NCBI GenBank assembly: GCA_024276605.1
Contig: JAJRWX010000098.1
Location: forward strand, 11,113-75,112
DNA: 64,000 nucleotides
Source: Planctomycetota bacterium
Lineage (GTDB): Bacteria > Planctomycetota > Phycisphaerae > UBA1845
Reading direction: 5' to 3'
Shown: piece after piece, positions 1 through 64,000 of the stretch
Numbering within the stretch: position 1 is the stretch's first letter
Layout: every line of letters begins with the position of its first letter
Position numbers and translations under genes: made by a program
Notes under the pieces: generated by a model
What the model saw: only the letters and a program-made list of their open reading frames with translations
Database searches by the model: none
What the model was told of the DNA's origin: nothing

Positions 1-2
1 GC

Positions 3-137
3 GATACCCCTTCATCTCCGATTACATCGGTTATGGAGTTCGATGTTACGTATACGAATCGACCGAATAAGAATCCGCATCCATCGCCGGCGAAGCGATC
101 AATAGCCGCGGTCGTTTTGCAAACGCAAGGAGATTAA
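3..137 (+). CDS. 3' end of an unidentified CDS (partial, runs off the left edge)
   Basis: Frame from position 3 is open (DTPSSPITSVMEFDVTYTNRPNK...QTQGD) and its TAA (135-137) directly abuts the ATG at 138, suggesting the same operon. Not in the ORF track. Confidence 0.55.
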   Translation, partial: DTPSSPITSVMEFDVTYTNRPNKNPHPSPAKRSIAAVVLQTQGD

Positions 138-2939
138 ATGATGAGTGATAAACCGCTGAATGTTTTGGATAAGACTCAAATGGATATGCCATGTACCATT
201 CACCGAAAGGTGAAATATGGTGATGGTTTTGATCGACGTAAGTTTATGCAAATGGCTGCGGGGACTGGTGCTGCTGTCGCGGCAACCGGTTTTTTACCCG
301 ACGAGTTCGTCCAGGCGCATGCAAGCCCGACGACCGGAAAAACTAACAACGGTGTGAAGTTGTTACAGGCTGCGTGTCCGTATTGTGGTGTGGGATGCGG
401 GACGCTCATTAAGGTTGAGGGTGGTAAGGTGGTAGGCATGGTGCCGGATAAAAAGCACCCCACCAATCGCGGTATCCAGTGCATTAAAGGCCTCAATGCG
501 CATGAGCCAATTTATCGTGATCGATTGACCAAAGTGCTTGTGCGCAAGGACATGAGCGACCCCCTACGTGGTCATGTTTCTTCGACTAAGGGGCGTTTTG
601 ATGATGATGTATTCCGTGAGATTCCTTATGAAGAGGCCGAGGAACTCGTCGCGGAGCGCATCGCTGAAATTATTAAGGCGAAGGGGCCTAATGCCGTCGG
701 TCTAAATGGTTCCGGTCAGCTTACGATGGAAGCGCAATGGATCGAAAACCTGCTCATGAAAGGTGTGATTGGTAGTAATTCCATCGAAGCCAATGCCCGG
801 ATGTGTATGACGTCCGCTGTAACGGGTTATTTTCATTCCTATGGTTCGGATGCACCACCGACAAGTTACGAAGACATTGAAGAAGCCTACTTTATTACAT
901 TTTGGGGGCACAATGCTCGTGAGGCACACCCGATTTTGTATTGGCGCGTAGCGGACCATAAGAGCAAGCATGATATTCCCACATGTATCGCGGATCCCAG
1001 GAAGACTGGTAGCGTGATCGGTTTGGAAGACATTAACCCGCGCAATAGCTTCCACATACCAACACTCAATGGTGACATTAGTCATCTCAATGCGATTGCG
1101 CATGTGTTGCTGAAGCGTTATCCGGATGCGTGCATGCCTGAGAGTTGGTTGGAGAATAATGTCAACGGTTGGAGGGCCTATAAAGAGGGCGTGTTATCGA
1201 AGTATTCGCCTGAACAGGTTGTGCAACATATGGATCCTATCGAAGGCGGTCGTGTTACCGTTGAATTGATAGAAAATGTGGCGCGTACCTGGGCGGAGGC
1301 TTCGATTAAGGGGCGGCAGCGAGGTCGTGGCGGCGTACTGAGTTTCTGGGGTATTGGCTACAACCAGATGCTTCATGGCCAACATAACACGATTAGCATT
1401 ATCAACCTTCATCTTTTAACCGGTAACCTTGGCCGGCCAGGTTGTGGTAGCCATTCACAGACCGGTCAGCCCAACGCCATGAGCGAACGTCTTATGGGTG
1501 GACTGACGGGGCGATTGCCGTTCAACCAGCCGCTGAAGAATGCAGCTTGGCGACAGCACATTGCAGACGCATGGCATATCCCTGAGGAACGATTGGCGCA
1601 AACGGCTGCCCTACCCAATCCGGGTATGGTGATCGGGATGATGGAACGAGCCTTAAAAGGTGGCTTGGATGCCATGTTCTGGATGTACACGACCCATGTA
1701 CACATGCCTGATCTGGATACCTTGGTCCGTCCTGCGCTCACAAAGATGTTTTGTGTGGTGCAAGATATTTATCGACATGCACCAAACAATCTTTATGCAG
1801 ATGTCATCTTCCCGGCTGCGACTTGGGGCGAGTGGACTGGTGGTACGTATATTCAATCGGAACGACGTGTATATATTTGTGATGGTACCAAAAACCCACC
1901 ACCAAACTGTCGACCTGACATGGACATGGCTATAGACAAAGCCAAGGTATTGGCTGAAAAGCTTGGTCTTGATGCCCATAAAATTCTTCCCTACGAAAAG
2001 AAAATAAAAATGGGTAATGGCTTGATGGCGTATGATCCTCAGGAGGTCTTTCGTGACATCGTCGCTGCGAGCAAAGGGTCGGATGCAGATTTGTCGGGCA
2101 TACTGGAAGTAGAGAAATTGGATGGCACTACACCTTACGATCAACTTCGTACTTTGCGAGGTATTCAATGGCCCGCAGCGACAGCGGAAATTGCTAGAGC
2201 CGGCGGAACGCCACGACGTTATCTCGGTCAAGAGGGATGGGGTGGCAAGCCTTACGGTGCTTTCCGTCACAAGGACGGCAAAGCGAAGATGAAACTCTGC
2301 GAACAGGATTATTCCAAACTGGAAGACGTGACTGAAAGACTCAGTAAATATGGTGATAAGCGTCGACCCGGTGAAGGTCCATTCCTCATTGACGATCTAC
2401 ACACGGTGGGCAAGAACAAGGGTAAACCTAGAATTCTCGTCGAAGCGAGAGATGCCGGATTACCCCCGGAACTTCCTCACTTGGCTGAATATCATGATGC
2501 CACAATGTCGCTTATCGATCATCAGGAAAAAAATATCTATCCATTTTGGTTGGGGTTGGGTGTTGTATACGAACACTTCCACACGGCAAAAACGATCCGA
2601 GGGGCGACGACAATGAAGTTGGTGCCGGAACAGTACGTTGAAATAAACGATGATGACGCGAAGCGATATGGGTTACGAGATGGTCAACGTGTTCGGCTGG
2701 TTACCCGTCGAGGTTCATATGAAGCGCGTGTTTCAGTTGGACAAACGAGTATGATTCGACCGTCACGTACCGAAGTGCCGCCTGGTTATTTGTTTAGTCC
2801 ATGGAACTTATCCGTAGCAGATAGCGCCGACCCGCGAAAGAATAAATGGTTGGTTAACTCAACGAGTCACCGAGCGTGGGATCCGGTCAGCGGGCAGTGT
2901 GATTACAAGAAGCTCGCGGCCAGGATCGAGGTGTTGTAG
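138..2939 (+). CDS. Tat-exported molybdopterin oxidoreductase, nitrate reductase (NapA/NasA-NarB) family catalytic subunit
   Basis: Twin-arginine motif DRRKFMQ followed by a hydrophobic stretch; N-terminal [4Fe-4S] motif CPYCGVGC...C-IKG; Mo-ligand segment NARMCMTSAV; GQPNAM; C-terminal molydopterin-binding region (EHFHT...YVEIN..DA...G..V...TRRG); SD AAGGAG at 127-132. Confidence 0.85.
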   Translation: MMSDKPLNVLDKTQMDMPCTIHRKVKYGDGFDRRKFMQMAAGTGAAVAATGFLPDEFVQAHASPTTGKTNNGVKLLQAACPYCGVGCGTLIKVEGGKVVGMVPDKKHPTNRGIQCIKGLNAHEPIYRDRLTKVLVRKDMSDPLRGHVSSTKGRFDDDVFREIPYEEAEELVAERIAEIIKAKGPNAVGLNGSGQLTMEAQWIENLLMKGVIGSNSIEANARMCMTSAVTGYFHSYGSDAPPTSYEDIEEAYFITFWGHNAREAHPILYWRVADHKSKHDIPTCIADPRKTGSVIGLEDINPRNSFHIPTLNGDISHLNAIAHVLLKRYPDACMPESWLENNVNGWRAYKEGVLSKYSPEQVVQHMDPIEGGRVTVELIENVARTWAEASIKGRQRGRGGVLSFWGIGYNQMLHGQHNTISIINLHLLTGNLGRPGCGSHSQTGQPNAMSERLMGGLTGRLPFNQPLKNAAWRQHIADAWHIPEERLAQTAALPNPGMVIGMMERALKGGLDAMFWMYTTHVHMPDLDTLVRPALTKMFCVVQDIYRHAPNNLYADVIFPAATWGEWTGGTYIQSERRVYICDGTKNPPPNCRPDMDMAIDKAKVLAEKLGLDAHKILPYEKKIKMGNGLMAYDPQEVFRDIVAASKGSDADLSGILEVEKLDGTTPYDQLRTLRGIQWPAATAEIARAGGTPRRYLGQEGWGGKPYGAFRHKDGKAKMKLCEQDYSKLEDVTERLSKYGDKRRPGEGPFLIDDLHTVGKNKGKPRILVEARDAGLPPELPHLAEYHDATMSLIDHQEKNIYPFWLGLGVVYEHFHTAKTIRGATTMKLVPEQYVEINDDDAKRYGLRDGQRVRLVTRRGSYEARVSVGQTSMIRPSRTEVPPGYLFSPWNLSVADSADPRKNKWLVNSTSHRAWDPVSGQCDYKKLAARIEVL

Positions 2940-2941
2940 CC

Positions 2942-3556
2942 TTGGAGAAAGTCGACCGACGACAATTTGTCAAGCAGTCGACGGCTATCGGCGTGACACT
3001 CGGCAGTGGTGCCTATGTTTCCGGACTTTTAGGTTCTGCGTCTACAGCCCAGGCGAGTCCGCTGCGACCGCCTGGTGCGCTATCAGAGGAAGATTTTCTT
3101 TCAACGTGCATTCGGTGTATGCGCTGTGTTGATGCCTGCCCTAATCGTGCGTTAATATCTACGCCGAGTCATGCGGGTGGGGCGCAGGCCTGCACTCCCA
3201 TGATGCAGCCGAGAAAGGCTGCTTGCATGTTGTGTCTTAGTGAAGAGGGTGATTACCTCAAATGCACAGAGGTGTGCCCGTCCGGTGCACTGCGACTCAT
3301 CAAAAAAACCAAGGCGGACATCAAAGAACGGGTCTCCATTGGCGTAGCAGAAATTGATTTTGACCTATGTTATTCGTACAACAACTGGAGCTGTGGGGCT
3401 TGTTTTCGTGCATGTCCATTAGCCGGTGAAGCCATGACCGTCGGCATGTGGGAACGACCGACGATTCATCCGGAGGCTTGCGTCGGATGTGGTTGTTGCG
3501 AACGTTCTTGCATTCGTTATCCACATGCCATTCGCGTCAAGGCGGTGGCCTCATGA
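2942..3556 (+). CDS. NapG/MauM-type polyferredoxin with Tat-like signal
   Basis: DRRQFVK Tat-like motif, LRPPGA, CIRCMRCVDACP, CGACFRACP, CVGCGCCERSC; TTG start 2 nt after the upstream stop. Confidence 0.85.
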   Translation: MEKVDRRQFVKQSTAIGVTLGSGAYVSGLLGSASTAQASPLRPPGALSEEDFLSTCIRCMRCVDACPNRALISTPSHAGGAQACTPMMQPRKAACMLCLSEEGDYLKCTEVCPSGALRLIKKTKADIKERVSIGVAEIDFDLCYSYNNWSCGACFRACPLAGEAMTVGMWERPTIHPEACVGCGCCERSCIRYPHAIRVKAVAS

Positions 3557-4374
3557 GTCGCGCCACGGATAAGTTGGTTTCACATGACCGAATGAAAGGT
3601 CAGCGTCAATACACCGGCATAGTTTTCGGTCCATCTACATCTGCTAGGCGTCGAGCATTTACACGACGAGACGTGATCCACTCACTTGCCGTTGGTGTAG
3701 GGTTTGCGGTCGTAAGCGGCTTGGTCCACTTTTTATCTGCGACTCGATTATCGAAATTCCCGGCGATTAAACGCCCCTACGAAAAGTTGGCGGGCATTTT
3801 ACGCCCGCCCGGCGCATTGGATGAGCCTGATTTCCTGGCCGCGTGTATTAGGTGTTATCGATGTCAGGATGTCTGTGGACCGGGTGCCATTCAGTTTTAC
3901 ACCGAAAACGATGGCGAACATTTCCACACGCCATACGTTGATCCTGCCAAAGCCGGGTGCACTTTGTGTAACGCGTGTGGGCCGGTGTGCCCGACCGGTG
4001 CGTTACTACCCTTCGAGGCTATGGCAGATGTGGACATGGGTAGTGTCGAGTTGCAGGAAGACCTTTGCCTGTCGTATAAAGCTAAGCGCATTCGGCACGA
4101 ACAAGAACTACTTACACAGCTTGGTCAACACCCTACTGAATCGCAGGCAACGACCGAAAGACGTGGACCGTGTGGCGAATGTTTCATGTTTTGTCCATTA
4201 CGCAATCGGGCTATCAAATTAGAACCGGGTGCTTTTCTGGCACCGATCGTGTACACCGATCACTGTGTTGGATGTGGTATGTGTGAAGACATCTGTCGCA
4301 CCGTCGTTCGAGGCGAACCGGCCATTCGCGTGGTCCGAACGCGCAAACCGCATCGGCTGGAGGTCGTGTCATGA
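3553..4374 (+). CDS. Second NapG/MauM-type polyferredoxin
   Basis: ATGA overlap with the previous stop gives a start at 3553 (MSRATDK); TRRDVI plus a hydrophobic segment; LRPPGA; CIRCYRCQDVC, CTLCNACGPVCP, CGECFMFCP, CVGCGMCEDIC. Confidence 0.85.
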   Translation: MSRATDKLVSHDRMKGQRQYTGIVFGPSTSARRRAFTRRDVIHSLAVGVGFAVVSGLVHFLSATRLSKFPAIKRPYEKLAGILRPPGALDEPDFLAACIRCYRCQDVCGPGAIQFYTENDGEHFHTPYVDPAKAGCTLCNACGPVCPTGALLPFEAMADVDMGSVELQEDLCLSYKAKRIRHEQELLTQLGQHPTESQATTERRGPCGECFMFCPLRNRAIKLEPGAFLAPIVYTDHCVGCGMCEDICRTVVRGEPAIRVVRTRKPHRLEVVS

Positions 4375-5945
4375 TCCTTCAAGTACTGAGGCGAACGGTT
4401 CAGGCTAGCGTGCTGCTGGTGATGGTCAGTATAGCGTTCATGAGTCTTTACGCTCATTACCGCTCAGCACGCGTAATTGATGACGATCAACTCATGGCTG
4501 GTATGCGTGGTGAGGTCGTAACCAAGTTGATTTACCCGTATATCGATGCACTCGATAACCCCACCGCATTTCTAGACGGTAACAAAGGCACCTTGTGGTC
4601 CATGAAGTTATTTGGTGTTGATCTTACGGATCCTCTCGCTGCAGCTGAGATGTTGGCAACTTCCAAACACATCCATTGGCCGCTGTTGATATCGATCGTC
4701 ATACCGGTGGTAGTGACATTGATACTCGGTCGAGTCTTTTGTAGTTGGATTTGCCCCGGATATGTCCTGTTTGAGATAGCGAGCAAGTTAAGAAAACTGC
4801 TACGTTTTGCCGAGATTCAGCCGGCGAATGTTTCGTTCTCTCATCGCAATAAATATATCTTTCTCTTCGTTGGATTAGTGGTAGCTGCGGTTTGTTCCGC
4901 GCCATTGTTTGCATTGATCTATCCACCGGCTGTGATCAGTCGAATCGTTCACGCCTGGGTTTTTGGGACGGCTCTATCGGGTATGCTTGTTCTTGTCAGC
5001 GTTCTTGTCGCGATAGAAGTGTTTATCTCACCGCGCTGGTGGTGTCGGACGATTTGTCCGGGCGGGGCACTATATGGATTGTTGGGATGGTTGCGCCCAA
5101 TTCGAGTCAAACTTAGTAAAAGCAAGTGTACCGGCTGTATGGATTGTTTACCCGTATGTGAAGCAGGTATCAATCCCATCACGCAATCTTCATCGATAGA
5201 GTGTGACAATTGTGGCGTGTGTATCCGTTATTGTGGTGACAAGGCTTTATACTTTACCATCGGACTGCCGGGACAAGAGTCCTCATCTCAGAAGATTGCA
5301 ACTCGCGCCACGTCCAAGGCGGCTATGTTTGTGATGTTGATTGTCCCGCTACTTGGGCCATCTACCGTAGAGGGCCATCATATTCTCGGATTGCCACATT
5401 ATTCGTACAAAGAAAATTATCCACAACGACCGACATTGGAATACCCCGCAACTACCGGTCCGTATGACGTGCTGCTGACATCGTATCCGGGGATTCCGGT
5501 CCCCGGTGAAGCTGCAAATATCGCTATCTATATCAAGAATCGTGAGACGCGAAAAGTATACAGCGAGCCTATTACGATTCGCGTGCTCCAGACCAGCACA
5601 TTCGGTGATAATATCATCATCCTCCCATCGACAACGCGCACACCATTTGACAATGAATACAAAATTCATGTGACGTTGCCTATCGATAGTGAATACATTG
5701 TGGAAGTGTCCATGCCGGTGGAGGGTCGTGTGGAAGTCATACCGTTTCTGATCGTGGCGGGGCAGCCCACGGCTTTGGCCTCTATGGTTATCGTAGGTTC
5801 GTTCAGCGTAATTATTGTGTTTGTGGTGATTAGGGCTATCCACAAGAAGCGCCAGCGTAAACGACGCATGGTGGCAGGCGTTGACCATGGGCATGAAGCT
5901 TACGAAGCAGGCAGTGTCATGAATCTGGGAGAGAAGGTATTGTGA
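4371..5945 (+). CDS. NapH/MauN-type membrane polyferredoxin fused to an extra C-terminal extracytoplasmic domain
   Basis: LRRTVQ start, TDPLA, GRVFCSWICP, RWWCRTICPGGA, CTGCMDCLPVC, CDNCGVCIRYC; then about 220 extra aa (signal-like segment, HHILGLPHY, beta-rich domain, TM anchor, basic tail). Confidence 0.8.
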   Translation: MILQVLRRTVQASVLLVMVSIAFMSLYAHYRSARVIDDDQLMAGMRGEVVTKLIYPYIDALDNPTAFLDGNKGTLWSMKLFGVDLTDPLAAAEMLATSKHIHWPLLISIVIPVVVTLILGRVFCSWICPGYVLFEIASKLRKLLRFAEIQPANVSFSHRNKYIFLFVGLVVAAVCSAPLFALIYPPAVISRIVHAWVFGTALSGMLVLVSVLVAIEVFISPRWWCRTICPGGALYGLLGWLRPIRVKLSKSKCTGCMDCLPVCEAGINPITQSSSIECDNCGVCIRYCGDKALYFTIGLPGQESSSQKIATRATSKAAMFVMLIVPLLGPSTVEGHHILGLPHYSYKENYPQRPTLEYPATTGPYDVLLTSYPGIPVPGEAANIAIYIKNRETRKVYSEPITIRVLQTSTFGDNIIILPSTTRTPFDNEYKIHVTLPIDSEYIVEVSMPVEGRVEVIPFLIVAGQPTALASMVIVGSFSVIIVFVVIRAIHKKRQRKRRMVAGVDHGHEAYEAGSVMNLGEKVL

Positions 5946-8188
5946 AGCGGTTGCATTTATTATTTCCATATCTGCTATTGGGGGTTTTAACCTCAGCTGT
6001 TGTGTATACCAATATTGGCACGCATGATAGCAGTCCCATGCAGGTAGACGATCGCACCGCAGTATGTCAACCGTGTGGCATGACTGTGGATACTCATTCG
6101 GCCATACGATCAGATCATGCCGGCACGATACGATATTATTGTAGCGAGCGTTGTCGAGATCGTGTGATGCCTGCGGTGGGATATGTGTCCGCCTCGCCTT
6201 CTAGCAGGCGGTTTGTCGATATCGTTTGCCACATGGAAGTGAATCGTGGATGGGGTATCCATACCGAGTATGATGGGCGTCGATATTATTTTTGCACAAC
6301 GCAATGTCGTACGCAGTTTGAGGCGGAGCCGGTGAAATACTTGACGGCTTCATGCCTAGTGTGTGAAAGTCCACTTGGGGATCAACCAACTTTTCCCGCT
6401 ACATATCTTGGCCATACGTATCAGCTTTGTAGCCAATCCCATCGGGCGGAGTTTAAGCAAGACCCCGCTTCGTTTTTTATGCACACCATGTGGGGGATTC
6501 CTTCGTGGTTATACTATGCGTCGATTGCGCTTGTGCTGATCGTCAGCTTCGGAGTGTTTGATTGGTTGAGTCGAAAAACAACGACGAAGATACCTTCGTC
6601 CGTTGAAACACAATCTAGAAAAACCATTCAATTCTCCGGCGAACAAGTCAAAGGCGAAGGCGAGCGTATGGCTGTATGCGGCGGACTTGGACTATCGCCG
6701 GCTTCTGCCATAAGCCTGCAACTACCTATACTGTCGTCACCGGCGATGGGAGTTAGTCGTTCCTTTCATCAATCGGCTGACCGTTTCGATTTGTTATCCA
6801 TCTCCTGGATTAAGGTAGCGATTCGATCGCGTATATTCAGGTTTTGCTGCCAAGTTATTTTTGTTGTTTTTTTTCTCCTCATCATTGCAGCCGGGTTATT
6901 CGGCAATCAAAATCCAGCGCTCAATATTGCCCCGATTGTTACATGGACCATATGGTGGGCGTTGTTAATTGTGCTGATTATGTATGCCGGTAAGGCTTGG
7001 TGTTATGTTTGTCCATGGGATGCAATCGCCGGCTGGATTGAGAAACTTTCGTTTTGGAAAAAATCTCAAGATGGGTTAAGCCTGAATTTGAAATGGCCGC
7101 GCGTAATAAGAAACATCGTCATAGCGACGATTCTATTTGTTGGGTTGACATGGATCGAACTGGGATTCGGTGTCACGATGAAACCGCGTATCACAGCATA
7201 TTTAGCCCTGGCTATGTTGTTGATGACCGTGGTATCCGCTTTGTTATTTGATCGCAAATCATTTTGCCGCTATGGATGCCTCGTGGGACGGGTCAGTGGC
7301 TTATATGCATTGTTTGCTGGTGTCGAGGTGCGATCGAAACAAAACAGCGTGTGCAAATCATGCCATACGAAAGAATGTGTCACGGGTAGTGAGAGCGCGT
7401 ACGGATGTCCGACATTTCTTTATCCCGGAAAACTTGAAAGCAACACCTATTGCATTCAGTGTATGGAATGTGTGCAAGCTTGTCCGCATGACAATCTCGC
7501 TCTAAATGTGAGGCCTTGGGGTAGCGATCTGGAGAACGAGGGTAAACCAAGGGCGGATGAAGCGTACCTCGCGCTGCTAATGCTTACCCTGGCAGCGTTT
7601 CATGGATTAACCATGACGCCGGTTTGGCAGCAACTCATTGATGCAATTCGGGAAAGCGTGAATGTCGGGCGCATACTCGGATTTAGCCTTGGTATGGCCC
7701 TGTTAACCGTTGGCCCAATTGTGATATATGCGGTGCTGGTAGGTATTTCCAAATCATTTGGTGATGCCCATACCATAAAGTCATTTACGTATCGCGATTA
7801 TTTCATACGCTATGCTTACGCAATGTTACCCATTGCACTCTTTTATCATATTGCACATAACCTAGAGCACTTGCTCATGGAAGGCCCGAAAGTTCTGGCC
7901 ATCATTTCCGATCCGTTTGGTTGGCAGTGGAATTTGTTCGGAACCGCTGGCTGGGTCATACCACCAATGATCGCGCTGGACAAACTATGGATCGTACAAG
8001 TATTTCTGGTTTTAGTAGGGCATGTATATAGTCTATGGATTGCACAGAAAACTTCTTTACGACTATTTGGTTCGTCTAAAGCAGCGTTCCGTAGTCAGCT
8101 ACCTATGCTTGTGGGTATGATTGCCTTTAGCGTCTTTAGTCTGTGGTTACTCAAACAGCCGATGGAAATGCGAACATCGGCGATGTAA
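5942..8188 (+). CDS. Triple YHS/TRASH-domain membrane polyferredoxin (4Fe-4S_5 type)
   Basis: Three YHS-like repeats (PCGMTV...YYCSERC; VCHMEV...YYFCTTQC..F..EP.KY; VCESPL...YQLCSQSH..F..DP); multiple TM helices; GKAWCYVCPW, FCRYGC, CKSCHTKEC, CIQCMECVQACP. GTGA overlap with the previous gene. Confidence 0.8.
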   Translation: MKRLHLLFPYLLLGVLTSAVVYTNIGTHDSSPMQVDDRTAVCQPCGMTVDTHSAIRSDHAGTIRYYCSERCRDRVMPAVGYVSASPSSRRFVDIVCHMEVNRGWGIHTEYDGRRYYFCTTQCRTQFEAEPVKYLTASCLVCESPLGDQPTFPATYLGHTYQLCSQSHRAEFKQDPASFFMHTMWGIPSWLYYASIALVLIVSFGVFDWLSRKTTTKIPSSVETQSRKTIQFSGEQVKGEGERMAVCGGLGLSPASAISLQLPILSSPAMGVSRSFHQSADRFDLLSISWIKVAIRSRIFRFCCQVIFVVFFLLIIAAGLFGNQNPALNIAPIVTWTIWWALLIVLIMYAGKAWCYVCPWDAIAGWIEKLSFWKKSQDGLSLNLKWPRVIRNIVIATILFVGLTWIELGFGVTMKPRITAYLALAMLLMTVVSALLFDRKSFCRYGCLVGRVSGLYALFAGVEVRSKQNSVCKSCHTKECVTGSESAYGCPTFLYPGKLESNTYCIQCMECVQACPHDNLALNVRPWGSDLENEGKPRADEAYLALLMLTLAAFHGLTMTPVWQQLIDAIRESVNVGRILGFSLGMALLTVGPIVIYAVLVGISKSFGDAHTIKSFTYRDYFIRYAYAMLPIALFYHIAHNLEHLLMEGPKVLAIISDPFGWQWNLFGTAGWVIPPMIALDKLWIVQVFLVLVGHVYSLWIAQKTSLRLFGSSKAAFRSQLPMLVGMIAFSVFSLWLLKQPMEMRTSAM

Positions 8189-8200
8189 GGTGTTTTCTTC

Positions 8201-8830
8201 ATGACATGCACACGAAGAGAATTCTTTTCCAGGTTTAGTCGATCGCTCGTATCGGACGCGGTAGATTCACTACAAGCCGTCCGTAGCCGAGCGGGAATTT
8301 TCGACGTGCCAAAGGACACGCCACCCAAAGTTGAATTAGCGAAGTGGTTGCGTCCGCCTGGTGCACTACCCGAATCGCAGTTCCTTACGACATGTACCCA
8401 ATGTACGGATTGTCAGACCGCTTGTCCTTACGATGCCATAAGACGACTCGGACCAGAGTTTGGAAATAGCGCCGGTACCCCAGCAATCATTCCCAGCGAA
8501 TCCCCATGCTATCTTTGTGATGACATGCCGTGCATTAGTGTGTGTGAGCCGCTTGCGTTGCGACAAGTGGCACGAACGGCTGTCAGAATGGGGACAGCGG
8601 TGATAGACTTACCAACATGCTATCTGTCGCAGGGGCAGCCTTGCGACTATTGTGTGATGCGATGTCCCATACCATCGCAGGCTATTCATTTTGGTGAGGA
8701 TGGCCTGCCAACGATTTGCGAAGAGGGATGTGTAGGTTGTGGCGTGTGCGACTACATCTGCCCTGCTGACGCGATTACGATACACGCGCAACTTAGATCA
8801 GAAAAAAGAACGCTACTAAAGGAATCATAA
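8201..8830 (+). CDS. NapF/NapG-type polyferredoxin
   Basis: TRREFF N-terminus without a clear hydrophobic h-region; LRPPGA; CTQCTDCQTACP, CYLCDDMPCISVC, CDYCVMRCP, CVGCGVCDYICP. Confidence 0.85.
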   Translation: MTCTRREFFSRFSRSLVSDAVDSLQAVRSRAGIFDVPKDTPPKVELAKWLRPPGALPESQFLTTCTQCTDCQTACPYDAIRRLGPEFGNSAGTPAIIPSESPCYLCDDMPCISVCEPLALRQVARTAVRMGTAVIDLPTCYLSQGQPCDYCVMRCPIPSQAIHFGEDGLPTICEEGCVGCGVCDYICPADAITIHAQLRSEKRTLLKES

Positions 8831-8831
8831 C

Positions 8832-9410
8832 ATGATGCACCAAAGTGGAAATCCAAGCGCATCCGCGGAACTTCGAGAAGAACACCAGGTGATCTTGAGA
8901 GTTATTGACGTTCTCAAGAAACTCGTTGCCCGATCACGATCCGGTAACGGTTTTGAATCGGAGGCTTTCAAGCAGTGTGTCAGCTTTATCAAGTATTTCG
9001 CAGATGCTTGCCATCACGCAAAGGAAGAAGAATTATTTTTTCCAGTGCTCGAATCGCGTGGGATCCCTAAAGAAAACGGGCCGATTGGCATGATGCTTTA
9101 CGAACACACACTCGCACGCGGCTTTACGGCTGAGATGGCCCAAGCACTCGATGCGCATGACAAGGGTGATGCGGATGCCATCGAACAGTTCCTTCGTGCG
9201 GCTGAACAATATGCCGAACTTCTTACCGGGCATATCTTCAAAGAAGATAATGTCCTCTTCAACATGGGGGACCAGGCATTATCTCCACAGGATCACGAAT
9301 CTTTATGTTCGAAATACTGTGAAGTCGGTTGCAAATCGTTTGGCGGAAAGAAACGGGACGAACTCAAGCGCATGGCTGATGATTTGTGTGAAAAATGGAT
9401 GGGAGATTGA
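8832..9410 (+). CDS. Hemerythrin-like HHE cation-binding protein
   Basis: EEH...HHAKEEELFFP...EH...HIFKEDNVLF di-iron HHE pattern. Confidence 0.85.
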   Translation: MMHQSGNPSASAELREEHQVILRVIDVLKKLVARSRSGNGFESEAFKQCVSFIKYFADACHHAKEEELFFPVLESRGIPKENGPIGMMLYEHTLARGFTAEMAQALDAHDKGDADAIEQFLRAAEQYAELLTGHIFKEDNVLFNMGDQALSPQDHESLCSKYCEVGCKSFGGKKRDELKRMADDLCEKWMGD

Positions 9411-9440
9411 TGCCGGCTGGGTGCGGATAGTTGTCAAATA

Positions 9441-10601
9441 TTATCGTAGAGTGGATACCGCCGTAGCGAATATATCGGTAGCAAGGGCAACTTCTTCGTC
9501 GGTCGTAAAACGTCCTAGAGAAAAACGAATACTCCCAGCCATCTGCTCATCACTTCTTCCCATGGCTCCCAGAACATAACTGGGCTGGAGCGTGGCACTA
9601 GTACATGCAGAACTTGAAGACACAGCTACACTGGTAATATCTCGCATCAGCACCTCGCTATCCATTCCTTCAATACTGACGTTAAGTGTATTAGCTAGAC
9701 GTTGCATGGTACTACCATTGATGGTGATGCCATGTATGTGTGAATAAAGTTGGCGTTGCAGCTTGTCACGCAAACGGCGAATCCGTTTTTGCTCGTTGCT
9801 CATGTTAAGTCGGCAAAGCTCAACGGCTGCGCCCATACCGACAATACCCGGTACGTTCAGCGTACCAGACCGCAGACCGCGCTCGTGTCCACCGCCGTGA
9901 ATAATAGCCTCACAACGAACGCGCGGCTTGCGTCGACGCACGTAAAGCACGCCAACTCCCTTTGGACCGTACATTTTGTGAGCAGACATGGCCAATAAAT
10001 CAATGTCAAATGCTTCGACGTCGATTCGTTCTTTCCCGGCGGACTGTGTAGTGTCACTGAACAACAGGGCACCATGCTGCTTACATAGACGTCCTATTTT
10101 TTCAATGGGCTGAATCACGCCGGTTTCATTATTGGCGTGCATAACAGCGACGAGGACAGTTTGCTGAGTGATAGCCGCTTTGAGTTGTTGCAAGTCAATC
10201 AGACCATCGGCGTTGACCGGGAGATACGTTATGGACCAGCCTTTCCTTTCCAACCATTCGCACGTATCGAGCACGGCCTTGTGCTCCGTGCACACGGTAA
10301 CTATATGGCGACCATTATGGGCGTAGTAGGGCGATTCAGCTATCCCCTTTAGAGCCAGATTGACCGCCTCCGTCGCACCACTCGTGAAAAAAATCTCTCT
10401 TGGATCAGCTTCGATAAGTTTGGCTACCTGCTGTCGAGCAAGTTCAACGGCTTGAGCAGCTTCACATCCCAAACTATGATTTCGGCTGGCGGCGTTACCG
10501 AACTTTTCGATAAAGTAAGGTTTCATGGTTTCGAAAACGCGCGGGTCCAGCGGTGTTGTCGCGTTGTAGTCGAGATAGATGGGGGTGTTCAAGGGTATCA
10601 A
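9441..10601 (-). CDS. iscS: Cysteine desulfurase, IscS/NifS group
   Basis: IYLDYNATTP, GNAAS, EHKAV, NNETG, SAHKMYGPKG (PLP Lys), RSGTLNV, catalytic loop SSSSACTS; TTG start. Confidence 0.9.
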   Translation of the reverse strand: MIPLNTPIYLDYNATTPLDPRVFETMKPYFIEKFGNAASRNHSLGCEAAQAVELARQQVAKLIEADPREIFFTSGATEAVNLALKGIAESPYYAHNGRHIVTVCTEHKAVLDTCEWLERKGWSITYLPVNADGLIDLQQLKAAITQQTVLVAVMHANNETGVIQPIEKIGRLCKQHGALLFSDTTQSAGKERIDVEAFDIDLLAMSAHKMYGPKGVGVLYVRRRKPRVRCEAIIHGGGHERGLRSGTLNVPGIVGMGAAVELCRLNMSNEQKRIRRLRDKLQRQLYSHIHGITINGSTMQRLANTLNVSIEGMDSEVLMRDITSVAVSSSSACTSATLQPSYVLGAMGRSDEQMAGSIRFSLGRFTTDEEVALATDIFATAVSTLR

Positions 10602-10632
10602 TCACTATTCAAAACAGGTTTTTGCAACAGGC

Positions 10633-12531
10633 TCAGGATGTATGAACCACGCTTAACTCATGATTTCTTTTCAAGTAGTGCATCGCACATCCCAGGGCCG
10701 AGATGGTGAAGATAAGCGGATAAAGACGTTCCGTATACCATAGTTTGGCAAAATAGAGGCCGATGGGAGCCGGTTCGAACGTCGTGCCCTGGTCTGTATG
10801 TTCGATTAACCAGTCACAGCCTCGTTCAATGGCTACGCGCGTATAGTCGTCTGTCGATAAGTCCTGAGATTGGCATGATAAGGTTTCCACAGCTAGGGCA
10901 GTCTCCTCGATGGTGGACGGCGTGGAAACATCTCCGCCCCAACCACCATCAGCATGTTGACTAGTTAACATCCAGTGCAATCCACGCAATCGTGCTTTGT
11001 GCCATGATCGTTTTGTGTTTACTTCAATGAATAAATCCTCTGGAGCGCGTAGTACGCGCGATGTACCATAAATAAGATTGTGCTGCAGTTTGGCATATTG
11101 ATTGCCAAACCATAAAGGTATCCAAGTACCGTTGTCGCACTGCGTTGTTAATAAGTATCGCACAGCTTTTTCAGACGCACGATCAAGGTGTCTTTGATGC
11201 TTGAGGGACAGTAATGATCGCCATACGCGCCACGCGCGAAGACTATGGGCCGTCAAATCAGGACTGCTCTGATCAAACGGTAACTTTCCCCAGCCTCGAC
11301 AAAACGTAGGTATGCCACCGTCCTTATTTTGCAAATCCATTAACCATTGCACACCTCGCTTAACGGCTTTAGTTAAGTTATCGTCATCAGTCGAAATCGA
11401 CTGAGTGAGGGCTTTCAATGCAAGTAGTGCACCGGCTGTGTCGTCTGCGTCGGGAACACCGCCGCTGAGATTCGTCCAAGCCCATCCCCCTGGTGCAGCA
11501 TGTGTATAGGGATGTTCGGTCTGATATTGCTGATTCAACAGCCAATGACGCGTTGCATGCTGATTATTTCCACCTATGGTGCTCGTTAATTCGCCTTGCC
11601 CCGACAAGGCTTGAATCGACAGCGTAGTAACCCAAGTAGCCAGGTTAGTGTCTATAGGCCAACTACCATCTTCGCGGGCGGAGTTAACCAAGAACCCGAT
11701 AGCCTGCTTTGCCACAGGAGTGGCACTATGTCCAATCGACGCCAGGCTCATAAGCACAAACCCGGTCAATGGCGCTGCTTCTAAAAACCCCCCCGTATCA
11801 GGTTGGATCGTTTGCAGGACGCGCAGCGTCTTATTCTTTGTCATATATCGTAGCCATCGAGCAACGGGGTTCTTGGTCGGGCGATGATGATGGCGTGCTT
11901 GCCCGATGGCGATAAGTGCAGGTAGTGCATAACTTACGACGGGCAACCCCACCAAACGAAACCACTGATGAGGGCATGCCGCTAACTCAAAAGGCAACGC
12001 TCGAATATGTTGCCATGCACTAGTACCATCACCAAATCGACCAGACAGTGCGCACATCGTGAGTATAGGCACCGAAAAAGTGCGGTCCTTGCCATAAACC
12101 ATATCAATGGCCTGGGAGAGATCAGCTGCGGATAGACTCTTGGCTTGACTGAGCATCCAAGATTCAGCACGCTGCTCTGCATAACGCACATCTTGATCCG
12201 ATGGCGTTTTCATATGTAGCGCCGCCCAACAAAGCGTTGTTGTGCTGATATTGCTCGGGCTTTCAATGGTATCCCCCCAACCACCATCTTTGTTTTGATG
12301 CTTGATTAGCCAACTAAATCCATGCTGTATGAGCTTCCTAAGGGACGCACGATCTGAGGAATTGTCGTCGTGATGATGGCGACATACCAAAGAAAGAGCG
12401 CACACCGACGTGGCTGTAGATAGCGCGCTACTCGATAATTCTCCCGTCCAGTGGCAACGATCATCGCGCAGACTAAGCAGCCGTTGAGTCGCCGCCTCTA
12501 GAGTTTGTTCGATGTCTTGATAGTCTACCAT
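10633..12531 (-). CDS. Class II terpene cyclase, divergent squalene-hopene cyclase-like
   Basis: DxDD motif PDADDTA; QW-type repeats (QNKDGGWG, EDGSW, QNKDGG, QCDNGTW, QHADGGWG); 632 aa, consistent with a two-barrel size. Confidence 0.85.
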   Translation of the reverse strand: MVDYQDIEQTLEAATQRLLSLRDDRCHWTGELSSSALSTATSVCALSLVCRHHHDDNSSDRASLRKLIQHGFSWLIKHQNKDGGWGDTIESPSNISTTTLCWAALHMKTPSDQDVRYAEQRAESWMLSQAKSLSAADLSQAIDMVYGKDRTFSVPILTMCALSGRFGDGTSAWQHIRALPFELAACPHQWFRLVGLPVVSYALPALIAIGQARHHHRPTKNPVARWLRYMTKNKTLRVLQTIQPDTGGFLEAAPLTGFVLMSLASIGHSATPVAKQAIGFLVNSAREDGSWPIDTNLATWVTTLSIQALSGQGELTSTIGGNNQHATRHWLLNQQYQTEHPYTHAAPGGWAWTNLSGGVPDADDTAGALLALKALTQSISTDDDNLTKAVKRGVQWLMDLQNKDGGIPTFCRGWGKLPFDQSSPDLTAHSLRAWRVWRSLLSLKHQRHLDRASEKAVRYLLTTQCDNGTWIPLWFGNQYAKLQHNLIYGTSRVLRAPEDLFIEVNTKRSWHKARLRGLHWMLTSQHADGGWGGDVSTPSTIEETALAVETLSCQSQDLSTDDYTRVAIERGCDWLIEHTDQGTTFEPAPIGLYFAKLWYTERLYPLIFTISALGCAMHYLKRNHELSVVHTS

Positions 12532-12537
12532 GATGAT

Positions 12538-13419
12538 TTATAGGCTCAAATGCCCCAACGCTAATAATGCATAAAAGGTATACTCGCTATCGTGCATGTC
12601 GTCAGCCCAATGACCACAGAATGCCTGGCCGGTCCATAGAGAATCGACGAAGTCCAGGCATTTTTCTTTCAAATCATCAAACGCGATGTGCATACCCGCC
12701 AATGCGTGTAGTGCTGTCGCTGTTGATAATAGATCAGGCATAGGCGCACGAGGCGTAGCTTTGAACCCGCCTTCAAGATGACACTGCATGCGCAACCACG
12801 CACCAGCCTGTTCAGGGGCAGTCCCTGCAAGGTGCCTTAGTATCGTCACTGCAGCCGCTGTTGTCGTCGTTGTGCCTTCACGGGCACGCTTATCATTGGC
12901 AAACGCCCCGTCCTCGGTTTGCAATGCGTAAACACTTCGGCACACGCTTCGAGGATCAGGAAAGTCAATAGTGAGGTCTTGATGAGCACCCAGTGCGAGA
13001 AAACTATGATACACCGATCCGTGTGCAGCTTGAGCCGTAGCGTGATAACCCCCATCTTCGCTACGGAATTTTTCAATCTGTTGGATGATGGCCTCTCTTG
13101 TTGGTTCGTTCAAACCATCATGGCCAATCGCTGTCCAGCAGCGTGCTAGGCAACAAAGGTGTACGAAATCTAGCGTTTCACCTGCATTATATTGCAGTAG
13201 AAACTGGCGAACGCGATCAACCGGCGGCTGAGCTTGCATGGCGATCAACCCGTCCAGCGTGAACACCGTGTAATATAGATCGCTTTCACCGGCGCGGTTT
13301 TTTCCCCCGCCATCTTCGTTGATTTGACCTTGCAGGAATTCGACAACCCGATCGCCGGCTTCATGCAGCAGGTTCGGTGCGAGCCTGGCTACTTGCAGCA
13401 TTTCGAGCCTCAAACTCAC
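12538..13419 (-). CDS. Prenyltransferase/squalene-oxidase-repeat protein (single alpha/alpha barrel)
   Basis: Repeats QINEDGG...DLYYT, SEDGGY, QTEDGAF, EGGF...PDLLST, DSEYTFYALLAL. GTG start at 13419 preferred; ATG 13401 is an alternative. Overlaps the upstream gene. Confidence 0.75.
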   Translation of the reverse strand: MSLRLEMLQVARLAPNLLHEAGDRVVEFLQGQINEDGGGKNRAGESDLYYTVFTLDGLIAMQAQPPVDRVRQFLLQYNAGETLDFVHLCCLARCWTAIGHDGLNEPTREAIIQQIEKFRSEDGGYHATAQAAHGSVYHSFLALGAHQDLTIDFPDPRSVCRSVYALQTEDGAFANDKRAREGTTTTTAAAVTILRHLAGTAPEQAGAWLRMQCHLEGGFKATPRAPMPDLLSTATALHALAGMHIAFDDLKEKCLDFVDSLWTGQAFCGHWADDMHDSEYTFYALLALGHLSL

Positions 13420-15193
13420 TACAATACCCTTCGATGAGATTGTCGCCGAACATTTTTCCAATCACACGACGAAGCAGGCCTTTTAAGGTGGCGTTGGTCA
13501 GCGTACTCAACGAGCGAATCGCTTGCTCTGTATACGCCTCCTGCAATTCCTTCGCTTTTTGGATGACGCCTCTTTCCTGCAAAATAGTATCGAGCCGACT
13601 TCGTACCGTATCGTAATCGCATCGGCGCCTCCACAGGTTGGTGAGTAACGCCTTCTCTTGACCTATGGCAGCTCGTTTGAGTGCGATTGAAAGAACGATT
13701 GATGGCCGTAAATCACGCAGGTCGTGCGAATCACTCTCTCCGCTATAGTCTTCTAGGTCGTCGCGAATTTGGTAAGCAATTCCCAGCGACTCGGAGTAAG
13801 TGCGTAACACGTCATGAGTCTTTTGATCTGCGCCAGCCAAGTTGGCACCTAATTGCAGGGCGACCTCGAACGCCGGAGCGGTCTTTTGCCTGAATATATC
13901 AAGCACTTCGAGCGAAGACATCGGTCGAGGTTTACGCGTCCAACAAAGTTCCGCCCCTTGTCCGCGACTCAACGTCAAGTGGCCCTGTGCTGCCACGCGA
14001 AGCATCTGAACCTTGATGTCAGCTGCGATGTCCAATTCACCAATTAAGCGATAACCTTCGCCTAGTAAGAAGTCTCCGATGTTAAGTGCCACAGGCATGC
14101 CATATTCAACGTGCAACGCTTTGTCGCCGTAACGCTCATCATCGTCGTCTTCAATATCATCATGAATGAGCGACGCTTTGTGGAAGCACTCTACCGCTAC
14201 AGCTAATTTCTTCAACGTATCAGGAATATCGGGCTGATCTTTACAGTTATCTCCAGCCAGCGCCAGATAGACACATGTGGTCAGATAGGGTCGCCAACGC
14301 TTACCGGCACGGGCTAGCCAATGTTGAGCGATATGATAAGTATCGTCAGCAGGATCTCCCATGATACGTGCCAAAGACGCGGCATCAAACCAACTTTGCA
14401 CGTGCCCTTTAAGTTCATTAAGGTCCATGCGATAGGTTCGGTCATCCGATGTCAGATGAATAACATCCCATACCCAATCAAGATCGACCGATGTGTTGAC
14501 ACAATCATCCTGTAATAGTGGAATCGCCACGCCGGGAACGGCTGTCGCCTCCAAATGCGGAAAACATTTTTCCAAAACATTCAGACAACTCACGCCCACG
14601 ATGGCTTCAATTCGACCGGTCTCGATCATTTTTCGCACAATAGCTGACCCTTCAGCCACCAACACGGCATAGCCAAGGCGCTCGGCTTCAACGGTAAGAT
14701 CATGGAGCGAACATAATCCGCATTCCTTACATAATAAACCAAACTCATCAAACGGAGCCGGGCAGACTTCCTCAACCCGAAGACACTTGGGAACCAATAG
14801 CAAGCGGCGATCATAGGGGGTTTGTGCCAGCGTTTCTCGCCAAGCCGCGTTACTCACCAACACAGCCGTATAATCATCATATGCGGCGCTTACACCTGCC
14901 AGCTTTCGAACCTTCTCGGTGAGCTTACGCATATCATCCATGGATAAAGGCGGTAAGATTCCTTCAGTGTCCATGATCTCAGCCGCACATCGCTTGAGTT
15001 GATCGCGCACGTTTCGACTGTTGGGGATGTTCGATTGCGTCGTTCGCTCAGTTTGTTTAATCACACGCGGCGGTAGCGTGAGTAAAGGTAACTTGACCGG
15101 GTGTGTAGGTTGAATGGCTTCATCCATGCGCACAACCTGTTTCGTTGGCGCTACCGAAGACGTATCTAAATCATTGTGCCTGATCATACGCAT
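13361..15193 (-). CDS. DUF116-like Cys-rich domain fused to a trans-polyprenyl diphosphate synthase
   Basis: N-half RRLLLVPKCLR...CPA...CKECGLC...GVSC...DCVNT (DUF116-like); C-half GKRWRP, FARM HDDIEDDDDER, GQ, KT, SARM QIRDDLED; SD AAGGA upstream. Confidence 0.85.
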   Translation of the reverse strand: MRMIRHNDLDTSSVAPTKQVVRMDEAIQPTHPVKLPLLTLPPRVIKQTERTTQSNIPNSRNVRDQLKRCAAEIMDTEGILPPLSMDDMRKLTEKVRKLAGVSAAYDDYTAVLVSNAAWRETLAQTPYDRRLLLVPKCLRVEEVCPAPFDEFGLLCKECGLCSLHDLTVEAERLGYAVLVAEGSAIVRKMIETGRIEAIVGVSCLNVLEKCFPHLEATAVPGVAIPLLQDDCVNTSVDLDWVWDVIHLTSDDRTYRMDLNELKGHVQSWFDAASLARIMGDPADDTYHIAQHWLARAGKRWRPYLTTCVYLALAGDNCKDQPDIPDTLKKLAVAVECFHKASLIHDDIEDDDDERYGDKALHVEYGMPVALNIGDFLLGEGYRLIGELDIAADIKVQMLRVAAQGHLTLSRGQGAELCWTRKPRPMSSLEVLDIFRQKTAPAFEVALQLGANLAGADQKTHDVLRTYSESLGIAYQIRDDLEDYSGESDSHDLRDLRPSIVLSIALKRAAIGQEKALLTNLWRRRCDYDTVRSRLDTILQERGVIQKAKELQEAYTEQAIRSLSTLTNATLKGLLRRVIGKMFGDNLIEGYCSEFEARNAASSQARTEPAA

Positions 15194-15238
15194 TGTTCCT
15201 TATGATACACGCCTTTACTCACCCGTCATGTTTCCATG

Positions 15239-16435
15239 CTATGTATAGGCACCAAAGCCGAAAAACCAATGCTTTTTTGCGAATCGGTATAACCAGTGAT
15301 CTTCCGGTATTTCGTGACCTGGATTATGTTGACTGTTCAATGATTGCATCGTATCCAACTCAGCATACATCGATTTACGATCCGTGGTATCCGCCGCACC
15401 ATGTCGCTCACCCAATGCTTGAAGCAAGTCGGGTCGCTCCAACACAATACAGCCGCGCGTGGCCTTGGCTGCAGTCTTGCGAAAATCTTCAAGGTACGAA
15501 GACTCCGTAAGCGTTTTGTATATGTCGCCGTCGTTATCATCAATATGTTCAGTAGCCAATTGGATAATCGGGCAAGGTTCTACATGGCCCCAAGGCCCGA
15601 CATGATGACTTACCCCCGTAGCCGCCGGGCACAGTGCCTGTCCTTTATCATCCCAATAGGCATCCACAAAACCGATGGCTTTCTTCGATCGCATCTCCAC
15701 CGCAAAGCGGCGCACTTTCAACACCTGTTCAGGACGAAGCGCAAGCTCCGGAGCAGCGTCAGGCCCTACGGGACGGTAGGTATGATACCACATATAATGC
15801 ACGCCACGCTGAATAAGCGCATCCACCCACGCTTCATTGACCAAATCATCAATGTTCGTTTGGCATACGCTTGTCGCTACGCCGGTGATGATGCGATGAC
15901 GTATGCACGCATCGATACCCGCTAGCGTTTTGTTATAAACACCCAATCGACCACGCCGCTGATCGCTAACCAATTCCGTACCTTCTACACTAATCAGCGG
16001 GGTGGCATTACCAATGCGTCGCATCTGAGCGGCGACCTCATCGGTAATAAAATGACCGTTTGTAAAGATTTGAAAGTAGCAGTCAGGGTGAGCAGCCAGG
16101 ATGCGCATGAGATCAGGATGCATAAATGGCTCACCGCCCAAAATGCCGAAAAAACTGTTTCCGTGTTTCTTGGCGTTTGTTATGAGCTTGTCCATCTGCT
16201 CGAAGGTAATGATTGACTGTGGCGATGCAACATCAATCCAGCATCCCGTACATCTAAGGTTACAGCTATTAGTGATGGATATGTAGAGGAAGGGAGGGAA
16301 TGTCGTACCCTGTTTGAGTCGTTTCTTAAAGCGCTGTACGGAACGCATACCCTTATACCCAAAGTTATACGCAAACTTCCACAACAGACGAGCATCCGTA
16401 CTGCGAACCATGCGATAGCCAAGCTGTGCAATCAT
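15239..16435 (-). CDS. Radical SAM protein with SPASM/Twitch-like C-terminus
   Basis: CNLRCTGC motif, GGEPF, FTNG, CPA...GHVEPCP. Confidence 0.9.
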   Translation of the reverse strand: MIAQLGYRMVRSTDARLLWKFAYNFGYKGMRSVQRFKKRLKQGTTFPPFLYISITNSCNLRCTGCWIDVASPQSIITFEQMDKLITNAKKHGNSFFGILGGEPFMHPDLMRILAAHPDCYFQIFTNGHFITDEVAAQMRRIGNATPLISVEGTELVSDQRRGRLGVYNKTLAGIDACIRHRIITGVATSVCQTNIDDLVNEAWVDALIQRGVHYMWYHTYRPVGPDAAPELALRPEQVLKVRRFAVEMRSKKAIGFVDAYWDDKGQALCPAATGVSHHVGPWGHVEPCPIIQLATEHIDDNDGDIYKTLTESSYLEDFRKTAAKATRGCIVLERPDLLQALGERHGAADTTDRKSMYAELDTMQSLNSQHNPGHEIPEDHWLYRFAKKHWFFGFGAYT

Positions 16436-16466
16436 AAGATGAACATGACTCCCATGCGTAACGCTT

Positions 16467-17366
16467 TCATATGCCCCAATCCTGCGGCGAGGACGTCGTA
16501 CGCTTATCCTGAACTGTCTGCGATCTCGCTTGACGATTTAATGCTTTAGCCTTGGCCCGTTCCGCGCGTTCTTGAATATCGCCCACCGACGGAAGCGACA
16601 TCAACACCTCATTAGGGATGTCTAATTCCCCCTGTAATTTTTTCAGACAGCGCTTTCTTTCCAGCAAGGCTTTTGATTCATCACGTTCCGTAGAAAAACG
16701 TTTTCGCGCATCACTTTGACGGTTGCGGAGCGCCGCGTAAATATCACCACCAAGCAGCGCCGATACGTCTACCTTCATGGCTTCCCGTTGAATGTCGGAC
16801 TCGCGCACCACATCACCGTTGATCGGCCCCTTGCTATATTTAGGGAAAAGAATAGCCACTTCCGGGCAAACACGGGAGCAAGCCGGACAATCCGTTTTAC
16901 ATTTTTCCTGATGCTGTACCGTGATTTGTTCCTGGCTATCGACGGCATATACATCGAACAGGCAAAAGCTTAAACACTGCATACAATTTGTGCATCGATC
17001 AAAATCGATCACAGGGAACCAAGGTTTCCAACCACCCGGCGACGTCGTCCCCATTTGCTCAGCGGTCGCTTCGACCTTACGAACGACTGCTTCAGTAGAA
17101 AGCCCCGTAACATCTTCAATGACAACCTGTGCATCATCCGCTATATCCGATGCTTGCGAAGTAGTCTTTCCGATAAATTTTCCAAGTACGAGTAGCGCCT
17201 GGCTATGATTCTCACGAACATGCCCGCGCCCATTAGCGCAGGTGACGTCGTATCCATTAGATAGTAGCGTAGTAACGATATCGAGCCGCTCACTATCGGC
17301 GAATGCAGCGCTGTCAGCCCCCTCATAAAGGACGACGCGCAGTGATGTGTTGCCATGACCGATCAT
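16467..17366 (-). CDS. 4Fe-4S dicluster ferredoxin-domain protein
   Basis: CTNCMQCLSFC and CKTDCPACSRVCP; charged helical C-terminus; 4-nt overlap with the upstream gene. Confidence 0.85.
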   Translation of the reverse strand: MIGHGNTSLRVVLYEGADSAAFADSERLDIVTTLLSNGYDVTCANGRGHVRENHSQALLVLGKFIGKTTSQASDIADDAQVVIEDVTGLSTEAVVRKVEATAEQMGTTSPGGWKPWFPVIDFDRCTNCMQCLSFCLFDVYAVDSQEQITVQHQEKCKTDCPACSRVCPEVAILFPKYSKGPINGDVVRESDIQREAMKVDVSALLGGDIYAALRNRQSDARKRFSTERDESKALLERKRCLKKLQGELDIPNEVLMSLPSVGDIQERAERAKAKALNRQARSQTVQDKRTTSSPQDWGI

Positions 17367-17734
17367 GTAGCGACGCCTTTATTCAGCGGTCGGCCTTCCA
17401 GTAGTAGGGGAACAATCTCATCCGCACGCTGCTCACGCATATTCAGTATATGATGAGTACCATCAGACAGCGAAGCATCGGCAGCGTGGAACAACCACTT
17501 AACCGCTCGTGGAAAACATGCTGCAATTTTCAAATCGCCGGACATAGCCAACTCTTTCAGCGCGGGATCTTTTCGAGATGACATCCGACAGAGATCAGCA
17601 AAAGCATCGAACGCGATACCCGATGCCGTGAGTTCGCGTAGCACGTGCTGCTTGGTTTCTTCCGGCACGACCTTGGCATAAGTGCAGTTGCAATAAACCA
17701 CGCGGAGGTTGGTAGGTGATTGGGTCTGGTTCAT
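17363..17734 (-). CDS. Small Cys-motif protein resembling the N-terminal domain of heterodisulfide reductase subunit A
   Basis: VVYCNC...DLC...IAACFPR...LF...ILNMRE parallels the HdrA N-terminal pattern (VYVCHC...C...VAACSPR...F...ANIRE); ATG 17734 with AAGGA upstream. Confidence 0.6.
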   Translation of the reverse strand: MNQTQSPTNLRVVYCNCTYAKVVPEETKQHVLRELTASGIAFDAFADLCRMSSRKDPALKELAMSGDLKIAACFPRAVKWLFHAADASLSDGTHHILNMREQRADEIVPLLLEGRPLNKGVAT

Positions 17735-17777
17735 GCGAGAAGCTAAATCCTTATGATGAAACAACTAGCCGATCGAT

Positions 17778-18908
17778 CTACGACTTCACCGTCATCCGAT
17801 GCGTAGGCTCCGGCTTACCAGGTCGAAAATGTTCCAGGTGAACAATCTCAGTTGATACACCATGCCCGGCCCGAACACACGTATCCAAAGTTTGCATGGT
17901 CATGTCGCATAGCAGTTGCGGCTGAGCTTCAGCACGAAGATTTATTATTAGCTCGCCGCCGCCAATACGATCGTGTAGCGATTCTCGCAGGTCTACAGCT
18001 TCTTCACTACTGACCAAGCTAACCACCGACAGGTTACCCGTCTCGTCTCCGGCGTCCAGCGTCATCTTCAAATGAGCGATCTCAATATCAAGGTCTGACA
18101 ACTTGCTACGAATCTCGTTAGCAAAAGCCACCAGCATCGTGTTGGCATCGAATAACTGCTTGCTGGCTAATCGGATGGTTCCGTTTAGCCAACCTAGCAG
18201 CGCCTCACCCTCTGCATACGTTTCGTAATCCACTTCCATCGTAGTTGCCGATACGGGTTCTCCCGACATCAGGCAGGCAAACCATTCATCCAATCCATCA
18301 CCCGATTTTGCTGAACATGTAAGCACCTTTGTATGGGGATACAATTTATGCAACGAAGTCGACAATTCTATTTGTAACGTCTCTGCAACATGATCGCATT
18401 TGTTGATAACGATGAGGTCGGCTTCTTCAAGTTGCTTGCGATACACATAGCAAACCTTGGAAGAAAAGGATCGACCCTTGGATAAGCCAAGAATTCTGGC
18501 ACACCGCTCGGGATCAACCACCACGCTTAATGGTGCTATAGTAAAACGATCACCATAAATACGTCGTAACGGATAACTAACCGTCGCGACAAGATCAGTA
18601 CAACTGCCGACAGGCTCAGCTATAAAAACATCCGGCTTGGCGGTTTCGCTTAATTTATTAGCCGCTTCAACCAGCGAATTGAACCGACAGCAGAAACACC
18701 CACCGGCGATTTCTTCCACGTCAAAGCCTTGCGAACGTAGTAGCGCCGTATCCACAAGTCCGGTACTCTGATCGTTGCTAATGAGGCCAATGCGCAGTCC
18801 CCGCTTGAGAAGATAACGGCCCAACTTGGCTACTGCCGTAGTTTTTCCCGCACCGAGAAAGCCGCCGATCATTACGTAACGCGCTTTCGTGTGATCGTGA
18901 TCGCTCAT
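17778..18908 (-). CDS. CobW/COG0523-like G3E metallochaperone GTPase
   Basis: GGFLGAGKTT Walker A, GGCFCC metal motif, AEPVG Walker B region, NKCD. Confidence 0.85.
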   Translation of the reverse strand: MSDHDHTKARYVMIGGFLGAGKTTAVAKLGRYLLKRGLRIGLISNDQSTGLVDTALLRSQGFDVEEIAGGCFCCRFNSLVEAANKLSETAKPDVFIAEPVGSCTDLVATVSYPLRRIYGDRFTIAPLSVVVDPERCARILGLSKGRSFSSKVCYVYRKQLEEADLIVINKCDHVAETLQIELSTSLHKLYPHTKVLTCSAKSGDGLDEWFACLMSGEPVSATTMEVDYETYAEGEALLGWLNGTIRLASKQLFDANTMLVAFANEIRSKLSDLDIEIAHLKMTLDAGDETGNLSVVSLVSSEEAVDLRESLHDRIGGGELIINLRAEAQPQLLCDMTMQTLDTCVRAGHGVSTEIVHLEHFRPGKPEPTHRMTVKS

Positions 18909-19354
18909 GCACTTTTGCCTAACATTTTGTCAATCGTACCGTCAAGCACGGCTACATATCCTTCTACATCCACACAATCATCCGGTGGCGTGCCCTCAAC
19001 AGCATACAGCCAGCCCTCTCCATAAGGGTCGCGCTGCACGGATTCAAGGTTATCATCTAACCCCGGATTTCCACCGGCAAAATTCCCCGCTAGCGGGCAA
19101 AACAAATCCGTCACCGCTTTGAAGCCTTCAATCCAGCCCACGACCATCCCCGCGTGAATCGGTGCTTGCAACTCTACCTCAAAATCAATCTCCACCGGCT
19201 CACCGAGAATCCGCGTGGCAAATTTCGTAAATCCTACATGCCATACGTTATCCGCTTGCTCCTTGAGCCAACAGTGACTTGGTGTGTACAAACGCTCACC
19301 CGGCAACCGCGTTGAAAACCGAGAACGTTTGTACTGTAGATATTCAACTTGCAT
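18905..19354 (-). CDS. Glycine-cleavage-H-like lipoyl-carrier protein (orphan)
   Basis: LYTPSHCW, VGFTKFA..LG, lipoyl-Lys motif IEGFKAV, GGNP.L, DPYGEGWL; no gcvT/gcvP in the window. Confidence 0.85.
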   Translation of the reverse strand: MQVEYLQYKRSRFSTRLPGERLYTPSHCWLKEQADNVWHVGFTKFATRILGEPVEIDFEVELQAPIHAGMVVGWIEGFKAVTDLFCPLAGNFAGGNPGLDDNLESVQRDPYGEGWLYAVEGTPPDDCVDVEGYVAVLDGTIDKMLGKSA

Positions 19355-19394
19355 GACAAATGTCGCGTAATCCCCAAAAAACCCTCAAACAAAA

Positions 19395-19417
19395 TCGCAA
19401 GCGTTTACGACAGTATA
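19395..19417 (-). promoter_or_regulatory. Putative -10 (TATACT) with adjacent LacI-type pseudo-palindrome upstream of the gcvH-like operon
   Basis: Minus-strand TATACT at 19417-19412; TCGCAAGCGTTTACGA (19395-19410) matches its reverse complement at 12 of 16 positions, with a central CG. No convincing -35. Confidence 0.35.
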
Positions 19418-19675
19418 GACCCTTTTCCTTGTCGTTCTCGTTATTGCTATGAGAATCCAAAATATAGTTACAGCAGGCTAATCGATGCGACCTTTTGATT
19501 CAAGGAGGCTACTACAACATGTGCTTTACAATACCATGAACAACAAGTTGCCATCGTAAGGATTTGTAGGAACTTATATGGGACAATGAATCGTCATCTT
19601 CTGCCAATGACTGATAACTGATTTTTCATCAAGCAATAATACAAAAATGAATCAGCGCATGATCACCCATCAGAG

Positions 19676-19696
19676 CCGCACGGCGCAAGCCTGCGG
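19676..19696. repeat. REP-like GC-rich hairpin with GNRA loop
   Basis: CCGCACGGC-GCAA-GCCTGCGG in the intergenic region; single copy in the window. Confidence 0.35.
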
Positions 19697-19889
19697 ATGC
19701 GCGGCGCATAAGCACTAACATCACTATCCCTATCCGTCACCAAGCTCGTCCCGATGTACATCGAGAGTGCTCTGATTATATTCAATTCCGGATATGCACG
19801 CACCGTTAATAAGTGACGAGCCGGCAAACGTTGTGTACTTAAATCAAGAGAAAAGAGATAGGTCGAATCAAAGGCACGACCTTTTTTGA

Positions 19890-22682
19890 TTATCTTTGAG
19901 ACCGAAGTCTAATCGTTCGTCTCACCTTGTCAGTGTCGACTGTTGCCTCGCGTTCTAAAACCTTGTAGGCACATCGATTGATCATCTTACGTTGTGTTCG
20001 CTGAATCCTGCCCTCCGCAATCCACTGGTTAGTAATGGCACTCACGCAGTCAACATAATCTTGAATGAAAAATGTAGGCGGAGGGCACGCTGAAACAACA
20101 TCCCCCATCGTGCAACCAAGATCATCAAGATCGTTAGGTACGCCACTATCACATGGCCCAATCACAATCGTACCAGCCATGTCAGAAGTGGGGCAATAAT
20201 CGCAATTGTTAGATAAGCCATCATCATCGTCATCGGGGGCATCCATGTGGAGTAGTACGGAGACGTTCGATGCACTATCGTCGGTGCGAAAACTATCGCC
20301 ATAGTTAGCCGTAGCCAAATCATTATCACCGTCGCCGTCTAGATCACCAATGGCTACTGAAATAGGTTTATCTCCCACACCATAAAGTTCATGGTTGCCA
20401 AAAGTTCCATCGCCAAGGTTGCGCAGGATTGATATGTTGGCTCCTTTGAAGTTGGTGACGACTAAATCAGGATCACCATCACCGTCCATGTCATCAATAG
20501 CCAAAGAGCTGGGGTCAAACCCTGCTTGGAAACTAACTTCGTTTGAAAACGTGCCACCTCCGAGGTTGAATAAGATGTCAACATTGTCAATGCCACTCCT
20601 AGGACGATGTACGAAGACCAAGTCAAGTTTCCCATCGTTGTTCAAATCGCCTATTACTACATCGTTTGAGCTTGATTTTATTCCTAAGAGTATAAAGTCT
20701 TCAAACGTGCCGTTCCCTCGGTTAAATAAGACCGACATGCTGCCATAATCGGCGCGGGTAGTCGACGCTATATCGACATCACCGTCGCCGTCTAAGTCGC
20801 CAATCGCAAGCTGTCTTGGTTCAAGTCCTGTGTCATACAGTACTTCTTTTGCGAACTTACCGTTCCCAAGGTTTAGCAATATAGATACGTTGTCGCGAAA
20901 CTGGTTAGCCACGGCCAAATCAAGGTCTTCGTCACCGTCAAGATCACCAATAACCACCGATATTGCCCTATTTCCCACCAAGTAGCTTTCCTCGTCTGCA
21001 AATGTGCCGTCGCCTTGATTAAACAATACTGATACGTTGTATTGGCTAGTTACAGCTATATCCAGATCATTGTCGCCGTCCAGGTCGCCGATGGCTAATC
21101 CTAAACCTTGACGTCCGGTATCGTATTCCACCTCATCGACATAAGTGCCGTCGCCATTATTGAGTAAGACCGAAACGCCACCATTAGCTAACGGATTTTC
21201 TATAGCTACGACTAAGTCGAGGTCGCCGTCGCCGTCCAAGTCGCCAATGGCAATAGATCGTGGTTGATCTCCTGCCCTGTAAGGCACATCACTATCAAAC
21301 AAATTGCCGTTGATATTACGTAGGATCGATACACTGTCGCCCACTAGGTTGGCTACAGCTACATCAAGATACCCATCACCGTCCAGATCATCCACGGCTA
21401 CAGAGTAGGGTGTCGCTCCTGCTTCGAAAGTGATGTCATCAAAGAAAGTGCCATCACCACGATTAAGTAAAACTGATATATTGTCCACGTCGAACCAAGC
21501 GTAACCATCGAAGTCTGTGTTCGCGTTGGCTACGATGAGGTCGGGCTTGCCATCGCTGTTCAAGTCGCCAATAGCTAGAGATACTGGTCTTATACCAGTG
21601 TCATAATGTACATCGATTGCGTAAGTTCCGTCGCCATGGTTGAGGTGGACCGCAACACTGTTCTTGTATTTGTTCACTACGGCAAAGTCTAGGTCCATGT
21701 CACCATCTAGGTCTCCAAAGATTATCGAATTAGGTGTCCAAAGGTCATTCCCAAAATATGTGGCGTCAACGAAGGTGCCGTCTCCATTGTTGAACAGTAT
21801 TGAGACATTGTCACTTCTGAAGTTTGCAGTCGCAAGATCAAAGTCCCCATCCCCATCGACATCGCCAATGACTATCGAAACCGGCCCATCTCCCGCTGCG
21901 TATAGTACGTGATCTGCGAAAGTTGCGTTACCATTATTAAGCAGTACCGAAATGTTATCACCAACGGCATTGGCCACTGCGAGATCGAGATCACCATCAC
22001 CGTCCAGGTCTCCTACGGCTATCGACCAAGGGTGATCCCCTCCCTCAATAAAAACATTTTCGTCGAACGTGCCATCGCCGCGATTAAGAAGCAAAGATAT
22101 GCCCTCGGTATTATATTTATTGTGTTGGTTAGCGACGACCAAATCCAGATCACCGTCACCATCGAGGTCGCCAATGGCCACAGATCGTGGACGATCGCCA
22201 ACTGCGTATTGAACATCGTCAGTGAATGTGCCATCTCCACGGCTGAGTAGAACTGAAATATTGCCGCCTTGGGGTGGATAATCGTCATAAGAGTAATTCA
22301 ATACTACCATGTCAATCGCACCGTCGTCATTTAGGTCGCCAGTTGCTACAGCTAAAGGCTGATCTCCCGTCAAGAATTCCGGGTTGGAAAATAGTGGACC
22401 TAGCGTAACGCCACAGGGTTGCTGAGATACAGCAAGATCACGAAAATCAACTTCGCTGCTACGATCATAATTGACAAGCATAGGATCAGAACTCACTTGC
22501 ACGTTACATGAACTTGATAAACATTCGTCTAAGGACAAATGTGTTGAGTAGTGCAGCGTAGCATCAACGTTTAGATTGCCACGAATGCTTGGTGCAACCG
22601 GAAGCCGCCCATCAGCTGCAAAAGAGTTGGAGAACATCATGACGGTGAGAATCGATAAGAGGGACCATCCTTGTCTTTGCAT
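19890..22682 (-). CDS. Secreted FG-GAP/VCBS-repeat beta-propeller protein (14 repeats) with Cys-rich C-terminus
   Basis: Signal peptide MQRQGWSLLSILTVMMFSNSFA; 14 copies of (G/D)D(L/V/M)(D/N)xDxxxD; DDDDDGLSNNCDYCP thrombospondin-type-3-like motif; SD GGAG at 22694-22691. Confidence 0.85.
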   Translation of the reverse strand: MQRQGWSLLSILTVMMFSNSFAADGRLPVAPSIRGNLNVDATLHYSTHLSLDECLSSSCNVQVSSDPMLVNYDRSSEVDFRDLAVSQQPCGVTLGPLFSNPEFLTGDQPLAVATGDLNDDGAIDMVVLNYSYDDYPPQGGNISVLLSRGDGTFTDDVQYAVGDRPRSVAIGDLDGDGDLDLVVANQHNKYNTEGISLLLNRGDGTFDENVFIEGGDHPWSIAVGDLDGDGDLDLAVANAVGDNISVLLNNGNATFADHVLYAAGDGPVSIVIGDVDGDGDFDLATANFRSDNVSILFNNGDGTFVDATYFGNDLWTPNSIIFGDLDGDMDLDFAVVNKYKNSVAVHLNHGDGTYAIDVHYDTGIRPVSLAIGDLNSDGKPDLIVANANTDFDGYAWFDVDNISVLLNRGDGTFFDDITFEAGATPYSVAVDDLDGDGYLDVAVANLVGDSVSILRNINGNLFDSDVPYRAGDQPRSIAIGDLDGDGDLDLVVAIENPLANGGVSVLLNNGDGTYVDEVEYDTGRQGLGLAIGDLDGDNDLDIAVTSQYNVSVLFNQGDGTFADEESYLVGNRAISVVIGDLDGDEDLDLAVANQFRDNVSILLNLGNGKFAKEVLYDTGLEPRQLAIGDLDGDGDVDIASTTRADYGSMSVLFNRGNGTFEDFILLGIKSSSNDVVIGDLNNDGKLDLVFVHRPRSGIDNVDILFNLGGGTFSNEVSFQAGFDPSSLAIDDMDGDGDPDLVVTNFKGANISILRNLGDGTFGNHELYGVGDKPISVAIGDLDGDGDNDLATANYGDSFRTDDSASNVSVLLHMDAPDDDDDGLSNNCDYCPTSDMAGTIVIGPCDSGVPNDLDDLGCTMGDVVSACPPPTFFIQDYVDCVSAITNQWIAEGRIQRTQRKMINRCAYKVLEREATVDTDKVRRTIRLRSQR

Positions 22683-22834
22683 TACTACGCCTCCCAAAAT
22701 ATTCTTCTCAACATTGAATTGAAGATAACCCCTGGCGGAGTTTAACCGAGTGAGGCCATCATACTGAGCGGCATTGTAACATACGACGTATAGTCATTTC
22801 AAGGGAAAGTGGGCAAAATTCAGATTGCAGAACC

Positions 22835-24676
22835 TCAGCTCTTGCGCCTTATACGCCACCGACTTACGCTTAAAGCCAAAATCGTAAGAAAAGTAGCCAG
22901 CAATGCGGTTTGTAGCCGATCGCGCAGATTAATGGGGCCACGGATGACGCCACATTCGATCAATTTTATGTTTGATTCAGGAAGTTCTTCAAGGCGTTGT
23001 TGCCTAAGACTTTGTTGCTGTGATTGTGTGTGTGTGAGTTGTTGTTTGGCAGACGAAGCCTGCTCATCTGCCAATTCCACCGTGACGGATGCACGCAGAA
23101 AGGTATCTGAAAGTCCAATGTTAATGTTGAGGCGTTCTTGAAGATCGAGTAAGTCCATAATACTGGCATCAATTTGGCTTCGAGTAAGTGCGACAGCTTT
23201 CTTGGCTGTCTCTATATCTTTCACATGTTGTTTTTTCGATTGAACCAGTGCTCGTGATTCCAAGTGTTCATCGATTTTATTTATGCGTTGTTTGGATCTA
23301 CGATGCAACCCACGAGACGCGCGGAGTGAAATGTCCAAGCGATAATTGCGGCGAGATTCAATATTGCCGGCTGCGAATTCAAACCGATGGTACAGGGATT
23401 GTAACAGTTGAAAAGAGCGGACCAAATCAGAATACATCACATGAAACCGTGCATCGTTAGCTGAGGAGTCCGCAATCGCCTGCACCTGTCGCCGAGCGCT
23501 TCCCAGCGTTTTACCCGCTTCGAAAAGATAACCGCTAAGCCGACTACGTAGTGATTCGTGTAACCGTGTAAGTGTCGGATTCATGGGGTCAACCACACGA
23601 TGACGAATCGAAAGAAAATCAGTCCGCCAATCACTGGAAAATTTCTCCAAAGTGTTTCGATATTGAGATATCATATCGGAAAGCGCAGGCCATGGCAGTT
23701 TTCCATTTGATGAACCCGTAGTGGATAATGTCTGGGAAAAATTATCCGCTGCCATAACCAATTCATCCAAAATAGGCATGGATTTTTGCCAGACGTTCAG
23801 CAGATGAAGTTTTAGCTCGGACAGATGAACGCGCAGCTCATCCAGGTCTTGTTGTAGCGCCGTGTTAGCCAGATAAGCCTGCTCTCGTTGCTCAGGCGTG
23901 ACGATGCCCATCGCCGGTATAGGCTCTTCTTGTAAAGACCTTAACCGTGCATCGGCACGCAGCCACGCTTGACGGTCATTTGAAAACGCCTCTTTACTTG
24001 TTTTCCAGCGGGTCATCAGTTCGTCTCTCAAAGCGAGCGGGTTGTCCCCTTTGATGTCAGCTAGCGCTAATTCCACCTGTCCTTGCACTTGCTCAAGCTG
24101 CGCCTGCAAAGCGGCGGTTTGTCGAGTAAGCCAATTCTCCTGCTGGGAAGGTTTTTCTCTAGCCAGCCTGAGCTTCTCGTGGATAACTTTGATAAAGGCC
24201 TGCGCGACCGAATCAATGGGCTGTACCGCCGCTAACCCTTTGCGTCCTATCCGACAAAGTGTCAATTGGGTGGCGGAAGGAGACTCAAAAAACCATTGCG
24301 GTTGCGTGCCATCTTCAGAGGTGAATGAGGAATTGTGTTGCCAAATATAGGTCTGTAGTGCTTGGCGATAGTAAGCAAGATCAGCTGTTGGATTCAATCC
24401 CGTCACCACAAAGCGGGCACCGATGACATATTGAAAAGGGGAGGCAAGCAACATGCCTGCGCCAACACATATACCTATGATAATCGTTAGGAACAAACCA
24501 AAATCAGACCGCGATACCGGGCGAGATACAGGTGGTCGGGGTGCGGCGCTTAACGATGGAGATGTCTTTATCTGGGTAGGGGGAATCGTTTCAAAGTGCC
24601 CTGTATGCGGCACGGAAGACCTAATGTCATTGATAGGTTGCATTCCGGAGGCAGAGGAGGGCGAATCAGCCGGCAC
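22835..24676 (-). CDS. Hypothetical membrane protein with two terminal TM helices and a long coiled-coil (Wzz/GumC-like topology)
   Basis: TM FGLFLTIIIGICVGAGMLL; long helical Q/E/L-rich middle; C-terminal TM plus RWRIRRKS. Start uncertain: GTG 24676 has GAGGAG upstream, ATG 24643 is an alternative. Confidence 0.6.
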   Translation of the reverse strand: MPADSPSSASGMQPINDIRSSVPHTGHFETIPPTQIKTSPSLSAAPRPPVSRPVSRSDFGLFLTIIIGICVGAGMLLASPFQYVIGARFVVTGLNPTADLAYYRQALQTYIWQHNSSFTSEDGTQPQWFFESPSATQLTLCRIGRKGLAAVQPIDSVAQAFIKVIHEKLRLAREKPSQQENWLTRQTAALQAQLEQVQGQVELALADIKGDNPLALRDELMTRWKTSKEAFSNDRQAWLRADARLRSLQEEPIPAMGIVTPEQREQAYLANTALQQDLDELRVHLSELKLHLLNVWQKSMPILDELVMAADNFSQTLSTTGSSNGKLPWPALSDMISQYRNTLEKFSSDWRTDFLSIRHRVVDPMNPTLTRLHESLRSRLSGYLFEAGKTLGSARRQVQAIADSSANDARFHVMYSDLVRSFQLLQSLYHRFEFAAGNIESRRNYRLDISLRASRGLHRRSKQRINKIDEHLESRALVQSKKQHVKDIETAKKAVALTRSQIDASIMDLLDLQERLNINIGLSDTFLRASVTVELADEQASSAKQQLTHTQSQQQSLRQQRLEELPESNIKLIECGVIRGPINLRDRLQTALLATFLTILALSVSRWRIRRKS

Positions 24677-25619
24677 GACGATGCTCCTCAAGTAACTGAT
24701 CGATACATAACCGGTCTTCATCCTGCAGCGCCCAGCCAACCCCGCCGGCGTTTTCAATCACCTGGGAAGGACGCTTAGCCCCTATGATGGGTGACGTAAC
24801 ACCGGGGAAAGAGGCCGTCCAATTGATGACTAATTGAGCGACCGTTTTGTCATAGCGCACAGCTATATCCTTGAGCGTAGCTACCAATTTCAAGTTACGA
24901 AGAAACCGATCGCCCAGAAATTCCGGATCATGGGCACGCACATCCTCAAACGTATCCTCAGCCTTAAATTTTCCGGTTAAAAGTCCTTTAGCCAGAGGAC
25001 TGTAGGGGACGACGGCTATCTCGTTGTCCAGGCAATAGGGTAAGAGATCTTCCGCCGCTCTGTAATGAAGCATAGAAAAGGGCGGTTGTAAACAATGTAC
25101 GGGGCCGTACTCCCGCGCGACGGATATTTGCTGGCAACTAAAATTTGATACGCCGATTGCGCGTATCTTTCCAACACGCAGCAATTCAACCAGCGCTTCC
25201 ATGGTTTCTCGAATATCCGTTTCAGGATCGGGCCAGTGGCACTGATAAAGGTCGATGTAGTCCGTTTGAAGGCGTCGTAAGCTCTGCTCGCATTCTCGCA
25301 CAACGCTTTCTCGCGATAGATTACGAGGTGGCAGTTGATCCTTGGACTGAGGAAATAGCAGGCCGCATTTCGTGGCTAAAACAACCTCATCCCGACGACC
25401 GGTGATAGCTTTGCCGACCACCGTTTCGCTATGTCCTAAACCATATATGGGAGCTGTATCAATTAAATTGATACCTGAGTCCAACGCCTGATGAATGGCG
25501 GCTATCGACTCTCGGTCGTCAACATGCCCCCACGTCTCTACAGTGGCACCCATGGCCCAAGTGCCCAGTCCGATGAGGGAAACTTCAAGCCCGCTTTGAC
25601 CAAGTTGGCGTCGATCCAT
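24666..25619 (-). CDS. Aldo/keto reductase
   Basis: LGQSGLEVSLIGLGTW, DTAPIYG, ATKCG, SLRRLQTDYIDLYQCHWPD, GVSNF, YSPLAKGLLTGK. Confidence 0.95.
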   Translation of the reverse strand: MDRRQLGQSGLEVSLIGLGTWAMGATVETWGHVDDRESIAAIHQALDSGINLIDTAPIYGLGHSETVVGKAITGRRDEVVLATKCGLLFPQSKDQLPPRNLSRESVVRECEQSLRRLQTDYIDLYQCHWPDPETDIRETMEALVELLRVGKIRAIGVSNFSCQQISVAREYGPVHCLQPPFSMLHYRAAEDLLPYCLDNEIAVVPYSPLAKGLLTGKFKAEDTFEDVRAHDPEFLGDRFLRNLKLVATLKDIAVRYDKTVAQLVINWTASFPGVTSPIIGAKRPSQVIENAGGVGWALQDEDRLCIDQLLEEHRRAG

Positions 25620-26032
25620 CCTGTGATTTACTCCGGAAGCTAAGCAGTAGGATTCATAAGCCCGGTGTTGGTATACGTCTCATCCCCAAATATGGTAGTA
25701 TTCAACCTACATCTATCGTACAAGGCTCAGACATCTGATACAAGCAAATATAGGTATTCGGTCCGGACATGCCCACAATGGGCTAGCCATTAAAAATAAA
25801 GTGGTAATGGTATATATGAACATACAGGCGATTTCGTGATTTCTACATTCCCACTATAGCAATACTTTTTTCGTTAAACACGACAGGGTAATGATCGCTT
25901 CTGGAGAAAATTCGCTGAATTTTTTCACGACTGGACACGATAGGATAGACGTAGGAATTCAGAAATCATCAGGTATTTTGGCCAAATTGGACTAGGCGGA
26001 GATTGGAAAGATTCCAAAGTAGGGTTTTGTGT

Positions 26033-26060
26033 TTGACAAGCCTGCAACGGTCCTTATACT
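26033..26060 (+). promoter_or_regulatory. Sigma70-type promoter of the tRNA-Thr/tuf operon
   Basis: TTGACA (26033-26038), 16 nt spacer, TATACT (26055-26060). Confidence 0.7.
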
Positions 26061-26216
26061 CGCCCGGCTCTGGTTATGCTTGGGTAGAGCGACCCATCGT
26101 AAGTAACGGATAGGTAGAGACTTGAGAGCCTGTTGCCGTTTGGTGCTTAGCTTACCAGCGAGTGATCAAGGGTGGTCCGCAGGGATTAGTCGAGTTGCGA
26201 GGCGGCAGTACGCAGT

Positions 26217-26289
26217 GCTGCTGTAGCTCAGTTGGTAGAGTGCGTCCTTGGTAAGGACGAGGTCATGGGTTCGAGTCCCATCAGCAGCT
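26217..26289 (+). tRNA. tRNA-Thr(GGT)
   Basis: Acceptor GCTGCTG/CAGCAGC, anticodon arm CGTCC-TTGGTAA-GGACG, T-loop TTCGAGT; CCA not encoded. Confidence 0.97.
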
Positions 26290-26320
26290 GTTGAGAAGGG
26301 TGCTGTGAGGCACCTGCACT

Positions 26321-26346
26321 AAAGTGCCGTCACTAAGGCACTTTTT
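26321..26346 (+). terminator. Intrinsic terminator/attenuator-like hairpin between tRNA-Thr and tuf
   Basis: AAAGTGCC-gtcactaa-GGCACTTT followed by TT. Confidence 0.5.
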
Positions 26347-26462
26347 GATTGGAGCATAAAACGTATCGTTTCGGTGTATCGTCCTCGCCGGCGCGGGGCA
26401 TGTAGGTAGATACTAGGGTTAGTTTCACAATTTGCCCACGAGCGAAGTGGAGGTAGGTTTGA

Positions 26463-38800: not shown

Positions 38801-40298
38801 AAATGCTGTAGATGTCCCGATGCCGGACGGTGAAGTACATACTGTGGCTTTGAAACGAAATGGTGAGCTTATCATCGTTGATGATAAAGGGCGGGAGCTT
38901 TCCCGTGACAAGATACCTTATGGTGGTGTCTTGAAAGCCAAAGAAGGTCAGATTGTTTCGCGCGGTGAGTTGTTGTGTGAGTGGGATGCTCATATGACTC
39001 CAATACTCGCGGAAGTCGGCGGTATTGTGCGGTTTCAGGATGTCGCCGAGGGTGAAACAGTGAGGGCTGAAGAAGAAGCGGGTAGTGAGAAATTCGTCGT
39101 CATTGAGCATAAGGGCGAGAAGCATCCGCAGATTATCATTGAGGATAAAAATGGCACTGTTCTAGACTACCATTACTTACCAGCCAAAGCACGTATCGAA
39201 GTCGTCGAAGGACAGGACATTTTACCGGGCATGGAGCTTGCCCGTCAGCCTCGCGGTATTGGTGGTACCCAAGACATCACGGGTGGTTTGCCACGTGTAA
39301 CGGAAGTGTTCGAAGCACGACGTCCTAAAGAGCCGGCGGTGATGGCGGAGATTTCCGGTGTCGTAGAGATTCGTCCGGATAGGCGCCGGGGTAAAATGAC
39401 CATTGCCGTCAAGAGCGAAGGTGGCATGGAGAAAGAGCACCATGTACCGCAAGACAAGCACTTACTTGTGCATACGGGCGATTTAATTGATGCCGGTGCT
39501 CCGCTTATTGACGGACCGCTCATCCCACATGACATCCTTCGCATCAAAGGTGAACAAGCCCTTCAAGAGTATTTATTAGGAGAGATACAGGCTGTATATC
39601 GTAGCCAAAACGTAACGATCAACGATAAGCACGTGGAAGTCATTATCAGCCAGATGTTGAGCAAGGTTAAAGTTGAAGAGCCGGGTGATTCCGTCTTCCT
39701 GCCGGGTGAAATGGTGGATAAATTCCGTTTCCGCAGTGAGAACGCAAAATTATCAAAAAGCTTGGTCATTAGTAATCCCGGCGATTCAGATTTACTACTC
39801 GAACAAGTTGTGCCAAAGTCAGAATTGGCTGAGGTGAATGAGGTTATGGATGAAGCCGGCGGCGAGCGAGCGAAGGGTAAAAAGCCAAAACCAGCCACGG
39901 GAACGACCATGTTGCTTGGTGTGACCAAAGCCAGCCTCAGTAGCGAGTCCTTTATTTCCTCGGCTTCCTTCCAGGAGACCACCAAGGTGCTTACCGAGGC
40001 GGCTCTAGGTGGATTTGTTGATGAGTTGCGAGGATTGAAAGAAAACGTCATACTTGGCCACTTGATACCTGCGGGTACCGGTTTCCCCGGTTACCAGCAT
40101 GTACGAGTTAAGCAGATTGGCGAGCCGTTACCGCTACCTTCCGAGGTGGCGGAGTTGTCTGCCGCTTCGTTTATGCCTGAAGAAGTTAGAGCCAGTTCCT
40201 CGCTTGATGCGTTGACGTCGATGGCTCCTTCGACTGGTGTGTCAATGCCTACAGCGGGAAGCGTGGCGGAGGCGGGTGAGCAATCACCCCAAATATAA
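35898..40298 (+). CDS. rpoC: RNA polymerase beta-prime subunit
   Basis: [37 protein letters not shown] 35898 preferred over GTG 35844. Confidence 0.99.
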
Positions 40299-40367
40299 GA
40301 GATTGTAAATAATGTTCACAAAGCGTGTTTGAAACGCTTGACTGTGGTTCGTAAATTGAGGTAACAG

Positions 40368-40757
40368 ATGCCAACAATTAATCAGCTTGTTCGCCAAGGT
40401 CGGCGTAAAGTAGTAAAGAAATCCAAAGTGCGCGATCTTGAGCGATGTCCACATCGGCAAGGTGTTTGCCTCCTTGTCAAAACGCAGACCCCTAAAAAAC
40501 CGAACTCAGCGCTTCGTAAAGTCGCCAGAGTACGCCTTACTAATGGTAAAGAGGTCAGCGCATACATTCCGGGTATCGACCACAACTTGCAGGAACACTC
40601 GATCGTGCTTATTCGCGGGGGCAGAGTTAGGGATTTGCCTGGCGTACGTTATCATATTATCCGAGGTACACTCGATAGTTCCGGTGTAGAAAATGACAAG
40701 GAAGGACATCCTCGTAATCGAAGTCGAAGTAAGTACGGCGTGAAGCGGCGTAAATAA
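40368..40757 (+). CDS. rpsL: 30S ribosomal protein S12
   Basis: [30 protein letters not shown]. Confidence 0.99.
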
Positions 40758-40793
40758 CTGGGGTTGTCGCACAGTCGAAATGAATATGGCGAA

Positions 40794-41399
40794 ATGAATA
40801 TGGATAGTACACGTACAACACTATCTCGTGACATAGGCACTGGTGTGGCAGGGTTGTGCCATCTGCGTGCATCAGTTCGAGTTGGCGTGGCGTTAGCGGC
40901 TCTTTGCGTGGCTGCACAGGTTCGTATCCCCGTGCCGGGTTCTGAAGTACCTATGACGCTTCAATCGCTGGCGGTCTTGCTTGTTGGTTTTTTATTGACG
41001 CCTAAGCAGGCCGTATCTGCAACAGGTATTTATTTATTAGCCGGTGCCGTGGGCATGCCTGTTTTCGCTTCATCAGTAGGTCTTTTTGGTGCTACAGGTG
41101 GTTATCTCTTCGGATTTGTCGTAGCCGCCTGGCTCATCAGTATTTTGACCGGGCGTGGCCCGTCATCTACATGGAAGCTTTTGGCTGTTGGTGTGATGGG
41201 AACCGGTGTGATTTTTGTTTGTGGTGTGGCCTGGCGTGCATTAGGATTATCGCTATTGAAGGATGGGTTTGAAGTTGGTTGGGCTTTTGCCTTACAAACC
41301 GGTTTTTGGCCTTTCGCCGCGAAGTCAATTATACAGCTTCTTTTTGCGGTGACGTTGGTGAAATGTATGCAACATGAAGTTCACCGACGGGAAAGTTAA
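40794..41399 (+). CDS. bioY: Biotin ECF transporter S-component BioY
   Basis: IPVPGSEVPMTLQ, YLLAGAVGMPVFA, GATGGYLFGF signature; about 6 TM helices; start uncertain (40764, 40794 or 40800). Confidence 0.9.
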   Translation: MNMDSTRTTLSRDIGTGVAGLCHLRASVRVGVALAALCVAAQVRIPVPGSEVPMTLQSLAVLLVGFLLTPKQAVSATGIYLLAGAVGMPVFASSVGLFGATGGYLFGFVVAAWLISILTGRGPSSTWKLLAVGVMGTGVIFVCGVAWRALGLSLLKDGFEVGWAFALQTGFWPFAAKSIIQLLFAVTLVKCMQHEVHRRES

Positions 41400-41519
41400 A
41401 GACATAATCATTGCGGTTATATGCGCTGATTTGAATCAGATACGGGATTAAATAGTAGAAAGGCTGCGTATCATCATGACATGGTGGTTTCGCTTAGCCG
41501 AAGGAAAGTAATCGAAGCG

Positions 41520-41996
41520 ATGGCATACAAAAAATGGACGAAATCGGCAGAGCAATTGAAACCTGATACGCGGTATGATAGCCTGCTGGTATCCAAGTTT
41601 ATCAACTGCATCATGTGGGACGGCAAGAAGTCGGTTGCTACAGACCTTGTTTATAGTGCGTTGGATATCATTGAAAAACGTATCAAGGACGTACCTCCTC
41701 TCGAAGTTTTCGAGACCGCGTTAAACAATTGCAAGCCCAACGTGGAAGTTCGATCCAAACGCGTAGGCGGAAGCAACTATCAAGTGCCCATGCCCGTAAA
41801 CCGTTCCCGCCAACAAACCCTGGCCATTCGTTGGATCCGCGAGGCTGTCCGATCTAAGTCCGGTCGTTCCATCAAAATTTCCTTGGCACAGGAGCTTATG
41901 GACGCGTTCAAGAACGAAGGAGTTGCCGTAACGCAACGGGATAACGTGCACCGCATGGCCGAGGCCAATAAAGCGTTCTCGCACTTTGCGTGGTAG
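41520..41996 (+). CDS. rpsG: 30S ribosomal protein S7
   Basis: [34 protein letters not shown]. Confidence 0.98.
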
Positions 41997-42113
41997 TTCA
42001 CCTATAGAAGTGTTTCCGAGTCTAGCGCATGCCATCCAAGATGATGTAGTTTCGTCGATAGACTTCGAAAGAAATGTGTGCCCGGGATGTTATAGCTGAG
42101 TGGAGCTTGCTCC

Positions 42114-42150
42114 AGCCCATCTACCTAGACGGATGGGCTTGTTCTTTTTT
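42114..42150 (+). terminator. Intrinsic terminator-like hairpin between rpsG and fusA
   Basis: AGCCCATC-tacctagacg-GATGGGCT followed by TGTTCTTTTTT. Confidence 0.6.
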
Positions 42151-42200
42151 GTGGCGCTAAGGGCTAATCTACGAGAAGTTTTCAGGGAGCGTGACTGGTC

Positions 42201-44270
42201 ATGGAATCAGACCTGACGACTATCCGAAACATTGGCATCGCTGCACATATCGACGCAGGTAAAACGACAACCACCGAGCGTATTCTCTACTACACAGGCC
42301 AGGTCCATCGCATGGGCGAAGTGGATGAGGGCACGACAACCACAGACTTTGATACCCAGGAGCAACAGCGCGGTATCACTATTTTTTCCGCAGCCGTAAG
42401 CTGTCCTTGGCGCGGTCATACCATCAATCTTATTGATACCCCCGGCCACGTCGATTTTACAGCCGAGGTCGAACGATCTTTACGCGTTTTGGACGGCATG
42501 GTTGCCGTATTTGATGTCAAGGAGGGTGTGGAAGCCCAGTCTGAAACCGTTTGGCGACAGGCAGATCGGTACAAAGTGCCTCGCATATGTTTCATGAATA
42601 AAATGGATCGTATCGGTGCAGATTTTGATCGCGCTGTTGAATCCATTCGTACGCGTCTTGGCGTGCAAGTGTTAGTTTTGCAGGTACCCATCGGAGAAGG
42701 TCCGGATTTTGTCGGTCTGGTGGATCTTATCGAAATGAAAGCGCTTCGATTCGAACCCGAAGCCAAGGGCGCTAAAATCACCGAATCAGATATCCCAACT
42801 GAGATGAAATCACGGTGTGAGGATCTTCACCAACAGATTCTCGAAGCGGTTGCTGAAACCTCTGAGCTACGCATGGAGCAATTTCTTGCCGACGAGACCT
42901 TCTCTTCCGATGTCATACATCAGGCTATTAGGGAAGCTACGATCCGTCATGATGTAGTGCCAGTTCTATGTGGAAGCTCGCTGCGTTATATCGGCGTTCA
43001 ACGTATGCTCGATGCGGTGGTTCATTATCTGCCAAGTCCGTTGGATGTGCCCTCGGTGATAGCCAGTGACCCCAAAAGGGCTGATCTCACGCACACGCTT
43101 CAATGCGATTCCAAGGAAGCATTCGCTGGGTTGATATTCAAAATCGTAACGGAAAAACCCGTAGATCTTTACTATATCAGGATATATTCAGGCACGCTCA
43201 AGGCCAGTTCACGTGTGTTAAACAGTACGCTTGGCGTTAAGGAGAACATCACCCGTATCTTCAGGATGTTTGCCAAGCGTCGTGACCAACTTGATGAGGC
43301 CGTCGCTGGAGATATTGTAGCCATCGTAGGCCCGAAAATGGCACTTACAGGCCACACGCTGTCGGATCCACGCCGACCCGTATTACTTGAGTCGATCGAA
43401 TTCCCTGAAACCGTCATCAGCGTAGCCATTGAGCCGAAATCATCCAAAGATCGCGATAAACTCATGCAAGCGTTGTATTCTCTTACCCGGCAAGATCCAA
43501 CACTGGCGGTAACGGTGAATACGGAGACGGGACAAACGCTGCTGTCTGGGATGGGGGAACTCCATCTGGAAGTCATGGTTCAGCGTTTACGCAATGACCT
43601 CAACGTGGATGCCGCCGTAGGTAAGCCACGGGTGTCATATCGAGAAACAGTAAGCCAAGCGGCCTCCGGCATAGGGAAATTTGAGCGTAACATCGGCGGT
43701 CGAGATCATTTCGCCAGTCTTAAACTCAATCTCATGCACCAGCCTGCGGGGGAATTCGGAATTAGCGAGCGGGTGTCCTGGAAGGCTGATCAATCTGTTC
43801 TGCTACCCGAGTATATCAACGCCGTCGAACAAGGTGTGATGGATGCTTCTCAAAGTGGTATTTTAGGCGGATTTCCTGTTATCGATTGGCATGTTAATGT
43901 GGTGGATTATGTCAAAAATGACCAGACCAATTCGGAGCTGGCCTTCGAAAACGCAGCCCGTATAGCTTTTTATCATGCCATGGAGTTGGCCAGTCCCAAG
44001 CTCTTGCAGCCGATAATGGACGTGGAAGTGGTCACTTCGGATGAATATTTTGGGCAAATCATGGCTGATTTGAACGGGCGAGGGGCCGACGTGAAACAGA
44101 CTGAATTACGTGGCGATGATCGTGTAATTACCGCAGATGTCCCGTTATCTCAGATGTTTGGCTATGTGACCAGATTGCGCAGTTTATCCCAGGGACGGGC
44201 TACCTCGTCTATGACTCCCTCGCATTACGCCCCGGTTAGTGATATCGAAATGAAGGTACTTGTTGGCTAG
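42201..44270 (+). CDS. fusA: Elongation factor G (divergent)
   Basis: AHIDAGKTT, RGITI, DTPGHVDF, NKMD, GMGELHLE, five-domain length; domain IV tip loops non-canonical. Confidence 0.93.
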   Translation: MESDLTTIRNIGIAAHIDAGKTTTTERILYYTGQVHRMGEVDEGTTTTDFDTQEQQRGITIFSAAVSCPWRGHTINLIDTPGHVDFTAEVERSLRVLDGMVAVFDVKEGVEAQSETVWRQADRYKVPRICFMNKMDRIGADFDRAVESIRTRLGVQVLVLQVPIGEGPDFVGLVDLIEMKALRFEPEAKGAKITESDIPTEMKSRCEDLHQQILEAVAETSELRMEQFLADETFSSDVIHQAIREATIRHDVVPVLCGSSLRYIGVQRMLDAVVHYLPSPLDVPSVIASDPKRADLTHTLQCDSKEAFAGLIFKIVTEKPVDLYYIRIYSGTLKASSRVLNSTLGVKENITRIFRMFAKRRDQLDEAVAGDIVAIVGPKMALTGHTLSDPRRPVLLESIEFPETVISVAIEPKSSKDRDKLMQALYSLTRQDPTLAVTVNTETGQTLLSGMGELHLEVMVQRLRNDLNVDAAVGKPRVSYRETVSQAASGIGKFERNIGGRDHFASLKLNLMHQPAGEFGISERVSWKADQSVLLPEYINAVEQGVMDASQSGILGGFPVIDWHVNVVDYVKNDQTNSELAFENAARIAFYHAMELASPKLLQPIMDVEVVTSDEYFGQIMADLNGRGADVKQTELRGDDRVITADVPLSQMFGYVTRLRSLSQGRATSSMTPSHYAPVSDIEMKVLVG

Positions 44271-44500
44271 TCGCTATCCATGATTCGAGCCGAGTTATGG
44301 CAGAGAATCACCCCAAGGCCTTGATTGGCTACTTGGAATTTCGCTGTAATTCGCATAACGCATGGTAATCAGCGCCGGTATACGGCGACAGGAATCATTC
44401 CATGTGAGCTTGTGGCTACTCCGTTTTTACTGGAATTACAGCATTATTAGCCTACTTTATTCAGATTTTGCCGCGGATAAGAAAATTGGTACAATCCCCG

Positions 44501-44528
44501 TTGACAACTCTGTGCGTGCCCGTATGCT
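44501..44528 (+). promoter_or_regulatory. Sigma70-type promoter of the S10 operon
   Basis: TTGACA (44501-44506), 16 nt spacer, TATGCT (44523-44528), 78 nt upstream of rpsJ. Confidence 0.65.
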
Positions 44529-44606
44529 ATCCCGTCTGCCCATGTGGGGCTGTAGATAGTAAAAACATCGCGTTGGCCGTGTTGGCAAGGTGAAGGGTGA
44601 TGGTAG

Positions 44607-44918
44607 GTGAGTAGTAAAGCAAGAATTAGAATTCGCATGGAGGCTTACGATACGCGTGCGCTCGACGCAGCGGCGCGCGAAATCGTAGAGCAGGCGAAAC
44701 GAACGAGTGCCAAGGTGCACGGTCCGATTCCTTTGCCGACGCGCATCGAAAGATACACCGTGCTGCGTGGTCCGCATATTGACAAAAAATCGCGTGAACA
44801 GTTCGAGATGCGGACGCATAAACGTATCATCGATATTAGCGAACCGACTGCACGAACCGTCGAAGCGATCAATCGCATACAGGTGCCCGCAGGCGTTTTT
44901 GTGAAGATCAAAACGTAG
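44607..44918 (+). CDS. rpsJ: 30S ribosomal protein S10
   Basis: [30 protein letters not shown]. Confidence 0.98.
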
Positions 44919-45062
44919 GCGGGTTTTTCGTTAGGGCCATAGTGTTGACACTGGCCTGACGACTCAACCGCTTTTGATATTACTGCCGTGTGAGCTTAGT
45001 CGCACGGGTGATTCTAATGGCCGTCTCACGTAAAATCGTGAGCGATACAGAGGTAAGGGTCC

Positions 45063-45713
45063 ATGATTCCGGGGCTGCTGGGTACAAAGGTTGGCATGAC
45101 GCGCATCATCACCGAGCACGGTGCGATGCAGCCGGTTACTATTATTAAGGCCGGCCCTTGTGTCGTGTTGCAAGTAAAAACCAAGAAAATTGACGGCTAT
45201 GATGCGCTGCAACTTGGCTTTGGCGATCAAAAACCACACCGTGTAACTAAGCCGCTTATTGGACATGCTGCCAAGGCAAAAACAGGCCCAAAACGTTACA
45301 CCAGAGAATTTCGAATCAATGAATCTTCAGAACTATCAACCGGTGATGTAATCAATATCGATAGCATCGGAGGCGAAGATGTTGAGTACATAGATGTTTC
45401 CGGTGTGACGAAGGGCAAGGGGTTTGCCGGTGTCATGAAGCGTCATGGTTTTGGCGGTAAAGAAGCGAGTCATGGTGTTGAGCGAAAGCACCGATCCGCA
45501 GGTGGTATCGGGGGTAGTGCTGATGCGGGTACCGGTCGAGCGGTCAAGAAGGGGAAACGCATGGCCGGTCAAATGGGATTCGTCCGTTGTACTGCGCAGT
45601 CGTTGAAGGTATTAAAAGTAGATACCGAGCACGACTTGATGGTCGTATTGGGCAGCGTGCCCGGCCCTGCGGGTTCGTTAGTTGAGATTCGTCGAGCAAG
45701 GAAAAAAGGTTAG
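45063..45713 (+). CDS. rplC: 50S ribosomal protein L3
   Basis: G.KVGMT, DGYDALQ, KGKGFAGVMKRHGF, GSVPG. Confidence 0.98.
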   Translation: MIPGLLGTKVGMTRIITEHGAMQPVTIIKAGPCVVLQVKTKKIDGYDALQLGFGDQKPHRVTKPLIGHAAKAKTGPKRYTREFRINESSELSTGDVINIDSIGGEDVEYIDVSGVTKGKGFAGVMKRHGFGGKEASHGVERKHRSAGGIGGSADAGTGRAVKKGKRMAGQMGFVRCTAQSLKVLKVDTEHDLMVVLGSVPGPAGSLVEIRRARKKG

Positions 45714-45719
45714 TTTTTG

Positions 45720-46373
45720 ATGCTAGCTGTACCTGTATACAATATGAAGGGCGATAAAGTCGGGGAGACGCAGATTGATCCTGCGGTACTCGGCGATAAG
45801 GTTCGACCACTGCTCATCAAGCAGGCTATTGTCGCGTATTTAGAGCACAAAAGGCAATATAGCGCACGTACCAAGGGTCGCGCTGATGTCGACGGTTCGA
45901 CACGCAAGCTGTATCGCCAAAAGGGTACCGGTAATGCTCGAGCGGGTATGGCGCGAACGCCGATTCGCCGAGGTGGAGGTCGGGCATTTGCTACGCGCAT
46001 ACCTCGTCGTTCGCTCGTGTTACCCAAGAAAATGAGACGATTGGCCCGCGACAGTGCTTTACTGGCTAAAATTCGTGCCGATCGTGTTATGGTGGTGGAT
46101 GGATTGCAGTATGACCAACCCAAAACCAAAACATTGTCAGCTATGTTTTCAGCCATGGGCGCAGGCAAAGGTTGTGTTCTTGCCATGCACGAGGCGGATC
46201 GTAATGTCTTTTTGTCCGGACGTAATCTTCCAAATACGGATTTGAAGTTGGTTTCTGACGTGAATGCGTATGACGTATTGCGTCGAGACTGTGTAGTATT
46301 TACGAAGCAGGCTTTCGATGTTGTGTGTAATCCTTCGCAAGAGGTTGCGACGGATAGTTCCGAAAAGAACTAG
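45720..46373 (+). CDS. rplD: 50S ribosomal protein L4
   Basis: RQKGTGNARAG, RRGGGRAF, RNLP. Confidence 0.97.
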   Translation: MLAVPVYNMKGDKVGETQIDPAVLGDKVRPLLIKQAIVAYLEHKRQYSARTKGRADVDGSTRKLYRQKGTGNARAGMARTPIRRGGGRAFATRIPRRSLVLPKKMRRLARDSALLAKIRADRVMVVDGLQYDQPKTKTLSAMFSAMGAGKGCVLAMHEADRNVFLSGRNLPNTDLKLVSDVNAYDVLRRDCVVFTKQAFDVVCNPSQEVATDSSEKN

Positions 46374-46384
46374 GTTTATTAACC

Positions 46385-46696
46385 ATGAATGTGTATAAAG
46401 TAATAAGGCGACCGCTCGTCACTGAAAAAGGGACGCACCAATCGCTACAGTCGCACGCGGCTACAAGGTCACAGCCTGCGCGTGGCGGCGCTTATGCTTT
46501 TCAGGTTGATCCTGGTGCGACTAAGCCGCAAATAAAATTAGCGGTAGAAAAAATATACGGCGTTAAGGTATTGTCCGTGCGTACATGTAATCGTAAGGGC
46601 AAGCTGCGACGAGTGCGATATAAGACGGGTAAGACGCCTGATTGGAAAAAGGCTGTCGTGGTGCTTCGTTCGGATCACCATATTGACCTGTTCTAA
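46385..46696 (+). CDS. rplW: 50S ribosomal protein L23
   Basis: RPLVTEK, F.V...ATK.QIK.AVE..YGVKV, WKKA.V. Confidence 0.96.
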   Translation: MNVYKVIRRPLVTEKGTHQSLQSHAATRSQPARGGAYAFQVDPGATKPQIKLAVEKIYGVKVLSVRTCNRKGKLRRVRYKTGKTPDWKKAVVVLRSDHHIDLF

Positions 46697-46725
46697 CATG
46701 TAGTTTGGCGGATTGAGTAACAGCG

Positions 46726-47592
46726 ATGGGTATAAGGAAATATAAACCAACTTCGCCTGGGCGTCGTGCCTCTACGGTGAATGATTTTTCGGAGTTGACG
46801 AATAAAGGCAACAACCCCGAAAAGTCATTGTGCGAGCGCATTCGGAAAACAGGTGGGCGTAATCATCACGGTAAGATCACTGCTCGTGGTCGAGGAGGCG
46901 GTGCCCGTCGTATTTATCGTCGAATCGATTTTAAGCGTACCAAAGATGGTTTCGTGGGTAAGGTAAAATCCGTTGAGTATGATCCGAATCGCAGTTGTCA
47001 TATTGCGTTGATTGAATACGAAGATGGTGATAAGCGCTATATCTTGTCTCCGTTAGGACTAAAAGCTGGTGACGTGGTTGAAAGTGGCGCCGGAGCTGAG
47101 CCTAAAATCGGTAATGCCATGCCTTTGAAAAACATCCCTCCCGGTCTGGACGTTCACAACATTGAGTTGAACATTGGGCAAGGCGGAAAGCTAGTTCGAA
47201 CGGCTGGCGGCGTGGCTCGCCTGATGGCCAGAAATGACAAATGGGCTACCATTGTTTTGCCCTCTGGTGAGACACGTGAGGTTCGGGTTGAATGCCGTGC
47301 GACCATTGGTCAAATCGGCAATATAGACCATCAGAATTTAAGATGGGGTAAAGCTGGGCGTACACGTCACCGTGGTCGTCGTCCCCATGTGCGTGGTACG
47401 GCAAAAAACCCCGTAGCTCATCCGCTGGGTGGTGGTGAGGGGCGAAGTGGCGGTGGGCGACATCCTTGTAGCCCTACGGGCATTCTTGCCAAAGGAGGCA
47501 GAACCCGTTCTCCACAGAATGTTTCGAATAAACGAATTTTGCGTCGTAGAAAGAGCAAGCGGTACGGTCAACTACCGGCGGTCAATAAATAG
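46726..47592 (+). CDS. rplB: 50S ribosomal protein L2
   Basis: KPTSPGRR, EYDPNRS, NPVAHPLGGGEG. Confidence 0.99.
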   Translation: MGIRKYKPTSPGRRASTVNDFSELTNKGNNPEKSLCERIRKTGGRNHHGKITARGRGGGARRIYRRIDFKRTKDGFVGKVKSVEYDPNRSCHIALIEYEDGDKRYILSPLGLKAGDVVESGAGAEPKIGNAMPLKNIPPGLDVHNIELNIGQGGKLVRTAGGVARLMARNDKWATIVLPSGETREVRVECRATIGQIGNIDHQNLRWGKAGRTRHRGRRPHVRGTAKNPVAHPLGGGEGRSGGGRHPCSPTGILAKGGRTRSPQNVSNKRILRRRKSKRYGQLPAVNK

Positions 47593-47688
47593 ATAGCTTG
47601 GGTAACGATTGCACGCGACGTGTGACGTCGAACGGCAGTCCACGTTGTAGTTGTTAAACTACGACGGCTTATAGATAAGGGTTGAAGA

Positions 47689-47955
47689 ATGGCTCGTTCA
47701 CAAAAAAAAGGGCCTTTTGTCGAAGAGAAGCTTTTCAAGAAGGTGATGAACTTGAAGAGTAGCGGTTCGAATATGCCCATCAAGACTTGGTCGCGGCGGT
47801 GTACTATCGTACCGGAGTTTGTTGGCCATAAGTTTGAGGTACATAACGGAAGGCAGTTTTTCCAAGTGTACGTATCAGAGGATATGGTAGGGCATAAGCT
47901 GGGCGAATTCAGTCCCACGCGGACGTTTCGTGGACATGGCAAGGGTAAGAAATAG
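47689..47955 (+). CDS. rpsS: 30S ribosomal protein S19
   Basis: [26 protein letters not shown]. Confidence 0.99.
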
Positions 47956-48059
47956 CCATGCTAGTTTGCCGCACATGGTGCTGAGTTTGGGCGCTGAGGC
48001 GGTTGTTGGGTTATTTTGTGAGTGAACTTGGTTTTGGTTTGAAGCGGGTGTTATAAACC

Positions 48060-48401
48060 ATGGCAAAAGCAAGACAGTGGTCCGCACAACATAAATTTGC
48101 CCGTATCGGTCCGCGTAAGGCCCGGCTGGTTATAGACTTGATACGTGACATGCCGTGCGAAGAGGCGATTCATCAGCTTGAATTTAACTGTCGTCGAGCA
48201 GCGTGTATGATTCGAAATGTGCTTAAATCTGCTATGGTTAACGCAGACGAGCAGGAAGCAGATATGCGACGACTGAGAATTGTGGAAGCTCGCGTCGATG
48301 GTGGTCCGTACTATCGACGATGGCATCCGAAAGATCGAGGCCGTGCGCATCCAATCGCTAAGCGCACTAGCCACATTATTTTGACTGTCGCGGAGCGCTA
48401 G
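48060..48401 (+). CDS. rplV: 50S ribosomal protein L22
   Basis: PRKARLVIDLIR, GRA..I.KRTSHI. Confidence 0.97.
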   Translation: MAKARQWSAQHKFARIGPRKARLVIDLIRDMPCEEAIHQLEFNCRRAACMIRNVLKSAMVNADEQEADMRRLRIVEARVDGGPYYRRWHPKDRGRAHPIAKRTSHIILTVAER

Positions 48402-48440
48402 AGAGTGATGTTCCGTTTCGGGCATGAATAGGAGTTAATT

Positions 48441-49148
48441 GTGGGTCAAAAAGTCCATCCAACAGGATTTCGTATTGGCATCACCGAAGGGTGGCGCTCG
48501 CGCTGGTTTGCACCAAAGGCGGCCTACGCCGACTTCCTGATCGAGGACCAACGGATCCGTCGTTTTGTAGACGACCGGTTGAATCGTCGTCCCCCGTATG
48601 CGGCAGTGGCTAAGATTGAAATTGAACGAACCAGGGACGATGTGCGTGTCCTCTTGCACACCGCCCGTCCCGGATTAGTCATTGGCCCCCGAGGCGCTGA
48701 GGTAGACAAACTGAGAGAGTCACTTGAGGATTTAATTGATCGAAAGATCACCCTCAACATTATTGAAATTAAAGTTCCGGACGGAAATGCCAAACTTATC
48801 GCTGAGGCAGTGTCTGAGCAATTGAAAAAACGAGGTGCGTTCCGCCGGGTCATGAAAATGCGAGCCGAGGCGGCGATGGCAGCAGGCGCCAAAGGTGTAA
48901 AAATTGCCTGCTCCGGACGACTGGGTGGTGCGGAGATGGCCCGTCGTGAGAAGCAGATTCAAGGTTCCGTCCCTTTGCATACTTTGCAGGCGCATGTGGA
49001 TTACGGTGTAGCTACATGCCGTACAACTTACGGTACGATTGGTATCAAGGTGTGGATTAATCTTGGCCGGTATGGTGAAGAAGCCGTCTTGGAAGTAGAT
49101 GAAAATTCCCCCACGAATCGCGGCAGACGTCGTGGTAAGCGTGGCTAG
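48441..49148 (+). CDS. rpsC: 30S ribosomal protein S3
   Basis: MGQKVHPTGFR, SGRLGGAEMAR, TTYGTIGIKVW. Confidence 0.99.
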   Translation: MGQKVHPTGFRIGITEGWRSRWFAPKAAYADFLIEDQRIRRFVDDRLNRRPPYAAVAKIEIERTRDDVRVLLHTARPGLVIGPRGAEVDKLRESLEDLIDRKITLNIIEIKVPDGNAKLIAEAVSEQLKKRGAFRRVMKMRAEAAMAAGAKGVKIACSGRLGGAEMARREKQIQGSVPLHTLQAHVDYGVATCRTTYGTIGIKVWINLGRYGEEAVLEVDENSPTNRGRRRGKRG

Positions 49149-49192
49149 TTTGACAGTGGCGACGCAGTGAGCGTTGTTCGGAGAAGTCGGTC

Positions 49193-49612
49193 ATGGCGAT
49201 GATGCCCAAACGAGTTAAATGGCGTAAAAGCCATCGTGGAAAGATTCGCGGTCGCGCGACGAGCGGTAACTCGCCTGCCTACGGTGAGTATGGTCTTCAG
49301 TCGTTAAGCCCCGGATGGATTACCGCTAGACAGATTGAAGCGGGTAGAATCGCTGCGACGCACTTTCTTCGTCGTGAAGGTAAAATTTATGTTCGTATTT
49401 TTCCGCACAAACCAGTGTCTTCAAAGCCATTGGAAACGCGCATGGGAAAAGGTAAAGGTGATCCGGAATTTTGGGTAGCATGTGTCCGGGAAGGGACCAT
49501 CTTGTTTGAAATTTCCGGTGTAAAGGAAGAGTTAGCTCGTACAGCGTTGGCGCGGGTGGCCCATAAGATGCCCTATCGATGCCGATTTGTGAAAAGGCGT
49601 CATGGTTTATAG
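49193..49612 (+). CDS. rplP: 50S ribosomal protein L16
   Basis: PKRVKWRK, RQIEAGR, ETRMGKGKG. Confidence 0.98.
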   Translation: MAMMPKRVKWRKSHRGKIRGRATSGNSPAYGEYGLQSLSPGWITARQIEAGRIAATHFLRREGKIYVRIFPHKPVSSKPLETRMGKGKGDPEFWVACVREGTILFEISGVKEELARTALARVAHKMPYRCRFVKRRHGL

Positions 49613-49654
49613 ACGCTGGTTAATGCAGAGGTGCGAGGCTGAGGTTTCTTGCTG

Positions 49655-49855
49655 ATGAAGATTTCTGAAATACGCGATATGAAGACTGCGGAGCTGAAGC
49701 ACGAAGTTGAACGAGTGCGGCAACATGTATTTGAGTTGCGCTCTCAGGCTGTTACGGAAAAGCTTGAGAACCCGCACCAGATCAAATTAGCCAGGCGCGA
49801 TATTGCTCGCATGATGACGGTGCTACATGATCGTGGCATTCGGGACGTGGGATAA
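49655..49855 (+). CDS. rpmC: 50S ribosomal protein L29
   Basis: EIR.M...EL, FELR, RRDIARMMT. Confidence 0.95.
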   Translation: MKISEIRDMKTAELKHEVERVRQHVFELRSQAVTEKLENPHQIKLARRDIARMMTVLHDRGIRDVG

Positions 49856-49905
49856 TAGAAGGACTGTTAGTGTCGAATGCGACGCTTGAAGGATACAGAA
49901 CTTTG

Positions 49906-50190
49906 ATGACCGAACAGTTAAAAGTGGATGATAAAACACGGCGTAATCAACGAGAGTTACGCGTGGGGACTGTGGTTGCCAAAAGTGGCGACAAATCGAT
50001 CCGTGTGCAGTACGACTATATCGTGCGTCATCCAAAGTATGGTAAGTATTTAAGACGTCGAACTACGCTTTGTACGCACGATGGTCAAAACCAAGCGGGT
50101 GTAGGCGATTTGGTCGAAGTGATGTCTTGTCGAAGGATGTCAAAGACGAAATGTTGGGTGTTGAAGCGCGTCGTGCGTACCGCGAAATGA
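49906..50190 (+). CDS. rpsQ: 30S ribosomal protein S17
   Basis: G.VV..S.DK, HPKYGK, HD..N....GD.V, SKTK.W; ATG 49906 with AAGGA. Confidence 0.96.
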   Translation: MTEQLKVDDKTRRNQRELRVGTVVAKSGDKSIRVQYDYIVRHPKYGKYLRRRTTLCTHDGQNQAGVGDLVEVMSCRRMSKTKCWVLKRVVRTAK

Positions 50191-50235
50191 CCTTGTCGGC
50201 TTTTTATCGACGTTGTAACGTCTTGAGAGTGGATC

Positions 50236-50652
50236 ATGATTCAATTACAAACCGTAGTGGACGTGGCTGATAACAGTGGCGCCAAGACGGCTATGGTATT
50301 TAATGTTTATAAGGGAAGCACCTCTCGCCGTGGCAAGAAGCGTCTCAAACATGCCAAGATCGGTGATATTGTGCTCGTATCCGTTAAAAAATCACTACCC
50401 AATAGCGATTTTGCAGGCGGGTCGGATCGTAAAGATCGATCCAAACGTCGAAAGGCTCGGGCGGTTGTCGTTCGCTCTAAGTTTCCAGTACGGCGGGCTG
50501 ATGGCAGTTATGTGCGATTCGATAGCAATGCGGTTGTGCTGATCGACGAAAAAGACGAACCTCGTGGCACGCGTATTTTTGGCGCCGTTGCCCGTGAGCT
50601 TCGTGAGAAGAATTTTATGAAGATTGTTTCCTTAGCGGAAGAGGTTGTATAA
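50236..50652 (+). CDS. rplN: 50S ribosomal protein L14
   Basis: MIQ..T...[20 protein letters not shown]; two basic insertions. Confidence 0.97.
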
Positions 50653-50693
50653 GCACGTTGCTCACGATAGAGCTAGGCACCCGGTTACGTATT

Positions 50694-51050
50694 ATGAAGA
50701 CTCATATTCGCAAGAACGACCTAGTCGAAGTTATTTCCGGCGATCACCGAGGTGCCCGGGGCAAGGTGTTGCGCCTCGATAGGGAACAGGGGATTGTGGT
50801 GATCGAAGGGGTGAACATGGTATATCGTCATGTACGTCCTACTCGCAAGAATCCTCAAGGTGGGCGCGTACAAAAAGAGGCTGCCATCCATATATCCAAT
50901 GTACTACTGTATGACAGTGCTAGTGGTCGTGGTCGTAGAACGAGGTTTGAAGTCGCTTTGAATGATGCCGGTAGGGTAGTCTCCAAGAAGCGTATGACGG
51001 TTGGTGGTACGGTGATCAATACCATCACCAAACCGGAGAAAACCAAATAA
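50694..51050 (+). CDS. rplX: 50S ribosomal protein L24
   Basis: IRKNDLVEVISG..RG..GKV, EGVN, EAAIHISNV. Confidence 0.96.
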   Translation: MKTHIRKNDLVEVISGDHRGARGKVLRLDREQGIVVIEGVNMVYRHVRPTRKNPQGGRVQKEAAIHISNVLLYDSASGRGRRTRFEVALNDAGRVVSKKRMTVGGTVINTITKPEKTK

Positions 51051-51092
51051 TCGACACACCATCCGAAAAGATGGTCGCGGAGTAGAGTGCTA

Positions 51093-51647
51093 ATGGTTAG
51101 GTTGTTGGAACGATATAAAAAAGAGATTCTCCCTGAGCTTCAGTCAGAGTTGGGTATTGCCAATCGGATGGCTATTCCAAGATTGACCAAGGTCGTTGTA
51201 ACGATGGGCACGGGTTCACCGCAGATTGATAAAAATCGTTTAGGGATCGTGGTTGAAGATCTAGCAAAAATTACGGGTCAAAAACCCGCCTTGCGGCGAG
51301 CCAGGAAAAGTGTATCTAATTTCAAACTTCGGGAAGGCATGGAAGTGGGATGTCAGGTGACGCTTAGGGGGGCGAGAATGTATGAGTTTGTAGATCGATT
51401 GATTCAAACCACCATACCCCGCTTTCGTGATTTTCGTGGACTCAATCCACGTAGTTTTGACGGTCGTGGTAACTATTCGATGGGTGTCGCTGATCAATCG
51501 GTGTTCCCGGAGATTGACGTAACAAGAATTACCGTTAGCCAGGGAATGAACATTACATTTGTCACAACAGCACAAAACGATTTACATGGTAAAAGCCTGC
51601 TGAAAAAGCTAGGTATGCCGTTTCGTGTTACGGAAGAGCAGTCATAA
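51093..51647 (+). CDS. rplE: 50S ribosomal protein L5
   Basis: ITGQKP, FKLREG, RFRDFRG, FDGRGNY. Confidence 0.98.
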
Positions 51648-51649
51648 TT

Positions 51650-51835
51650 ATGGCAACAAAAACCTGGGTCATTAAGGCTCATAAGCCACCAAAATTTCAG
51701 AGTCGAATCGTTCGCCGTTGTGAACTATGCGGTCGATCGAAGGCGGTATATCGAAAGTTTCGTCTATGCCGTATTTGTTTTCGTAGTCTCGCGTTGGAAG
51801 GCATGATTCCCGGTGTGCGCAAGGCGAGTTGGTAG
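51650..51835 (+). CDS. rpsN: 30S ribosomal protein S14, zinc-binding (type Z)
   Basis: RCELCGR...[15 protein letters not shown]; 61 aa. Confidence 0.97.
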
Positions 51836-51909
51836 TTTGTATTTGTCGTTTGGTTTGTAATGTACGGTCTCGCTCCTTTCGCGACAGCCGTGCTTTAAGG
51901 ATGTAATCG

Positions 51910-52305
51910 ATGTGGTCTGATCCGATCGCAGATATGTTGACGCGTATTCGCAACGCCGCCAGAGTACGGCGGAGTGCTGTAACGATTCCTTCGTCTAAGC
52001 TCAAAGTAGGCATAGCTACAGTGCTCAAGACAGAGGGTTATATTAACGATTTTGATGTCATCGAAGACAACAAACAGGGGCAGCTGCGCATCAACCTCAA
52101 ATATGGCGCCCGTGGTGAAGACATCATTCACAAATTACAGCGATGTTCTAAGCCCGGCTGTCGAGTTTACCGTGGGGTGAATGATATTCCGCGTGTGTTA
52201 GATGGGCTAGGTGTTGCGATTTTGTCCACCAGTAGTGGTGTGTTGAGTGATCGTAGCTGTCGCGAAAAGCAAGTCGGTGGCGAATTGTTGTGTACTGTTT
52301 ATTAG
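51910..52305 (+). CDS. rpsH: 30S ribosomal protein S8
   Basis: [30 protein letters not shown]. Confidence 0.98.
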
Positions 52306-52375
52306 CCTAGTTTTTGTGTAACGTACGCTTCTTAAGTGTACGGTAATAAAGGTTTTACGAACCAGGAAAGCAGAT

Positions 52376-52969
52376 ATGTCACGTGTCGGAGCAAAACCCA
52401 TCACACTACCCGCCGGCGTTACGGTCAAAGTAAGCGGACGTGAGGTGTCCGTCACTGGTCCGAAGGGCACTAGTTCAATGACGGTACCGCATTCTGCTAA
52501 AGTTGACTATGACCAGGCCGGCAAGATAGTCAGTGTGGGACGCACGGACGATACCAAACAAAGCAGGGCTAATCATGGGCTTGTTCGCGCTTTGATTGCC
52601 AACATGGTTGAAGGGGTGACGACTGGATTTGAAAAACGGCTTGAAATATATGGGACGGGTTATAACTGCAAGTTGCAGGGGAAAACGCTCCATTTGAATG
52701 TTGGCTTTACCGGTCGAAATCGCGGTAAGGGTTCTCAGTTTGAGTTGCCTGTGCCGGATGGGATCGAGATTGTGGTAGAAAAAGAAGCGGCTCGTGGTGA
52801 TACCGATCCGGCAGAGGTTGTGATTCGCGGCACGGACAAGCAAAAGGTCGGTCAGTTTGCAGCGGAAGTTCGAGCACTGCGGAAGACTGAACCCTACAAA
52901 GGTAAAGGTATTCGCTATAAAGGCGAATATGTGCGGCGTAAACAAGGAAAAGCACTAACAAGCGGTTAA
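52376..52969 (+). CDS. rplF: 50S ribosomal protein L6
   Basis: MSRVG..PI, GPKG, DKQKVGQFAA, EPYKGKGIRY. Confidence 0.98.
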   Translation: MSRVGAKPITLPAGVTVKVSGREVSVTGPKGTSSMTVPHSAKVDYDQAGKIVSVGRTDDTKQSRANHGLVRALIANMVEGVTTGFEKRLEIYGTGYNCKLQGKTLHLNVGFTGRNRGKGSQFELPVPDGIEIVVEKEAARGDTDPAEVVIRGTDKQKVGQFAAEVRALRKTEPYKGKGIRYKGEYVRRKQGKALTSG

Positions 52970-53011
52970 GTTGGTGGGTTGTGTGGGTCATTTGATGTTA
53001 GGCGTTGTGAT

Positions 53012-53380
53012 ATGGAAGGTGTAGAAATACGGGTTCGTCGTAGAATCCGCCGTAAGCGAGGTTTGACGAAGCGGCTGCGTGGTTCAGCGGAATGTCCGCG
53101 CCTTACAGTGTTTCGGTCACTTACTCACATATATGCGCAAATTATCGATGACGAGAAAGGTGTTACATTGTGTTCTTGTAGCACCCGTGGCAAGGATCTT
53201 CGTAGTGAAATTTCCAGCGGTGGTGGCAAGGAGGCTGCGAAAGTAGTTGGGGCAGCGTTAGCGAAGACTGCACTGGATAAAAATATTGAACGTATATGCT
53301 TCGATCGTAATGGATACCGGTATCATGGTCGCGTAAAGGCGTTAGCCGATGCCGTTCGCGAAGCGGGATTGAAATTCTAG
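53012..53380 (+). CDS. rplR: 50S ribosomal protein L18
   Basis: [29 protein letters not shown]. Confidence 0.97.
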
Positions 53381-53435
53381 TTTTAGTATGAGTATGCTGA
53401 CCAACGGTGTCAGTCGGCTAACGAGACGAAATAGT

Positions 53436-53936
53436 ATGCAACAGCAAAAGGTTTTTCAGTCCGAAGGTAGCGAGTACGACGATAATGTCGTGCGCATTTA
53501 TCGGTGCTCGTGCGTGGTTCGGGGGGGACGTCGTTTCAGTTTTGGATCCCTCGTTGTCGTGGGTGATCGTCAAGGAAAAGTCGGTGTTGGGTATGGTAAG
53601 GCGCGTGAAGTACCGAGTTCAGTAGATAAAGGTCGTAAAATTGCCAACGCCAAGATGAAACGATACCCGCTTGAAGGGGGCACTATTCCCCATCGCGTGG
53701 TGGGTCGCTATGGTGCCAGTAAAGTTGTCATGGTGCCGGCTAGTCCCGGAACCGGCGTCATCGCCGGCGGCTCAGTTCGTGCCGTATTGGAATTGGTTGG
53801 CGTGCATGATATTCTCACAAAAAGCTATGGTTCTAATACGCCCAAAAACCTTGTCCGCGCAACGATCAATGGCCTGGAGCAGCTCATTAGCCGGCAACAG
53901 GTTGAGCGACTGCGTAATGTCACTTTAGCAAGTTAG
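53436..53936 (+). CDS. rpsE: 30S ribosomal protein S5
   Basis: GGRRFSF..LVVVGD, GTGVIAGG.VRAV; start uncertain (53388 or 53436). Confidence 0.97.
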   Translation: MQQQKVFQSEGSEYDDNVVRIYRCSCVVRGGRRFSFGSLVVVGDRQGKVGVGYGKAREVPSSVDKGRKIANAKMKRYPLEGGTIPHRVVGRYGASKVVMVPASPGTGVIAGGSVRAVLELVGVHDILTKSYGSNTPKNLVRATINGLEQLISRQQVERLRNVTLAS

Positions 53937-53947
53937 GCTACGTAAGC

Positions 53948-54403
53948 ATGAATATCACGGAGATTACTAAAATTGCTGGTGGCCATAAGCGGCGTAAGCG
54001 TGTTGGTCGTGGAAATGGCTCTGGGTCCGGCAAGACTTGTGGCCGGGGGCACAAGGGGTTTGGACAGCGCAGTGGGTCTAAATTTCGTGCTCAATCCGAG
54101 GGTGGTCAAATGCCCACGTTTCGGCGATTACCAAAGCGCGGTTTTAACAATGCTCAGTTTACGACGCGCTATAGCGTCGTTAACGTAGCCGCGTTGGAAG
54201 AACGTTTTGACGCGAATGCCCACGTGACGCCACAGGCGCTGGTTGAGGCAGGATTAGTTCGTAACTTACGTCTACCGATTAAAGTGCTCGGGAATGGTGA
54301 TCTCAAGAAAAAGTTAAAAGTTGATGTCGCCAAATATAGTGACGCTGCCAGGCAAAAAATCGAAGCCGCAGGTGGGCAAGTATGTGTAAGCAAACCAAGA
54401 TAG
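53948..54403 (+). CDS. rplO: 50S ribosomal protein L15
   Basis: RVGRGNGSG.GKTCGRG.KG, EGGQMP..RRLPKRGF. Confidence 0.98.
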   Translation: MNITEITKIAGGHKRRKRVGRGNGSGSGKTCGRGHKGFGQRSGSKFRAQSEGGQMPTFRRLPKRGFNNAQFTTRYSVVNVAALEERFDANAHVTPQALVEAGLVRNLRLPIKVLGNGDLKKKLKVDVAKYSDAARQKIEAAGGQVCVSKPR

Positions 54404-54442
54404 TTGCAGGAAGTTCAATAAGGCGGAAGCCTGGAATAAGAT

Positions 54443-55804
54443 ATGTTTTCGACATTTATTAACATTTTCAAGATTCCTGAATTGCGCAATAAGATCCTGT
54501 TCACGCTTGGGATGTTAGCGGCTTATCGCATCGGTTTTTGTGTTCCGGTTCCCGGAGTGGATCAAGCCGCGATGACGGCTAACTCCAGCGGTAGTTCCGG
54601 AGGTTTGCTTGATTACTTCCAGATTTTCACCGGTGGTAATTTAACGCAGAGTACTATCTTTGGCCTGGGTATCATGCCCTATATTTCAGCTTCCATTATC
54701 TTCCAACTGCTGGTGACTGTTGTGCCGGCGTTTGAGAAGCTTTCTCAAGAGGGTGAAAGCGGTCGAAAGAAAATTCAAGAATACACGCGATACGCTACAG
54801 TGGGTCTTTGTATCATCCAGGCTATGTTTTGGATGAAGTATTTATCCAGCTCAAACTTGATCTTTCCGGAATTCCAAGGCGCGTTTTTGGGGATGACTTT
54901 CAGTTACATGCTTTTAGCTATACTCATGTTGACCACAGGGACTGTTTTTCTCATGTGGCTTGGTGAGCAAATTGATGAGTATGGTATCGGAAACGGTATT
55001 TCTCTCATTATTATGGCTGGTATCGTCGCCCATATTCCTCAAGCAGTCATGTATGTGAAACAAAACCTGACGTTTCAGGGAGCCGCTGCCCCCGGGCAGA
55101 TGGATGTCCCCAAGGTCATGCTTTTGATTCTGATGTTCGTTGGCGTAGTTGCCGGTGCTATTTTGATTACGCAAGCCCAGCGGCGCATCCCGATTCAACA
55201 AGCCAAACAAACGCGTGGTCGGCGCGTCTACGGTGGGCAGCGTCACTATCTACCACTCCGCGTCAACCACGGCGGCGTTATGCCCATCATTTTTGCCAGT
55301 TCAATGATGATTTTTCCCGGTATTATATTCGGCATGTTTGCCGGGCGCTGGCCTAATAGTTTCTGGTTCCGCTTGCAGCAGGAATTCCAGATGAATGGTT
55401 ATGTGTACACGTTGTGTTACATTTTAGTCATATATTTCTTCGCGTATTTTTGGACTACGGTTCAATTTCGCCCCAAGGAAATGGCTAACAACCTAAGAGA
55501 CTATGGTAGCTTTATTCCTGGGCTTCGACCTGGAAAGCGTACCGCAGATTACCTTGAGCGTGTGATGGGAAGAATTACATATGTCGGAGCTGGTTTTCTC
55601 GCTTTAATTGCGATTATACCTACGTTAGTTGCCAAGTCGTTGAACGTGCCCTTTATGGTCTCGTCATTGCTTGGTGGTACCGGCTTGCTTATTGTTGTGA
55701 GTGTGACGCTGGATCTTGTACAGCGCATCGAGGCAAACTTGACGATGCGAAATTATGACGGTTTTCTCGGTCCTGAGGGGCCGATTAAGGGTGCGCGTTC
55801 TTAA
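54443..55804 (+). CDS. secY: Preprotein translocase subunit SecY
   Basis: LGIMPYISASII, WLGEQIDEYGIGNGISL, FIPGLRPG, GGTGLLIVV. Confidence 0.99.
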   Translation: MFSTFINIFKIPELRNKILFTLGMLAAYRIGFCVPVPGVDQAAMTANSSGSSGGLLDYFQIFTGGNLTQSTIFGLGIMPYISASIIFQLLVTVVPAFEKLSQEGESGRKKIQEYTRYATVGLCIIQAMFWMKYLSSSNLIFPEFQGAFLGMTFSYMLLAILMLTTGTVFLMWLGEQIDEYGIGNGISLIIMAGIVAHIPQAVMYVKQNLTFQGAAAPGQMDVPKVMLLILMFVGVVAGAILITQAQRRIPIQQAKQTRGRRVYGGQRHYLPLRVNHGGVMPIIFASSMMIFPGIIFGMFAGRWPNSFWFRLQQEFQMNGYVYTLCYILVIYFFAYFWTTVQFRPKEMANNLRDYGSFIPGLRPGKRTADYLERVMGRITYVGAGFLALIAIIPTLVAKSLNVPFMVSSLLGGTGLLIVVSVTLDLVQRIEANLTMRNYDGFLGPEGPIKGARS

Positions 55805-55881
55805 TAGGATTTTAGCGACAATCGTCGCAGGTTGGGCCATACCTCGACGATTGCCTAGCATGACTTGCGACCAGTAATGCC

Positions 55882-56700
55882 ATGAAAGAGCGACGACCAG
55901 AAAGTCTGATGCAGAATAACGGCATCATATTAAAAAGTGCCCGCGAGATTGAGTTAATTAGAGCAGCGGGAAAGGTGGTTCATACGGTTTTGACGATGAT
56001 GCGAGAGCATGTCAGACCAGGTGTGACAACCGCATCGCTGAACGAATTGGCTGAGACGTACATTGCTGAGGCCGGTGGAGAAGCACTATTTAAGGGTGTA
56101 GAAAACCCGCAAGCTGGCTTTCCGTTTCCTGCGGCATTATGCACCAGTGTAAACGAAGAGTTGGTCCATGGTATTCCCAACGACAGGCCGCTGAAAGATG
56201 GCGACATTGTGGGTATTGACTGTGGCGTGAAATTAGCTGGATATTGCGGAGATTCAGCTTCGACGTTTTCAGTCGGCACCATCGACCCGGAAGTTGACCG
56301 CTTGATGAAAGTGACTCAGCAGGCGCTGATGAAGGCTATTGAAGGTATTAGGCCTGGTCGTATGTGGAGCGAAGTGGCCCTTGAGATTCAGTCCTATGTA
56401 GAGGGCGAGGGTTTCTCCGTTGTGAGAGAGTTTGTGGGGCATGGCATTGGTCGGGATCTACATGAAGAACCAAAGGTGCCCAATTATTGGGATAAACGCC
56501 AAAAACAGCCGGATTTTGAGTTGCAGGAAAATATGGTCCTGGCCATCGAACCGATGGTCAATATGGGGTCAGCTGCGGTAGAATTTGGTGATAAGGATCG
56601 GTGGGTTGTCGTGACTCGCGATCGAAAGTTTTGTGCCCATTTTGAGCACACGATGGCTGTGACTAAGTCGGGGGCGGACCTATTAACAGATGGTCGTTGA
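55882..56700 (+). CDS. map: Methionine aminopeptidase type I
   Basis: SVNEELVHGIP, GDIV.ID.G, GHGIG..LHEEP, AIEPM, AHFEHT. Confidence 0.97.
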   Translation: MKERRPESLMQNNGIILKSAREIELIRAAGKVVHTVLTMMREHVRPGVTTASLNELAETYIAEAGGEALFKGVENPQAGFPFPAALCTSVNEELVHGIPNDRPLKDGDIVGIDCGVKLAGYCGDSASTFSVGTIDPEVDRLMKVTQQALMKAIEGIRPGRMWSEVALEIQSYVEGEGFSVVREFVGHGIGRDLHEEPKVPNYWDKRQKQPDFELQENMVLAIEPMVNMGSAAVEFGDKDRWVVVTRDRKFCAHFEHTMAVTKSGADLLTDGR

Positions 56701-56740
56701 TCGTTGACGTCACAGCCGATGTAAGCGAGGGAATGAAATC

Positions 56741-56854
56741 ATGAAAGTTCGTGCGAGCGTTCGCAGAATTTGCGAAAACTGTAAAATTATCAAACGCAAA
56801 GGCGTGGTGCGTGTGGTGTGCACAAATCCCCGTCATAAGCAGCGACAAGGTTAG
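56741..56854 (+). CDS. rpmJ: 50S ribosomal protein L36
   Basis: Translated by hand (absent from the ORF track): [37 protein letters not shown]. Confidence 0.98.
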
Positions 56855-56866
56855 AGGGAGCGGATT

Positions 56867-57250
56867 ATGCCACGTATTGCCGGTGTTGATATCCCTGCGA
56901 ACAAGCGCATTGAGTTTTCACTGCGATATATTCACGGCGTGGGGCCTAAAGTCGCGTTGGACATACTCAAAGAAGCTCAGATTGAGGTCGGTACATCGGC
57001 CAAAGATTTGACTGATGAGCAGGTCACACAAATTGCAGGTGTCATCGATCGTAGTATTCAAGTGGAAGGCCAGCTAAGGCGGGCGGTTCAACAAAACATT
57101 GCTAGGCTCCGAGACATCAAGTGTTATCGTGGTTCGAGGCATCGTACTCATTTGCCTGTTCGTGGGCAGCGTACCCGTACTAATGCACGGACGCGTAAGG
57201 GACCAAAGAAGACTGTAGCTGGTAAGAAGAGCGTCAAGGAATTGCGCTAA
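56867..57250 (+). CDS. rpsM: 30S ribosomal protein S13
   Basis: [25 protein letters not shown]. Confidence 0.99.
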
Positions 57251-57269
57251 TCGATGAAGGAGTGATTCT

Positions 57270-57656
57270 ATGGCGAAGCGATCGGGCGGAAAACGGAAAG
57301 TTCGGCGAAATGTAGCCAGGGGCATTGTCCATATCAAAGCCTCGTTCAACAATACGCTGGTGACCATTACAGATGTTAATGGCGAGGTGGTTTGTCGCGC
57401 TTCCGCCGGCACCGTCGGTTTTAAGGGTACACGAAAAAGTACGCCTTTTGCTGCTCAGCGTGCGACGGAACAAGCCGCTCACGCAGCGAGAAAATATGGT
57501 ATGCAGGAAGTTGAAGTCCGTGTGAAAGGCCCAGGCGGCGGTCGCGATTCTGCCATCACAGCCTTGCAGGGTGCGGGACTTCGCATTCATTCGATTGAAG
57601 ATGTGACACCGTTACCGCATAACGGATGTCGCCCGGCCAAACGCCGGCGTGTGTAA
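57270..57656 (+). CDS. rpsK: 30S ribosomal protein S11
   Basis: [27 protein letters not shown]. Confidence 0.99.
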
Positions 57657-57740
57657 CGTTTTTCTGTGTAGTCGGCAATGACGATTCTACGTTGAAGTGT
57701 TGGATGGAAGATCATAGCTAGGATTGTTTAGGCGTTAGAC

Positions 57741-58370
57741 ATGGGTAGATATATTGGACCGGTATGCAGACTTTGTCGCCGTGAGGGCATCAAGCTGATG
57801 CTTAAAGGCGCACGCTGCGAAACTGCAAAGTGCGCCATGGAAAAGCAATGGCGGGCAAAACCGCCGGGGATGCACGGTTGGCGGCGACGCAAAGGTAAAG
57901 ATTACGTCGTGCGTCTGCGTGAAAAACAAAAGGTCAAACGTTATTATGGCGTGCTGGAACGCCAGTTCATGATCTATTTCCGCACGGCTGAACGTAGTAA
58001 AGGCAACACCGGTGAGGCGCTTCTGTCATTGTTAGAACGCCGATTTGATAACGTCGTATGGAAGCTCGGCTTTGCACCTTCGCATCGCGCGGCGCGAGCG
58101 GCTATTGCTCACGGTCACTTTTATGTGAACGGTCGGCGACTCAATCGTCCGAGTTATCTCGTTCGACAGGGAGACACCATTGGTGTCAAGCCGGCGGATC
58201 GTAGCAAGAATATGGTGCAAGCCAATGTGGGAGATGGTGTACCTACTTTGCAATCATGGTTGTCGCTCGATACGAAAACGTTGGAAGGTAATATTACAGC
58301 GATGCCTACCAGGGAAGATGTGCAAATTCCGGTAGAAGAGCAGCTGATCATCGAAATGTGTAGTCGGTAG
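57741..58370 (+). CDS. rpsD: 30S ribosomal protein S4
   Basis: RYIGPVCRLCRREG, LREKQK, LERRFDNVV. Confidence 0.98.
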   Translation: MGRYIGPVCRLCRREGIKLMLKGARCETAKCAMEKQWRAKPPGMHGWRRRKGKDYVVRLREKQKVKRYYGVLERQFMIYFRTAERSKGNTGEALLSLLERRFDNVVWKLGFAPSHRAARAAIAHGHFYVNGRRLNRPSYLVRQGDTIGVKPADRSKNMVQANVGDGVPTLQSWLSLDTKTLEGNITAMPTREDVQIPVEEQLIIEMCSR

Positions 58371-58449
58371 TAACCGACTGGTTAATATTCAACTGGCGAG
58401 CTTAGTGCTCGTTGGTCTAGTCCCGCATAGTCGGGTGGAGGTCATCCCA

Positions 58450-59559
58450 ATGCGTATTCGCTGGCGAGGATTAGAGTTGCCGGGCCGTATTCGTCGCGAC
58501 GAAGCGGTGAGCAACGAATCGTACGCGCGTTGTACCATTGAACCGTTTGAGCAGGGTTATGGAACTACGATTGGCAACTCGCTACGCCGCGTGTTGCTAT
58601 CGAGCTTGGAAGGCTCTGCGATTACATCTGTCAAAATTGATGGTGTTGCTCATGAATTCGCCTCAATGGACGGTATCATCGAGGATGTCGTAGACATCAT
58701 TCTCAACGTCAAAGGTATTACCGTTAAATACGATGGTGAAGAAACGAAAACCATCACCGTTGAGCGCACGAAAGCTGGTCAAGTCAAAGCCGGTGACATT
58801 GTCACTGACCCGGCAGTGACCATCATGAATCCAGATCATGTGATTGCAACGCTGTCAACGGACGTGCCTTTCCGTGCCGAATTTACCGTACAGGCCGGGC
58901 GGGGGTATGCGACCTCTAAGGACAATCGCACACCTGAGCAAGAGGTAGGTGTGATTCCTGTAGACGCCGTTTATTCGCCGATTCTTCGTGTACGTTATCG
59001 CACTGAGGATATTCGCGTTGGCCAGCGTACTAATTACGATCGCTTGATTTTAGAAGTTTGGACGGACGGTTCGATTCTTCCTGAAGATGCCTTAGTTGAA
59101 GCGGCGATGATTTTACGCAAGCATCTCAATCCTATAGTCATGTATCAAGAGTATGGCGATGAGATGGTTGACATGCCGGATTTGGGTGAGGACTTATCGA
59201 TGGGGACAAGAGATAAGTCGCTAGACGATTTGCTGGATCGACCGGTATCTTCACTCAGTCTTTCAGTTCGTTCAGGAAACTGCCTGGAAGCCGCCCGAAT
59301 CACCACGCTTCGACAGTTGGTTCAGCTTACGGAAGGTGACTTAAATCGATTGCGCAGTTTTGGTAAAACATCTTTGCAGGAAGTTCAACGGGAGCTTGCT
59401 CAATTAGGTTTGCAGTTAGGTCTTATTCCTAAAGATCCTCCTGTGGGTGGGCCTACGACAGTTTCGGGTGTTGGGTCGTTGCCGGAGCCACCGGCGCCGC
59501 CTAGTTCACCGAACGACGCTGCGTCCGGCCCGATGGCGGCATTTACAATGAATGATTAG
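58450..59559 (+). CDS. rpoA: RNA polymerase alpha subunit
   Basis: EPFEQGYGTTIGNSLRRVLLSSL, LSVRSGNCL, FGKTSL; Pro-rich C-terminal tail; ATG 58450 with GGAGG. Confidence 0.98.
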   Translation: MRIRWRGLELPGRIRRDEAVSNESYARCTIEPFEQGYGTTIGNSLRRVLLSSLEGSAITSVKIDGVAHEFASMDGIIEDVVDIILNVKGITVKYDGEETKTITVERTKAGQVKAGDIVTDPAVTIMNPDHVIATLSTDVPFRAEFTVQAGRGYATSKDNRTPEQEVGVIPVDAVYSPILRVRYRTEDIRVGQRTNYDRLILEVWTDGSILPEDALVEAAMILRKHLNPIVMYQEYGDEMVDMPDLGEDLSMGTRDKSLDDLLDRPVSSLSLSVRSGNCLEAARITTLRQLVQLTEGDLNRLRSFGKTSLQEVQRELAQLGLQLGLIPKDPPVGGPTTVSGVGSLPEPPAPPSSPNDAASGPMAAFTMND

Positions 59560-59620
59560 GGAAGAATGGCTTTATCTTAGGCGTTACGTCCTGTCAGATA
59601 TGTGAGAGGCTTTTTGTATC

Positions 59621-60304
59621 ATGCGACATCGTATTCACTTTCGAAAACTTAATCGAACCTCTGAGCACCGAAAGGCGATGCTCCGCAACATGGCACAGAG
59701 TCTCATTGAGCATGGGCAAATCACGACGACGTTAGCCAAGGCTAAGACGTTACAACCATACTTTGAACAATTGTTAACCTCTGCCATCAAAGTACGCAAG
59801 ATGTCGGCGGCTTCGGACGAGGCAGGCGCACTGCGCATGAGGCGTAAGGTTCACAAGGTTTTAAGTGACCGGAGTATGATTCCGGCTGAGCATCGGCTCG
59901 ACTATGCTGCCATGTCCGACGCGCAGCGCTCGAAATCGTTACGTATGGTTAGTGGTCGCCGATACCGAACTGGTGAGCCTAAAGGTCGACTAGTATTTAC
60001 GGGTGAATCCATTACACGTCGTTTGATTGAGACCATCGCACCTAAGTATGAATCTCGCCCTGGTGGCTATACCCGCATTATCCGTCTGTCCAAGCACCGT
60101 ATTGGTGATGCCACACAGCTAGCCATCGTGCAGCTTATCGGCGAAGAGGAAGCACCGACGTCTTTGACTAAGCCCGCAAAATCCGCCCGAAGTCGCCGTT
60201 GTGATGCCCGTTATGCCGCCGCCATCACGGCAGCTAAGAGTTGGGGTAAATCAGCCCCCAAAAAGCCGTCGCCGGCTTCTGAAGATGCCGCCGAAGAAGC
60301 TTAA
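59621..60304 (+). CDS. rplQ: 50S ribosomal protein L17 with large internal insertion and C-terminal extension
   Basis: MRHR...RKLNRTSEHR, ITTT.AKAK, RPGGYTRI, R.GD; 227 aa. Confidence 0.95.
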   Translation: MRHRIHFRKLNRTSEHRKAMLRNMAQSLIEHGQITTTLAKAKTLQPYFEQLLTSAIKVRKMSAASDEAGALRMRRKVHKVLSDRSMIPAEHRLDYAAMSDAQRSKSLRMVSGRRYRTGEPKGRLVFTGESITRRLIETIAPKYESRPGGYTRIIRLSKHRIGDATQLAIVQLIGEEEAPTSLTKPAKSARSRRCDARYAAAITAAKSWGKSAPKKPSPASEDAAEEA

Positions 60305-60386
60305 TGGCCTATGAGTATTCCGTTATAGTGGTCACCTGATCGTGTTTCGTGTTTATATCAGTCTTCATTAGATAAACGCAATTCGT

Positions 60387-60812
60387 ATGTCTGCGCAACA
60401 GACCGATTGTATTTTCTGCAAAATTATTCAGCACCAAATCCCCGCTACGATTATTTTCGACGACTCCCACGCTATCGCTTTTCTCGACGTGAATCCACTC
60501 GCTTCGGGGCATATACTCGTGGTTCCTAAAGATCACGTTGAACAGTTGATCGACCTACCCGACATCATAGCTGCCAGCATCGGCAGTGTATTACCCAAGT
60601 TAGGTCGGGCCTTGGTGCAAGTTACCGGCGCAAGTGGTTTTAATGTCCTACAAAACAATGGTGAAGTGGCAGGTCAGGTTGTACCCCATGTTCACTTTCA
60701 TTTAATCCCCCGTAGCACTGACGACAGTTTGGGGTATCGCTGGAATGCCGGTACGTACAATGACGACCAAATGGATCAGTTGTGCGTTGCTTATCAGCAA
60801 GCCCTTTTGTAA
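60387..60812 (+). CDS. HIT family (histidine triad) hydrolase
   Basis: CIFCKI, GHILVVPK, GQVVPHVHFHLIPR. Confidence 0.95.
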   Translation: MSAQQTDCIFCKIIQHQIPATIIFDDSHAIAFLDVNPLASGHILVVPKDHVEQLIDLPDIIAASIGSVLPKLGRALVQVTGASGFNVLQNNGEVAGQVVPHVHFHLIPRSTDDSLGYRWNAGTYNDDQMDQLCVAYQQALL

Positions 60813-60842
60813 CTCGCGCGGGCTGTGAAGCTTGCGTAGGTT

Positions 60843-61265
60843 TCACCCCCCAACAACTTGGACGATGATCCGTCGGTCTCGCTTGCGCGTATCAAAATCA
60901 ATGAGGACGATCTGTTGCCAAGTGCCAAGCTGGAGTTCTGCGTTAATGAGCGGTATGGTAATGCTTGGGCCTAACAGCGAAGCACGGACATGCGAATGAC
61001 CATTATCATCATGCCAGGTTTCTTCGTGAAGATAATCTCCGTTTTCGGGTGCTATACCCTCGAACGCATGTTGCAAATCATGCGTGGCTAAGCCGGGTTC
61101 AAACTCCGTCGTCGTGATGCCCGCAGTTGAGCCTATTACTGAGACGGTAACGATGCCGTTTCGTATCGCACCTGACTGTATGCATGTATTCACCTGCTCG
61201 GTGATGTTGAGCACGTGATTATTCCCGTGTGTATTAATCTCAAACTTGTGTGGTTCGACAGTCAT
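60843..61265 (-). CDS. yjbQ: YjbQ/UPF0047 family protein
   Basis: NITEQV, GSTAGITT.E, Y.H....DNGHSHVRA, LGTWQQI...DFD. Confidence 0.9.
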   Translation of the reverse strand: MTVEPHKFEINTHGNNHVLNITEQVNTCIQSGAIRNGIVTVSVIGSTAGITTTEFEPGLATHDLQHAFEGIAPENGDYLHEETWHDDNGHSHVRASLLGPSITIPLINAELQLGTWQQIVLIDFDTRKRDRRIIVQVVGG

Positions 61266-61429
61266 TGTCTTACAGTGTACCTAATACGAGAGAGTCGCAT
61301 CGATGGGGCAGTCTACCCAAAAGCGCGCGAGTTATTGTTATAGCTCGTTTGTTTATTGTACATCGTATTTTGAGTCAATCTATCGGATATAAAACCATAT
61401 TCATCCGTTTTATAACCTTAGCATTGGCG

Positions 61430-62689
61430 CTATAGGATAAGTGTGATTAGACCAAGGCTGACCGCTCCCAAAGCTACGGTGGCCAACAGACCGGCTTGGA
61501 TGGTTCGACTGCCGACGCTGACAAGGTGACGCAAGCACACTTCGAATCCTATCGCTGCCATAGCTAAGGTAAGCAGCGCTTTACCGATTTCTGATAAAAT
61601 ATGTTGAACAGAAATGTCCAACCCATATTCTTGAGGGATCAGAGAACTACCGGGTTCAAAATGAAGCGAGGGCAACAAACCCAGCGTATTCAGTATAGCC
61701 AGCAGTACAAAACCCCACACGAACCACGGTACGAGTCGCGTATATCGCACCGTGAATGCTTTGTCCGAGGTGTTGGCTGATTGGTGGTGCTTGGCATAAA
61801 TGATAGCCAGTACGAATACCAATGGTGCGAGCATCGTGACGCGCATGAGTTTGACTAGCGTAGCCAGCGTTCCCGCTTCAGAACTAAAAGCAAACCCCGC
61901 AGCGACAACCTGAGGTACGGCGTGAATCGATGTGCCGGACCAGACTCCGAATGCTTGATCGCTGATACCCAGCGCAGTGCCAATCAAGGGCCAAACGAGC
62001 ATGGCTAAGAGTCCAAATAAATTGATCGCACCAATCGAGAGCACGAGGTCGTCTTCCTCGGCTTCGATGAGCGGAGCGACCGCCACGATCGCACTATTTC
62101 CACAGATACCAGTTCCCGTTCCTAGCAATAGGGCAGTCTTCCAATTAAGTTTCAATAATCGACCAATATAAAAGGCCGCCCCCATGGCAAACAGGATACA
62201 AAGCACGGTTACGATAAACACGGGAAATCCGATCGACGCGATGTTATATAAATTGAGTTTGGCCCCGGTGAACACGATGGCGAACGGAATAATTTTTTTA
62301 ATGATATGTTTGCAGCCAACTTTAACCGAATCCGGCAGGGCCAGCACATTGCGAAAGAGCAACCCCACCAGGATGGCGATAATCGTCGCGCTAATGGGAT
62401 GACGCAATCCACCTTCGCTTTCGATGGAGAATGGGGCTAGTGGAAGTCGATGGATTAGATAGCTAAGTACCATGACCGCTGCAGCCAGCACATAGCCTGG
62501 CGCTAGGTGCGACAGGGATGGGGCCGCAGGAACCGCAACAGCGGGCGCTGCGACCACTGGTTCATAGACGCCCTCCATGGAACCCAACGATAAGAAAGCA
62601 TCGGCACTGAGAGATTCGGCAAAGGCTGTACTCGGCACGGCACTGCCACCAGCTGGCGGAACGGAGGCCTCAGGGGCCTGGGATGTCAT
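61430..62689 (-). CDS. YeiH/UPF0324 family membrane protein (putative sulfate/sulfite exporter)
   Basis: GTGICGNSAI.A..P, FG.WSGTSIH.VPQVVAAG, VKLMRV, AMAAIG; about 10-11 TM helices. Confidence 0.9.
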   Translation of the reverse strand: MTSQAPEASVPPAGGSAVPSTAFAESLSADAFLSLGSMEGVYEPVVAAPAVAVPAAPSLSHLAPGYVLAAAVMVLSYLIHRLPLAPFSIESEGGLRHPISATIIAILVGLLFRNVLALPDSVKVGCKHIIKKIIPFAIVFTGAKLNLYNIASIGFPVFIVTVLCILFAMGAAFYIGRLLKLNWKTALLLGTGTGICGNSAIVAVAPLIEAEEDDLVLSIGAINLFGLLAMLVWPLIGTALGISDQAFGVWSGTSIHAVPQVVAAGFAFSSEAGTLATLVKLMRVTMLAPLVFVLAIIYAKHHQSANTSDKAFTVRYTRLVPWFVWGFVLLAILNTLGLLPSLHFEPGSSLIPQEYGLDISVQHILSEIGKALLTLAMAAIGFEVCLRHLVSVGSRTIQAGLLATVALGAVSLGLITLIL

Positions 62690-62691
62690 GG

Positions 62692-63243
62692 TTAGATACC
62701 ACTTCCAAAAGCGTGTTGAAGCACTTCCGGTCGGAACTCACCGATGACTGCGTTGTTGAGTGAATAAGTATCCATCTTAAGAAGGGGTGGTGAGTAAATA
62801 TGTAGTGTGATCAAATCTTGGCCGTCTAGCTGAAGGTTGGATACTTGATGAATGTCAGTATCTTGAGATGCGCTAACCTCACCAACGCCGCGATCGAAAG
62901 ATGATACCGCTTTGACCTGCCCACAAGGTGTTGACTCAAAAATAGTTTCAGTAGCTATGCCCTGCAATACCCGCAAGCCGCAAGTCGACTTTGCATGATT
63001 ATGAATGGGGCTACGCTGACCGCTACGCCAACATAAAATCAGTGCGTGATAGTGCTGCCCCTCGAACATCAGATTACGCAGGTATCGATCATCACTGAAG
63101 CGGACGTATTCTCGTACATCTTCCGGCGATATGTCTAACGCATCTAATGCTGATTGTAGTGATGCGACCGTCGCCCGCGTCGTGAGGCCGTCGAGGTAGC
63201 CCATCAGCGACCGTAAGCTGGAATTGACCATCCGTGTTGTCAT
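62692..63243 (-). CDS. Cysteine dioxygenase type I
   Basis: YLRNL, LCW..GQ.SPIHNH, IHQVSN, TLHIYSPP (3-His cupin). Confidence 0.9.
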   Translation of the reverse strand: MTTRMVNSSLRSLMGYLDGLTTRATVASLQSALDALDISPEDVREYVRFSDDRYLRNLMFEGQHYHALILCWRSGQRSPIHNHAKSTCGLRVLQGIATETIFESTPCGQVKAVSSFDRGVGEVSASQDTDIHQVSNLQLDGQDLITLHIYSPPLLKMDTYSLNNAVIGEFRPEVLQHAFGSGI

Positions 63244-63789
63244 GGTGTCGACCCTTAGCGCACTCCATTACGCCACCATACCGAGCGCTGGTATTTGGTA
63301 ACTATAGTAGTTTTTTATCGACAAGCCTTCTCTTGTCATGACAAGGCTTGCTTCATCAGCATTACGCCGTGGGGATTTTATTTTGTCAAGTCGTACCGGG
63401 AATAGCGTTATTCTAAGGAAGGGCTACATTATTGCGAATAGTGGGTGCATGAATAAAGAAACAAGGAGATGCCTATCGTCCGATAACCTCGATAATTTTC
63501 GGCAGGATGTCTCGCATAACCATATAATATGAAGATAACAAAGTTAAACACGGCATGAATATACCACATTACCGGGTTAACTGATGCTGGCGATTGTCTG
63601 ATGGATGCATTCGGCGCGGTCCAATAAAAGTAAACCGTGGTACCGATAACTCAGATGCAGGCATTCCACGCCGATAGGGAAGATAGGACGATACTAATAG
63701 GTATATGGGTGTATCGAGTAGGTTACTTCTGCGTAGCGTCGTGTCTAGGTCTAAGGGTATGGCGTCACTCACCAGATGGGAGAATACGC

Positions 63790-64000
63790 ATGGCTGGTAA
63801 ACAGCGCATTATGATGATTTCTACGCATGGTTATGTGAGTGCGACGCCACAGCTTGGCATGCCGGATACCGGTGGCCAGGTTGTATATGTGCTCGAGTTG
63901 AGTCGTTGCCTTGGCCGACTTGGTTACCATGTAGATATATTAACTCGCCAGTTCGAAGGACAGCAGGCCCAGGAACGTCTTGATAACCATGTGAGGGTGC
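63790..64000 (+). CDS. GT4 glycosyltransferase, sucrose-phosphate/mannosylfructose-phosphate synthase-like (partial, runs off the right edge)
   Basis: Translated by hand: MAGKQRIMMISTHGYVSATPQLGMPDTGGQVVYVLELSRCLGRLGYHVDILTRQF...; DTGGQVVY motif; GGAG upstream. Confidence 0.85.
   Translation, partial: MAGKQRIMMISTHGYVSATPQLGMPDTGGQVVYVLELSRCLGRLGYHVDILTRQFEGQQAQERLDNHVRV

Follow-up and report, generated by a model that had tools for sequence, protein, structure and literature searches.

What is made by an operon that places a prenyl synthase and a class II terpenoid cyclase beside radical SAM and iron-sulfur proteins, and why does it also carry a lipoyl-type carrier, a GTPase and a cysteine desulfurase? 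This question is raised by a locus in a 64,000-nt stretch of DNA (the window) from a Planctomycetota bacterium (assembly GCA_024276605.1, contig JAJRWX010000098.1). We propose, with a probability of about 0.6, that six of the genes form a core that makes a cyclic isoprenoid from its own prenyl chain and not from squalene, and that the other three maintain the iron-sulfur clusters of this core in oxygen-respiring hosts.

Operon layout and conservation

Positions 9441-19354 of the window contain nine ORFs, all on the minus strand and in the order reported by the initial annotation, with successive distances of -4, 13, -4, 31, 45, -59, 6 and 31 nt, so that neighboring genes overlap or are separated by 45 nt or less. 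In transcription order, they are:

18905..19354, minus strand: GcvH-like lipoyl-type carrier (PF01597, GCV_H, E 4e-17); accessory
17778..18908, minus strand: CobW/COG0523-type GTPase with a CxCC motif (PF02492, cobW, E 4e-26); accessory
17363..17764, minus strand: small domain with four Cys and a weak likeness to the [4Fe-4S] domain at the HdrA N-terminus (alternative start ATG 17734); core
16467..17366, minus strand: 2x[4Fe-4S] ferredoxin with two Fer4 motifs and an N-terminal Cys-less copy of the small Cys domain; core
15239..16435, minus strand: radical SAM protein with twitch-type C-terminal Cys (Radical_SAM, E 3e-15); core slot
13361..15193, minus strand: Cys-rich DUF116 joined to a trans-isoprenyl diphosphate synthase whose post-FARM loop is altered; core
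12538..13419, minus strand: single alpha-alpha barrel of the protein-prenyltransferase-beta fold, without the zinc Cys and His (Prenyltrans, E 6e-12); core
10633..12531, minus strand: two-domain class II cyclase (SQHop_cyclase N and C) with DADD at 361-364; core
9441..10601, minus strand: IscS-type cysteine desulfurase, operon-bound copy (NF010611); accessory

The first eight genes recur in identical order at 33 of 80 related loci, and the arrangement is therefore not a matter of chance, although the surveyed genomes are interrelated and mostly MAGs, so that the counts given here overstate independence. In 16 of these 33 loci, IscS follows immediately after the eight genes, and in 5 it immediately precedes them. 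The nine-gene operon is kept in several bacterial phyla, and a synthase search suggests approximately 2100 matching stretches in GTDB. Besides the nine genes and an alternative radical SAM gene (see below), the only conserved neighbor among 81 loci was a PQQ-type propeller (15/81); the convergent NapA/NapG/NapH-like operon at 138-9410 of the window was absent from the conserved neighbors. A promoter/terminator scan returned fewer sites than shuffled sequences did and is therefore uninformative. No published description of the operon was found in literature listings on DUF116, SHC and SHC-like cyclases, Grs, Acidobacteria hopanoids, tricyclic terpanes and GcvH-like proteins (mainly non-subscription papers). 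These data support the earlier view of a conserved, uncharacterized pathway that couples prenyl-chain synthesis and cyclization to radical SAM and iron-sulfur proteins. The operon is better read as two parts, a six-gene core (small Cys domain, ferredoxin, radical SAM protein, DUF116-prenyl synthase, prenyltransferase-type barrel and DxDD cyclase) and a three-gene aerobic accessory module (carrier, GTPase and desulfurase).

Prenyl synthase, barrel and cyclase

The synthase protein contains DUF116 at residues 95-244, with seven Cys kept at 99-100% in 75 sequences, and polyprenyl_synt at 286-531. The latter has the Asp-rich motifs DDIED and DDLED, keeps GKxxRP in 92 of 93 sequences and matches IDS folds in Foldseek (target TM 0.74-0.87), which identifies it as a trans-IDS by both motif and fold; all Foldseek matches listed fell on this domain, and none of them gave a fold for DUF116 alone. 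An entry named prenyltransferase Ord1 is among its closest solved relatives. The first DDxxD is preceded by KAS and followed by RY in 93/93 sequences and lacks the canonical RR pair. The two other synthases of the genome read RRG or RRK at this place, and two solved synthases compared with them read RRG.

For the barrel gene, GTG 13419 is the most likely start, because the conserved N-terminus of the family begins there. This start creates the 59-nt overlap with the synthase gene; of 41 loci measured, 33 have overlaps of 38-80 nt, that of the window among them. The AlphaFold2 model of the barrel (pLDDT 97.6) has the beta-subunit fold, with VIA Z scores of 22.7-25.8 to GGTase/FTase beta subunits (best 1N4P_B: Z 25.8, rmsd 2.9, 265 aligned) versus 15-20 to terpene cyclases. 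Against monodomain class II cyclases the scores were 17.3 (MstE) and 20.0 (8PAJ), and the barrel has invariant acids that are candidates for the catalytic DxD of this type. Its invariant residues are D47, D229, D277, E279 and aromatics. At the positions that we take to be the zinc ligands of protein prenyltransferase beta subunits, mapped by motif, the triad of Asp-x-Cys and His is missing, and D229-L-L231 and D277-x-E279-Y280 are invariant instead. The cyclase is present in each of the 31 genomes that encode a close orthologue of the barrel.

The cyclase contains both Pfam domains, its DADD aligns with the DVDD of 1GSZ, and the His, Trp and Tyr aligning with A. acidocaldarius SHC are kept, as is DxDD in the 17/17 listed type II cyclase sequences. 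Its TIGR01507 score (88.8 bits) is far below the SHC cut-off of 431. The family was found in 61 of 241 sampled genomes of the phylum. The window cyclase fits the "SHC-like / unknown function" clade by the published description of that clade and not by a tree, as it shares the divergent cyclase sequence, the catalytic residues, the PVC/Acidobacteriota range and the adjacent polyprenyl synthase. Passages on this clade place it as sister to cyclases of head-to-tail polyprenyls (PMC12324236) and propose a non-squalene precursor (PMC7306690). A rate shift at the cyclase dimer surface has also been published.

In the host genome (96% complete), neither PF00494 matches, which would indicate squalene supply by HpnCDE or SQS, nor a canonical SHC were detected, in agreement with the earlier statement that the locus lacks a squalene synthase and is not a hopanoid cluster. 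PF00494 genes, a family that includes phytoene synthases, are present in 34 of 50 hosts (two matches weak) and absent in 16, and a canonical SHC coexists with the operon in 11 of 51 genomes, all 11 of which have PF00494 genes as well. HpnCDE and SQS need no oxygen. The anti-correlation with squalene synthases that the initial annotation had put forward was tested and is ruled out by the 34 PF00494-positive hosts, and since these hosts have genes of this family, the operon is not a squalene substitute. The 16 hosts and the window genome without PF00494, together with the cyclase in 31/31 close-barrel genomes, argue for a self-contained core.

Iron-sulfur proteins and an either/or radical SAM slot

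The small Cys domain has no Pfam or NCBIfam match. Its four Cys are invariant in 29/29 sequences, and it is fused to the ferredoxin in five loci. The earlier label "HdrA-N-like" survives as a colinear but weak likeness to four HdrA N-termini (best 9.5 bits, hhalign P 0.007), and a comparison with PDB sequences gave no HdrA match. In the ferredoxin, eight Cys are invariant in 59/59 sequences, and its N-terminus resembles the small Cys domain (hhalign probability 96%, E 1e-9).

The window radical SAM protein has CxxxCxxC at 58-65, and C269, C288 and C329 are invariant in 59/59 sequences. Among proteins of solved structure it has only distant relatives (E 2e-11 or weaker), and an atlas search retrieved PVC clusters, one methanogen-rich cluster and nothing else. 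It scores 39 with the HpnH model (cut-off 225); LipA TIGR00510 was not among its best 25 families, and the CX4CX5C spacing, presumably the LipA Cys pattern, is absent.

Each of 36 genomes carries exactly one of two unrelated radical SAM types, 25 the twitch type and 11 a Grs-like type. In a second subtype, which has a changed gene order, the exchange is seen again, with 6 Grs-like and 5 twitch loci, and 5/5 further genomes of this subtype carry the twitch type elsewhere. The Grs-like enzyme is 27-30% identical over 88-97% (E 1e-49 to 1e-57) to Saccharolobus islandicus REY15A protein P0430, which is most likely GrsA SiRe_1404 judging from strain and product name; no match to the Grs accessions was found in the supplements of the papers. 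A representative, P0001, is a candidate member of the Grs family as defined by Blum et al. (coverage ≥70%, identity ≥20%, E 1e-40 or better to Grs queries), since it reaches these values against P0430 and P0422 in pairwise comparisons. The Grs-like enzymes form their own clade apart from Sulfolobales sequences. Their matches to methylthiotransferase models are weak; the best has an E-value of 4e-11 and stays far under the cut-off. B12-type radical SAM enzymes include methylases too. The window radical SAM protein had no blastp match below E 0.5 among eight archaeal Grs-family members and is unrelated to Grs. It is known that Grs (B12-binding type) forms rings and that Gms (SPASM/twitch type) cross-links isoprenoid chains (PMC11214058). 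As its occupant is either a twitch type or an enzyme related to the archaeal GDGT ring synthases, the slot suggests that an isoprenoid chain undergoes radical C-H/C-C chemistry, and not sulfur insertion.

An accessory module linked to oxygen respiration

The carrier scores 66 bits against the NCBIfam GcvH cut-off of 116 and is not assigned to glycine cleavage H proteins; at other sites, the genome encodes a canonical GcvH (on C30), a true LipA (on C102) and three ligase-family proteins. Lys79 at the lipoyl position, the putative lipoylation site, is invariant in 28/28 sequences and in 7/7 type II copies. In the GTPase, C71, C73, C74 and C103 are invariant in 48/48 sequences, and of 36 genomes, the 21 with an orthologue of it are exactly those with the carrier. 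The desulfurase scores 526 bits with NF010611, slightly under the cut-off of 548, and is of the IscS type, with the PLP Lys (SxHK) and the catalytic Cys loop; the catalytic-Cys motif is present in 35 of 37 sequences, the remaining two being truncated. It clusters with operon copies from other phyla and apart from two other desulfurases of its own genome. Operon-bound IscS copies fall in at least two operon clades, and IscS was not seen in 11 carrier-less loci.

The carrier is found in 43 of 45 core genomes with a heme-copper oxidase, which is only a proxy for life in air, versus 0 of 21 without one. Among type I genomes, 21/21 oxidase-positive and 0/15 oxidase-negative ones have it, and this pattern holds for both radical SAM types and inside one family. 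A prediction set beforehand for type II genomes also held (22/24 and 0/6), and in a third genome set all 41 carrier-positive genomes have COX1 (40) or COX2 (1). Oxidase-positive genomes lacking the carrier are G288, G290 and G005, in the last of which the locus begins at a contig end. Within the phylum, 11 of 31 type I genomes and 8 of 30 type II genomes have the core but no carrier, and in one survey the carrier was confined to barrel-positive genomes (20/20). Carrier, GTPase and IscS thus occur almost only in oxygen-respiring hosts. They likely form an aerobic upkeep module for the iron-sulfur enzymes of the core, and the GcvH-like protein is likely not the carrier of the product. An aerobe-specific electron supply or tailoring step would also fit the correlation.

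Proposed pathway and alternatives

From the observed gene content, motifs, folds of two models, either/or slot and oxidase co-occurrence, we infer every reaction of the following pathway, whose steps are given in no fixed order. The DUF116-synthase would make a prenyl diphosphate (head-to-tail, at least C20) or join the chain to a non-IPP acceptor; the barrel may take the chain off its diphosphate and attach it to a head group or to a second chain; and the DxDD cyclase would protonate the terminal alkene to form rings. The radical SAM enzyme could abstract H from the chain and close another C-C bond, as a ring or a cross-link; its electrons would reach it via the small Cys domain and the ferredoxin, perhaps also via DUF116. 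In aerobes, IscS would supply sulfur, the CobW-type GTPase would handle metal, and the lipoylated carrier might act as thiol reductant or relay in cluster repair.

It is unlikely that the product is instead a small meroterpenoid or redox cofactor, with a prenyl group placed on an aromatic or polar head by synthase or barrel and then cyclized, and not a bulk lipid of the membrane. In 93/93 sequences here, Tyr takes the place of the second RR-loop Arg, which binds IPP in other synthases, and both the relationship to Ord1 and the closeness of the barrel to prenyltransferase beta subunits would agree with head-group transfer; however, the IPP motif GKxxR is kept in 92/93, and no conserved head-group, transporter or client-enzyme gene lies nearby, only the propeller being recurrent (15/81). 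We consider quite improbable a tail-to-tail coupling of two prenyl diphosphates by the iron-sulfur and radical proteins to squalene or a homologue, followed by cyclization to a hopanoid-like lipid, which is close to the replacement route to squalene offered by the initial annotation. The 16 hosts without PF00494 and the SHC residues kept by the cyclase are in line with it, and SHC-bearing bacteria without a known squalene route are noted in passages of PMC7306690, but PF00494 genes in 34/50 hosts, retention of the operon in all 11 genomes having canonical SHC and PF00494 genes, and the cyclase score (89 versus 431 bits) speak against it. In addition, cultured subdivision 6 Acidobacteria, which may or may not carry the operon, made no hopanoids (PMC5462960).

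The two remaining suggestions of the initial annotation assign the carrier a direct role in the product, and they lose ground on the same observations: the carrier was not found in 21 oxidase-less core genomes, IscS was not seen in 11 carrier-less loci, and the radical SAM protein can be replaced by a Grs-family enzyme. Insertion of sulfur via IscS and carrier into a cyclic terpenoid or a lipoate-like cofactor could draw on the operon-bound IscS (placed first or last, and falling in at least two operon clades), the invariant carrier Lys and the methylthiotransferase-like matches of the Grs-like enzyme, and a housekeeping desulfurase could still supply sulfur; yet the radical SAM protein lacks the LipA Cys pattern and LipA is encoded elsewhere, making this reading distinctly improbable. 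A prenyl-derived prosthetic group built on the carrier Lys by the barrel is highly improbable: the barrel fold is closest to protein prenyltransferases, the Lys is invariant and the carrier was restricted to barrel-positive genomes in one survey, but the core without carrier in the 11 type I and 8 type II genomes, the missing zinc Cys and His, and the lack of an alpha subunit among the conserved neighbors all argue against it.

Comparison with known systems

The SHC-like clade (Santana-Molina et al. 2020, PMC7306690; McShea et al., PMC12324236) is described in passages of these papers as likewise comprising two-domain cyclases that have diverged in sequence yet keep the catalytic residues, occur in PVC bacteria and Acidobacteriota and are encoded beside a polyprenyl synthase. 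However, those passages name only the synthase as neighbor and do not mention the barrel, the iron-sulfur proteins, the either/or radical SAM or the oxygen-linked module. With hpn clusters (HpnCDE or SQS, SHC, HpnH), the operon has in common a class II DxDD cyclase and a radical SAM gene, but it differs in lacking a squalene synthase, in the low SHC and HpnH scores, and in coexisting with a true SHC in 11/51 genomes. The Bacillus sporulenol route (HepS/HepT, YtpB, SqhC) and the epoxy-polyprenyl cyclases (Lon15, AtoE, Bra4, PlaT2) likewise join a head-to-tail polyprenyl from a dedicated synthase to an SHC-type cyclase, and a passage of PMC12324236 gives the epoxy-polyprenyl and SHC-like clades as sisters; in contrast, no YtpB-type or epoxidase gene was found among the conserved neighbors of the operon, and an oxygen-dependent epoxide is unlikely because the core occurs in oxidase-less genomes.

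Compared with GrsA/GrsB and Gms (PMC11214058; bioRxiv 2022.08.15.504015), the alternative slot occupant is a full-length Grs-family homologue, and the window radical SAM protein resembles Gms only at the level of the SPASM/twitch class; differences are that the Grs-like occupant belongs to a separate clade, that the window protein is unrelated to Grs, and that the genes sit with a terpenoid cyclase in bacteria, neither tes nor mss being found among the conserved neighbors. LbpA of sHdr, GcvH-L of Staphylococcus and Hden_1299 beside OsmC share the GcvH fold, the invariant lipoyl-position Lys and a role outside glycine cleavage, and two of these relatives have published oxidative-stress links; passages of two sources give such a precedent for GcvH-like proteins (PMC12440151; 10.64898/2026.10.01.755906). 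Unlike them, the operon has no ligase, LipS, sirtuin, OsmC or sHdr gene as a conserved neighbor, and unlike LbpA, the window-type carriers have no invariant Cys pair in their alignment and are paired with a CobW-type GTPase and IscS. For DUF116 / arCOG02078, a passage of Makarova et al. 2015 (PMC5898192) reports a Cys-rich CxxCxxC protein with a polyprenyl synthetase fusion in some bacteria and proposes electron transfer; it gives the fusion but no pathway.

Significance

The substrate of the SHC-like clade is treated as an open question in passages of two papers (PMC7306690; PMC12324236), and the answer matters for how sterol and hopanoid cyclases arose and for the reading of fossil lipids. 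The comparison of genomes yields a minimal five- or six-gene anaerobic set, with which the orphan cyclase becomes testable, and adds a chemical hint, namely radical C-C bond formation on an isoprenoid. More tentatively, and with the odds against so broad a statement, the operon may encode a widespread and ancient squalene-free bacterial route to a polycyclic isoprenoid membrane lipid, in which SHC-like cyclization of a head-to-tail polyprenyl would be followed by archaeal-type radical C-C ring or cross-link formation, the carrier/GTPase/desulfurase module being added for air. Its product might then be the parent of an orphan biomarker such as tricyclic terpanes, a possible lead whose source is debated in print, and this product, not branched tetraethers, would be what many bacterial "Grs homologues" act on. 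A separate idea is that a GcvH-like carrier, a CobW-type GTPase and IscS may constitute a pathway-specific iron-sulfur upkeep system of aerobes. Moreover, bacterial Grs homologues need not signal branched-GDGT cyclization.

Operon organization and genomic context

The initial annotation had proposed nine open reading frames in the order GcvH-like carrier, CobW GTPase, HdrA-N-like protein (the small Cys protein below), 2x[4Fe-4S] protein (the ferredoxin), radical SAM enzyme, DUF116-synthase, barrel, DxDD cyclase and cysteine desulfurase (IscS), and this order was recovered on the minus strand (window 9441-19354). Pfam and NCBIfam searches agreed with the families it had named, and intergenic gaps of -59 to 45 nt corroborate the close packing. 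The 3' end of the synthase gene and the 5' end of the barrel gene overlap at window 13361-13419; 33 of the 41 loci measured, counting the window, have an overlap of 38-80 nt (59 nt in 12 loci, 68 nt in 14), with residues conserved in both frames. Neither a squalene/phytoene-synthase-family gene nor a canonical SHC was found in the window genome, which is 96% complete. Canonical GcvH, LipA and ligase-family genes are encoded separately from the operon, which makes the carrier a specialised paralogue.

Features at and around the operon (window coordinates)
13419 (-): most likely start of the barrel gene, GTG
within 138-9410 (+): NapA-like molybdopterin oxidoreductase, below all cut-offs
within 138-9410 (+): three NapG-like and one NapH-like Fe-S proteins
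within 138-9410 (+): YHS-repeat membrane Fe-S protein; hemerythrin-domain protein
19890-22697 (-): FG-GAP repeat protein, upstream of the operon
22835-24757 (-): probable membrane protein, unannotated, upstream of the operon
24666-25619 (-): aldo-keto reductase, upstream of the operon

The genes at 138-9410 form a convergent operon that is not a conserved neighbour of the terpenoid operon, and the upstream same-strand genes (19890-25619) lie 535 nt from it. Two short cyclase-C-domain matches occur elsewhere in the genome (G000:C60:65580-66020 and C31:134971-135354), in ORFs of about 380-430 aa that are possibly single-barrel proteins.

Conservation and subtypes

A GTDB scan with the DUF116-synthase yielded 582 confirmed relatives, of which the best 80 were taken. 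These 80 loci belong to Planctomycetota, Verrucomicrobiota, Acidobacteriota, Hydrogenedentota and Armatimonadota, the closest being labelled Phycisphaerae or Planctomycetota. Among them, tblastn detected the other core genes in 66 (ferredoxin), 63 (small Cys protein), 62 (radical SAM), 57 (barrel) and 49 loci (cyclase), and the accessory genes in 50 (CobW), 47 (carrier) and 37 (IscS); many of the loci are truncated at contig ends. Eight genes occur in window order in 33 of the best 80 loci, and the only other recurring families are a PQQ-type propeller, present in 15 loci, and, in 5 loci, an alternative radical SAM enzyme. Fifteen loci, mostly of Verrucomicrobiota (L008, L017, L023, L026-L032, L040, L073, L074, L077 and L078), are fragmented or lie at contig ends; the radical SAM gene often still adjoins the synthase gene there. 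The system is real, and it is undescribed in the literature searched.

The cyclase family is present in 61 of 241 genomes sampled from Planctomycetota; in 31 of these (type I) the barrel has a close orthologue too, which leaves 30 others. A second order (type II: ferredoxin, radical SAM, cyclase, synthase, barrel) was found in 20 regions from 17 of those 30. Type II regions (L096-L115) have a divergent barrel and carrier and an often dispersed layout, and two loci (L038, L042) combine type I order with a type II-like radical SAM enzyme.

Core proteins

Both Asp motifs are present in the synthase, whose fold is normal, and small residues before the first Asp motif presumably indicate a product of C20 or longer. 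All 93 sequences compared have RY in a loop that is usually RR, with Tyr in place of the Arg that binds IPP in other synthases. The DUF116 domain contains seven near-invariant Cys residues; its fusion to a polyprenyl synthase was already noted in the available text of Makarova et al. (PMC5898192).

The high-confidence AlphaFold2 model of the barrel scores Z 22.7-25.8 against beta subunits of protein prenyltransferases and a lower Z 15-20 against terpene cyclases. Four acidic residues are kept and the zinc Cys and His are absent, judging from motifs and the metal-ligand positions of prenyltransferases. A DxEYT motif is present in all 14 type II copies.

The cyclase keeps DxDD together with His, Trp and Tyr residues that align with solved SHC, but its score falls well short of the SHC cut-off. 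In taxonomic range and in having a synthase as neighbour, it agrees with the SHC-like clade of unknown function in the available parts of Santana-Molina et al. (PMC7306690) and McShea et al. (PMC12324236), the second of which makes that clade the sister group of enzymes that cyclise head-to-tail polyprenyls; the available part of bioRxiv 2025.07.29.667474 makes no mention of this clade.

The label 'HdrA-N-like' for the small Cys protein has a colinear resemblance in its favour, but the resemblance is weak. The ferredoxin N-terminus is a Cys-less copy of this protein, and in five loci (L010, L020, L065, L067, L071) the two form a single polypeptide. Oxidase and carrier are both absent from the four fused-form genomes examined, and hence the split form with its Cys-less duplicate domain may track aerobic life.

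The radical SAM slot

In some loci, a B12-binding type radical SAM enzyme of 510-540 residues occupies the place of the twitch enzyme. Each of 36 genomes (31 type I and five from loci) has just one of the two enzymes, the twitch orthologue in 25 and the alternative in 11, and three of the 36 additionally encode a distant paralogue of the missing type; the same swap is seen in type II loci (G231 left out). The alternative family is mainly archaeal, and its operon members share 27-30% identity over 88-97% of the length with the Saccharolobus proteins P0430 and P0422; with these two as references, the values fall within the cut-offs for Grs homologues in the available text of Blum et al. P0430 comes from S. 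islandicus REY15A and, by strain and by the product name shared with grsA SiRe_1404 in PMC10465181 (text available in part), is most likely GrsA SiRe_1404. A 109-sequence tree separates the operon's Grs-like enzymes, as a clade of their own, from the Sulfolobales group. A named member of the Grs-like operon enzyme, P0016, is from Candidatus Uabimicrobium amorphum. According to the available text of Garcia et al. (PMC11214058), Grs are radical SAM enzymes of the B12-binding kind that build rings into isoprenoid chains; Gms, of the SPASM/twitch kind, cross-links such chains. The simplest job common to both occupants would be hydrogen abstraction and C-C bond formation on an isoprenoid; methylation or another radical step is possible.

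An oxygen-linked accessory module

The type I carrier profile matches 20 of the 241 Planctomycetota genomes, all within type I. Among the 36 genomes above, the 21 that encode heme-copper oxidase subunit I are exactly those with carrier and CobW orthologue; the other 15 have none of the three. This link is seen with either radical SAM type (G048 has a Grs-like enzyme with oxidase and carrier; G173, G056, G057, G047 and G028 have the twitch enzyme and neither) and within one family (G126 versus G173). For type II, where the prediction was set beforehand, the carrier is present in 22 of 24 oxidase-positive genomes, the exceptions being G288 and the complete genome G290, and in none of six oxidase-negative genomes. 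A third set comprised 45 genomes reached via loci (three duplicating earlier ones; G024 left out); of all 41 carrier-positive genomes, 40 have COX1, two of these detected with a relaxed threshold, and one has just COX2, and of three without carrier, two lack an oxidase and the third (G005) has a locus ending at a contig end. Fisher values are very small and overstated, as the genomes are kin and mostly MAGs. No IscS was seen in 11 carrier-less regions (loci only examined), and operon IscS copies from different phyla group with one another, while two other desulfurases of the window genome fall elsewhere.

Because the core has several predicted Fe-S clusters and the sulfur donor, CxCC GTPase and thiol carrier are confined to aerobes, the module reads best as serving Fe-S cluster assembly or repair. 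GcvH-like proteins are linked to oxidative stress in the available text of PMC12440151 and 10.64898/2026.10.01.755906. Aerobe-specific electron supply would fit too.

Proposed pathway

The initial annotation considered an Fe-S/radical route to squalene or another polyprenyl, a sulfur-containing terpenoid, or a prenyl prosthetic group on the carrier Lys. Squalene synthesis itself needs no oxygen. Fifty host genomes from the best 80 of 582 loci, picked because they contain the cyclase or the greater part of the operon, were searched for PF00494, which includes phytoene synthases; it was present in 34 (two matches weak) and absent in 16. Canonical SHC occurs in 11 of 51 host genomes, all 11 PF00494-positive. 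The operon thus neither depends on the hopanoid route nor takes its place, and the lack of anti-correlation with PF00494 weakens the squalene replacement route. Persistence of the core without the carrier likewise speaks against a sulfur product and a carrier-bound prosthetic group.

In the reading that we favour, with a probability of roughly 0.6, the core would make a cyclic isoprenoid independently of squalene, the radical SAM enzyme would form a C-C bond on it, and carrier, CobW and IscS would act as an upkeep module for the core's predicted Fe-S clusters under aerobic conditions. Candidatus Uabimicrobium amorphum may be a cultured host in which the lipids could be analysed.
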